NCBI GenBank assembly: GCA_965645245.1
Contig: OZ287071.1
Coordinates: 2,170,001-2,234,000 of the forward strand
Source of the DNA: Massalongia carnosa
Taxonomy: Eukaryota
Length of the DNA: 64,000 nucleotides
Direction of reading: 5' to 3'
Shown: piece by piece, positions 1-64,000 of the stretch
Layout of the letters: each line of letters starts with the position of its first letter
Numbering within the stretch: position 1 is the stretch's first letter
Notes under the pieces: generated by a model
The model's database searches: none
The model's input: only the letters and a program-made list of their open reading frames with translations
What the model was told of the DNA's origin: nothing
Translations under genes and position numbers: made by a program

Positions 1-628
1 CTCTTCGATTTTAGCCGTCCAACACTTTTGTGTATCTTACTCATCGCAAGCCGTTCTCGTAACAAGATTGTCTCAATGGCGACAATCTCTTCCCTTCTCA
101 CTGCAGTTAGACGGATATTGCCTGTATCTGCGACGATAAGGATTTTATATTCAACTTGAGCTGCTGCGTCGCCTTCAAGTGTCGCAATCTGAAATCCCCG
201 GTGCGTTACTATTGCTACTGCTAGAATGCAATATTCACTTTCAATGAATGCCTGATTATTTCTATCTTGAGTCACAACTCGGACGTGTCACTTTCTGAAA
301 TACGCTAAGGACTTTTTGATTGTTAACATTTTTTGGGGGGGCTTGTAGGCGCCATAGGTTTTGCTTCGAAGCTCTGTGCTAGGTGACTTTCATTTACATA
401 TCACATCAGTAATCCGCGTCTTGAATGTCTTGCACTTTCTCATCACATAGTGCAAACGTCGCTGTTCTCATCATCATTCCCATCACGTGCACTACCTTCA
501 AGCTCAAGAATCTATTTCTACTCTTATTTTTTTTTGAAAAAAATGGCTTTCTTATGGATGAAGAGATTTGCTTGGCTTTCGAGTTCTACGGAGTCTTTGA
601 CTTTGGTCAAATCATGGTCATGGGCGGC

Positions 629-2343
629 CTATGAAATGGCTATCCTGCATGGATAATGATCGGCAGGATGCGCCGAGGCTTCTCCGACTTGATATGCTCT
701 TTCACTTCGATAGGTCTGCACGCCCTGATGAGGATATAGTCGATCTTATTCATTATATGCCGGCTTGAAATCGAATTCTCTTGCTATCATAGTCAGTGTG
801 ATGAGTATTTCAAGCATAGTCAAGTCTTGTTCGACACGATTGCGCGGTCTTCACTCGAAAGCCCATCATGCTTCTTTCCGCGTGTACAGTTTTTGCCCCG
901 GCTTCATCAGTCAGCAGAAAGCATCCGAATTTAATCAGTATTCCGGCGCACGGTGCGTGTTGGTGTGCAAGATTCAGAAAATAGTGTTATTTGTTAAATA
1001 ACGAGCATCTTCGTCGCCAACAAGGTCAGTTTTAGGGATCTCTTGGCGGATGCCCGAACCTGGTGGGAACAGGCGGAGTGTCTCCTTGATGACAGCGGTT
1101 GCATAAGACAAGGAGCGGATTAAAAAGAGGTTCGTTCTCAAAACGGAAGGGAGAACTGCGATGATCGTTCCGAAAACTGCATCATGTCCTGCTCGAAGTC
1201 AAGACATGATATCTAGGTTGAAAGACAAAAGATGAATGGCGTAGCAAATGATATTATTCATAGAATCATGGATTGCGAAAGTGCGGAAATGCAGCTTCAA
1301 ATGTTAACTTCTCCCGCTCTCTGTACTTCCTCGCTGAGAGTCGGTTATATGTTGGAAGGATCAAGTCGATTACTGATTGAGACGTCGAGTTGATCTTGCC
1401 CTGTCGATATTCTTGATATCTTTTATCAAGCTCAGCGTCAATGTACTTGTTTATTTTCTGTCATTTCATTATTGTACCACCAAACGAGGCAGATTGAGCA
1501 ATTCCAGTGAATTAACTTTACGATTTCGCATCTATCAACTGATCTCATGTAGCACATTATTATCAGCAAGCGTATTGTAGCCAGTCTGGGCTTCGAGACA
1601 AGCACTCCAAGCAACACTTTAGCAAGTATATGGCGTAAGGGATTCATTCTATGCGGTAATCGATAGAATTATTTGGCCAATGAAATGCATTATGTAGCGA
1701 AGAGTGATCGGATCAAGTTGGAAAAGATCGCCGCCAAGAGCGAAATTTTTGAGAGTATCTCGATACTTAGTAGCTTCTTCCACCATTCCAGGGACAAGCG
1801 AAGACAAATGATTTGCACTAAAGCCTTCGTTGAATACTGCATGCCACGGCTTCCGTTCCTTTTCAGGCAGATTGGGACCACCAGCTAGAGGCTCAAAGAA
1901 TTGATCCAGCATAGGAGGCCTTTAGCAGGCAATGTGCGAGCTGTTTGAGTCGCTTGTGTCGCTTGTGTGGGTAACATTATCATTAGATATGGCCAGCTGA
2001 AGGGCCATAAATCAAGATAATAACACCCTTGCTGCGAAAATCTACGAATGATCTCACTGAAGATAAGAGTCTTATGGGCCATTCAAGGAATTGTGGAGGA
2101 AATTCCCGGGAGAAACAAAAGATTGCTAAAAGCCTAGTTCCATCCCGGCGACACAGGCTTTCCTACGGTCAGAAATGCCATCCGCGCTATATGAATCCTT
2201 GAATCTTACCAGGCCTTGCTTTCGAAGCTTGGCAAAGTGCATCCGAACACGGTAGAACTTCAACTTCACATGCAAGAGAAAGCTTGCGATGGACACAGCA
2301 AGTGAAGTAACGATGATCTCTGACACGACCGTCCCGCTAACAT
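629..2343 (-). pseudogene. Cytochrome P450 pseudogene (StcS/AflN-VerA-like)
   Basis: Manual minus-strand translation gives YYLDLWPF, FFEPLAGGPNL, WHAVFNEGFSANHL, K-helix AVIKETLRLFPP and C-terminal ERAYQV..AHPADHYPCRI. It has several in-frame stops and frameshifts, the PER motif is missing, and the heme loop reads AFE*RPRNRVEQ (Cys to Arg). Confidence 0.9.
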
Positions 2344-3849
2344 CTTTAGAGGACCTGAAAAGAGCATAATTCCCGTTAGTTGAGAAAGCCAGAGGGAAAA
2401 AACAGTGCTTTGTTGTCGACAATGTTTGTATTCTTCAGCGCCAGAAGAAGCACAGGAAGTAATACCGTAGTTGAAGAGCGGAGTTGAAATCCCATGTTTC
2501 GGCTCCAAGCGCCCAAGGCTCAGGCAGGCATCCACGATAAATTGGCAACATTAATGATGGAGAGCGAGCACATTGATGAGATAGGAGACTTCAGAGTCGA
2601 GACGTAATGTGGTACAGAGTAAGGTTGAAACAAAAGGCTGAATAGTTTCAAGTATCACAAACAAATGTCGTGCATCTGCATGCATGAGTACGTATGTATC
2701 CATCGAAACCAGATCAAAACCAAGATGGTTCTTGTGTACATGGTATTGATGTTTACACGTTTCGTTTCTTTCGTTACCAAGAAATATACTTAAGCCATCG
2801 CTGACATGGGATGAGATCAATGAAAGTGCGAGTAAATGCGCAGCATCTGAGATGCGGTACCATATCAAAAGCTTCTCTTTTCAACCGTATCCCCCGACAT
2901 GCAGAGGGAAATTTTCAGGTAGTGGGTTCGTCACTTCCTGGATCTCGGTCTACCCTGGAAGTATACCGTGATTCCACTCACCTTTAGATATGACTGGCCC
3001 AAGCAGGCTGCATATGCACAGGGAACATGAAGTACGTGAACGGCAAAGAAAGAGGGCAATGCAGAGTACTGATAAGGAAGACAAGTTGTTGACATTTATG
3101 CTAACAAGGATTTTCATAGCCCAGCTTCAAAATCTAGCCTTTTCTCTAAAGTTTGGCGGCCTTAACCACGCTTGGCAGTTTTTCCATGGCAAGTTGTGTG
3201 ATGTGTCACGTATGGGTTCTACTTCTAGTAGTTGGGAGTTTCCCATTGCTGTGCCATACTGATCAGCCTTTTTCCTGGCATAGCGGTAAAGATTCCCTCC
3301 GTTCACGCTTTATAGTATGGATTGTCAGCGGTTCCTACATTCTTCCAAATCAAAGGGGTGTACTCTGTACTCTGTAAGTCCTTTTCAACCAAGTTTAAAA
3401 TCGTGTGTACACCTATTGGACCAAGATGTCACTGGGAGAAGATGTGCGTTGAAAATAGGCAAGATATTGACAACCATCAGTATTTTTGGGGCGCAAATTC
3501 TGACCCACGAGTCAACTGTTGATTTTTTTATTGTCACATGGGTTGGCCGTAGCGTAGCGTAGCTACGCCGTATGCGTGTTCAAATTATTCAATTGGATTG
3601 AGTTGATGACATACATGACTTCGGTTTTCCCTATAATACGACGCCGACCTAACTTTGATACTAAGACACTTGTTGGAAAATGCGACCTGGTGTTCAGTAT
3701 GACAAGTTCCAGATACAGCTACAGATATAGCCTATGTTTTCTCTAACCAATACTTATCCATCCTTACTTGTATTTTTGCGAACGGTCCTGGGCAGGATAT
3801 CAAAGTTGAATGTCATACTTTAAATATAGTTGGTCGCATCACCAAGCGA

Positions 3850-4500
3850 ACTTTCTTGATTAAAAAACCCCTATTTTCTGTGAACCATTGGAGTTAGCAT
3901 ATTGCTTTCAGTTATCAACGGTTATATTTTTTGTTCTTGTTTTAACTAATCTTTGCACGCTACTTTTCATTTGCATTCAAATACAAAAACAGTTTGGTTT
4001 CGACGAGGGTTTTATTATTTTCGGTGCCATCATGCTTTATTTCTGCAATGTGGGGATGTTGTTTCATTTTGTCGATGAGATGTATATTTCTGAAGCCTCA
4101 TTATTACATGAGAAATGGGTTGCACTTTCTATCGATGTTATTGATCAGGCGTTGGGATTTCAGAAATGGGCGGCTGTTAACCTCATTATTATTTCGGCGG
4201 CCACAAACGCGGTGAGGTTTAGCTTCCTATACTTGTTCGAAAACTAATAGATCGTATCCGGTGGATCGTCTTGTACTAGTGGTTTACTATTTCCTATATT
4301 ATAGTAGTGGGGATTTGTGGGGTCTAATCCTACATCGTGGTTTGCCCGAAATTCGATAGCTATGAAAGTTGTAAGAGCACCATCAGGCTATCGCTGAAAA
4401 TTCAATCAGCTGAAATTGCCGGTAGTGGCTTGTTCTCAGGGCCCCCGTCGAAGGATCACTGTGGCATATTCAATCTCCCAAATGTTTTGGATATCGACGA
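3850..4500 (+). pseudogene. Degenerate Pth11-like (fungal rhodopsin-domain) membrane protein fragment
   Basis: FGFDEGFIIFG...FVDEMYISE...QKWAAV...AVRFSFLYLF, then after a frameshift KLIDRIRWIVLY*W...YIVVCPKF and TVAYSISQM. Contains stops and is truncated; boundaries approximate. Confidence 0.7.
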
Positions 4501-5282
4501 AGAATAGCCACTATCAGCCCATGCCGCAAGCGCCACCACACACAGTGGGAATAAAGCATGAGATCGTCACCTAGATATATGTTATGGCGTACGAATTAAC
4601 ACAAGGCATTGACGTGGAAACTGTTGAAGGATGGCACCTAGCTTTAAGCTAACGTTTCCAACCCCAACCATGAGGTGTCCACCCCCTATTTTTGGATAAC
4701 CTTGTCCTCTAAGCTCTATACATTCATGATAACAAAAATAGGTCTGCAACTCGAAACCTCAATTGTGGTTAGGGACCAATCCCAAATACGGCCGGTAAAG
4801 GTTTCCCAATACATTGTCAAAACCAACAGGCTTCCCTTTTTTATGGTCGGCGCATTTCAACGCCAATGAGGAAAACGTCGTTTTGGAACTTTGTGACTAG
4901 GATAACTTCCTACTAGTTACAACCAGCTACGAAAACCTCTTTCGTCAAGCCTCAGCTATTAGACTGGCGTTTCACCCCGTTTAATGTCCTCTGTACCTGC
5001 TGGCAGCGGCATGAAGCTAACGGAACGTAGGTATGAGCTAAGCAGGGAAACAGAACAATTTAGCAGTCGGAGACTAGCCGTCAGTTTTTCAAGCTTTATA
5101 ATGACATACGCTGTCCGTCAGCCATGGAGCTGGCCGGAAAACAGCCACGCAGGACGTCACGTGACTAAACAACGATGCTCCAAATACAAATCCGATTTAT
5201 TTCCTAAATTTTCCTACTCTTTCTCATCCATTCTTGGTCTTCGCGTCTCCATATATCTATTTTTCTAGCCAGGAGTTTCAGA

Positions 5283-6002
5283 ATGCATACCTTTCCCCAT
5301 AGCACCCCATCTCGTGCGTCTGCACCCATCCGCATCAACAAAGAAACTCCCACCACGGAAAGTGCCCCTTTTCCTTTATCTCGCCCATTCCCTAGGTGCT
5401 CCACCAACCCTTTGTTCCCCAAACTTCCATTTCCAGTACATGCCCACCAGGAAAAAAAAAGCTCCCCAGCTCCTCTCTTCGTAACCCGAACCTTCCCCAC
5501 AGAAAAATCGCAGTGCTCCCGCTTCTTCGTTCCTTTCCGTTCAATACACCTTTAAAAATATCCCGATACCCAACTAGTCTCCCCCTTCCTCCAAGCTTCT
5601 CATCCCCCGGCCCCAATGACCCGAAAACCCCGCGAAATCAGCTACGCGCGATCGCTCGTCCCGCTCATCTTCGCCGCCAACATCGAGCGCAAAAGACTCC
5701 AAGTAAAAGCCCCCCCTTTCACAAAAAAAAAAAAAAAAACACCCCCCCCCTAACCCCGCCGGAAACCCCAACAGCACCGCCACTCCATGTTCGCCCTCCC
5801 GCACCCCCCCTACGCCCCCGCCCGCGCCACTCGCCGCATCTCCGTCGGGAAACGCGATCGCGCGTGCGCCAACTTGCAGCTCCTGCGTGAGTTCTCGCCA
5901 TGTGGTGGAGAGGGAGAGGGGAGAGGGGAGCGGGGAGAGGGGAGAGATGGAAGAAAACAGGAGGGGGGGGGGGGCGTTACGGGGGTGAAGTGTGTTCATT
6001 GA
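5283..6002 (+). CDS. Possible small spliced orphan gene, unknown function
   Basis: A phase-0 intron at 5703-5774 (GTAAAAG...CTAAC...CAG) joins ...SLVPLIFAANIERKRLQ to HRHSMFALPHPP...KCVH*. The 5' exons and start codon are unresolved. Confidence 0.3.
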
Positions 6003-6508
6003 ATGAGGTTTTTGGACCGTATCAGGCTTTGAAAAAACCAAATAAATAAATAAAATAAAAAGATAATGTTACATACCGTAGTTTTCCTCGGAAAAATTAA
6101 AAGTAAAAAAAGATTTTCCGGATTTCCTGTCTTCTTCTTCTTCCTTCTTCCATCCCATCCCCCTGAAAGAACCTAACTAAACTTTTACATACTGTCTCAG
6201 TCCTAAGTCATAACTAAAAAAGAAAAAAACCATCTATATAATTATTTAAAGTTAAACAACTCCCGGTTTCTGAACTACAAATGCCCCGAGAAACCCCCCC
6301 ATACAGGGAAGAATGAGAATAACGAATATGTACAACAAAACCGCAGACGAGAGCAGAACCCCGCCCCCCCCCCACTTTTCGCCGGAAACCACAAAAACAT
6401 ACCTCCCATGCAGGTCATGTGCTAGAAAATACACGATGCAGGCAAAGTATGTACAACGAACGATAAACCCTACAGCTTTCTGCCCTAGCCGGCCTTTCCC
6501 CGGGAGAG

Positions 6509-7707
6509 TTATAAACAAAACAGGGCCCCTAAAACGCCCGCCCACAAGGCCGATAGCCACCACCTCACCACCGGCAACGGTGCCGCCCAGCTCGTCGGGT
6601 TCGGCACGCCGTTGACCGTCTGATTGACTGCTTTCCCCTTGTCCTGGGAGAAAAAGTACACTTTCGCCTTCTCCGTGCCATCCGGGGGGGCGGTTACTTC
6701 TGGAACCGGGCAAACCGCTTGGGTGCTTGTGGGATTGTTGCATCGCCGTTTCCAGTCATCATGGCGCTTCGGCTCCGACGAGTTAAAATACGCCTTGAAG
6801 TATTCGACCGTCACGGTTGCATCCTCCGTCGGAGGGCCTGCGCTCCATTCGGGATCGCCGTTGCTCCAGTGCGAGAGCGTGATATGCCCCGCGGCCGTGG
6901 GGACGGCATTGGTCATGCTGCTGAGGAGTTGGCCGTCGGCGTAAAAGGTAACGTTGTCGGGGGACCAGTCGAAGCGGTATTCGTGGAAGCCGTCCGAAGG
7001 GGGGAACGGGAGCGGGATCACCTTGAAGGTGCCGGTGTGGGAGGCGTCGAAGCCGTCGCGCGCGGAGTCGGGCGACTGTAGGACTAGGTTGACGGGGTTG
7101 TCGTTGCTGCTGTACTCTTTGGACAGGAATTCCATGTCGATTTCTTGGGTGTCGTTGAAGTACTGTTCGTAGATTACGTTAGCACCTGCATTCATGGCTG
7201 GCCGGGCGTGTGGAAGCCGGTGGAGGTCACGACATTGAGTAAGCGCAAACATACCCAGAAAAACGCGGCGCAAGTCCCATTCGTCCCTGTCATCTTCATG
7301 CCTGCACGAAAGCTGCCGTACAGCAAATCCGTCCGATAGGTCGACACTTCGGCCATGGGGATCAATTTATCCTCTGGGATCCCACCCCTCACGATCAGCT
7401 GCAGCCCCGCATCCCCGCCCAGGGTCCCCTCGCCCAACGGATTTTGTGCATTCTTCAAGGGATTCGGCACCACGTTGTCCTCGGCCGCGGACTTGCCGTA
7501 AGGTCCCCGAGCCTCCGTCGGCGTCACCGTGTATGTTTGCGGCACCCAGTCGGCGGAGATTTGGTCTGCGGTGAGGAAATTTGTCTCGATGAGGTCGGTG
7601 TAGAGGGCGGATCCGACGCTGTAGCCACATTCGCAGTCGGAGCGAACCAGGATGGGAAGGAGGAGAGCCACGAAGATGGCGAAAATGCTGCTGGGGAGGG
7701 CAAACAT
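6509..7707 (-). CDS. Glycoside hydrolase family 16 protein, secreted, probable GPI anchor or C-terminal TM
   Basis: Exons 7707-7255 and 7162-6509 (GTATGT...CTAAC...CAG intron). Signal peptide then DCECGY, YGSFRAGMK, catalytic QEIDMEFLS, FHEYRFDW, HWSNGDPEWSAGPP, and a hydrophobic C-terminus. Confidence 0.92.
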
Positions 7708-8956
7708 GATCAACTGCGCACGGTACGGTGTGTTGGTGCCCTGATTCGGGAAAAAAAATCCAAACAATCCAAAATGAAGCGGTTAGGGGGGATGGGATAA
7801 ACTAGATGCTGTACATTTATGGAATGCGTGCGGGTGAGTGGGGATGGAGGACGACAGAGCAAAGCTTATTCGCGTAAAGTATGAACGTTCAACGACTAAA
7901 AGGTCGCGGTGGTGGAAGCTCTTCGTTCTTGGAGGTCGCGACTCCCTTCGAGTGGCGGAGACGATCCATCTCGATACGTTTGTGGGAACGGGAGCTTAGT
8001 TCTGACATGGATGGTAGCATGCTACTCCAGAGTTCGTTAGTTGATGCCAGCGGATGCCGTGTTCGAACGAAGCCGACGACCCGATTCACTCGCTGTCGTT
8101 CAAAACCAATCGCTACGTATGCACAACCATGCAGGTCCCAAAGCATACACCTTGCAGTTACAGAGTACATATGCACTGCACGGTTCACGGCACACGGCAC
8201 ACGGCGCGTACGAAGTACAAAGTATTATTCCTCACGATGCATGTACACTGTAAATACACTTATCATCCACCATCAAAACCCAGTGTACCTCTGTAATACT
8301 TTCCCTCAAACTCTCTCTCATCCTCTCCGCACGTGACCCACTCACGCAGAGTTTCTCCACAACAAAACCGACTAACCTAATTGAAATAAATGGAGCAAAG
8401 GATAAAACCACCTGCCTTCCACCACCTCTAGTTAGTTACATGGTTTATCTCCCCCTACTCTGTGCAGAGTAAGTACTCACATCGCCCCCTAAACAACCCT
8501 ACCCTTCGACATACCATCAGTGGAAATAAAAAAGCGTACTGTGAAACGCTAACTCAAACACCCGCCTAACTAGCCACACACACACCTAGCTATCTATCTC
8601 AGAATCCAGTAACCGACTACCCGCAAAACTCACACGTTGAGAAATCCGTTCAGGTGGAAAGATAGAAGTCCGTTTTCCGGTCCGTCTGGCGGATGACTCA
8701 ACCTACCATGTTGGAAGGATTGTAGGGTGTGGGCATGGGACCTAGACAACCGTAGTGCGCGCTTTGAGAGACGATACGTCAAGGGAGGTACACAGTTATT
8801 TGAGATGCGCTGCGAGAGCACATGACGGACGGATCCGCATACCAGCGTACTCGGTATGAAAGGTGCGGTTCATCGCCAGAACCCTCCCTCCCACCCCCGT
8901 CCGCAACAACGGAGACCCAAGCCCCAAACTAGCGCCCTCCTCTGTCAATCCCCCGA

Positions 8957-10519
8957 TTAATGTACACATATCACCTCCCCGAACCCATCTCGCCACAGCA
9001 GACTCCCAACCACAATAATCATCAAGCTCAAGCCAGCCCCAACGCTCGTCCCACCGTACACGTATGCCCTCCCCTTGCGCAACCCCTTCAGCTCGGCCAC
9101 CCAGGTGCTGACCGTAGTAAAGCAGCCGCAAAATCCGTCCATAGCCCCCTGCAATGCCTGGCAGCCCACTCGGCCACCTAGTGGCACGTGCTGCAGGTCG
9201 AAGAAGGCACCCTCGAGGGCGGTGCCGAGCATGTTGACCGTGAAGGTGCCGACCGGGAACCAGGGTAAGACGCCGTTCAAATGGCGCGAGACGTAGAAGC
9301 GGAGGAGGCAGCCCGGCGGCGCGAACGCCAGGGCGAAGAGTACTTGGCCTCGCCATGTTGAATGATGAGGGGAAGGCCAGATGGTCAGAATGATAGCGGC
9401 AAGCCAGGCGAACCAGGCGAGGAGGACGACGGCGCGGTCAAGGACCTTGCGCGTGAACAGGTAGGGGATGGAAGGGGTAATGCGATCGAGGGCTCGGGCA
9501 ATGTGCGACCCGAGTTGGAGGGCGCCGAGGGAGAGTATCGTAGTGATTATGATGACAGCAAGGACAGCGAGGAAGCCATAGCCTGGGTTACGGGCTACTG
9601 GGGGTGTGGGGGTGATGGTGGGGTCAGGTAGGGTATTGGAGAGGGCAAGGAAGGCGTCGCGAATGAAGGATGAGAAGGAGGTAAAGGAACCGCAAAATCC
9701 GGTTGCGAGGCCGATGTAGAGAGGTATGACTTTCTTAGCGGCGACCTGCTCTTCTGCTGCCATGGCGTTGAGCGCCTCCGTGTTGTCGTAGCAAGATTGA
9801 GGATGACCTTCTTCATCTCCCTGTCTTCGTTCCTGTACCAGGGTTGGATTCCCCCATTCTTCAGAAAATAGCTTGTGATCTTCTAATAAAAACCCCAAGA
9901 TTAGGCTGCCGGTGAAGTTAGCCCACAACACTCCCACTTGTACGGGGGCGCCGGGGTAAAATGTCAAGGCTTGAAGTCCCAGGCGGGCGAGAGTGCCAAG
10001 GAGAGAGAAGAAGATAAGGTAGGAGACCGTATAGAGTTCGGTCGCCAGTTTGGAAACCCGTGTATGCTCGGATAAAGGAGGCTTTGGTATTGATGTTGTT
10101 TGATTGGACGAGTGCGGAGATGAGGTCGTTCCTAGGGAATGTGACCGAAGATTGTGACATATCCCAGGCTGCACCGCATGTCCGCTTTCTCTGCAGACGT
10201 GGGCATCTTCGTCTAAGTCTGGACCGTGCTCAAGCGCCGTCCTCAGATCTTCCAGCTGGGTTTGTCGGCGCGCGGCTGCGATGCTGTTGAGTTGACCCAA
10301 CTCTACCAGATCTGCGTCCTCCTCGATGCTTTCCCGGGTGAGATCTTCGGTCAGTGAAAGAGCTCTCTGTCTCGCATCCCGCTCTCGCAATTCGTTGTAT
10401 CTTTCTCTCGGAAAATCATATTGCCCAGTCAAAGAAAGCTCCGTAGGAGATGGTACTTGTATGCCGTCATGACTGGTATGAGTATCCGGAACGTTCAGGG
10501 TGGCCTTGTTCAAAAGCAT
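8957..10519 (-). CDS. FEX1: Fluoride export protein (two CrcB/Fluc domains)
   Basis: GTLARLGL, WANFTGSLILG, GLATGFCGSFTSFSSF (first Fluc motif), PPGCLLRFY, PVGTFTVNMLG, DGFCGCFTTVSTWVAE (second motif). First ATG of the ORF is at 10519; the true start is uncertain. Confidence 0.93.
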   Translation of the reverse strand: MLLNKATLNVPDTHTSHDGIQVPSPTELSLTGQYDFPRERYNELRERDARQRALSLTEDLTRESIEEDADLVELGQLNSIAAARRQTQLEDLRTALEHGPDLDEDAHVCRESGHAVQPGICHNLRSHSLGTTSSPHSSNQTTSIPKPPLSEHTRVSKLATELYTVSYLIFFSLLGTLARLGLQALTFYPGAPVQVGVLWANFTGSLILGFLLEDHKLFSEEWGNPTLVQERRQGDEEGHPQSCYDNTEALNAMAAEEQVAAKKVIPLYIGLATGFCGSFTSFSSFIRDAFLALSNTLPDPTITPTPPVARNPGYGFLAVLAVIIITTILSLGALQLGSHIARALDRITPSIPYLFTRKVLDRAVVLLAWFAWLAAIILTIWPSPHHSTWRGQVLFALAFAPPGCLLRFYVSRHLNGVLPWFPVGTFTVNMLGTALEGAFFDLQHVPLGGRVGCQALQGAMDGFCGCFTTVSTWVAELKGLRKGRAYVYGGTSVGAGLSLMIIVVGSLLWRDGFGEVICVH

Positions 10520-10862
10520 GTTTTGTAATCTGATGCCTGTCGTCCGTGTGTTCTTCTGCAACAGGCAGGAATGATTGATTCAAGAATGAGGTCGACCATC
10601 TTGATGATCGTCAAGACGGATGAGGGAATTGCATCAGCACATGTGAAGAAAGACTAAATCTTGATGGGAAGTTCAAGCCTTCCAGCAGGTCCTTTGCTTT
10701 AGAAGTGCCCCGCCCAGAAGCTTTGTCCCCCCGCCGCCACTAAACCGGTTTCCTCCTCCACAAACTCAGTCGAGCTCATAACTTTTCACCTTTTCCTCCA
10801 TAACGGGTTTAACTTCCCAGTGCTCCCACCAACGTCATAGCAGGCTTCTGCTACTCGCATAA

Positions 10863-11765
10863 ATGGCCACTACAAGTTCCCTTCCCGCAAACGTACACAT
10901 ATCCACCCACCCCTGCCTGCTAGCCAAACTTTCTCACCTACGCTCTTGCCGCACCAACGCGCGCGAAACCAAATCGCTCGTGCATGAAATCGCGCTGATC
11001 CTGGGCTGCGAGGCGCTGGCGGGGTCTGTACATATTTCGCCTAACGGTACCGTGAGCCTGTTCTCTTTGCGTATATGCTTTCGTCGGGGTGGAACGATGT
11101 ACATAACTCGGCTTTGTAGAGATTGGTGCAATTATGGTGGACTTTTGGGTTATGTTGTACTATACGAGCGAAGAACAGCTGTTCTGATCTTTTCCTCGCC
11201 TTCTGCGGAGAGAATATGTAGGATGAGACGCCGTTGGGATATAATTATACGGCGGAAACCATAGGCCCGAATATAGCGCTGGTCCCGATTTTACGTTCGG
11301 GCTTAGGCATGCTGGAAGGTACCGTCCCCCCAGCGCGCCACCGTCGGAATTCACTAATAAACCTGTCTCACCCAAGCGTTGCAAACCCTCCTCCCAACAT
11401 CCGTGCCCGTCCATCACCTAGGCCTCTTCCGCGACCCCCACACCCTTGCTCCAGTTGAATATTACAACAATCTCCCTTCCTCCCAACCCATCCCGCCCCT
11501 CGCCATCCTCCTCGATCCCGTAATCGCAACCGGCGGCACCGCCGTTGCTGCCATCCAGACCCTCCTTGAATGGGGGGTGCACAAAGTGCTGGTGCTAAGC
11601 GTACTAGGCAGTGAGGGAGGTGTAAGAAGGGCGGCAGAGGAGGGTGGGGCTGAAAGAGTAGAGGTATGGGTGGGAAAGTTGGACGGCAAGGTAAATGAAA
11701 AGGGGATGATTGTGCCAGGGTTAGGAGACGTGGGGGATAGACTGTTCTTGACATTAGGGAAATAG
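10863..11765 (+). CDS. uprt: Uracil phosphoribosyltransferase
   Basis: Exons 10863-11051, 11222-11318, 11377-11765. Motifs HPCLLAKLSHLR, LVPILRSGLGM, HHLGLFRD, EYYNNLP, PRPP loop LLDPVIATGGT, IVPGLGDVGDRLF. Confidence 0.95.
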
Positions 11766-12974
11766 AGGCCGTGAAAGAATGGAGAGGGAGAATGGAAGGG
11801 GAGGAAGGTAGCGCTAGGCTATTGCACAATAACTAGACTCTTAACAATGACTCTTCCTGGATGAGGGCAGCGTTAGAAATTGACGTTGGCTCACCAAGAC
11901 CCAGATGTTTGAATCTCTCTCTATACTTGTATAGAGAGAGATGACGAGAACTAAGAATGTGGCAAGATATTTTGCAGAGGAAACAATGTGGCAAAGATGC
12001 TAGGAACGTCTCCCAAAGTGAATACATAAGCGGAGCTGTATCAAGAAAAAATTTATCTTGAAACGCAAATTTCGGTATGAAGAATGTAATAAAAACATCT
12101 GTGAACCAGGACTATATCAATTGAACACTTCACATCGCGTGGAATCTAGATGCCTTATTCAGTCAGTTTTGATGTCTAACTATTCCAGTGTATTTACAAG
12201 GCTTTCTTATTCCAAAGGTTGCCTAGCTAGTCTTGAGCATACTGATGTTATCAATGAGATGGCAATGACCCTATCCTTTTTTTGAAAACGTAAATTCGGA
12301 TTTGAAGCCCCCGCTAAAAAAAATCAAGCTGCCTTCATGACCTCTGTTTCCTCGCCGTAACCTCCATTCACATGCTAGTAGGTTTAGGTTTATTCTGATC
12401 CTGCTTGTACAACTGAGCAATGCGAGGTCGCCGAAGAATGAATTGTGGGGGATAAGCCATCTCATAGCAGAGAGCGATACGTGACTCAGCCTCCAGGATC
12501 TTCATCCAGTGACCGAGACAGCAAGATATAGTGGAACAACTGACAACACTCGTATGAAACAGATGTTGAACCGGAAAATCAATCTCCCGAGATAGTTTGG
12601 CGAATTCAATTCTCAAACTAGACTAGGCAGATCTGGCCTTACTAGGTAGTCGCTTACTTCTACAAATTCGACTTAGCGTGCTTAGTACATGGGGTTTCCC
12701 TGGTTGGTATCAACAACGGCTTAAATTACCCGGTTACTTTCTTATGACCATGTTTATGATCGCTTCATGTTTATTTCATCACTCTGAATCTCACGGCCAG
12801 AATATTCCTCACTGCAATCTCTATTTATATACATTCCTTCACCCCGTATTTTACGTCGACCATGTTCACCATGCAGCTAAACCAACATCTGCCGCGGTGA
12901 GACCATTTACGTCGTCTCCGAAGATGCCGGCGGAGATGGGCGCAACCCTTTCTTCTCCTGCCTTATAATCAGCT

Positions 12975-15900
12975 ATGAGCATCTTCAATCCGTCCTTCCT
13001 GGTGGCCTTGGTTATTTTGCTATACTTAGCGTCGTTCGTCATTTTCGCCATCCTCCGGATCGCCACAGGTATATCAATTCAAAGGCTCGGGTATTTCTCG
13101 TTAAAGCGCGTTGCGTATACTCCGAGGGATGGCATACGGATAGATCTACGAGGACTCGGGCTGGTTCTGCACCGGCCGACATTCGCGAAACCGACATGGG
13201 TGAGTCTGCGGTTGACGGAATTGAAGGTGACAGTTGATGTCAAAGCCGTCAGCGGAAGAAATGACCTCACGAGCAAGCATCACGAAGCAGACGTGGTCAA
13301 AGGGGCCATTTCCGCAAATAACCTTCAGTCGTCGATACGAAAGCTGCCAAAGTCTAAAACCCAGTTACAGCATCCGGGTTCATCTCGCAGTCAATTATGG
13401 AAGCGCTTGACACAGCTGAAAGAGAGAATTAAGAGGCTTCATAACAGAATTCACTGGCTGTGCATGGTGGATGTCGAGGTTTTGAACACTAGCTGTGTTA
13501 TCGTAGAAGTTGGCTCGTTCGAGATTGGCGCTCTGAGCTTGGCGGTGGATACGAGGCGAAAGACTGTGGACAGAGGAAGGCTCTTCCAACACAAGCAAAT
13601 TCCTAATAGTGATCAACGTCCGGTGGAATGGATTTTTACTATCAAAAGTGTATTGTTTACACCTGAGGGGAAAGAGTCCCTTGAGGTTCTGGATTTATGC
13701 AGCTTAAACATCCATGGGTTGCTTTACAGTCATTTAGCAGGCCTTCGAGATACTTCGATATCACTGAAATTGGGACGCGTTCATATACCGTACGATGATT
13801 TAATACATTGCAAGACACGGATAGAAGATTGCCTTAACAGTTCCACTGGGTCAGCCGCCAATAGAGAAGACGCAAATATTTCCGTCACAGATATAATAGA
13901 AGAGTGGGGCCGGCCTGGCAGTAGAGAAGCGAAGCTTGTGCAGACAGTCTCCGACTCCAAAGAGTTTGTGAGCTCTACTTTACGTGGTATCCAGGAGATC
14001 CAAATGGCAGTCAGCTTCTTAGGCTTGACCAAGGCTGTCAACTCCATCATGCCCGCCGGCTCTCCTCTATACCTTAATATGTCCATGAACGAATTCGGTG
14101 TTGATCTCCATCGTCTGGATCCCAAAAGTCCGGCACATCGAATGTATTTTTTATCCAAGGATATTGCTCACCAAGCTTTGCTTGCCGGAATATCAATGGG
14201 AATTAGTCTGGATGACGGGAGTGGTAAACCCGAAAGGGTACTGTACATACCTATGGCGACTACAACAGTCAAAACAACGCTACCGTCCAAGACGGTGGCC
14301 TTTTCGGAAGACGAGAACGCTGCTGAGAGAAACGCTAACATCCTCTTTGCAAATTTCGTGGTTACATCACCGTCGATAGATGTCGACCCTAAGCACATGT
14401 CTCTTGTCCTGGCGCTTACCCAGACCGGACACGGGACCTCGCAAAGCCCACAAGGGATCAGTGGTCGTCGTCCTGGACTCATGTCCCGGCTTCTTCCAAA
14501 GGCAAATATTAAGCTTTCTGTGCACGAGCCTGTGTTAAGGGTTGCTCTTCCACCAGCGGATGCCAAGTTAAGGAGCACTGATGAGTATGATCTCCTCATA
14601 TGCTCTATATCTTCAATATCACTCGATGTTGAGTCATCGCACTCTTCTGGAGGAGAGCTGCACTATGCACTTGCCTCCAATCTAAGAGTGTCGTCAAATC
14701 AGCTTTATTACCACACCGCATCTGGGGAACGACATAACCTTCTTATCACTGACACGCTTGAACTCAAATTACAAGTCACTGCATCCCCCGAGGTATCTGT
14801 AATAGCATCAGGGAATCTTCAAACGTTTTCCGTTCACATGGTCCGTCCTGAGATCAGCGGGGGAGTCCGTCAAATTATTCAACAGCTAAGCAGAAAAGTC
14901 GAATTGGACTCCCCACAGCATTCGAAACATTCCGGGGACCGGAACTTCCTGAGGCCATTGCCGCCATGGCTTGTGCGTTTTCAAATCCAGGGATCTAATT
15001 TTGGGGTTGATATTGCCGGTATGGATCCTGATATCTCTAAAGATACTCGAGGCATATCGCTGCAACTCGAGTCTTGGACTGCAGAGTACAAGATACAAAG
15101 AGATGCTGAGGAGGAAAGACCGTCGTCTCGGCGCCGAGGTGCAGCCAAGTCTTCCATGACAGAAGAGCCTTTGATAAAGATCACGCCACCTTCTAGTATC
15201 CCGGAGACTGCTCATAACAATACAGACGCAAGACGTCTGGCTATTCATGTACGAGGTCTCGAAGGATTTGTAGTTGAAGGAATCAATAATGTGGAATCGG
15301 AGTCTCTCATTTCGCTTCCTCGTTTCGAGGTCGCTTTTTCCACATCCAGTGATAGCCATGGTCCAATATTTCATCTCAATTCTCACGTTAGAGCGTTTTA
15401 TATTCAATATTCGCTTTACCGTTACTACGCGGTAGGGTTAGCATTTACAATACTTCGAAAAGCCTTTTTTCCTGATATTGGTCACACATACGTTGACAAA
15501 GTACATCCGCAACCTGCTAACGCTAATTCGAGAGTGGGGGGGTTTCCTGCTCCCACTAGTGTCAAGGAGCTATTAACTATTGATCTTAAGGTAGAGTTAC
15601 TACAGGTCAAGGGGACCATGCCCTCAAATCCGTCAATGATGCTCCAAGTTTTTGGATTGGAGGCCGGTCGTCATAGATGGGCGGTCCCTTTCATGAAATC
15701 GCGGTTGATACGTGTCTGTGCGGAAGCTCCACAAATGCCTTTCACTTGGGCAAGGATTGTCATGTTAAAGACATTGCGCGTCGACCTAAGAGAGAACCGC
15801 AGGAAATCTGGCCGGGCCGTAATCAATGAAAGATCGGTCGATATTTCCACTGAGTACATTAGGCTTGGAGTTCCTCATCAGCTAGTTCTACATAAAGTAT

Positions 15901-18900
15901 TCGATAATTTTGCAAACATTCTAAAGGCAACCGAGCAATTACATCACCGGTTCAAGACTGGAACTAATGAGTACATTCTAAGAAAACACCCTGAAGGACC
16001 TAAAAAGGTGCCACGGATCTCTGTTCGCAGCAAAGTGCTACTGTTTGAGCTAGATGATGGACCTTTCGAGTGGAAACTTGGATCAATATACCGAATAGGC
16101 CTTATTGAGCAAAAGCAGCGACTTGCAAGAGAACAAGCATTCGGGGCTAAAGTAAGAACTATGGAGGATCTTCAACAACATCGAGGCTCTTCCCGATATC
16201 GTACCCATTCGTCACATCCCCAACAACGAGGTACAAGTAAACATGGGCAAGCTCATGATGCCCAAGAGCAAAATGAAGATCTAGAATCTCCTCGGGGTCG
16301 ATCTATGTCGCCGTCCAGTAGGCATGCTCGAAAGTGGAGATATGATCCTGAAGGCAAATGTCGCTTGACAGGGTCCTCCAAGATAACAGCTGAAGAAGCT
16401 TGGCTTAAGCTTCAAAGATACAATGCTCAAAGCTGGAAGAAGCGAATCGACGGCATATATCAGATACAAAATGCTGGGATGAGGGAGATCCGAGCCATCT
16501 TCTGGGGAAACGATGAGATGCCAGATGCTTATGCAACGTTTGAAAGGATACTTGCCATGCCCGAACGACCTGGCCTTATGTCGACACTCATCAGCGATCT
16601 TCACATCATCATTGATAAGCCTTCATTTCCGGTTGGGGATTACCCGCAGTTCTTACATAAAGTTGGGAAGGGTATGCCGCTTGACATGAAGTATACATTA
16701 CTCATTCCGTTGAATGTTCAGATAGACATGGGCGAGGCGCGTGTAACTCTCCGAGACTACCCCTTGCCTTTACTTCATGTACCCTCGATTAGGCCTGGAC
16801 AGTCACCCCGTTTGCCTAGCTGGTCTCTGAAAACCGACTTTGTCATCGCTGAAGAGTGGCGTGGGGGTGAGTCAACCAAAAAGGTACAAGTGGAAGTAAT
16901 CCCGCCAGAGAAATTCTCGGATCCGGAAACAAAAGGGGGGTTCGCTATTGACGTTCGTCGGACAGTTTCTCCTGTAAAGACTTACTCAAACGTTGAGATT
17001 GCAATCAATACTAGTGCTCCAACTAGTATCACCTGGGGTCCATCTTATCAACCAGCGATTCAGGACATGATGATGATTATTGAAGGTTTCACTAAACCGC
17101 AGGTTGACCCTTCCGATCGAGCAGGCTTTTGGGACAAGATTCGACTCGGCGTTCATTCGAGAGTACTCGTAGCATGGAAAGGGGATGGGGATGTTCATCT
17201 GAAACTCAAAGGTAGATGGGAACGCTTGGTTAAATTTATTTATGCTAATGCGCTCAAGGCGCCCGTGATCCTTACGTTGTGACTGGCCATGGTGCAGGTT
17301 TCGTTATGTGCTGGCGCAACAACGTTCGCTGGGGTATTCATCAAGACGATGATGCAAAGAAATTTATGACAGTCACAAGTGGCGAATATGTTTTAGCCGT
17401 TCCAGATTATAGTCATCAATCTCGGGAGAATGTCTCATCAGGCCAGGACGTTGAAAGCATCTCAAGCACAAGTAGCTACAAAAACGGCGCAATGTTTAAG
17501 AAAGTTATTATGAAGCTTTCTGGTAACGTACGCTGGATGGCAGGTATCGTTTTTGAACGAGATCTTGAGCTCGGCGGGAGGTCTTTTGAGTTTCTTCCAC
17601 ATTATAGTGTTACGCTGAGGACCCCTGAGAAAGCGATGGCTTTTTCAAAAGAGGTATGGCTGTGTCTTTATGGGCGCGACAGACTCTAACATTTTCCTAG
17701 AAGTATGACGCTTTCAAAGGATTTCGTAGCAATCATATCCATCTCTCCATCGCGATTGCGGCACCCATTGATCGGGATTGGACTGCGCCGAACGCCAAAC
17801 CTTCGTTGAGCTACAATACAGTCCATTTAAGCCCTCGCTTTTTTACTCATTTCTTCGATTGGTGGGCATTGTTTGCAGGAGTCATGTCGTTGCCTATTAG
17901 ACAGGGCACTCTCTTCCCTGGAATTGAAAAGGCGAGCAAGAAGTTCGGTCGCCATCTTGCAACAATAAAATACAACTTACTTCTCTCGCCCCTTTTCATT
18001 GCACACATGTACAAACACAAAGATGCGGAGGACTTTGCCGATGAACTTCTTTCTGCCACAGGCCTGAAACTTCGTCTAGATAGCTTTATGCTGGACCTGC
18101 ATCAGCGACGAGAGGAGTTTGCAGCTCAAGGCAAATGGCGTGGTAAGCAGGTGAAAACAAGTGGCATGCGCATCAATCAAGCACAGCTCGACTTTATTTC
18201 CGCCGATGTTCGGGCGGTATCAGCCAGCATTGCAGGCACATCTGCAGAAGCTCTGAAGCGCGCCACCGACGAGGAGTTGGCATCTTATCAAGATCCAGCT
18301 CCGAGTGACATGTCTCGTTTCACGATACCAGATAACGATTTTAGCTGGATTGACATGGACGATTTCGTCGAGCTTGATTGGATTCTGCCCGCGGAAACTA
18401 ATCCGGAGACCAAAATAATGCCTTTGGCATATGCTCCGCGCTTCACATACTTTCGCCAAACTGACCATGGAGAGTCTCTTTCTAAAGACGTTGAGAACGC
18501 GAGTTCTTTCGGCAACGAGTCAACCCATTACTGTGTCATGTCCCAAGATAATGACCCTCGGAGGGTGCAATGCGGATTAATCAAGGAACGTATTCGGAAG
18601 ATTGATGAGCATTTGGAGACACATAAGAGAACATTGGGGGAACAAGAACTGCGCCTTGTTAGAGATGGCAATCGCGACGGAGGCCTTAAAGAACGGTATC
18701 AAATACTGAGTGAACAAGGCCATGTTCTTAAGAGCAAGAAGGAATATTTGAAATCCATGCTTTCTCGTTTGAATAGGCGCCTTGATGAAAACAAATCGTG
18801 GACAATGCATGATGCTGATACCGCTGAGCAGGACATGGCCTCTGGCGAGTCTTCTGGTGAAGATGATGACCTTGAGGGTAACGGCATGGAACAGGCTCCA

Positions 18901-21900
18901 CTCTCGGGGCTAACCAGTGACTTCAACAACCGATTCATCATCCACAACGTTCAGCTCAAATGGAACAACTCACTCCGAAATATCATATTACGCTACGTCC
19001 ATCAAGTAAGTCAGCGGCGAGGCTTCGTGTATTATCTGTCCCGCAGAGCTGTCAAATTCATCTTGGATATAGTAGAGGAACAGAACAAAAGCAAGCACAA
19101 ACCTTCGGACGACCCTCCACCTCAAGCGCTCCAAGCAGAATCAGCTCCAAAGGTTTTAACCGAAGCTGATAAAGACCAAGATTCGGATGTCGAGTCTCGC
19201 ATACAGGAGCTGCTTAATGATGCAAAGAGGTTCGTCGATGCAGACGACCCTGTTCAAGCTGAAGCAACCCCTAAGCCAAATACTTATGAAATGGATCAAG
19301 ACGTTTCGCAAAGCTTCACGCCCCTTAACAGTTATCACGTGCGGTTGGTAGCACCGCAAATTCAGCTACAGAGTGAGAAGCATTCGAAATCTGTTTTGTT
19401 GGTCACTGCAAAGAGTATGCAGCTAAAGGTCATCCAAATCATGGACAAAGACCGCATGACCGATGATGTCAGTGGACTGGTGCAGCGTCGATTTTCTGTT
19501 GATATGGACAGTGTGCAGTTTTTCGTCACGAACCAAAGAAGCTTAATGCAATTCCTTCATCTCTATTCTGGAAATCGTTACGGTGCGCCAAAAGGCTCTT
19601 CGTGGCCACCCTGGGTACCATTCGAGGTAAATTTCGATTTTGAGATGAGCCCTTTTGGGTGGTCCAGAGTAGTACAGAAGACTTCTGCGAGCCTTCGCTA
19701 CGAAAAGTACAATACTTTGCGACTGAAGTTTAATGATGAAATTAACAGCGGCAAGCCAGGTCGTTCAAATACGCCGGAAAGCACAGAGAACCGAATCGAT
19801 CATCTCTGGGTTGATTTTCCTCATATTCGAGCTATTTGTGACTCTTCGCAATATTATAGCATGTATGTTATAGTCATTGATCTTTTGCTATACAACGAGC
19901 CGCTGGAAAAGGTTCGTAGCGAAAGGCTGGAGAAAATAATGTTAGCTTCCGATTTTAGCGATTTGAGAGGCGCACCGGAGATGGTGACTAGTCTCCAAGG
20001 AAGGATCCGGCAGCTTGAGGAGATAAAGACACACTTCCAGATACATGCAAAGTATCTCGATCGGCAGGGGTGGCAGGATCGATTGTTGATAGAGCAAGAC
20101 CTGGCGAACTGTGAGGATGAACTGTTCTTCATGATGAAGGCTCTTACTACCTCGCAACGCAAGAGCGATGACCGCAGTCAAACATCTCAAACTAACGGGC
20201 TTCTTCGATGGTATCTTTCAGCCTCCGAGATAGTTTGGCATCTGATGAGAGATAAGAATGAACCGTTAATGGAGATCCAGCTACAGAACGCGGCCTACGA
20301 ACGAACCGACAACAGTGACGGGTCCAATTCTAACAACATGGAAATCCAGCGTGTACACGGGCTCAATCTTTTGCCGAACGCGATTTACCCCGAAATGCTG
20401 GCACCTTTTTCGGAAAGTGGGAAACAATTCACCGAAGGCCAGGATTTTAAAATGCTCAAAGTACACTGGCACATGCTAGATGCTATAGCTGGCATTCCTG
20501 TTTTGGATCAATTTGAAGTCAACCTTTTCCCACTAAAAATTCAGCTAGAAAGAGAAGTAGGTAAAAAGCTGTTTGAGTACATATTTCCAGGGGCAGGCGC
20601 CAACACCGAAAACGGCGGTTTTTCCCCTTTCATGGTCAGACATCTTCCAACCTCACCGAGCGGCGATGGTGAATCAGACGTGGAAAGTCAGCCAAGTTTA
20701 TCCGATACGCAGCCGTTTGAGGGCACTGGATCTAGTGATGATCAGCATCCTGGGACTCGACCTGGATCGCTGGAGATGCGGCTTCGACCAACCCGAGCTT
20801 TCACACAAAACCACAAGTCGAGGCTCGGGAATAATGGGAACAACGGGGAAGCTCACCATTTCAAGTTCTTCCACTCCAAGACCGCGATGAGTCAGGGCCT
20901 GTTGAAGAAACATTCTCGTGATAGCCTACTATCAAACAACCGTCCGTCTCATGACATCTCCTCAACCAGTCTATCCGCCATGAGTGGAAACTCGGAGAAG
21001 CACAAAAAGTTCAAACTAAGCCGTAATGCCACGCGGGATAGTGTGGCGGAGAGCGAAAAGAAACCGCCCGACGACCTCACCCAGATGATGGCGCGAGCCT
21101 CCAACTACATGACTCTCGCTTACGTCAAAATCCCAAGCGTGGTGCTGTGCCTTAGCTACAAGGGTCGAGGGGAGCGGAACCTCGAGGATGTCCATAATTT
21201 CGTGTTCCGCATGCCAGTGTTGGAGTATAGGAATAAGACATGGTCAAACCTTGACCTTGCCTTACGCCTAAAAAAGGACGTCATCAAAGCCCTGATCTCC
21301 CACACCGGCGCCATCATCGGCAATAAATTTTCTCAACATCGACCAACTCGCCAGCAACAAAGTCGGCTCCGTGAACTCGCAAATTCTTCCACTCTACTCC
21401 CGAACAGCTTCACTCTCACCAACAACACCGCCAGTGACACGAGCAGCACGCTTGATCGTAGTCCCATCACTGATCGCGCCGAATCCCCAACTGATAGCCG
21501 GCTTGTAAGGACTAATTCGTATGCTTCGAGCATGAAGAGTTCTCTGGCCAATAGTGGCCTAATCTCTGAACCACCTTCCTTCCTGGAGTCGGAGGCCGAA
21601 ACCACCGAAACGAATGTGCGTTCCCCCAAATCCTCGTCCGATCGTGCTAATTCACTGGCATCTCATTGCTAACGCTTAGTGATTAGTCTCGCAACTTCAT
21701 CCGTGATACGTTCGCCCGGCGCTTCACGAACGATGGTTTAAAATTGCGCCAAAAGAATCATCTCCCGGATGAAGATCCGGACGAGAGGTGAGATCTTTAA
21801 CCCTCTTCCCTGATACCCGATTATTCATATGCGGCCAAAGACAAAAAAGCTAAGACGCACGTAGCAATCGCAAGAAAAGCGTTCTTCTCCTTGGCAAGAA

Positions 21901-21940
21901 AATCCTCGGTTCCCTCAACTTACCTCCCCCCCCTTCTTGA
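12975..21940 (+). CDS. FMP27: FMP27/Hobbit/SABRE (BLTP2) bridge-like lipid transfer protein, ~2907 aa
   Basis: Five frame-consistent exons: 12975-17211, 17259-17653, 17701-21615, 21687-21787, 21865-21940. N-terminal TM, GFWDKIRL, FRSNHIHLS, WIDMDDFVELDW, WPPW, and Apt1-like C-terminus (YVKIPSVVLCLSYKG, LEYRNKTWS). Confidence 0.95.
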
Positions 21941-23049
21941 ATCATTATTCCCCCACAACCCTCCCTTCCTCCTCAACTCTTCCCGCCATTTCTTCATGCA
22001 CGTATATAGTTCATCCCCAACCGTGATTCAACCTTAACTGCACAAACACACTTGAACTCCTTTTCCCCGTTTTTGTACAAAGTTTTCCCCCCCAAATCTC
22101 CGTTACTCTATCAATGCACGAATAATTACCTCTTGGCCCGAAGTTTTTGTTATAAGCGTTGGAAACCTTTTAGCTAGCTAGATAGGTGGATGAGTTATCG
22201 GAGCGAGTTTTTCGGCATTGTTTTTTTGCGGAGCCTGGGGCGGATCGATCTGCATAGTTGGCGTTTTTTTTTTCTTCTTGTTTTTGCAGGGGCGAGGGGC
22301 CGCAAGGCGAGAAGGGGGAGGTGGAAAAGGTGAATTAAGCAGGCCATTATCATGATCATCTTATAGTATGTATAGGATGTAGCGATGGGCATGCATAGAA
22401 AAACCCGATTCTCAGCTTATAACTAAAGCTGACATCTTTGGTTTCTTCATCCTCCCCTACCTGTCTAACGTATCTCCTCATCCCCTCATCTCTTCCTCCC
22501 CGGAAACCACCACCACCACCACCTCCTCCCTCACGCCAGCCTCTCCCTCCAATCCTAACCCCAACCCCTCCTTCTCAAAAAAAAAAGTAAATAACTGAAT
22601 CTATCAAAACCGCATGCATGTAGATTTGCATCAGTGCGTATGTAAACCAAAAAAAAACTGGCAGGGGATGGCAGAGGAGACTATGGGATCGGGGGGAAAG
22701 GGGAGTCGGGAGGAAAGTTGACTACTATAGGTATGTAGCTGGATTTGGAAGGGAGTGTGGTAGGGAGTTTTTTTGGTTAACTGGTGAGCTAGTTGGTGGT
22801 TAGCTAGCCGAGATGTAGTTGGCGGAGCATTTTCGCAGGCGTGGGTTTATCTATCTACTGACCGATTGTTAATCTTGGGTCAATCAACGGTTAGCCAGGA
22901 GGGCAGATTTCGCGGTTTCTAGGGCTTTCGGTGAAGGTCTGTTTGACTGCCGACTCGCTCGGTCTCGAGAATCTACCTTGGTGAGAAATGTCTCAGCCCA
23001 TTGACAATGCCTATCCGATGCAACAGCCCCGTCATTGGCCTCGGCATAA

Positions 23050-25200
23050 CCCTCATGCTCCCTCCTCGCCAAGCTTCCCGAGCCCGAGAGATCGTGCAAG
23101 GCCTCTCAGCTCTGCTTCGTCCAAGGCAGTCTGACCACCGTCGTTTACGGCCTGGAGGTCCAATGCAGGTCCGAGGGTTTCGGGGAGCTTCTCGGCGGAG
23201 TGCACGTTTGCGAATCGACCTGCGTAAAATGCAGCGGTGTGCATCCCTCAACGGTACGGCAGTTGGCGTCTTCAGGGCTAGAGAAAGCGTGATAGAACTA
23301 TGTTGAGAAGCCGCAGCGCTTCCTTCTAGAGTGCTGCGATCTGAGTTTGGGGCATGTAAACGAAACCAAGAGACTTTTAGGGTTTCTAAGTTAAACTTAC
23401 CTATAGGAAACGCCGCAGACGTACTTTGAGATGGTAGTACCGGCGCTGTAGATGATGAAGCCGGAGTGTTTGGTCAGGTTTAGCAGATATAAAACATGTG
23501 GAGCCATGTAACATGCCCACCCTAACACGCTTCTATAGCGTTCCTGCGTTTTAGCGCAGGGAGTGATGAATTTCGATGGTCAGCTCCGTAATTTACTAAA
23601 ATATCAGCGCAATCGAAGAACCCCCCAGTCACTGTGAATGCAAAGGCAGTCTTATCACCAGTATCGCACTGGATAAACAATTACAAGCGCCTCTTCTGCT
23701 AAAAGGATACTTCAAACATGCTTTAGTAACAGCGGAATCATCTCGGGGGTCCAGACGGAAGTATAGAATAGAATCCTCCATTCCGTTGGATGTGCAATTA
23801 TAAGTGTCACGCCTGAACGAAGTCACAAATCAACGACCTCGAGCCGATTCCCGACAACTGCCGTTTGCAGAGGAGTCGACCAGTCCTTGCCGGAGAGCTG
23901 AAACTCAATCAGAAGCGGTAGAAGGTAATGGGGGACCAATAACTCTTGTCAGCTCTAAGGAGGTAAATGCGCTTGCCATTTTTAATAATGGAATACCATA
24001 GTTCTCTCTGTAATGTTGACACATTGTTTCGATTACCGAATTTCGAAGAACGGTAGATAGATATTCAGATAAGTCTTTTCCAATGATACCCGGGAACGAG
24101 CATCGGCCTTTCTTCCGGTTGATCTTCCTGAATAAAGTTGAGCGTTTCGCTGAATTGGGAGATAGATAAATTTACAGCTGCCTGTCAAAGTGGGCTCACA
24201 TCCTCATCGTCTTTACAAAGCGGGTTCAAGCCAAAACGAAGCAGTAGATGAGCGGTAGCTAAACCCTGCGGCCCATTCCTATCCAAGATGGAGACCAGAG
24301 AGGATCAACCCAGAATACCGGTAGCGCCTTTATTAGAACTTCAGGCGATGAACTTTGAAGCCATATCCTCCATGACTTCGAAACATAACTTGTCCAAGTG
24401 TTCAAGCTCCGTGGCTGAATTAGAAATTTCAGTGCTCGTAGTGGTATCAGGTAGTAGGCGACCTCGTAATGTCCGCCTTGGCAGGCCATGAACAAAGGCG
24501 TCTCTTTATAAACCTTCAGAACGTTCTGGTCACCCTCTTCACGAACAAGAAGTTGTACAACTTGGGCGTCTCCCATGCCAGATGCGTAATGGAGCCATGT
24601 CATGCCGCTTTCCTCATAACATCTATTGACATCAAGGTTCGATTCACGGATTAGTTATAATAACCTAGAGGGAGGGCTCGGTGGGTATTCTTTGCTGTAT
24701 TTTTCACTTAAAAAATCTTCTTCGTAGCCACAATATGTGGTTCGCAGTTCCTTAATCGACTAAGACACTTCTTCAGGAAAAATTTCCATCATAGAAACCT
24801 CGCCGCTGATAACGAGGTCTGAGACGACTTATACAATGCAAAGCGAGTTCTAGGTATGATCTCGAGAAAGCTTGTTCAAGTTTTTTGTCTCTAGGCGGAT
24901 ATGGTATGATACCAAAGAAATAGGTGCATATTTAGATACATACCTTGACTTTACGCGCGAAGACCTTAAATACTCCCAACTCCCTTTGCCATTCACCTGC
25001 AAGATTAATCTCAACTTCGAAACCTCGGAACGGAATGCTCCAGAAACCCTTGCTCGTCTTTCTAGGTCATATTTTAGGTCTTGTAAGACTGATGATTCTA
25101 ACCAGATCAGCTCGAAGTCAGCGCCACCACAAAGTGCACTAACAAGGTTGACACAAATGCTTGCTGGCATATATATATATATTTTTAAAAACTTTGGCCT
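23050..25200 (-). pseudogene. Multi-ankyrin-repeat protein pseudogene
   Basis: Scattered ankyrin repeats in shifting frames with stops: TWLHYASGMGDAQVVQLLV, ETPLFMACQGGHYEVAYYL, LLLRFGLNPLCKDDEDVSPL*QAA, STPLQTAVVGNRLEVVDL*LRSG, DANCRTVEGCTPLHF, DLQAVNDGGQTALDEA. Boundaries approximate. Confidence 0.8.
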
Positions 25201-26632
25201 GTTTATTATGACCAGCATGGCCGGCCAGGAACGTGGGGGAATCACCGTGGACTGACACCCGCAATATGAATAGCTCTGATATTGGTAGCAAACTCAGCTA
25301 AAGTAAAGGGCGAAATTCCCATCGCCCTGGGCTCGGATGCGAAATATGCGGAGGTCAGCGAACAAAGATCCAATGAATAGGCTTCAGCAATGACAGAGGA
25401 CGGATTCCTTTGCAATGAGTCACCTGGGCAATCCTAGTTTCATTGCTAATAGGTAGCATGTTAGTCATGCCGAAATTGTATATACCACGGTCTGATGCGC
25501 TCTAGCGCTGTATTATAAAATCCATGGCATAGAAACGTGCTCTCTTCGTGTTTATCCAGCTGAAGACTTTCGCCCTAAGTTGCAGTTACCGGGTACAGAA
25601 GGTCGGCCCCTGCTGCCTCCGCTTTGTGGACTGGTCCATTCCCAACCGTACCATCTCCCAGCTACCCAAAATCCCGCTAAACCACGATTTAGCTTAGTAT
25701 TTGCAGAGTAATGCAATAGAGGGTTCAAGAACCAGTGATTGCTTTGCATTAGGGTTCCCAGTTTATCCATGGTTTTCAAGGTACTTTCTTGAAAAGGTGG
25801 CGAAACGATGAGTAAGGATTGTACTCGTAGGTACTCAATACTAAAAACTTTAGATCTTGGTAACCCATATGATATCTATAAATTGGATAGCTATCGGCTA
25901 TTGAAAGAAGAATAAGACTCAAGATTTATGGAGGTGCGAAGTTGTTTCGAGGACGTAAATCTACGATAAATTCCAGTTTGAGAAGGATTATCTATGTCGT
26001 AGATTAGATTATCATTTTGCAGAGTATGGGGAGACTTCCTTCCATATGGTTTGGCCAATAATTTTAAAGTCAGCATTGAGTGCATGAGAGAATCGATGCC
26101 ATTGTAGTCAGTATATTGCTGAAAAACATCTTTACAGTTCGTTAATACGCAACAGATCGACACGGAGCCCACACTTAAAATATGAATAGTGTAGGGGTCT
26201 CTTAGGAATTCATTAATTGAAGCATTTCTTTTTAATTATTGGTTTAGCCGGGCCTTCCCAAAGGAAAAGTAATAATAGAGGAATCGAGTAGATCATGACA
26301 CCATTAACTTTGTGTCGCCTACAAACGTTTTCGCTTCATCGAGAATGAAATAGGTGCTTATACTATGAGATAGAACGTATACTCTAGTTAGGGTGATGGT
26401 ATCCTTGTGTGTCGCCTATTCGTGGTCCAGTAATGTTGATCGGTAAGGTGGCGTTGACCTTGGCGGATTTAATTGCACCGAGAATTGGCGGTGTCAAGAT
26501 GAATGTAAAATATGCTGAAATCTAGTAGGTAGTAGGTATGAAAAAACTGTGAGATAAGTTTTAAGGAGAGAAGGTGGAAATGTTGGGAATTGTTAGTATA
26601 TATATTAGTTCCAGAAACTATAATTTTAACTG

Positions 26633-26903
26633 GGGCAGATGGCGCAATGGTTTGATTGTCAGAAAAGGTGAAAAGGTGGAAATTGCGCCATCTTATAAAA
26701 TGAAGTGCCCTTCTTTACCGGCCGTTATAACCGGATCGACCTAGCCAACGGGGAAACCCCTTGGCGGGGGCCGGGTAATTATACAATGAAAACCTCGAGA
26801 GGGAGGTATTTCGTAGAACCTTTCTCTCTTAGGAGAGAATGGTTTGAGCTTTTTGCCATCCGGAGGTCCTAGGTTCAAATCAGGCGGAGGGAGTTTCTAT
26901 TTT
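26633..26903 (+). ncRNA. Putative Pol III-transcribed, tRNA-derived structured RNA (family unassigned)
   Basis: TATATATATT at 26597-26606; GGGCAGA followed by A box TGGCGCAATGG (26640-26650, tRNA positions 8-19); B box GGTTCAAATC (26872-26881); T4/T8 terminator 26900-26912; several internal stems. It does not fold into a canonical cloverleaf. Confidence 0.6.
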
Positions 26904-29900
26904 CTTTTTTTTAACCCCAACAATATCATCAACCAACCAACACTCAGTAACAACTAGGCCACCATCGATGATTTCATTTGTCTTGTTCTTGCTCAGCACC
27001 AATGAAGCTATACGCATGGGTATTCTCCAACTTATTATCAGCTCTCCCGCTAAGCTCTTCAACTTGTGATCGACGACTAATAGCAGAGAGAGAAGGTTCA
27101 GCTTAATTGATTTCTGACAAAAGATTTTTGATTATGCAAACCAACTAATTTAGTATGCTAAGAGCATATCTTCCACGGTGTTTTTACTCTTATCGTTCAA
27201 TGGCCTTGCAGTTCTTCCTCGTATCACTTGCATGGAACAATCCATCTCTCATCCAGTCATCGGGTCTTAGGCCTTGGCACTGGTTTAGGCAACGGCAAAT
27301 CTCTTAAGGCGCAAGTGGGTGGGAGCAACAAATAAACAAGAGCATTGAAATATTCAATGCATGGCGCTAGAAGCTAATGAAAGATTTTGTGCGCAATTGT
27401 TACTTTGAACTAACAAAAGCAATGGAGCAACCAACAAGCATCTCGAGTATGCAGCAGCCAGAAACTATTTAAACTCAGCCACGCAGGTTAGTTTAGTTAA
27501 TTCGACACGTTGTCGAGGTTGCAGCTGTCGTATGTGAGGTTAGCAGTCCATAGAAGATCTACACGTCCAGCGTTAAATTTTGCCGCTGCCGCGTTTGCCG
27601 TCAAAGTTCTCCCCCAAACCGGAGCTTAACAAACAAAATATGAATCATCAGTCTTACTCCATCAAACTTCCTACATACTTACAGATAGAGCTTGATATAA
27701 TGGATCATTCATTCCCGATAAGCATAAATATTGCTTTACACGTCGATATGGTAATGCTCAACAAGACACAGAACCCGGTGTTCGTTTGGTTCGCCATAAG
27801 AGAACCAAGAGGCTGCTCGACTTACGAGCAACACAGGCTTTCTTAGGCTGCTTTAACCTTACAATCTGTGCTTGGGGTAGTGCTGTTGGAGACTACTACG
27901 AAAATCTAGCAGCAAATTACCCTTCTATCATCAAAACCTATAGTTTCTGTCCAGCTCTCCGTGGTGGCGACTCAGGATACCACTACAGTCGGTCTCCTCC
28001 TTTAGGTCGTATAAGATAACTCACCTCTCGTTATCTATATCGGAAGAGCCTACCCACTTGCCTATCATGATAGCTAAGAGTGTTCGGCAAACGAGTTGCA
28101 TCTTACGGTAGACAATCTTCCAACGACGACAGATCTCAGGGTAAACATTCGTTACCTAGCTGAAGGTTTGATAATATACAACCAGAAATATCAAAACTTT
28201 CATTACAGATTTTGCCATTGGCGGTAGATATCGTATTATTTAGGCTCTTTCCAACAGTAGCAGCTAAGTATGATATCAGGTTCTCTCATGGAAAGTAAGA
28301 CATTTTTGTTTCTTGCGCAATACGCTTCATTCCTATTGGCAAAACTCTTTGAGACATATACTTAGGGACTGCTAGCCAGACACATTGAGAGCTTGAAAGA
28401 CTTATAATATCTCCATACAGGTGGGATTAACTGAGAGTTATAATCTAGTAGAGGCAAGAAGGAACTATGATAAAGCGACATTACTATAGATTTCATCAGC
28501 ATCGAATTATTAACTACAGAGAAAAAGCAGAGATTTTGATGGCTCAGCCATTGTAGAGTCATGTCATTGATGTGGTACTGGTGGGCCATTCGGCTTTCAG
28601 GGTTGGTTCACGCTTTCTCAATTTTTTCTAGCGTTGTTTTTTGGGAACATTTAGCAGAACGATGACTGGAAATCTCAAAAAAGACCTTTCGACAGCGAAC
28701 AAGATTTCAATGCGTTACTAAAATCATAGCACTGACAACTGTTTCGATATCAACCATCAATGAGAACCATCTCGCTTTGGTCTCGGGTATGCTCAAAAGC
28801 AAATATCTTCCGATTGAAACTTTAGGCACCAAAAATTATGGCAAGTTTTGAGTGTGTTGCAGCAATTGCAGGATGGCGAATAGCGGGCTGATACCCAGAG
28901 CACTGGGAAGTTGTAGATGCATATTATGTTGAGCTATCCTTAACTGATCGGCCAACGTATGTTCTCGATATACTCAAGCTGTATTGCTCAGATGGGCCAT
29001 CCACTCAGAATTGATGGCTTTCGCGTGGTAAGGTTCCTCCTCGTAATTTCTTATCCCAGACCTGCCCGCCTAGGTGGAACCAAAAAAATGCAAAGCAAAC
29101 TAGGAGCCAGTTTATTAACTCACCAGCCGAGTTCAGGGCTTGTGTTTTTTTAGAATAGATCTTCCCTAGATCCAACTACAGAGCCTGAGTTACAAACTCA
29201 ATCGGATGGAGAAGCCCCTTAACTTTCTTAAGAACCTCGCCGACCCAGGGTGCAATCTCCCAACGGAGGATCTGGAGGTATTTTCGTCAAGAGTGTTAGT
29301 TGTGGAGCGGATGCTTGCTCTATGTAGTCTACTCAAGCTGAGAAGGTAAGACCCGGTTATTAAGATAGAGAAACCTATTACTCAAGTCAGAACTCTCCGG
29401 CGAAAGTCGCAGTTTCTTTCGATTTCTCCACCTACAATATGGCAGCACTTCCATATAACTTGTTGATGTTGAGCCTGAGTCACAGTGTAACGCTCTAACG
29501 CTCTCAACTGCAACCCGAAGATTTTATTTGAACAAGTTTAAAATCTAAATAGGTATTTTTTTTTCTTCCTGGTGATGGATGGGATAAAACCATTGCTGTG
29601 GCATCGGTCATCGAAGGTAGAAATTAAAGCTCCCCGGAGGTTCTTTGTTTTATCGCGAGTAGTGAACGGGTTCGAGAAGAATATGGCTGTCATACAGTTC
29701 TAATAAACTAGTTTTTTTTCGCTTTCTTATTTGGAACCTATGCGAAGTACTTACCTCTGCTCACGCTTCAGTATGACTTCAAGGTGCGATAGCGCCAACG
29801 TCTGTCGATCTCTCAATATCATGGTTCTCGGGTTCTACCTGATGCTTCGAGAAGAACACTGGTTTACTATATGTTACCGTTGGGTCTTTAGCCAAGGTTT

Positions 29901-30201
29901 GATTAAATTGTTGTCGGTCGCTTTGTTTCATATATTCACTACCGCAAAACTTGATTTAGGCCGTTAAGTCTCCTAGGTCACCCAGGGATGCTTTGCGATT
30001 TAGAACGATGCAGGACCCGGTTGGTAGGAGCGTCGGATTGTTGTTGGAGTTCTACGTATCACGATATCAGGAAACAGACGACTATTTAAGTATTTAGATT
30101 TTTTGTCCGCGTTTGAATTACGGATTATTTCCGAAGCTTGAACGCAAAGCCGTCTGAGATTGGGATTACGACAAACGCTTGAAGTAATAGGTAGGTTTCG
30201 A

Positions 30202-31063
30202 TCACATTGCTATCGGCTGATCTGCCGGATACTGGTCGACTCCAGAAGCATCAAAGTTAATGAAGTTATTGTATATAGGATTACGTTGGATTTCATTGTC
30301 GCTGGACCAGATGTTGTCCGCGATACCGCTCCCAGTTTTATCATAACTTATTAAGGGAGCGAATTCTGAGTTCCCCCCAGCCGCACTATAATCAGTCGAC
30401 TCGGTGTTCAGTATTTCACCCCCAGATGCATCATAACTTATCAATTTATTCTGCACCAGATCACCCTCGGAACTTGCCGCCTCTTTTTCCCGATGGTCAC
30501 CGAGTGGAGAATCAACTTGAATCCCAGGTCCAGCTTGTACACAACATCGAGCACCGTCAAATGGGCAGAGCGATCTAAGGTTCATGTCAGCCTTTACGTA
30601 GTACCAAATCTGATTGCAGACGACGAACGGGTCAGGCGAGAGAACACCTCTGTAAAAAGGCGAGCAAAACCGGTTTTTGTCCTCATTCAAGCAGAAAAAA
30701 TTAAACGCTTTTTGTCCACATCCCTGGTTCACGATGCAACAGGACAGGCCTTGAGTGCCTTCACCGTGATGATAACACTTAGCGCAAACTCGCCGAGAGT
30801 ATGTTCCGGGAGCGCTGAGAAAGGTGAAGTCTTACCACAGTCTTCCATTATGGACACGCCTTGACACAAAACGTAGCTGGCGCAGTGACCTGTTCGTGTG
30901 GTCCCCCAGTTCTGAATCCAAAGTGATTAGTGGGAGCACGCAGCGTCGCTGAAAGAATAGATGTACTAACATTCTGTACCGAGCATTGATCCCCTGCATT
31001 TTTCCCTACTACGCCTACAAAGCCGACGACCAGAAACCAAGCGTAGCGAAAAAGCAACTTCAT
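30202..31063 (-). CDS. Small secreted cysteine-rich protein (effector or antimicrobial-like candidate)
   Basis: Exons 31063-30971, 30911-30836, 30758-30202 with GT-AG introns and branch sites, frame consistent. Signal peptide MKLLFRYAWFLVVGFVGVVG, 13 Cys in two modules each ending in CC, acidic tail. Confidence 0.75.
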
Positions 31064-33133
31064 ATCTCAAAGCCAAACCTGGCGAAAATTCACTTAAGCG
31101 ACGGGCAGGTACAAGACGTTTTATAGTCATCTGAAAACACGCCATCACAAATCGACTAAATCCGGGAGAAACGGGAGGATCTCACCAACTCCGAAATGAG
31201 AAGTAAGCGATACCTTCAGACGAAAGCTTAAAAGGAATGATCAAATGTCACGCAGACTCTATGAACTACGAATCCTCCTATATCTTTAAACTTTGTAGAA
31301 AGCGCAAGGATAACGCACAGGCAACCGTTATGGAGGCTTGAAGAGGTAAAATTCTTATTTCAGCGAACTTCGAACCTTTAAACACACCCGTAGGCGGAGC
31401 GTTTACTTCTTTCTCGTTCTTTGGGACTTTTTACAAGGCAGCCAAGCCGCACCGGTTTGCGGTTTCCCCACCTTTTTCCGAGTCGAGTTTGCCACGCGAC
31501 AGCCCGTCCGTTACCGACGGGTCGGAACGGGATTATGGATTCTGGTTTCTAGCTTTGTACCAAGGCTCAACAAGATCTTGCAGAAAACCTGCTCAAAACT
31601 TTACGCATTTCAATGGCGATGCTTGTGGCGATACCGGACATTCTTTCGAGATGATGTCCTGTCATCTATGAAAGAAACGCACGTGACCATTCCTTTCATC
31701 ACGCTGTTTCTAGACAATTGTCATTCTCTGGATTCATTTCATTTTTAGTACATTTTTCGTAGTGGCAGGCCTCAGCCGCAGTGACCGCCATGGGCCAAGT
31801 ACCCGTACCTGGGATAATATCAACACGGTCAGCTTATCAGACGAAATCATATCAAGGAATCGAGCCCGTGAGAAGGCTATATAGTATGAAGAATGGGTAG
31901 GGTATGGCAGACGAAAAAATAAAGAGAAATCCTTCAAAGCGGTAAAATTATGAGTATTAAACCCCTGGGGATATACCGACAGCAGGATCAAGGCCCATTC
32001 ATGCCTTGTTGGCTGCTTCGTCGACGAGCGAGCCTAAGTTTTTCGGAATGGTCGAGAAGGCCTAATCAAGACTGTGGGTTATACCTGGACGCATCCAGAA
32101 AGTTGATCAAAATCATGGCGAAATAATCTAACGACTTGGGAGCAGAACAGCTGCGTCTTCACAGCACGGCCGACAAAATGTAGAAACTCTCCAGCGTGAT
32201 TCATCGATGGGTTTTTCCTTCTCTCTCTCTATATAACGAGTTGTAATTATCAATCAGGATTGAGCCCACTCCGCACCTTTGCACTCTCAGGTCCCGTGAG
32301 AAGCGTTACGTACCGTTAAATAAACCCTAAGCTAAGACGGATAAAAGTGGGTCCGCAGCGAAGCGCCAACGCAAGAGTTCGTGTATGGCATTTCTGGCTA
32401 GCGGACAAGTCTTTGCCTCTTTTGCCTCCCTTTTCACTCCCTGTAACTTCTCCGTACTCGTAATCGTAATCCATGCTCGCTCATCCAATCAATCAACTCC
32501 TCTTAAACTCCGATCCCCGATCCCGACTCAGAGATACAGCCAATCATACCTGTACAAAGCAAGCCCAGAGCATGGTGTGCATTGTGCCCGCCTGCAGGTC
32601 CCGCTGTCTAGTCCCAGAGCAAAAACGCCACTTCGCCAGATCCAAGCTTACAACTCCTTACTTTTTGGAATTATCACCGTTCAATTCTTTTAATTTGGTT
32701 CCACAGTCTGTCGTTACTTTCCGGTCTTTTGTATATACGATAACGTCAAGTGTCTCTCAGCGTCTTTTCAAACCCCCATACATACATTACGGAGTATATA
32801 TTGTGCTTTTTTTCATGCATTAAACACAACCTACGTCCCCGGCACCGTGAAAGGAGAGATTCAAATTGAAATAATTGATCTCGATTTTGTGTTTCAAGCT
32901 TTTGAATTGTCATTCATTGCGTTGGAATTTCCATTGAAGGAACGAGGGATCCATTAAGCAACTAGGAGATCGAGCGTTCAAACCATCACCCATCGAGTAT
33001 CGTCATTAAAGCCATCAGATCTGCAAAGTCCATTCACAAGCCCTTTCAAATCGGTCCAACGCATTTGTCCGTCAACAATCAGACTCCCACACAAGGACCT
33101 AAAACCCACGCGACAACCCCACAATCTCCAAAG

Positions 33134-33688
33134 ATGCGCGTCGGAACGTTTTTCATCATCTTCGCCACACCCGCCGCTCTCGCAGACGACCTCTCCCCCT
33201 CAGCAACCTCCACGCAGCCTCGCTCAGACACGATCTACACCCCCATAACCACCCTACCGCCAGTTCCTCATCCCCATCTCGACCTCCGCGCCCACACCGC
33301 CACAACTCCCAAAGTTACTACTCCGGCTGTGGCCCCTGTCGCTCCAGCTGCACCAGTCGCGCCCGCCGCACCCGTCGTCCCCCCCGCAGCCCCAGCCGCC
33401 CCAGTCGCCCCTGGTGGAGCCGGCGCCCCTCCCGCGGCTGCGGTACCCAAACCCCCAGGGGATGGCCAGGTCCCGACTATCACGACCATTATGCAGAACA
33501 CGGTTATTGGTGGGGTACCGAAGCAGGTGCCCGTTGTGTACACACAGACTTTTGCGAAGGTGCCGAGTCAGGGCCCAGCGCCGCAAGAGGGGACAATCGG
33601 GTTGGGGACTTTGACCAAGGAGGGAGGTGCGGCGAAGGAGACGGGGAGTGGGGGGAAGTCTAAGCGGTGGGTGTTTGGGCGGTGGTGA
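33134..33688 (+). CDS. Secreted Pro/Ala/Thr-rich Kre1-like cell-wall protein
   Basis: Signal peptide MRVGTFFIIFATPAALA, (PAAPVA)-type repeats, and Kre1-like motif VVYTQTFAKVPSQGPAPQEGTIGLGTL. Confidence 0.75.
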   Translation: MRVGTFFIIFATPAALADDLSPSATSTQPRSDTIYTPITTLPPVPHPHLDLRAHTATTPKVTTPAVAPVAPAAPVAPAAPVVPPAAPAAPVAPGGAGAPPAAAVPKPPGDGQVPTITTIMQNTVIGGVPKQVPVVYTQTFAKVPSQGPAPQEGTIGLGTLTKEGGAAKETGSGGKSKRWVFGRW

Positions 33689-34137
33689 GACTTTTAGAGT
33701 TATTAGTACTCTGTATCAGGTGACTTATCTTGGAGAATAGTTCTTCCGGGATCTCTGTTGTGGGAGAAAGGTTATCAATCTTATTCTCAAACACGATGAA
33801 TATGTACAGAATATGGTTAGATACAAAGTGGACCGTACATGCAGCACTCTCTTGTCAACTGAATGCGGTAGTCCTTCTTTCTCTTTCCTCTCTGTTCGCT
33901 ATGTCGATATTTCGGCATGGAATATCTCGTTTCAACCCGTGCTAGGTTTGTCCAGCATCCCGCGTCTCTTAGCATCAATGCCGCTAAAACCAATAGGAAT
34001 TCCGCTGTTTTCTTTTCAACTCCTCTGTTCTTCGATCTTGGTTTTTGCTATCTATCCTGTCCGCAAACCTCATTACCAGCAAATAACGTCAAGTCCTCGG
34101 TCTAGCGCTGGCATGTTCGACAACGGCTAAAACAAAC

Positions 34138-35601
34138 ATGAGAGGGGATGTCGAGAAACTGTATGACGCATCCGAAAGTTTACGTTCCCGTTTGCTCTTT
34201 GCCCTGGGTCTCCTTCTCGGGGCATTGAAGATCGCAGGGCTTGCACTGCTCCCCAGCTTCGTCCTCCACTACCTAAATCCGGCGCCCACAAAACCCGAGA
34301 AGGTATTTCGAACCTCATATTTGAATGGGCTAAGAGGCGTGGCGGCCCTCCTCGTGTTTGTTCGCCACTATACAGTCCCCTACCAACCCCTTGTCGAGCT
34401 GGGCTACGGGCAACTCTATAACGACGAAACATATAATGGGCTCATGCGTCTTCCGTTTTTGCGTCTCCTGTACGATGGGCCGGCTCGTGCGGTTTTCTTC
34501 CTTATCTCCGGATACGTCATATCAATGAAGCCTCTGAAGCTCATCCACAACCGATGCTGGGAAGCGCTGTTCCAAAGCCTGGCCGTCTCGGTCTTCGGCC
34601 GAGGAATGAGACTTTTTCTCCCTCCGCTGCTGTCGACGTTCGTGGTTATGATAGCCGTTCAGGTGCATCTGTACGATTTCCCCTACGAGTCCTACATGAC
34701 CGGCCTCGTGCCTCAGCACCCAGATCGCATGCCCACGTTTTGGGCGCAGGGTTTGGACTGGGCTACGTTTGTGGTGGCGGAGCTCATGAATCCGTGGAAA
34801 TGGCTTACCACTGCATCGAAATACGACAGCCATCTATGGACGGTGCCAATTCAATACAAATGCACCATGATCCTCCTCACTGTAATCCTCGCTCTGGCGA
34901 GAACCCGCCGTCGCGTACGGCTATCGGTCGGGGCTGTGTTATTCTCATACTGCATAGCTGTCACCAGATGGGACGTCGCTCTCCACCTTGCCGGCCTTTT
35001 TCTAGCAGAACTCGATCTCATCTATCAAGAACCGGCGGCCGCTATAGAAGACCCCTTGGGCCAAACCCTAGCAATACAACCCCCAAAGAAAACCCTCTCC
35101 CCCTTCCTCTGGCCCGGCATATGCATCATCGGTCTCTACCTAGGCTCCTTCCCACGCACTATACTCGGCGACGGCGCCCTCGGCTTCGGCCATCTCTCGG
35201 CCATAACCCCCCGCTTCAAGACCTGGCACGCCATCGCTGCCATTCTCATCGTCTGGGCGCTCCGCAACTCCTCGACCCTGCAAGCTCCCTTCACCTCCCC
35301 CGTCTTGCTCTACCTTGGCAAGATCTCCTTCTCCCTCTATCTCGTGCACGGGCCCGTCCTGCACATGTTCGGGTACGCCATCGTGCCGTTCATGTGGACG
35401 CTCACGGGAAGGGAGGCAGGAGTTGGTTACCAGCTGGGGTTTTTCATGGGCTTGCTCGTGCTGGGTCCGCTGGTAGTGTGGGCCGCGGACGTGTTTTGGC
35501 GCTTGGTCGAGCTGCCTTGCATGGAAGTTTCCGGGTGGGTGGAGCGGCGGTGTTTTTTGCCCGCGGAATCCGCTTCTTACGCCGTGCTTGGGCCCGGTTA
35601 A
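34138..35601 (+). CDS. Acyltransferase family 3 (OafA-like membrane O-acyltransferase)
   Basis: Intronless 487 aa. YLNGLRGVAALLVFVRH, VFFLISGYVIS, RGMRLFLP, HLWTVPIQY, YLGKISFSLYLVHGP, and multiple TM segments. Confidence 0.92.
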   Translation: MRGDVEKLYDASESLRSRLLFALGLLLGALKIAGLALLPSFVLHYLNPAPTKPEKVFRTSYLNGLRGVAALLVFVRHYTVPYQPLVELGYGQLYNDETYNGLMRLPFLRLLYDGPARAVFFLISGYVISMKPLKLIHNRCWEALFQSLAVSVFGRGMRLFLPPLLSTFVVMIAVQVHLYDFPYESYMTGLVPQHPDRMPTFWAQGLDWATFVVAELMNPWKWLTTASKYDSHLWTVPIQYKCTMILLTVILALARTRRRVRLSVGAVLFSYCIAVTRWDVALHLAGLFLAELDLIYQEPAAAIEDPLGQTLAIQPPKKTLSPFLWPGICIIGLYLGSFPRTILGDGALGFGHLSAITPRFKTWHAIAAILIVWALRNSSTLQAPFTSPVLLYLGKISFSLYLVHGPVLHMFGYAIVPFMWTLTGREAGVGYQLGFFMGLLVLGPLVVWAADVFWRLVELPCMEVSGWVERRCFLPAESASYAVLGPG

Positions 35602-37539
35602 TTAGGGCGATGCCGCTGGTCTGTTTTGCTTCTACCGCTTATGTTAGCTGGGAAGGGGGCGTGTCATTGTTTCCTCAAGCTTGGCTTGATTCCTCATTTC
35701 TATAACTAGCCAAGCGCATTCCATTCCTCCCTTCTCCCCCCGCCCCTCCAAAAAAATTCCCCAATATCCAAAACACATCACAAACCAAGCCAGTTCTCAT
35801 CATCCAAATCTTTTCAATCCTCATTTATGATGTTGTCTATCAGAACCTCACTTCTAGGCCCCCCCCAAAACTTCTATGTACGAGTGAGTACCTCTTTCTA
35901 GGCCCCTCCTAGCTACTACTGGGTACACAGTTACCCCCCTTCGTCACCATCATCTTAGCATCCCTGTTCTTTTATTTCCCAAACCCTGAATCTAAATCCA
36001 GATTATTATGTTTTATATGTATAGATTCCTACCCCCTGGAGCTTTGTGCAGAGTTTTTTTTTAAAAAAAAGACTCTCTTCTTTCCAATTCATCCATTCTT
36101 TATTTTTCGTCAGATAGGTAAACAAATAGTAAGAGATTTAATTTGGTTCTTTCCGTTGCTCGTTTCTCTTCTTCTTGCTTTTTTTTACTTTCTTACTCTC
36201 TGATACTTTTCTTTTCTTTTCTCTCTTCTCAATCTCATTTCTAAATTTCTAAACTGATTTTTTCTCTCTCTCTCTCTTTCTACCCATACATTCCTCTCTC
36301 TCGTCCTCTCGTCTTCCCAAGCATCGTGAAAACATTCCTCGTCTTCTTCTTCTTCTTCTTCTTCTACATCTCTTCCTCAAAATTCTTTCCCCCCTCCCCC
36401 ACAGAATCAGCCAATCAGCCAATCAACCAAGCCAGCTAGCCAGCCAGCCCGTTAGTCAGCCAGATAGATTCAGCCTAACAGATTTACCAACTCCGAGCCC
36501 AACTCCGACTCTCCTGAATCTGAATCTGAATCCGAAACAGAACCCGAAACATGACCATGCATAATTATATATGACGACCCCTTAAATCCTCCCAATACCC
36601 ATCCCCGATTCGCGCGACTTTCGAAACGCGAATCCCTGCCTGCTTTGCCTGATCTGCCTAATCTTGACCTTCCCCTTTCCACTTGGAATCCGTAACACCT
36701 ACATACCTATTAACATATCTACTACTCTCAGCTTCCCCCAACAGTGTACGTACGTATGTACCTGATCTCAAGAGTCAACTTAATCATGAACCCTGAAAGA
36801 CATGGAAGACTGCGGTTGAGTTGACACTGCGCTGGAATCTCTCTGCTCTCCATTAATCCCCTGATCCCACCATCCGAAACTTGGCGATGAGCGTGAGCAG
36901 TCGTGATTTAGTTAATTAGAATCGAACAGAAAGTCTACGTGCGATACTGTCTACGCAGTTGGGAATCTCGACTAGTTGACTGAGCGATTACTTGCTTGAT
37001 TGATTGATTGAAAAGAAATGGCTGGTCTTTGTAATTCTCGATTGTTGATGGATGAATGGATAGATTGATAGACAGAAATAAATCAGTAGAGAAATAGGAA
37101 CTGAGATTAGGGCGAAACGGGAATAGTGCATTGTTATCACTATAGTAGAAGGTAGGTAGATGGCAGGCAGGCAGGCAGGCAAATATGGGAAGAGAGGAAA
37201 AGGAAAGGTATAGTAAACCAGCTAGGTAGAGAGAATGGGAGAGGAAAAGTAAAGGGAAAAAGCGGATGAGAACTAGAAAGAATGGAGGAGTAGAGGATAA
37301 TGACCGTTCATCCATTCGTTGGATAAGGAACAAATAAATCGAAAAGTCTTCGTTACATGGCAAAAAATATCAAGCGTGAAACAATCGATCCTATACCATA
37401 CCTCCCCCTCACCCCCTCGTTGGCCAAATACTCTTGCTTTGAAATATCCATAAACTCCCCTCAAAACCTATTCCTTCTCAAGCTCCTCCACCTTCCCTCG
37501 CTTATCCGCTATCCTAACTAGACCCCTCCTACATACCTT

Positions 37540-38089
37540 CTACCTCCCAAAGCCCCTCTGGGTGAGCGCCTCTCGGCGCGCTAGTTCTTTTTTCTCGTCG
37601 CGGGCGGAATATGCTGTTTTAGATGAAAAAGAGGGGCGGTTAGTTAGTTGGAGTTTTTGATCAATGGGAGAGGGGGTTATTTTGGTGTTTAGGAGGGAGG
37701 ATGGATGGGGAGAAGAGACGAGTAGTAGTGGAAGAGTAGTGGAAGAGTGGATGGGTGGGGTAGAGAAGGAAACGGAAAGAAGAAGGATGATGAGTTAGAA
37801 GGTGGTGAACAGAGGTGTTGAAAGAAAAGATCCCGATGAGAAAGATGTTGAATGAAAGAATCGACAAGAAAAGTGTTGAGCCGAACGTAAGCATGTTGAA
37901 TGGAAACTTCTGTCTACATTGACATGTGTGAAAAGTGGAAGTATTGACAAACTCACCTCTCCAAAACACCAAATACAACACCATCGACAACGCAAAGAAC
38001 GCAACGAACCCCATCATGATACCGATCTCATGCCCTACGGACGGGGCCGCGTGGAAAGGCAACTTGGGGGTTAGGTTTTGGATTGGCAT
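37540..38089 (-). CDS. 68-aa single-pass membrane microprotein
   Basis: Exons 38089-37957 and 37613-37540 with a GTGAGT...CTAAC...CAG intron give MPIQNLTPKLPFHAAPSVGHEIGIMMGFVAFFALSMVLYLVFWRAYSARDEKKELARREALTQRGFGR*. Confidence 0.7.
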
Positions 38090-39618
38090 TTTTCCTATTT
38101 CCCACAAATCTTTCGAGCCAGGAAGTTCACGGGAAATATCTGTCTTTTTTCCTCTTACAAAGTATTAGAGTCTTCTGAGCGTCTGGGTCCCTATCGATCA
38201 ATTAGAGCGATGCTGATACCGCCGACAACGACGCCGCCAACGAAGTGCTCTCGGGTTGGTGGCGAAGGTCGGCGCTCGAGGAAGAGAACGAGTCTTGACA
38301 ACAGCCAAAGCGCAAAGAAGTCTTTTTTCTAGAAAGCTGTTACAATCACTTTTTCTTTCGAGTCTCATAAACCCCTTCTTCGCTCTGAAACCGCCTTGTC
38401 CCATTCCAAGAAAACAGAATATAATATCTTAGCCTACCGTCCTCCTCACCGCACCATCCAGTCGCTAAAAAATGGTCATTTAACATAATAAAGACCCTCT
38501 TTCACGAACCCACTCACTCACTTACCTCTCTGTGTTCATGCGCCTTTCCCCAAGCCCCAAGCCCACAGCTCAAACTCGTCCAATGAAGAGTTCAGTATAT
38601 ATAGGTAGTTATCAACGCTATACCGAACTATATATCAAAGCGCAAACTTGTCATCGACTGGTTTAGTACCGGAGGTACCAAAAAGGCTGCCCGAACAGGT
38701 TAGTTGGTGACCTGAAACTCGCTATTCCACAACGGGTAAGCTGGGCGCCACGTAGGAGGTACTCGGTACTTGGTATCTTCTACAATGATAATAGTGGAAA
38801 GGCAACGAGCCCACGAAGGCCAAAAAAATCACAACGGGACAAGTTGATGAAAACAAATAAAACAATCAACAAATCGTAAGAAATGTTTTAAAAAAAGCCA
38901 AGACCTCTCGTGCTTTCTCTCATGTCATGATAAAATATGGCTTAGGTTGATGCAATTCGGCCCCAACGCATAAATCTACAGGCACAGTCCCCCCTTTTCT
39001 CTCCATCCGGTGCCCGCGCAGTCCCTTCCTCAGCAAGGAAAGACAGAAGATTACAAAGACAGGCGGAAGATGGAATTCTCGCCAGCGAAGTTCATTCGGT
39101 TCACCAATTAAGTCCCATCTAATAGCGAGCGCTCCCAAGGATCCTTCCCCCTCAAGCCCTCGGCACCTCGAACCTTCCCCCCCCGGACGCCAGTACGAAA
39201 TAGAACCGAAAAGAACCAGGACATCGCTCGGTATCTCCTGGGCACGCAAGATACGAAGCGGCAGTCATGGCCAAGCGAAAAGGCGTCTCGAAAGCGGGTA
39301 GCTCAGCATATGTACGAGATTCGTGGAGCGCGTGACATTCGTATGTCTCATGAAAGGGGTATGTTGCGCCATGCGGTTGACTATGTATGCCAAGGGAAAA
39401 AAGATGGTTGGTATAGCTCCAATGATCGCCAAGAAAAAAAGCGAGTGCACGGGATTGCGGGAGCTGTGATATTCAAGACAATACATGCAGTGAAGGCGAC
39501 TGTGAAGCTAGAGCGTTTGTGGTACTGTGGTGATGATCGGGCGCAAAGCCATGCGTCATGGGCATATATCTCTCCTAAGGTCCAAGAGTTTGACTGAATG
39601 AAGCAACGGAGATGGCAG

Positions 39619-41929
39619 CTACCTGTGGGTCCAAGCCAGCTTGTAGTCATATGGATCGGCGTATGTGACTAAGTTGCTAGAGCTGTTGCTGGCCACGTCC
39701 ATGACTTGAAACCCTCGTTTCATCTCATTCTCCACGAAATACGCAGCGCGCTTGAAACGCTTGTCGGTGTACTTGTCGAAGATAGCCGCGTGATGCTTCT
39801 GGGGATTCTCGCAGCACTCCACCATGAGCATGACCAAACCGAAGAGCTGGGAATAAGTATAGTTGGAATAATAGACGTGCGCCGGGGACTAAAGCGGTCA
39901 GTGCCATCTCGAAAGCGAATTGGGGGGTGCTATCATACCCAGGTGCCCTTCTTGAGCATCATTCGAGCCAGGCAATGTGCTCCAGCAGCGGCAAAGCTTG
40001 GCGGGCTACCGATGAATCGCTCGTCCATGATGGTTACTTCCAGGAAATATTTGGCGAGCGTGCGAGTCTCCAGATCATAGTCGTCCGCTTTGCTGATTCT
40101 TCTCAAGAAGCTCATCGGACCGGGCCAGCCGAGTTCGAATTGTAGCATGCTAAGCATAAAACGTTCCGCTTTCAGGATTTCGTCCACTGTGTACCCACCG
40201 TCTACCATATAAACGATTTCCTGGACCGATGGACAGTTGATCTCTTCGTACTTGGCGGCAACAAAGATGGCTGTAGCACCCACGAGTTGAAGCTTCCCAA
40301 GAGACACAATCTTGCAGGATAGAAATCGATCGATGTAGTTGACACAGAGGAAAAGAGTTTCCGGCAGAAGGTTGAACCGATGATGGACCTGGACCAACCA
40401 GTCCATGAGGACAGAGCGCATCGACCATTGAATCTCGGCTTGATTGTCCATATAATGAGCGTTGGGCAGCATCTTGATCTGAATGTATGGTTAGCCCAGG
40501 CCCCGAGAATCCAGAGCAATACTCGCCTCGAGGTCTTTCATGTACTGGAATATTTCGTCTCCGTACTCAGCCACCATGGTGGTATCCCATGATTCATCAT
40601 CGATATCTTCAGTTGTTCTCGTGCTCTCTATCAGCTCCTTGGCTGCGGCAAGCTCTCGTTTCACCTTTTGGTTGACTTTGGGAAAGAAAACTGTAGTCGC
40701 GCCGCTCGTGGTGTTTTCTCCGCGCGACTTATATGATCGAGCTGTAACATACCCATCTTCATCGTAGTTCTCCTCCTCCTCTTCTTCGTCCCAGCACTCT
40801 TCAGGCTCCGAAACAGATGTAAGTCGATGTTTACGAGCGGGTTCAGGTTGTGTTATTTCCAGCTCCGCGTCCCGCAGAAGCTTTAGAGAAGATCCGTCCG
40901 CCACCTTCGTCTCTGCAGGAAGAATCACACGATTGTCTCGCATCAAAGCAGGCCCCTTTACTGCATCTGTATCATCAGAATACTGATAAAACTGAACATC
41001 GCCACGATCGTCGATATAGACGCCATCAGACCGAATCGCAGGAGCCTCGGTGGCATCTGATATACTCAATGTGCTAATTTCATCTTCGCGAGGTTCCGAT
41101 GCGGCAATGTGCTGACTCTTTGTTCGCCGCACTTTGGCTTGGGGCTCATTCACTTCATCTCGCGTTTTTACTTCCAGCCGCGATGCTATCTCCTGTTGGA
41201 CCCGAGCGATAGCGGTCGTAGACGAGATAGGTCGGTGGAGGTCTGACGCGTGGTCAGGCTGTGTGGGTAAGTGATCTTTGAATACGCCCATGTTCCGTTT
41301 AGTGAGGACTTTGCGTGTATTGGCCGCCTGAACTGATGGTTGTACTGATTGGTGTATCTCCAGCAGAGGTTGCTTCGTGGGGACTACGTGGCTGGAGTTT
41401 GTGACATTGCTAAGAAGACTCTTTAATCCCGAGACCGACAGAGGGCGCTGAGCAGGTCGTAGCAATGCTGTGGCTTTCTTTTCTGGTTGCAAGAGCCCAG
41501 GTTTCTCCATAATACTCAGCTCGCCCTTTGCACCCAGAGCAGAGTCGTCTTTGCTTGGTCGTACAAAGTTTGAAATATTGCTGACGTCACCAAAGGCGGT
41601 ACGCTTCGCTGCAGCTTTTAACCCGCCAACATGAGCCATTGACGAGAGCGCAGGGCTTGATTTGTTTCGCTGATGAAGTGTTTTATGAGGAATAACGGAC
41701 GGCATTATGTTCTCATCCGCATAGACGCGTGTCGCTCGATTCGGTCTCTGAGGCTGTTAAACATAGAATGATTTAGTAATGAGAACTTCCATATCGTAAA
41801 TTGCCGTCATCAGCAGAAGATGCGGGGGTGAATAAAAGAGGTCAGGGGGTGAACCCATCAAAGAGTCGACGTGTAGCTTTTCCTATTGAGCATCTATTGA
41901 AGGCACCATCAACATACCTTGGCATCCAT
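39619..41929 (-). CDS. CLB3: G2/M B-type cyclin (Clb3-like)
   Basis: Exons 41929-41918, 41753-40527, 40478-39939, 39888-39619. D-box RTAFGDVSN, MVAEYGDEIFQYM, cyclin box MRSVLMDWLVQVH...LPETLFL...KLQLVG..AAKYEEI, FLRRISKADDYD. Confidence 0.93.
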
Positions 41930-44900
41930 GATGAATTAACGCGTTCACGATCAAGCATAAGACTGTTGGTTCAATTCGTAGAGATTCTGGAGCCTGCTGT
42001 GACGGTCTGCCAGCAATGCTATGAGTTAGCGATGAACTGAACCATCGATGGTCGAATGACATACCTTTGCGCAGACTCAATTCTTACCTGAAGTGAGAAT
42101 AACGGTCTGATGAACCAACTTCGTGATAGATGGGTTGGGGTTAAAGGTATTGCATGAAGAGTAGCAAATACATTATTGTTGTTGACAATTCCCCAACAAG
42201 CCACAAGGAAACAGGAAACTTTCTTGTTCGTTTACTTTCACCGTGTCCCCTGGCGACAAAGGTCGCGCTAATTATCGCGCTAGTGCTAGCACTCCCGTTG
42301 TTTAGCTACAACAAGTAGCAACAACCACGTCACCCAACGACCGAGTATAAAAATCACATCCTGTCGCAACTAACCATTGTGTTGTCAAACTCGTTATAAC
42401 TTAGATCAATATTCAGCCTAAGACTTTGCGATTTATATGGAAGGCCCTTGGCTCAAAATCTTTCCATATCGTCTTCTTCTAGGCTACATCCAGTTCCGGG
42501 GAACCTCGGAAAGTTTGGACGTGTCTGAAACACGAAGTCACATGACTTCAATATCCCAAATGAGAGTAGTGCTCTCTGACCCTGAGCGGATTCAAGTCGT
42601 ATCAGTTCGCCTACTACACCTTCTCTCGAAACACACTTCCGAGACTTAACTTGTTGGGTTGATATGGTACATGCAACATATCTTTTCTTGACAAAGAGCA
42701 GAAATTTCGAGGAGTTAATAATCACCCGATCCAAATTGGACTATCATACCTATCATGAGCATAACTAGCCTGCCTGAACACAACCTGTCAGGTGCGATCA
42801 ACACACATAAACCTCACATACTCAGCGGTTTGCAGTTATGCTTCGTCATATTCGCAGTACCTTCAAGAGGGAGTAACTTGTGACGCAGGCCCTGGAGTAG
42901 CATGCTTCCCTCTTCTTACCTAAAGCAATGTTGTAAATGCGCACCCGTGCAACCGCGGGCACTGTTTCCGGTTTCTCGGCTGGTTCTTGGTGTGACCGAT
43001 GTCAAGCATTAGGTGATCATATGCCTGGTACTCGGACTTACGCAAGGTAGGTAATGTCATCATTGGCATCAAAATAGAATGAATGCGCTCCTAGCCACCC
43101 AAAGAGTCGTGATATAATAACACTTGCCATATGAACGTGTTGCAGCAGTTGACCTCGTGAAAGAGAAGAAGATCTTTGACATCAAACCCATCATCATGAA
43201 TGAATTTCGTACAATGACTTAATCCAGGATGATCGGTACCTATCTATGTAAACCACTCATGCGCATGGGAATTCATATCCTGGCGGAAAAAAGAAGACCA
43301 AGACCAACAGAGTGTTAGTGCAAGAGGATGTCTAGCATGCTTTACTGATGGTCGATCTCTTTCCATCAAGCGATTCGGTCCGGATTCATGCAAAGCCTAT
43401 CATTGCGCTATATTTTGGTCGCTTTTGCTTGGCTTTGGGCAGTCAGAATAAATAGGGTACCAGTACACATCGATGAAACTTTCGGCGCAAAGGTAAATCA
43501 ATGTCCACAAAAGATGGAACTCACGCAAGCTTCGATCCATTCCCAAGCGAAACCTTTGACAAACCAAGGTCGCGTCTGCTAAAGGAAAGAAGCCGTATGC
43601 GCCGGGCATTGCGAACGAGAAAACCGAGCGAGGTGGATCGAGTTTCATCATGTGAGAACCTATGGTGTTGTATATGTACAAAGTAGGTGTTGGAATACAT
43701 CCGGCGCATCGCCCTTCTCTGTCGGACCAGCAGCGCAACCCCAAGCCGTTGTCAAAGTTCAGCGGCTTTGTCGCTGACTGGGTACGCGGGCCCATGATTC
43801 GGATTGGTTCGATTGAACGCCTTCGCCCACCAGCATTTCCCGGCTTTCACAGAAAAGGTTGACATGGTGGGGTGAGTTGTGATTAGTTCTCACTTGGAGG
43901 GCAAGATAACTAGATAGCTGCAGCAGCATCGGACAGAACCAGTAAGCTCGTTCTAAGTTTTGCTTAGGGGGACTCTCTTTTTCGAAGGTGCGTGCGAGAA
44001 GTAGAGGACAACAATAGTTGAATAGTCCACCTGACCCATCAAACAATAAATATCCCGTGTACTTGGTACATGCAGCTGATATGGAGCGTGCAAAACGTAG
44101 GCACGGATGGGATGCGCTTCATTCACCCTCTTTGGGTAGTTACTCTGTAAACTGGATGTAATTGGGATAATGGAGAGAGCAATAGATGATTACACTTCAT
44201 GCGCAAACCCCATCCTTTCAGTTTACAACAAGTGTACTCTGTACTTGTAAGGACCGAGAGCCCATTCTTCATTCTTCACCGGATACAATTCCTAGCCTTT
44301 TAGGGAGGGTACATGATGCATAATTCAAAACACCCATAGGGCTGGTGAAAAGAGGTGGGTGGGTGATGCCCTTCGCTTCCCATCTCTTCCTCTTTCAATT
44401 CATCCAACCCCAAACCCTTCCAAACATCCATCGCCGTCGTTCAGAGGGTGACACTTCGTAAGTTTTGGTTCTCTATTCAGCTGATCATATGATATATCCC
44501 ACACCTCTAATATCTCTCCAACCATCAATTCCTACAGTCAGGAGTCACTTTCTACACCATTGACGCTCCCCTTGATCTGCGAAAGGCATCTCAGTGTCTA
44601 GGACAAGCATCGCCCCAAGGGGCATGCCAGTCGTTCCGGAAGCCTTTCTAGTGAGTGCTTTTGACTTCTCTAACTTTCGCGATCAAATGAAGGGTATAAC
44701 TCGTCAAGTTTCTCCTTCCTTCGTCACATCCCTTGACTTCTCGGTCGGTTTGGCTTGCTATTGAGTCAACGCATTCCATAACCTTGGACTGCCCAGGTCA
44801 CAAAACTTCAGTAACACCATTCCAAGTGGCTCATAACAGGCTACACTGTTTGGGGTTTACATCGCTGACTGTTCGAATTTCTTGAAGATACAGATTGTCC

Positions 44901-45026
44901 CTATCACCCGAGCTTGTGCGACAAGCCCCAACCGCGAGTCTTCCAAGATTGCCAGAACCAAATATCCACCTTTCTCAAAGATAATCTACACCCTTGGTAC
45001 ACCGCAAATCCAGTTCACTCAATATT

Positions 45027-47305
45027 ATGGATGTATCAAACCTCATTTCGCATGATGCTCCTCGGGAAGTCCGGCGCCAGCACATCAGCGACATTGCACC
45101 TCAACAGGAGCAACAACGATTCCATCCATATTCAACACGTCATGCAGCGATGAACAACGGCCAGCCTCATGCTAATCAGGCCTTTACTACTCCTTCAGTG
45201 GGTCAACCACAGAATGGGAATAACCAGGGTGTGTCGACTGGATTTGAGCATTCTCTGGCTAGCCCCACTCCGAAAAATGTCACCTTTGAGCTGCTGTTTG
45301 AGGGCAATACCAATTATCGAGCGCGTCTGCCGATGAGGGTACAGATATTTCCCCACGATACCACTGATTCAATTGTCACTACAGTGAAAAACTTTTATGG
45401 CCTTTACGAGGGTGCTGCAACGGGCGTTAGCTTTGAAGATGATCAAGGAAATACTCTCATCGCGAGATATGAAAACTTCCGGAACAACATGGTCGTTTAT
45501 GTCAGAGTTGTTATCGATTACACTCAGTCAACGCAACCGAACGGGCATGTTGCGTATCATTCAGCGTCGCCCCACAGTAACCACAGGATACCCCATCCTG
45601 ACGATGCCCTTCAAATGCTTCCCCCACAACCTGCACAGGCACCTAGCTATGGTCACCCACCCTCTCGACCATCATCTCGCATTGCTCGAAAGCGCAGCCC
45701 ATCCCCTCGTGTTGGGAGGAGTCGGCGCAGTGCTTCCGTACAGAAACAACGATCTCGAGCTGCAGTCAAGAGCCGTGAGGCGAGTGCGCACGGAAATCTA
45801 GACGAGCTGAACAGCGACGCGATCAATGGGTACAGCAGTAGTGATGGTGGAGCCGGTTCTGTAACGAGCTCTCGCAAAGCTCGCAGTGAACTTGCTAGCG
45901 CCGAGATTAGTCTAGACAATATTCTCGAAGGGGGTAGAAGGAAACGGGCCAAATTTGAAAGCTCGGTATGTGCAACCTAGCGTGAGCCAGTTCTCATTGT
46001 TGCTAACCTATGGATTTCGTTCAGGAACTGCCGTTATTTGTGCCTCCCCAAGTGCCTGCGCCCAACTCGGTCTCCTCCATCTCTCCACAAAGGCAATCGA
46101 ACGGCCAAGATAATCCATCCCAATTCGCTCGACCTGCGCAACGACCTTCTGCGTTCAGCCAGCCTTTACAGTCCCCGCAGAGTTACGGTCATAATGAGAA
46201 TGCGCACGGTATAAACCTTTCAAGCGGTGTTGCACATGCAACACCCTCAGTTCAGCATTCACATCGCCTTCGCGAGCGTGTGAACGTTCCATACGTGACT
46301 AGTCGAACCTCCAGCATATCAACACCTCGCGGACAAGGGTTTGGTATTCTCCCCACCCCTGATCCCACCATTGCTAGCTGCATTTCCGACGAGGATGTCG
46401 CATTGCAGCTAATGCGCCTTGGGGATGCCTCAAACATCTCGCATGGACGTACATCAGCTTCTACTTTAGACGACGCCCTGAGTGGTCGCGCTGATATCGC
46501 CTCTTCTGCTTCAAGCGAAAGCGGCGACGGTAGCGCCACCACAGAACAACCTTCACTGCCCCTGCCGTCCATCCAGCCCAAGCCAGAGAATAGCCCAATC
46601 ACTCTTCCAGGATCAATCAAGAGACATTATAAGCATCTCAACGAGGAGCCGCCTAGCTTTGACAGTACCGAACCAAGTGGTGACGAGGTTGATGGAGATT
46701 ATATATATGATGAAAAGAAGGATGGTGTTTTCAAGAGTGATCCGGAGGACATGGAAAAAGATTTTAGTCAACTAGGAAGATCACCGGTGGCTGGGCTTAA
46801 ATCCCACCCAGGAGGCGTTCAAAAGTCACGTACTAACGGCGTTAAGAAGACATTCAAATCCACAAAACCAAGACCTGTTGCTATCTCCAAGAAGACTAAA
46901 TCGTCATCTCTTTTGAATGGATTTAAGCCTCCCATGTCGCCCGCCTCGCTAACTGCACAATCTCGGAAAACGTCTTCAGCGTCTACTCTCAATTTTCAGC
47001 ACCAACTTGGCGCTGACGAAGAAGACCTGTCGTCCAAGCCACGTTGCCAACGTTGTCGAAAGAGTAAAAAGGGCTGTGATCGCCAGCGTCCGTGCCAACG
47101 TTGTCAAGATGCTGGTATCGGAGCTGAGGGCTGCGTGAGTGAGGATGAAGGCAATGGCCGAAAAGGTCGATTTGGTCGACATATGGGCGTCTCTGTCAAA
47201 AAGGATCATCGAGATTTGGTCGCCACGAACGATCTTGAGACCCATGGCTCCATGGGAATCGGATCAGCTGTGAGCTTGGAGAAGAGTAAGAAAAGAAAGC
47301 GATAG
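45027..47305 (+). CDS. Zn(II)2Cys6 transcription factor with C-terminal zinc cluster
   Basis: Exons 45027-45965 and 46025-47305. CQRCRKSKKGCDRQRPCQRCQDAGIGAEGC near the C-terminus and a basic tail KSKKRKR. Confidence 0.9.
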
Positions 47306-48577
47306 CGTTGCTAAAATTGTCCCTGCTCAATGGAAAAGGATAATTCAAATCACGCTCTCCTTCATGTTGGCGCATCTCCGGCACTTGTCATTCCTGCCTC
47401 CACTGCATTAATCGAGACATATCCATTTGTGAGAGCTATGTCTCCGATGCAAGAGGTTTGCGCACAGCTGAGCAAATGGTTGGGTCCTTCGAATTTACAA
47501 ATCATGTCAATCTGAAAAAAATCGACTTCCAGGACGAATACTTGGAAACCTAACCCCTTTTACTACACCGTACAGATCTCAAAAAAGCATCTCGACCCAA
47601 AGCTTAGGCTCAGCCATCCTTTGCGTTGCGAATTCCGTGCAACCGCCAAAAGTTTGATTCCTCAGGCTTTCCTTTCCAAGTCTTCTGATGGATGGATGTT
47701 GGATAGGCGCTGTGGGCTGAGTCGCATGTTCATCTTCCGTCACCCCTTGATAGTTATCCTTCTACGCTTGCTTTCTCTTGCTACAAAAGCCATTTCGTTT
47801 GTGTTTTCGTGTTCTTTGATGCCAGCGTGTTGCTTCTGGGGGGTTAGGTTGGGGGCTAGGGGCCAGGATTTGGTACTAGGGTAGGAGGGAAAGGGGGTGG
47901 GATGGGATATTACGATCACACCTTTTGTGGCGGGGGCTGCTGAGAATGTTTAACTAACGACTGCATACGAATCTCACTATGGTACTTCGATTCTAGGGCT
48001 TGTTCCCTGTATACATTCCGAACAATTTTTGCGATGGTAATGTTTCGTTGAACGCGTAGTATTTACCACCCAAGTAAACAGGCGTGTCGCAGGCTCATGC
48101 CTTCTTTCCAAAGGCGTATGTATCAGGGATTATATTGGAAGACAGATATGACATCGTGAGCACTAAACATATCCGGTCGGTAACCCGACAGATTGTCGAG
48201 TTAATCCTGAAGCGCATCATCTCGTGAGCTGACGACATGTGACGAGGGGGATGGCATGACGTTGATTTAGAGTTGTTCCTGCCCACGCCACGGAAAGGAA
48301 AAGGTGAGTCCGAGGGCTCACGACTTACCCATAGAGAAGGTTTACCCGAGCACACTGGGATCTGCACTCGCTTCGCTTTGGGGGCTAATCATGAATTTAA
48401 CGCTTAGGTAATCGCAAGTCATTGGAAATCCGCAGGCAGTTGATTACCTGAAATTGGCTTTCTTATTAAAATGCAGCTGCGCAAAGCATGCGCAAAAGTT
48501 CTGATGAACGATTTCTTAGTCTGATATACAAAGGAAACAATGAGGGTTTAACTGGGAACATATAGCTGACATCTAAA

Positions 48578-50692
48578 ATGCCTCCAAAAACTAGACCCCG
48601 TAAACAACCGGCTCGGGGCACTGCTAGAGCAGAAGCGGCCAGTGAGTTCGCGAATGTTCCGTCGACCAAAGAAGCTCTGCAGCTAGATGGTCAGCTTCCT
48701 AGCGCATCACCAGGCTCAAGTAAGACCGCTGCACCAGAACAATCGACGCTTCCGAACGTAACGCAAAGCTCTGAACTATCTTCAGCCGTCACTGCTGCCC
48801 CTGGATCGCCACCTCGACAGCCGCCGCAACGTCTTGCTTCTTTGCGAGCTCAAAGAGCTGCTGGTGCAAACGTATCGACTGAAGCTCCAAGTGGCCGAGC
48901 CGGTGGTCTAAAATATCAACCGGGGAGTTATGTTCGTCGTAGCAAAGAGGAACGAGAGGCATTGGAAAGAGCCGAGGCTGAGCGTAGACAGTCTAGACTT
49001 GCCGAAGGAGGGAATCATGTACCTTCTAGTGGCCGGGGAGGACTTCAAGGCAGAGGTGGAAGAGGAATGTTCCGGGGAGGAATAGATAGATTCAGGAGCG
49101 GGGAGGCTAGTGGAGCTCTGGGGGGCAGCTCGGTTTCGGAAGGGAGAGGGAGAAAGAATCCTCGTGCTGGCGGATTGCTCTCGGGACTCTCGACATCCGC
49201 AAGGTCTGCAATCACAAGAGCCGGCGCATCGGGCTTCAAAAGGGAATCTGGCGGAAATGCGGAGAAAGACAAGGACGGAGATGTTGTAATGGGGATGGCT
49301 ACGAAGGGAAGTCGACCCGCTATCAAAAAAGAGGATCAAGGCCCGACATACGTTTCCTCAGACGAGGAACCTGACTTGGCTGAAGGCCCGAGGGTCAACA
49401 TCGAGCACATAAATCTAGTCAGCGACGAGGAATCAGACACCGAGAAACGCGGAGCCTCAGCCCATGAAAAAGGCAAGGAGCCCGAGAAGGAGTTTAAAAT
49501 ACCACCATGGACCCTCAAACCCGTCCGAATTGACAGGCATGAGCATATTGAAAAGACCGCAGGCGTCAACACGGATGCAAGCTCCCTTACCTCGGCAGAA
49601 CTGCGACGTCGAGCAAAAGAGAAGGGGGATGCGGAGGGTAGTCTGTTTCTCCCTGACGATGATGAGCCAAAGGGGTCGAGGACGGGTAAATCACACCCGA
49701 GAGCGAAGCTAAAGGATGTGGAATTTGTTCGCGACGAAAGGCGCTGGAAAGGGGTTTACCAGGATGATGATGACAACGGCGTGGAGCCTAGCATCAAACC
49801 CGAGCCCCCGGACCACGACCATATGGCGTTGGACAACGCGCCGCAATCCTTAGCTGCGGATTCGGAAGCCGTAGCTCCGGGCGCTGATCATTACGAACCC
49901 CCTTCAACGGGAGCGCTAAACCCGCTCCCCATGAAAAAACGTTCCCATAAATCCATATCGAAATTGCATAAACCCGTCCTCCAAACCCTGGAAGACCGTC
50001 AAGAGTGGGCCCGCTACGAAGAAGATCTCCGCATCCTCAGCGAGGAACTCGGCCCCAACCCGAAATCCGAGACACCTCATCCTTCCCTCTCCGCGGCCGA
50101 CGGCGGAGGAATCATCCAATCCAACAGCGCCACCGATGACCCGGCCAAAGATAAACGCGAGGGCCTGGTGTACCTCTTTCAACTCCCGCCCCTGATGCCC
50201 AAACTTCTCCCCGCGGCCGAAAAAGCCCTTCTCCTATCCCTCACCAAAGCTGACCAAAATCATGAACCTCATCAAGCCCCCACTAAAATACCTCTTAAAA
50301 ACACCCTAAACACCGAACCCCCACCCCCCCCAAAACCCAAATCCGACCCCGACGAACCTTTCCCCAATCAACCTAACACCACCCTCCTCGCCCCCCATCC
50401 ACCACCGCCTAGCGGCCGCATCGGAAAACTCTGCCTCCATAGCACCGGCCGCGTGACTGCTACCTGGGGTTGGGGCTCGGGTTCAGATACGGGTTGTAAC
50501 TTGGAACTCGGCCGCGCCGGGGGCGTGGCGGGGGGGATGTTGCAGGAGGTAATAATGGTGGAACATCAGGATGAGCTGAAGAGGGGAGGGGTAGACAAGG
50601 CAGAGAGGGGGGAACGGGGGAACGGGTGGGCTATTGGGGGTTTGGCAGGGGGGTTTGTGGCAATGCCGGATTGGGGGACAATGATTGGATGA
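48578..50692 (+). CDS. RPC53: RNA polymerase III subunit RPC4/C53
   Basis: 704-aa ORF with a disordered charged N-terminal part and a C-terminal RPC4 domain signature: VYLFQLPPLMP...GRIGKLCLHSTGRVTATWG...GGFVAMPDW. Confidence 0.8.
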   Translation: MPPKTRPRKQPARGTARAEAASEFANVPSTKEALQLDGQLPSASPGSSKTAAPEQSTLPNVTQSSELSSAVTAAPGSPPRQPPQRLASLRAQRAAGANVSTEAPSGRAGGLKYQPGSYVRRSKEEREALERAEAERRQSRLAEGGNHVPSSGRGGLQGRGGRGMFRGGIDRFRSGEASGALGGSSVSEGRGRKNPRAGGLLSGLSTSARSAITRAGASGFKRESGGNAEKDKDGDVVMGMATKGSRPAIKKEDQGPTYVSSDEEPDLAEGPRVNIEHINLVSDEESDTEKRGASAHEKGKEPEKEFKIPPWTLKPVRIDRHEHIEKTAGVNTDASSLTSAELRRRAKEKGDAEGSLFLPDDDEPKGSRTGKSHPRAKLKDVEFVRDERRWKGVYQDDDDNGVEPSIKPEPPDHDHMALDNAPQSLAADSEAVAPGADHYEPPSTGALNPLPMKKRSHKSISKLHKPVLQTLEDRQEWARYEEDLRILSEELGPNPKSETPHPSLSAADGGGIIQSNSATDDPAKDKREGLVYLFQLPPLMPKLLPAAEKALLLSLTKADQNHEPHQAPTKIPLKNTLNTEPPPPPKPKSDPDEPFPNQPNTTLLAPHPPPPSGRIGKLCLHSTGRVTATWGWGSGSDTGCNLELGRAGGVAGGMLQEVIMVEHQDELKRGGVDKAERGERGNGWAIGGLAGGFVAMPDWGTMIG

Positions 50693-51158
50693 GCCTTTTT
50701 GTTCTGGGCTGCTTGCGCTGCTCGGTTTTGGACGATACAGGGAACTTGGCTGCATTGCACGCGGAGTTCGCTATCGATTAGCTTTTGGAGGGGGAAAAAT
50801 GCATTACGTAAAGAATTTTCCCAAATAGAAGGAGACCGGCTTGAGCTTGTGCTCGCACAATACGTACTGGTAACTACGAGCTGGAAAATGGTGTGCACCT
50901 TGCTGAAGCTAGGGAAGTGGCAGAGTTAGGCTCTCAGCCACATAACGCTAACGGAAGGCTAACGTTAACTAGCTAGTGGCTTGATTGTGGCGCTGCAATG
51001 TGGCGATTATGGCTGGCCCTTTCGAGGTCTAGTGAGGGTAGGCATGTATCCTCATTCCCTCCTAGGTATCTACGTGCTCGACGTCTTAAACGGCTTATTC
51101 ATCGTCCCCGAACAATGCCTTGAGTTTAGGGCATGAGAGGGGATATATACCTTTCTCG

Positions 51159-52376
51159 ATGCCCCCTCTCTTTCCCACCACCTCTTCCTCACCCGGCCAA
51201 GGCACCATCCACCTAACGCTCCTCTCTCCCTCGATTCCCTCGTTTTCCACTCTCTCCTACACCTACCCGCTCAAACTCCTACCTTCAAGACCGCATCGAC
51301 TGTCTTCTTTCGAGCTCCGTAGGAATGTGCAGTCTTCAGCCCAGCAGGATGTTCCTACCGGCTCAGCTAAGGCATCCGGCACGGCGCAGTCCACCGTTCC
51401 AAGACCAACCTTGGTGCCGCTTCTTTTCGTCCTCACTTATGGTGGAGGACTTCTGGCTGGCGATTGCATTGACTTGAAGATTTGCTTAGATCCATGCACC
51501 CGTCTGGCTATAGCAACCCAGGGAAGCACCAAGGTGTACAAAACCCCCCACTCCTCCTTGGGGGAACGGCAAAAAGCACGACAGGGGAACACAACCGTGG
51601 AAACGCTTGCAAGCGACCATGCCATCCAAAACTCGTCCAATTCCCCCGATCTCACCTCCCGGCAAGATCTTCGTGTGCGCATCCACCGCGGCGCAGCGCT
51701 CTGGCTCGCTCCCGACCCTATCCAGCCCTTCGCCGGCTCGCAATACGCGCAAACGCAAATCTTCGAAATGGAAAGAGGCGCCAGCCTCGGCGCGGTGGAC
51801 TGGGTGTCGGAAGGCCGCCGGGCGCGGAACGAGAGCTGGGCGATGGACGGATGGCGGGGCCGGAATGAGATCTGGGCCACGATTCCGGCGAAAAAGGATG
51901 ACGCGGGCCGGGAACTTTACCCCGAACGCAAACGGCTGATGGTGAGGGATAGCGTGATCCTCGATCCTGACGGTGTGGACGGCGGAGGGATCGCCGCACT
52001 GGTGGCCCACGCCGGCGTGTTCGGCACCCTCCTCCTCCACGGCCCCCTCTTCTCCCCCCTCTCCGCCTTCTTCCTCGCGGAATTCCGCGCCCTCCCGCGC
52101 CTCGGCGCACGCAACTGGGACTCGACCAACCCTCGCGCAGCGGAAGAAAAAGCAGAAGTCCTGTCGCCGCGGCAGCGATGGCGCCAAGAGAGGCTGCAGC
52201 GGGAACACGCCGATGCCGTCCTATGGACGGCCGCGAGCGTAAGGGCCGGGGTCACGGTCGTCAAGTTCTCGGCTGGGGCGGTCGAAGGGGCGAGGCTGTG
52301 GCTGAGGGCGATGCTGGGGGAGGAAGGGACAGTGGCGAGGGAGTTTGGCGAGGGCGGGTTGATTTTTGTGAGATAG
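51159..52376 (+). CDS. ureD: Urease accessory protein UreD
   Basis: YTYPLKLL, LTYGGGLLAGDCIDL, TQGSTKVYK, PDPIQPFAGSQYAQTQIF, DWVSEGRRARNESW, GVFGTLLLHGP. Confidence 0.92.
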   Translation: MPPLFPTTSSSPGQGTIHLTLLSPSIPSFSTLSYTYPLKLLPSRPHRLSSFELRRNVQSSAQQDVPTGSAKASGTAQSTVPRPTLVPLLFVLTYGGGLLAGDCIDLKICLDPCTRLAIATQGSTKVYKTPHSSLGERQKARQGNTTVETLASDHAIQNSSNSPDLTSRQDLRVRIHRGAALWLAPDPIQPFAGSQYAQTQIFEMERGASLGAVDWVSEGRRARNESWAMDGWRGRNEIWATIPAKKDDAGRELYPERKRLMVRDSVILDPDGVDGGGIAALVAHAGVFGTLLLHGPLFSPLSAFFLAEFRALPRLGARNWDSTNPRAAEEKAEVLSPRQRWRQERLQREHADAVLWTAASVRAGVTVVKFSAGAVEGARLWLRAMLGEEGTVAREFGEGGLIFVR

Positions 52377-52792
52377 ATTATGTAACTAGATTATTAGAAA
52401 ATAGTAGACGGGGGAGGGGAAGTGTAATCCTGTAAATAGGGATTCGGGGAGGTTTTATTGATTTTTTGGTAAAGTATCATTCTATTTATCTAGCATCTAT
52501 CTACTTATTCATTAATCTCATTCTCAGCCTTCCGTTCCTCACCAAACCCGTTTCCACTCCTCTTACCCTTTCTTTCTTTCTTCCATTCCTTCCTTCCGAC
52601 TAGCTATCTCCTTCCACCCAACCCCCTTATCTATATATCTAGTGAATACTCAAACATTTCCCCTCCCCTTCCCCCCTCGAAAAAAACCCCCCAAAAAAAA
52701 ACCAAACAAACCCGCCGTCTTTCCCCCATTCTATATACCTGCCACTCGGATAACTAGACGGCCGGTCAATCGGTCGGGTACTTACACATATA

Positions 52793-54136
52793 CAGTCCCG
52801 TGCCAAAAGTCTGCGGCCCAACCCGTAATTTTCGTGATTTCGCGTTTTCAACTCATCAACCCCCCATCTTTCCACCTCATCATTTCACCATGCTTCGTGC
52901 TTCTTTGACCCCCATAAGTGGTAATCGGCCTCGTAACACTGAATTGACGCCATATCAACGTGGTATGATTGTTGGGGCCCAGGCGTTGGGGCACACACCG
53001 ACCGAGATTGGGAAGACTCTTAATTTCACTAAATCGACCGTGCAGAGCACCATTCAGAAGCACTCAATTCGCAACGACGGCGTGTCTAAATCACGTTCTG
53101 GACGGCCTGAAGTGCTGTCAGAACGCGATCGACGTTATATCATCAAGCATGCACGAATCAATCCACGAATCACTTATGCACAAATCAAACTAGAAGTGGG
53201 GCTCCGCTGCAGTCGTACGACCATTTATCGGGCACTCAAACTGTATGGTTTAACCAACTGGGTGGCTAAAAAACGACCTTTATTGACGCCTGAGGTGGCC
53301 AAGAAACGATTGGATTGGTGCTTGCTGCGGCGTGAGTGGACTTTTGAGCAGTGGTCAAGAGTTATATAGTCAGATGAGTGCTCGGTGGAAAAGGGGTCAG
53401 GAAAACAGCGTCAGTGGGTGTTCAGATTGCCGAAAGAAAAATGGAATAAAGAGATGATACAACCTGTCCCCAAAGGCAAAGGAGTCAGTGTCATGGTCTG
53501 GGCAGCTTTTTGGGGAGATGACAGGTCAGATCTTTACAAATTGGCTCGTGATTTTGCTGCGAAGAAGATGGGGTACTCGGCGAACTCATATATGGAAGGA
53601 ATTATTGAACGATAATCTGCTTGGAATTTGGCAACCGGGCCTCATTTTCATGCAGGATAACGCACCTATACATAAGGCTAAAAAGGTGATGGAATGGTTC
53701 AATGAGAACGGCATAGAGGTCATCGATTGGCCCCCCTATTCACCTGATTTAAATCCCATCGAGCACGTTTGGTATGTGCTCAAAAAGCTCGTCTATCAAG
53801 TCAACCCGAACATAGATTTGGTGATCGGCAGTGATGAAACTGTTCGTGAGGTACTTTGGAAAGCGTTAGAAGAAGCCTGGACGTTGATAGATGTGAAAAT
53901 GATGAGGAGGTTAATAGAGAGCATGAATAGGAGGATAAAAGCGTGTATAGCGTCGGAAGGATGGTATACTAAATATTAAAAATCAATTTTTGGGGGAATT
54001 CTTGTTTAGTAGGTATGTAATCATTATGTAAAAGTTTCAAGACATTTCAGCAATCGTGACGTGGTTGATTGTTGATTGAATAGAATGATTGAAATGTTGG
54101 TGGGGTGCGGGGCCGCAGACTTTTGGCCTAGTACTG
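52793..54136 (+). mobile_element. Tc1/mariner (impala-like, DD34E) DNA transposon, full-length but defective
   Basis: 27-bp TIRs at 52793-52819 and 54110-54136 (23/27 identical), flanked by TA on both sides; 1344 bp long. Confidence 0.95.
52890..53979 (+). pseudogene. Tc1 transposase with premature stop and frameshift
   Basis: HTH (ELTPYQRGMIVG...RSGRP), VI*SDE (TAG at 53367), frameshift near 53595, FMQDNAPIH and WPPYSPDLNPIEH with 34 residues between D and E. Confidence 0.92.
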
Positions 54137-55619
54137 TACATAACATAACATATATAAGATATCAGGTCTCGTTGATTATTTAGTTAGTAGTTTAGTTATC
54201 CAGTAAAGAAAGAGAATAGAGAACTAAACAAATAATAGTAAGGGTAGCGGAACCGGGGTTGGGCATCCTTCGTTCGTTTCCGTTTGACGCCTTACCAACC
54301 CCTACGAAGGGGATTTTTCTGCTTACGTGATGGATAAAGGTAAAAGGGGGGGTTGGGTGGAAAAGGGGGAGGAAGCGAAGAGGCGAGGTTTAAGTGCGCG
54401 CATAGCTAAATACAGTACAATGGCCAGATACGTTTATCTACAGGTGAATCGCCGAGTAAGTTATTTATTCGAAATGCGACGGGAGTTTATATATGTATGT
54501 ATGGAAGGAAGAATATAAGGTATGTGAAAAATATCGATGCGTTCCTCTCAATCTTTCCTCCCTTAGAACCCTATTCGCTTTGTAAGGTAGAGATGGTTAG
54601 ATTGTCAAACCCACGGGAGTTTAATGGAGGGAAAGGGTAATCGATGGTGAGAAGAATATGGAGAGCAATAAATAGTAAAGTAAGTACATCGAGTGTATAC
54701 AAATTACCTCGACCTACAATCCGTTTCAGCATCAGAACCCCCCCTAAATAACTCCCTCTCTTCGCCGTCGTTTCCGAATAATTCAACTTCTCCTCTGCTC
54801 TTCAAATCTCACTCGCTCCCCCGCTGCTCGTTTCCCTTTCCATATCTGATCTTCCCTTAATTTAGTGCTCGCTCCAACCCCCCCGGGTAAGCAAGTCCCC
54901 ACCCTAGACGCATACAAAAAAAGCTATGATCAACCCGCAGAATTGCGTCTCGCGTGGACAGGGATGCCTGCGCGGAACGAGCGGTTAGATGCAGCGGCAG
55001 AGCGGGCGAGCGGGCGGGGCAGACCCTGTTGGGTTTTGGATTTTCGGTTTCGAAAATGTCTTGGATTGTTGTGTATGCGGTTTGTTGCGCGGGTGCGGAT
55101 GACATAAACATTTCTTTGCGGGTTGACGTCCGGGTCAGTCCCTTACGCATGCAAGGTTCATGCACGTTTGCTTGCGGAGCCGAATCTTGAAAAAAGGTCT
55201 TCGTCAACCCCCGAGCTTTTGTGCCAGCATTCAGCAAACATCACGAATACCTGATCTCGATTGCAAGATCTCATGATCGATCAACGGCCCAGGGACAGCG
55301 GGATGTTTTGGTCTCAGTTAGGAGGATGCCCGAGTCAGGACCCTTCATTTTCTGTCGAGTGCCGTCGGCACGGGGAGAGGGTTGATACAACCTGCAGAAG
55401 ACTGTCGAGTCCTGTCTTTTCTCCTCCTCCTCATACCAATTGCGTTGAGATGTGTCCGTGAAGAGTCGGGATGGCTTGATGCACATGCTTTCCTGCTGTT
55501 TGTCGTGTTCCATTTAGTTTGGCCTAAAGGCAAGTTCTCATGAAGCTCTGTCCATCGTGGTTGGAATGCTGCAAGGGGGAAGTCTAGGGCTAGTCTATGT
55601 AGGGCTACCTTCCTTCAGA

Positions 55620-55654
55620 CTACCTTAGGGCTACCTTAGGGCTACCTTAGGGCT
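55620..55654 (+). repeat. (CTACCTTAGGG)x3 tandem repeat containing TTAGGG
   Basis: Three perfect 11-bp units, plus a partial unit (AGGGCTACCTT) at 55601. Confidence 0.85.
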
Positions 55655-56035
55655 CAAGTGATGTCGTTTTGTTGCGTTTGTTGGCCGCTAGCCCTTACTT
55701 TGCGGTTCATATCCCGTGATCGTGATAGTTAGCCAATTAGCCAATTAGCCCTATGGCGGCCAACAAGGTAAAGCAAAGTTTTTCGGTGTGATGGCCAGTG
55801 TCGCTTCATACCTGCTTATCGATCACCTCCAACACCATTCCGTCAAACCCTCAACGCTTATTATCGCTAACACGCGCCAACCACTTCTAGCGCTTTTCTT
55901 CTCTCATTAGTCCGAAGATCGTGCAATACGCTTTTGCGCAGCTCATCATCAGATTCCACATCTCACTGACATTGCCCTCGCTGAAGAATCGTGGATCGTG
56001 CTCTCGTGGATCCAAACATTGCTCTCCGCATCACA

Positions 56036-57427
56036 ATGGCTCCCATTGACATGAGAGACGTGGGCATGCACGGCCGCGGGATGGCCTTGGTGTATATCAC
56101 CATCAGCTTCAGCATTCTAGCCCTCTTTCTCGTCTCGATGCGTTTGGTAACTAGGCTGTCGGCGAAGTGCACGCTGGGAATGGATGACTATGCCATTGCG
56201 CTCTCCATGGTATGTATATCGAGGTGTTGGCGCCCATGTGTACTCCGTTCTCGAGATCGCAAGCGACGAACAGCAATACTGACCATCTTGACCCGCTAGT
56301 TCTTTTCAATCTGTCTGACCGTTGCGACCTGCATCAGTAAGTTGATCGGCAGATAAAGATCGGTTCATTTGACGGATACTGAGCATTACACAGGCGTCGA
56401 TCATGGATATGGAAAGCGAGGAGGCTCTCTGTCAGAACACGATCTTCGCGCAGCGCTCCAGGTATGTAACATAAAATTTTCTTAGCAGGATATACCTAAG
56501 GACGAGATAGGCGTTCTGGGCCATCCAAATCTTGTACAAATTCACGATCAACTTGACAAAAACCTCGATCCTGGTCCTCTACCTCCGCATCTTCCCCAAC
56601 ATATTCTTCCGTAGATATGTCTATACCATGCTTTTCCTGGTCTTGGGTTATGCTACATCCAGCGTAATAGCGACTATCTTCGAGTGTACTCCCATCTCCA
56701 GAATATTTGACAAGAGCATTCCGGGAAGCTGCATCAATTTGACGCAATTCTGGTATGCCAACGCCATCACCAACATCATAGGCGACTGCATAATCTTCTT
56801 TTCCCCGATGCCGCTCATTCGCACTTTAAAACTCCCCCTTCGTCAAAGGCTCGGTCTGGCCTTGGTATTTGCGCTAGGATGCTTGTAGGTCTTCTGCCCC
56901 AGGGCGACTACTCCATACTGATGGATGATAGCGTCTGTGTCACGTCAGTCTTGCGTATAACCACTCTGAAGACGAGCTCTACAACCATCGATCAAACCTA
57001 TGGTACTCTCGTTTCGACAACCTGGACAACCGTTGAAGCCAATCTCGGAATTATGTGCGCCTGCCTTCCAACGATGAAGGCCCCTCTAGCTCGATTGTTC
57101 CCACGACTATTAGGCGGAAGCACTCAACTTAGCGGTAGCGCAGCAGCACGTGAGCGTCCCGCAGCTGACCCGCAAAACCATCCTCCATCGGATTCCAACC
57201 CCTGGGGCCGCAAAATCCGATCTAGCAGAAGATCGCCTCTACGTGCACGCGGCTCAAGCGATGAAATCTTTGGGTTAGCCTCCATCACTAAAACCACTAG
57301 CATTCGCGTGGAATTCGGCCAAGATATGGAATCGGAATCCAGTGGCACAATCGGGAAGGATAGCATGACCATACCGCCAAGCAGCGGTTTCGACCACACC
57401 CTCTCTACCGGCCAGGGGTATTCGTGA
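56036..57427 (+). CDS. Pth11-like integral membrane protein (fungal rhodopsin domain, no CFEM)
   Basis: Five exons: 56036-56209, 56300-56336, 56394-56461, 56511-56884, 56932-57427. RLVTR..GMDDYAI, HGYGK, TKTSILVLYLRIF, FECTPI..FDKSIPGSC, WTTVEANLGIMCACLP. Confidence 0.9.
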
Positions 57428-58310
57428 TCGAATCACTTTTTGTCGTGTTTGGATAATGACATTGCTCCTTGCATCGAACCATGTTACTCCTACTTCTCAA
57501 CCTTATCATAGGTCTCTGATTCTTCAGAACCCATTTTTGCGCTGACAATTCACTCATAGGTGTGAAGAGTGCATCTGCGGATTGTTTTGCCACGTGTCGG
57601 TTTCTGTACCCAAGCTAACTTCTCATCTTCTCCACTATGACAGTTACAGGCTATTTCTCCTCATGTTGCGAGGCCAAGTAAGAGTTCATTCGTGAATCAG
57701 TTCATATCAGGACACTTAACATTGGCTGAAGGTGGGGATTTGGCAGTGTTTCGACCATTTGACCTGGCACAATGATATGACATGGTTTATCTCAGTATTT
57801 CTTATGTGTTAGCGATGATTGGAGGTGCAAGGGTTGTGAAAGAGGATGGCGAATGTACAAAGGTCTAGTCTTCTTTGACTTATACTCTACAAAGTGTGAA
57901 GCCAATGAGTCAACATTAGTTTCAAGCCAGACCCGCACTGAATGAAACCTAGTTTCCAGTTTGGTTTCGCTGGTTGGATATGAGTATGTGCGGGATTCAA
58001 GCAACTTCGTTGTCGGCAGGCCGATTGATCTGCTAAATTCATGGCAGAGCAGGTCTCGAAAGGGAAGTTGAAGCGTCAAGCGGTAAGAGCGTCAACTGAT
58101 TACGTAACTTAAATAGTTAGCTTCTAAACTCCGATAAACCCCGAGATCCGCTTTCAATGACAATTCACTTATCGCGTCATTGGGTTCAATTTATTCAAGT
58201 ACAAATTCTCACCATCCAAATATCAAACCCACTTCAACCCCTGGAACAGGTTTCTCATCTGCCTACTATTCACCACCCGGCCCTCCCCTCCACCCATTCC
58301 TTACCAAACC

Positions 58311-59463
58311 ATGGTCCCACTCCCTCTCGTCCGCGCTTCCAACGCCAACCTAAAATCCCTTCCCCCCCCAACCGCTCTCTTCGTCGGCGCAACCCAAGGA
58401 ATCGGTCTCAGCACCCTCCAGCACTACGCCTCCTTTACCACTCGACCCAGAATCTATATTGTTGGCCGCAGCGAACCCGTTGTAGCAAACATTGTCGATG
58501 ATTTGAAGAAGCGCAACGCTGATGGAGAGTATATTTTCCTCTACGGCGAGGTGTCGCTGCTGGAGAGTGTGGACGCAGTATGTGCGGAGGTGAGGCGGAG
58601 AGAGAGGAGCTTAGCTTTGCTGTTCATGTCACCAGGATATCTTACCTTTGCGGGTCGAGATGGTACTCTCCCCCTGCCAACCCCCCCGTTTCCGCCAGTG
58701 CGCTCCCCATCTAAATTCATCGCTAGAAACCCCAGAAGGCATCGACCGCGTCCATTCTCTTCGCTACTACGCTCGCGCGCGCTTCATCACGCTCCTCCTT
58801 CCCCTCCTCCAACAATCCCTGGCGCCTCGCGTTCTCTCCGTCCTAGCAGCCGGCAACGAAGGCTCCCTCTACCTCCAAGACCTCGAGCTCCACACCCACT
58901 ACTCCTTCTTCAACGCCGCCAACTCAGCCGCCACTATGACCTCGCTGTTTTTTGAGGAAGCAGCGGCCCGGTACCCAGACGTGAGTTTTGTCCATGCGTT
59001 CCCCGGCGTGGTGCGCACCAAGGCGCTCACCAACCCATTTTGGGGTTGGTTGGGCTGGGTGTTGGAGTGGACGGTATTGCCCCTGATGGTGCCGTTTATG
59101 GTGAAGATGGCAGAAGTGGGCGAGAGACAGGTTTTTCACGCGACGAGCGCGAGGTATCCCGCGCGAGAGGCGAGGGCGAGGGCCGGGGGAGAGGCCACAA
59201 CATCCGCCAGAGAAGCCCAAGCAGAATCAACAAACATAAGTCAACAACCCCTCGCTGCAGCAAAATCCCCTGGCGTCCCAATTCCCTCTCCTCTCGGTGT
59301 CGCAACCGGTGCCAATGGCTCCCCCGGCAGTGGCGCTTACCTCCTCACCTGGGATGGCGAACCCACGGGGGGGCGGGTGCTCGACCAGTACCGGAAAGAC
59401 GGGACGAGGGAGGTAATATGGAAGCATACCTTTGAGGTGTTTCGGCGGGTGAGGGGTGATTAG
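58311..59463 (+). CDS. Short-chain dehydrogenase/reductase-like oxidoreductase
   Basis: Exons 58311-58662 and 58727-59463. Rossmann ALFVGATQGIG, IYIVGRS, ETPEGID...LRYYARARF, SFVHAFPGVVRT. Confidence 0.88.
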
Positions 59464-59779
59464 GGCGAAATGTTGGCGATGGTACTCCTTACAGCACCGG
59501 GAAAAGGGGCTGGATGGGGGGGGGAAGAATACGAAGAAGTATTTTCTTTTCTTTTAAACATGCTAATAAAACATGAAAAGACTACAACACGGATGCCGAG
59601 GCAATCACGCGTTCTTCGCTTTCCTTTTCTTTTTATCGATAAATCATGCCTCACCGTCTCTCCAATTAATCCTTTTTTTCCTTCTCCAACCATCATTCCA
59701 TACTCTCCCACCCCTCTCGCTCAACCCTGCCCCTAACAACTACTCGCATGGTTTTTTGTCTATCATCTGCCATTTTCCT

Positions 59780-60096
59780 AGCAACCATGATGCTCATGAT
59801 GATGATAATCCCGATGAGAATGGCTATGGTGACGGAGAGAGCAATGATGATGGTGAGCATGATTATCATGGCCATGATTGTGATTGTGATGATGGCTATG
59901 ATGGTGGTTGCGATGATGTTGATGGCGGTTGTGATGGCGGTAATGATGCTGGTGATGGTTGTGCCGATGGTGCTGATGATAGCGGTAGTGGCGGTCATAA
60001 TGGTCGTGGTGATAGTGTTGGTCATGATGAGAAATGCGAATGATGGAAACGACGACGACGACGACGAAGAAGAAGAAGAAGAAGACGAAGAAGAAG
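59780..60096. repeat. Degenerate (GAT/GGT)n trinucleotide tract followed by (GAC)n and (GAA)n microsatellites
   Basis: Directly visible; produces Met/Val-, Asp/Gly-, Ile/Thr- and His-rich ORFs in several frames. Confidence 0.9.
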
Positions 60097-60530
60097 CGGC
60101 GGAGGATCAAGTTAATAACAATACTAAGAAAAGAGAAATCCCCGGATTAGAGGGTTATTGCTGGTTGCTTGGTTGCACTGATCACAAGATGCCCTGATCA
60201 CTGGATGACAGACTGGGTTTCTGGCCAGTTTCTTCGTCTGCTTACTCTTCTTCTTCTTCCTTCTGGTTGTAAAAGGGCCTGGTAATGGTTAGTGGCGATG
60301 ACAGATTACTGGGTTCTTAACGATGATGATGATGATGAACGCACTTAAGTATTCCGTGATCTAGAGGGACGAGATGGAAGAGAGAGAGATGGGGGAGAGG
60401 GAGAGGAAAAGAGGAGTTGATTGGTTGATTGGTTGATTGATTAGGGGGCAACTATGTGTGGGAATGGGAAGGAGAGAGGAGAAATTTTAAATATAAATAT
60501 AAAAAAGAACTGTCTTATCAACAAGTAAAT

Positions 60531-60565
60531 CATCCATCCATCCATCCATCCATCCATCCATCCAT
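60531..60565. repeat. (CATC)n microsatellite
   Basis: About eight tandem CATC units. Confidence 0.85.
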
Positions 60566-62148
60566 TGATTCATTCACTCATCTAGTCCAAATTAAGGCTT
60601 TCACTTTTCTAAAGGAAACCGAAAACCGAAAACCGAAATGCAAATTGCAAATAAAGTGGAAATAAAAATGTAATTCTCAAAAACAGAAAAACAAATCCGG
60701 AGACAATACATGGAATAAAAGACGAAGGAGCTTCCTTGGTCTAGTCACTCTAGTCATTATATAGGTACGCCTATCACCTACCCAATTCACCCATCTATTC
60801 ATTCTCACCCCCCCTCAACACACACATACATATTTGGATCTTCTCCAGCCGCTTTCGAGAAGAAAAACAGAAAAAAAGCCAGATGTACATAAATAGTAGG
60901 GACATAGATCGCTTAGTAGGTTAATAGCTAAGTAGATAGATAGCAACATCCCCCCCTCTTTCCCTCCCTTCGTTCCACCCTTCCCGTCTCAAGAAACTGA
61001 TTGCCATTAGACCTCCCACGAAAGCTTTCCGAGACCAGGTGTGAAAATGGAAAAAAATGGCAAGTAGCGATGGGCAAAGGCGGAAGCGGAGCGGAGAATC
61101 GAAAGAGGATTTCAACCTCTTTCTCCCCCGCCCTCTTCCCCCCCCCTCGCTCGCGCACACGCTCTGGTTCCCCCCCCCCCCCCCCCTTCCCCATTCTCGT
61201 CCCATCTTCCCACATCCATACGTTCAGCCAGCGCGGTGACAACACGCACCGCTAACATCGCATAAACTTTCTGAGCAAGTAGAGAAGCAGATTACAAGTG
61301 ATAGATAAATCCCCCTCGCTCCGCCTTCCTTTCCCATCCTATATTCCCGTTCCGTTGTAGCCTTCGTTATCTGCCTGCCAGCCACAATACATATGATGTA
61401 ATGACGAAAGAGCAAAGGAAATCACAAAAAAAGGCGGACGTAAATTTATATCAGGCGAAGCAGCCAAAATAAGAAGACCGAAATCAAATCAAAATACCAA
61501 TGCATTGCTAACCTACATATCAACCTACATTCTTATCAGGCGGATTCCATGCCTCCGTATGAATTAGCCAGTTTCCAGAACTCGTGTAAACCAGAATATG
61601 ATTCGTTGCTTTGATATTTCATAAACGAGCCCAGAATAACAATCCCTCTTTGGTTTCCTTCAGCGTTGTAAATTTCGTGATAATATATAAGTCATGTTCC
61701 CAGATAAGAGGATAGATGTTCCCAACATGGAGAGGTGAAGTTACTCGTTGTTGCGGCTCTATGGTTCTGTTCCCCCTTTCCTCGGCCCGTCCGCGCTTTC
61801 TTGCAGAGGGGAAGAGGATCAGGGGTGGACCCGCCGGCCTGAAGTTGGATGATGTGTTTGTAAAACTGTGCACAAATCCAGAATGCTTTGAGACAAAAGC
61901 CTTGGCGCAAGAGAGAACCCAAATGGATCATTTTTTAAAGGTCGGCGAAGCGGGTGCTTTTAGAGAACGCTTGTTGAATGGCTGGTAGGTAACGTCTTGA
62001 AGTTGTAAGAGGAGTGTGGGTGAGCGTATGAGGGATGGAGTGGATGCATATTTGTTCTCCGCGGAGCTGAGAGGCTGTGGTCCTGGGATGTTGGCTACGG
62101 GATTATGTTGAGGACGTTTCGTTATCGATGGAGGAGTCCGGAACGAAA

Positions 62149-64000
62149 TCACAAGAAGCCGGATTCGGATAGAAGCCTGTTGATAGGAGAAGTAGAAAAT
62201 CAGCCACAAGATCGAGATGCTGGGTCAAACCCGGCTTGCGTTGTAGCCAAATACATGTTGCCATTCAATAAAAGGACTGCTATAAAACTCACAGCACCCA
62301 GAAGAAAAGGATTTCCTTACCTTGTGATCTTCTCGTCTTCCCTTTCCCTAGGTTCCACTGATAGACTCTTGTCATACATTTCATGCACGTCGCCTGCAGC
62401 TTGCATGTTGCTGAGGATGTAATCCTGAAGGTCCCTGACCGGTTTTAACGGGTACGGTACATTTTGATACTGCTGGATATCCCGTATCACCTCGGCGGTT
62501 TTAGCTCGCTTGGCAAAATTGATGAGATTGGAGCGCTTGATCACGGAAGGAATGCCGTCCTCGATGAAAGTCAAATCGGTAAGGTACACTCCTAGCGTCA
62601 CGTTAGGTGGAACCTCCTTGGATAAACATGCATGCAAGGCTTACCGAAGAAAGGGATGCAAGGGGGGTTGGCCAGACGAAGGGTTTCTCGATATTCCCAA
62701 AAGTTCTTCGTACTACCCATGAGCCTTCGCATTTCCTTCAATAGGGTCATTGTTCGTGCGTTGACCTGTGCCCATGTTCGACCCAACCGGTGGATTGGAG
62801 CCGTCCCGAGAGCCGAGATGATGGAGGTTAGGGTAGAAAAGTTGTTCATCGTTCGACATTTCTATATCTGTTAGTAACGCAAAGCGATGTCAATCTGGAC
62901 ATTTAGCCTACATCTGCAACAGCCACAAAGTGTTTGATGACGATCACTCTCTTTTTGACGTCGGAATGGTTCAAAATCATCTCGGCAACCCAGTTCGTCA
63001 ATTGATTCGAATGCAGGATAAGGGCCTTGACATTCGCAGCCGGTTCTCTCTCATCCGACTTCACCTTTTTCTGCCAGGTTTTATTCAAACATTCGGTAGG
63101 TTTAATCTTGCCATATAGGCCGGATTCGATGATCGTCAGTTGCCTGGCAAATTCCGTGGCGTCGATGTTGAGAAACATAAGCTTCTTGAGGTTCTTGGGA
63201 ATGATTGGGGTGGGAATGGACGTGCTCGGGGTAGGAACCAGTCGCTTCGCGTTCGTGTCCTGGCCCTTGAGCCGTTGCTCTACCGCAGTCATCAAAGGGC
63301 CAGAACCAGGGGTGCTCGTCGTTGCGATCGAGTCCTTTGCAAAAGAGTACACGCGTCGAAGAAGTTCATCAGTCGCCTGGTCAGCGTTCTCCATCCAGTA
63401 ATGATCGAACCAGCTTTTTAGAATGTTGACAACCCTGAACCGGATCGGATTTTGCTTCTTGTCGACCCATGTTTTGAGGTCTTCGGCGGAAATGTTTCGC
63501 GGTGGCTGTACGCTGAACCGTTTGACCAACAGCTCGAAGAGCTCGGAAGCGGTGGTAAAGGACCTATACGTGAGAAGGAATGTGTTGTTGAACGGGGAAT
63601 CCAGTCTATCGTGCCTAGTCAGCTGCTCCACGAGAGCGGTCAGAGTGCCTCCGCGAAGCTGTGGTGGGTTAGCCTTCATATCGTAGGAGATTTCGCCTTC
63701 ATGATCAAGCCGGAGGAACGAAGGGGTTTCCTCGGCTTCACGGTTGGGCATCTTTCGCGCAGGGACTTCACCAAAGAAGCTCTGCACTTTGGAATTATCT
63801 CGGCGGTAATTGGCAGGATCTGCGCCCTCTGCAAAGGGTTGTGCATGCTCCAGACCCTGCAAGCGTTGCTCCTGTGACTGCGTCAACAGGCCAGGTAATG
63901 AGTTGGGGTAGGGTTCGCGATCATCCATCTGGTGGTGATTAGTGTCAAGCGGAGCACCTCTGAGCTGTTGCATGGTGGGCTCCGGTGGGATCATATCGTT
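62149..64000 (-). CDS. CDC25: Ras guanine-nucleotide exchange factor, 3' part (5' end outside window)
   Basis: Exons >64000-62912, 62861-62645, 62591-62321, 62176-62149. REM (GGTLTALVEQLT, FLLTYRSF, RVVNILKSW), RasGEF (EFARQLT, NNFSTL, PPCIPFFGVYLTDLTFIEDG, INFAKR), ending SLSVEPRE..RLLSESGFL*. Confidence 0.95.

Follow-up and report, generated by a model that had tools for sequence, protein, structure and literature searches.

A candidate RNA polymerase III unit of possible tRNA-gene origin around a hairpin-rich insert in a gene-free region of Massalongia carnosa

To our knowledge, few fungal RNA polymerase III (Pol III) transcripts are known beyond tRNA, 5S, U6, SRP and RNase P RNA. To judge from RNA170, ZOD1 and the Neurospora milRNAs, more remain to be found. 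In rodents, BC1 (BC1/ID) is a tRNA-derived Pol III RNA whose tRNA-Ala-like 5' end folds as a hairpin, not as a cloverleaf. The rodent 4.5SI gene, also tRNA-derived, has A and B boxes, and its transcription requires a TATA-like box near -30 as well (PMC10137851, excerpt). According to the excerpts of PMC5356446, ZOD1 and iYGR033C are ancient yeast tRNA genes that are weakly transcribed by Pol III, and RNA170 is a yeast Pol III RNA without known function. The yeast U6 gene (SNR6) has a TATA upstream, an A box inside, a terminator and a B box in its 3' trailer (PMC5095917 and PMC5356446, excerpts). The Neurospora milR-1 to milR-4 precursors are intergenic Pol III hairpin RNAs with TATA-like elements and poly-T, for which the Pol III inhibitor ML-60218 was used; one of them, milR-4, depends on RNase Z and has a tRNA-Ala gene on either side (PMC3547838, excerpt).

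We analysed 64,000 nucleotides of DNA from M. carnosa (the window), in which an element of about 280 bases (26597-26912) carries + strand signals within a gene-free region. Like ZOD1, iYGR033C and RNA170 (PMC5356446, excerpt), the element is single-copy, intergenic and not a tRNA, with A- and B-box elements of the tRNA type; unlike them, it has boxes 232 nt apart around a strongly structured insert, and the likeness is one of layout. Should a T5 at 26850-54 act as terminator, the signals would be ordered as in the yeast U6 gene, but the element has no U6 sequence, structure or Rfam match, and the T5 may be read through to a T8 past the B box, which would restore a tRNA-like layout. With 4.5SI and BC1, it shares a candidate tRNA origin, A and B boxes and a TATA-like box near -30, whereas both boxes of the rodent genes lie in the first ~70 nt and those genes have ties to repeat families; the element is single-copy and fungal, with a distant B box. 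Like the Neurospora milRNA precursors, it combines intergenic hairpins with a TATA-like element and poly-T; unlike milR-4 with its complete flanking tRNAs, it has no cloverleaf, and its perfect stems of 5-12 bp are short for Dicer products. Two tRNA-like pieces resemble the head of tRNA-derived SINEs, and the 5' piece gave a weak SINE-type match to mir-3473 in Rfam (14-16 bits vs a gathering score of 71.8); unlike such SINEs, the element is present in a single copy, has boxes 232 nt apart and ends in a 3' T-run, not in an A-rich or LINE-like tail. We tentatively favour a reading in which the element is a single-copy, Pol III-competent unit derived from a tRNA gene, with a U6-like order of signals around a hairpin-rich insert.

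An earlier note on this DNA had placed the element in a neighbourhood free of ORFs, and this was borne out: the 64-kb window holds 46 stop-to-stop ORFs that reach 150 aa, and not one of them falls between 23473 and 30202. The interval with the element is downstream of the Hobbit/FMP27 gene. Its description of a GC-richer block was correct in part. GC content is 44-56% at 26700-26900 vs 26-52% in the flanks, a modest excess, but the 5' hairpin has just 36%. Every motif that the note had listed was found in its place on the + strand. A TATA-like run, TATATATAT, lies at 26598-26606 (+ strand), 27-35 nt upstream of the GGGCAGA start at 26633; TATAWA occurs locally 19 times per 13.4 kb of strand, which gives a chance of about 3% in a 20-nt slot. 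The A-box-like motif TGGCGCAATGG (26640-26650, + strand) lies within the 5' arm of the first hairpin (hairpin 1). The B-box-like motif GGTTCAAATC (26872-26881, + strand) has AGGTC plus 4 nt directly 5' of it, which we take, by tRNA numbering, to be the variable loop/T stem spacing of a tRNA. With consensus patterns for both boxes, the window held three A-box matches (1.72 expected), 26640-50 being one of them, and three B-box matches (1.20 expected), among them 26872-81. Taken singly, the A box and the B box thus occur at chance-level frequency. The ordered combination of signals is rare: a rough product of frequencies puts the set of TATA, A box, B box and at least six T at about 6e-6 per 64-kb window.

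As in Pol III type 2 genes, an A box is followed on the same strand by a B box, both matching the consensus patterns, and candidate oligo-T terminators are present at 26905-12 (T8) and 26850-54 (T5). The T8 belongs to a T4-C-T8 run (26900-26912, + strand; T4 at 26900-03), a strong terminator-like signal 18-23 nt past the B box. The T5 (26850-26854, + strand), which is followed by G and lies directly 3' of the last strong hairpin, is a possible first Pol III terminator; situated upstream of the B box, it was absent from the earlier description. The proposed transcript size of ~270 nt therefore calls for revision: since the T5 and its G precede the B box, a ~222-nt product with the B box in its trailer is at least as likely. 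The two boxes lie 232 nt apart, measured start to start. Yeast TFIIIC in vitro reportedly tolerates far longer A-B spacings, a result credited to Baker et al. in 1987. In yeast tRNA genes the spacing is 31-93 nt (PMC5356446, excerpt), a range that the element far exceeds, and TFIIIC is described as coping with variable A-B distance (PMC5356446 and PMC5095917, excerpts). Excerpts of the same two sources give rules for Pol III terminator length, with rules for context in PMC5356446.

The hairpins within the element had been described from the letters, and all were confirmed. Hairpin 1 (26633-26697, + strand) combines a perfect 12-bp inverted repeat (26637-48/26682-93) with three 3-bp segments and a 7-nt loop; its energy is -21.3 kcal/mol (z -4.10), and none of 200 shuffles was as stable. 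It is the only hairpin that reaches ~21 pairs, bulges included. A domain closed by CCGGCC/GGCCGG (26718-26773, + strand) encloses a GAAA-capped hairpin at 26744-65. The inner hairpin at 26740-69 had a z of -2.56, with 2 of 200 shuffles as stable, and the whole domain (26718-86) had a z of only -1.37 (19/200). The ACCTC/GAGGT pairing (26792-96/26803-07) forms the hairpin ACCUC-GAGAGG-GAGGU (26788-26811, + strand; z -2.96, 2/200 shuffles); when the whole element is folded, flanking pairs lengthen its stem. TTCTCTC-TTAG-GAGAGAA (26822-39) is the core of the hairpin AACC-U-UUCUCUC-UUAG-GAGAGAA-U-GGUU (26815-26846, + strand), with 12 pairs and one U.U mismatch, an energy of -15.7 kcal/mol, a z of -3.87 and no shuffle as stable (0/200). 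All strong hairpins sit between the A box and the T5.

For the 268-nt fold, z was -3.66 (+ strand) and -3.95 (- strand), and for the 222-nt stretch 26633-26854, which ends at the T5, it was -4.39; 0 of 200 shuffles were as stable in each of these cases. When 24 segments of 268 nt were tiled over the ORF-free 6.7 kb, the element reached a z of -3.92 and the other 23 ranged from -1.88 to +1.63. Ranked by GC-corrected energy, it was third of 709 segments on the + strand and outside the best 12 on the - strand. Thus, the element clearly folds beyond chance and is the sole outlier of the 24 tiled segments. Two long-range helices of the 268-nt fold contain G.U pairs and so can form on the + strand only. 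The five local stems are all pure Watson-Crick palindromes, as inverted repeats at the DNA level would give.

In the favoured reading, a tRNA gene ancestor would have kept only its Pol III control signals. TFIIIC would bind both boxes (A, 26640-50; B, 26872-81), TFIIIB would be positioned over the TATA-like run ~30 bp upstream, and Pol III would start at 26633 or a few bases upstream of it. A partial stop at the T5 (26850-54) would yield ~222 nt, and transcription would otherwise end at the T8 (26905-12), yielding ~275 nt. The predicted RNA would consist of four near-perfect hairpins that fold independently; its two ends would lie near each other, and the 3' end would carry an oligo-U tail. 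Were the T5 used, TATA, A box, terminator and B box would follow one another as in the yeast U6 gene and not as in a tRNA gene. Factor binding, transcription, the points at which the RNA begins and ends and whatever it might do are our inference. In favour of such a unit, all of its signals are present in the right order, at the small joint chance given by the rough product above, and its fold stands out from the surroundings; against it stand the A-B distance, at 232 nt far outside 31-93 nt, the equally good folding of the - strand, the chance-level frequency of each box, the failure of tRNA models to recognise any part of the element and the X4 substitutions described below. In a sequence with a single copy, near-perfect stems tend to be lost unless selection maintains them or they arose recently. 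Since the perfect stems measure only 5-12 bp, we rank a stable RNP or a La-bound RNA with a lineage-restricted function above a Dicer substrate. The one point that may speak for a small-RNA precursor, as had been suggested, is the presence of hairpins. We regard as doubtful the fuller version of the unit, namely a lineage-restricted fungal Pol III gene derived from a tRNA gene, with a promoter split over 232 nt, a B box past the first terminator and a ~222-nt, four-hairpin RNA with a function of its own.

The element did not match any known RNA family that we searched for. Rfam gave no match at the gathering score anywhere in the 64-kb window; a significant Rfam hit was one of the outcomes that would have refuted the earlier note, which had itself seen no hallmarks of 5S, U6, SRP, RNase P/MRP or C/D snoRNA. 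Matches at E<=10 were noise (HOTAIR_3, mir-3473, nqrA-II and MIR8032, at 13.7-16.5 bits vs gathering scores of 55-80), and no Rfam covariance model of a ribozyme, riboswitch or snoRNA family matched. Inspection by eye for characteristic motifs revealed no SRP helix-8 internal loops, CR-I/CR-V blocks or C/D boxes. The proposed derivation from a tRNA retained two short tRNA-like pieces and failed every model-based tRNA test. ARAGORN found no tRNA in the window, also when introns were allowed and when pseudogene thresholds were used. The tRNA model RF00005 gave no match at E<=10, and a covariance model built from 20 bacterial tRNAs gave eight matches in the window, all of them noise and all outside 26597-26912. 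One tRNA match at 26819-26892 (80% threshold) was rejected as noise, being one of 38 such matches in the window. To look for a tRNA gene interrupted by one insertion or intron, a single segment was deleted in 10,556 ways (left edge at 26640-26730, right edge at 26760-26875), with L001 and other loci as the positive control; no variant gave an ARAGORN tRNA, so no simple insertion history fits. The T arm and the acceptor are not complementary.

At a likeness of at least 80%, a threshold that very short or more diverged copies escape, the element was found on one contig in X1 (1.8 million contigs), one in X3 (8.7 million) and one in X4, and the window held no second copy. The contig sets of two runs thus hold the element once each, and the dispersed copies expected of a SINE, which the earlier note had named as grounds for giving up its reading, were seen neither in the X1 and X3 contigs nor within the window. 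With no sibling copies in these sequences, there is no indication of a young mobile element. A NUMT was considered and is unsupported, no second (mitochondrial) contig having been found at that likeness. The most divergent relative that we reached was the X4 contig, from a lichen metagenome, which is 99.3% identical, with 17 substitutions over 2293 nt. Its T4-C-T8 run is one T shorter.

Nearly as likely as the favoured reading is that the element is silent: a former tRNA gene that rearrangement and local duplications, both inverted and direct, have broken up. Its box-like pieces would survive as such only because the earlier note looked for them, and it would have no stable RNA and no function. 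The substitutions in the X4 contig fit this explanation, with 2 in the 280 nt of the element (0.71%) and 15 in the 2013 nt of flank (0.75%), and G26837A breaks a pair of predicted probability 0.998 in the stem of hairpin 26815-46. Because the rate inside equals that outside and one change clearly breaks a stem, we see no sign of constraint, at a divergence that is too small to exclude it. The T5 within the proposed unit, the lack of complementarity between T arm and acceptor, the pure Watson-Crick stems and the equal folding of both strands point the same way. Short repeats suggest duplication in situ: a 19-nt repeat, identical at 17 of 19 positions, links the loop of hairpin 1 (26665-83) with the upstream flank (26563-81), and AATGGTTTGA is present at both 26646 and 26838. 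The surrounding 6.7 kb also looks like decaying DNA, with an ankyrin-repeat ORF fragment at 24259-24654 and no Pfam family in any of the other 18 ORFs. Neutral decay, however, should not leave five near-perfect stems or the sole fold outlier of 24 segments, and no single-deletion variant restores the supposed tRNA. Moreover, the yeast relics ZOD1 and iYGR033C are still transcribed, as the excerpts of PMC5356446 report, and "relic" and "silent" are therefore separate claims.

It is unlikely that the hairpins serve another kind of element, either a structured Pol II non-coding RNA, such as an H/ACA-like snoRNA at ~26633-26788, or a DNA element, such as an extra-TFIIIC/insulator site or a cluster of palindromic factor sites. 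An H/ACA RNA has two hairpins with internal guide pockets, an ANANNA hinge and an ACA 3 nt from its 3' end. Candidates for the last two are an AUAAAA after hairpin 1 and an ACA (26783-85) after the second domain, ~17 nt past its upper stem; the TATA-like run at -30 would suit Pol II equally well. But the lower stem of hairpin 1 is a perfect 12 bp and its upper stem only 3 bp, so that no pseudouridylation pocket remains, no snoRNA family matched, and 120 nt of hairpins downstream of the ACA would be unexplained. Equal folding on both strands suits DNA palindromes, and sites bound by TFIIIC only are known in yeast (PMC5356446, excerpt), although a TFIIIC site requires no hairpins. Less likely still, the motifs came together by pure chance in ordinary intergenic DNA, or the element is all that is left of an extinct SINE or MITE. 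The boxes are singly at chance level and very many segments were scanned, but the joint probability that one stretch of 270 nt holds both the signal set (~6e-6 per window) and a z near -4 is very small. A direct repeat of 7 bp, TTTTAAC, on either side of the unit (26624-30 and 26909-15) also counts in favour; against a mobile element, there are no terminal inverted repeats and no A-rich tail, the boxes lie 232 nt apart, and the X1, X3 and X4 contigs contain no second copy at a likeness of at least 80%.

If the favoured unit is transcribed, its structured RNA and U6-like promoter layout would show how, outside animals, tRNA genes can be turned into new genes for RNA. It would also give access to the question of how flexible Pol III promoters are in filamentous and lichen fungi. 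The fuller version, if true, would be a fungal counterpart of rodent BC1 and 4.5SI, and no lichen-forming fungus would have yielded an RNA of this kind before. Should the element be silent, it would be an ordinary relic and mainly a caution: by themselves, A-box and B-box motifs are about as frequent as chance predicts.

Searches of wider sequence collections were also performed. A 20-nt core of the GAAA hairpin had two matches in prokaryote contigs (596 billion bases), limited to 21-24 nt and roughly at chance, and both arms of hairpin 1 had none in viral contigs. Among the matches listed for literature on Pol III non-coding RNA in lichens, nothing was relevant. A metagenome search for an A box, 206-236 nt and a B box returned 52 loci, of which 30 contained tRNA genes (mostly arrays) and 22 contained none. 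nhmmer identified none of the 52 as a relative of the element, and blastn against them gave matches of at most 38 nt, mostly on the two box-bearing pieces, the rest being 12-19 nt long with E of at least 0.6. Contigs of run X5 gave no cover at 26755-27216 and 26293-26446, and had loose ends at 26295 and 26739. RIP dinucleotide indices near the element were unremarkable, and the tandem repeats amounted to three tiny arrays.

The element, a candidate Pol III-type hairpin unit on the + strand, is genuine and out of the ordinary as a sequence feature; the description that suits it best is a candidate Pol III-type orphan unit descended from a tRNA gene. We found all the motifs listed in the earlier note in place: a TATA-like run, TATATATAT (26598-606); the 5' start and A box, GGGCAGA-TGGCGCAATGG (26633-50); the B box, GGTTCAAATC (26872-81); and a T4-C-T8 tract (26900-12). 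The same strand carries a perfect 12-bp inverted repeat (26637-48/26682-93), a GAAA-capped hairpin (26744-65) and, also in the element, an ACCTC/GAGGT stem and a TTCTCTC-TTAG-GAGAGAA stem-loop. The first reading had missed a T5 run followed by G (26850-54), which falls within the proposed unit, before the B box. Short repeats also occur here. A purine-rich 19-mer (26563-81/26665-83, 17/19 identical) is shared by the upstream flank and the loop of hairpin 1 (26633-26697), AATGGTTTGA follows the A box (26646-55) and stands again 192 nt later at 26838-47, and TTTTAAC at 26624-30 and 26909-15 flanks the whole unit. Local duplication may have left these direct repeats, or they may have arisen by chance in DNA rich in A/T and purines.

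The folding of the element exceeds chance. Against 200 shuffled sequences, the 268-nt stretch tested had folding-energy z values of -3.66 (+) and -3.95 (-), and no shuffle (0/200) was as stable on either strand. When the ORF-free region was tiled into 24 segments of 268 nt, the element scored -3.92 and the other 23 ranged from -1.88 to +1.63. By GC-corrected energy it ranked third of 709 in the whole window on the + strand and fell outside the 12 best on the - strand. Single hairpins gave z values of -4.10, -3.87, -2.96, -2.56 and -2.23, and the CCGG-closed domain as a whole -1.37. Taken singly, the promoter motifs are no more than chance, with three A-box matches in the window against 1.72 expected and three B-box matches against 1.20. 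Indeed, a B-box-like GGTTCGATTC at 24636-45 lies inside an ankyrin ORF, indicating that such motifs arise by chance. The ordered set (A box, B box at most 400 nt away, TATA in the -30 slot and a run of at least six T within 40 nt) is expected about 6e-6 times per 64-kb window, as a rough product of observed frequencies.

The element fits no known RNA family. Rfam, the search proposed in the earlier note, gave no match at gathering score in the 64 kb, and only noise at E<=10 (13.7-16.5 bits; HOTAIR_3, mir-3473, nqrA-II and MIR8032). By eye, we saw no SRP helix-8 loops, RNase P/MRP CR-I/CR-V or C/D boxes, in agreement with the first reading. An H/ACA layout (hairpin, AUAAAA, hairpin, ACA at 26783-85) is disfavoured by hairpin 1, a perfect 12-bp stem without a guide pocket. 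ARAGORN found no tRNA or tmRNA; its sole hit in the window at a 90% threshold, probably a false positive, is at 33058-33139 (-), where a tRNA-like fold bearing the stop triplet TTA as its anticodon falls within an ORF region rich in GC. A hit at 26819-92 was discarded as one of 38 in the window at the 80% threshold.

Descent from a tRNA gene, as previously proposed, is no more than plausible. The case for it is mainly the spacing of the signals, which is that of a tRNA gene: TATA stands at -30, the A box is at +8, and 18-23 nt separate the B box from the T-run. Two short pieces also resemble tRNA: the first ~20 nt, and an AGGTC with 4 nt that immediately precedes GGTTCAAATC, which we take to be variable loop/T stem spacing. 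The rest of the element has no tRNA likeness, and the T-stem and acceptor 3' strands are not complementary. Like the tRNA searches, none of 10,556 single-deletion variants gave a tRNA. With a covariance model trained on 20 bacterial tRNAs that had been picked by other means than our own search pattern, the eight matches in the window were all noise and none fell on the element.

According to PMC5356446 and PMC5095917, Pol III termination takes at least T5 in S. pombe and at least T6 in S. cerevisiae, an A or G next to it makes T5 stronger when it follows the run, T7-T8 terminate efficiently, and TFIIIC is elastic enough to cope with variable A-B distances. The yeast U6 gene is described there with TATA upstream, the A box internal and a B box within the 3' trailer. 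If T5 were used, the element would be alike, with its B box after the terminator. This U6-like layout is the most economical model, because the last strong hairpin is immediately followed by T5-G and the 222-nt stretch ending at T5 (z -4.39, 0/200 shuffles) folds better than the 268-nt stretch, three pairs joining its 5' and 3' ends ahead of the U tail. With T5 as first terminator, the product would be an RNA of about 222 nt with four hairpins; the ~270 nt first proposed would apply to read-through to T8, predicted to give about 275 nt with the B box paired with 26840-49.

Runs X1 and X3, which carry the same organism label and identical sequence, are possibly the source of the window. In X1 and X3 (all contigs) and in the lichen metagenome X4, exactly one contig each matched 25600-27900 at a likeness of at least 80%, and the window holds no second copy of the element. 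Both results speak against a family of SINEs or MITEs; dispersed copies, which would mark a SINE, were not found at that likeness. A metagenome search for A box-gap-B box yielded 52 loci, 30 with tRNA genes (mostly arrays) and 22 without. By nhmmer, none of the 52 resembled the element interior; blastn matches were no longer than 38 nt; the majority fell on the two pieces that carry the boxes, and the remainder were 12-19 nt (E >=0.6). Prokaryote contigs gave just two chance matches (21-24 nt) and viral contigs none. The X4 contig differs from the window at 17 positions over 2293 nt. Within 26633-26912 it shows two substitutions and, besides these, one additional A in the hairpin-1 loop and a T8 one T shorter. 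Of the substitutions, C26732A falls in a weakly defined region, and G26837A disrupts one pair in the TTCTCTC/GAGAGAA stem (predicted pairing probability 0.998); the variant fold loses 2 of 98.5 kcal/mol. Substitution rates were 2/280 (0.71%) inside and 15/2013 (0.75%) outside, showing no sign of constraint at a divergence too low to exclude it. In X5, a low-depth run with a different organism label, contigs are identical to the window up to 26295 and 26739 and continue into 190 and 173 nt of unlike sequence, which could reflect an assembly chimera or a structural variant cutting the element.

We tentatively read the element as a unit competent for Pol III that would make a structured RNA. For this we count the rarity of the signal set, a uniquely strong and sharply local structure bounded throughout by the A box and the first terminator, and stems close to perfect in a single-copy sequence without sibling copies. 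Yeast precedents count for it as well: in PMC5356446, the tRNA-gene relics ZOD1 and iYGR033C are still transcribed and RNA170 is an orphan RNA. Against an active unit we count a substitution rate that looks neutral and includes one change breaking a stem, the fact that both strands fold equally well and that the local stems are Watson-Crick throughout, a distance between the A and B boxes much larger than in tRNA genes, and the local direct repeats (26563-81/26665-83; AATGGTTTGA at 26646/26838), which suggest in-situ duplication. That the element is a silent relic is a serious, if somewhat doubtful, possibility, and another kind of RNA or DNA element is unlikely. Coincidence or a dead mobile element is very improbable: the former would require the rare signal set and a z near -4 to fall in the same 270 nt, very unlikely even over a large scan, and the latter is opposed by the single contig per run and the lack of a second copy in the window.

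The earlier note was correct that Neurospora milRNA precursors are Pol III transcripts: according to PMC3547838, these milRNAs are largely Pol III-dependent, and milR-4, located between a pair of tRNA-Ala genes, requires RNase Z. By contrast, no complete tRNA flanks the element, and for a Dicer substrate its perfect stems are short. Among the papers listed by one literature search none was relevant, among those listed by another none concerned fungi, and none described such an RNA in lichen fungi, a thin basis for calling it absent from print. The element is a candidate gene.

The window is fungal nuclear DNA, with ORFs carrying Hobbit/FMP27, RPC4, Zn2Cys6 cluster, fungal rhodopsin domain, KRE1, UreD, cyclin and CrcB. 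The fungus is likely a lichen-forming one, since one lichen-metagenome run contains 71% of sampled words of 26000-27500. The neighbourhood is ORF-free, as first noted: the 6.7-kb stretch 23473-30202 has no stop-to-stop ORF of at least 150 aa, and its GC is 39-46% against about 48-53% in adjoining genes. Its sole recognisable coding remnant is the isolated ankyrin-repeat ORF (131 aa, 24259-24654, -), probably left from a larger gene; another 18 ORFs in the stretch, each of 70 aa or more, all lacked a Pfam family, and dinucleotide indices gave no strong RIP signature around the element. RPC4, a subunit of RNA polymerase III, is encoded at 48566-50692 (+), 22 kb from the candidate unit, a nearness we regard as coincidence. 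A Hobbit/FMP27/BLTP2-family gene (12969-21672, +) comprises two long ORFs, 12969-17282 and 17701-21672, covering profile positions 798-1269 and 1358-2349, presumably with an intron or gap between them. A broken Tc1/mariner-type DNA transposon occupies 52788-54141, with 32-nt terminal inverted repeats (52788-819 and 54110-141, 84% complementary) and a transposase split over two ORFs, HTH_Tnp_Tc3_2 (52758-53369) and DDE_3 (53458-53979).
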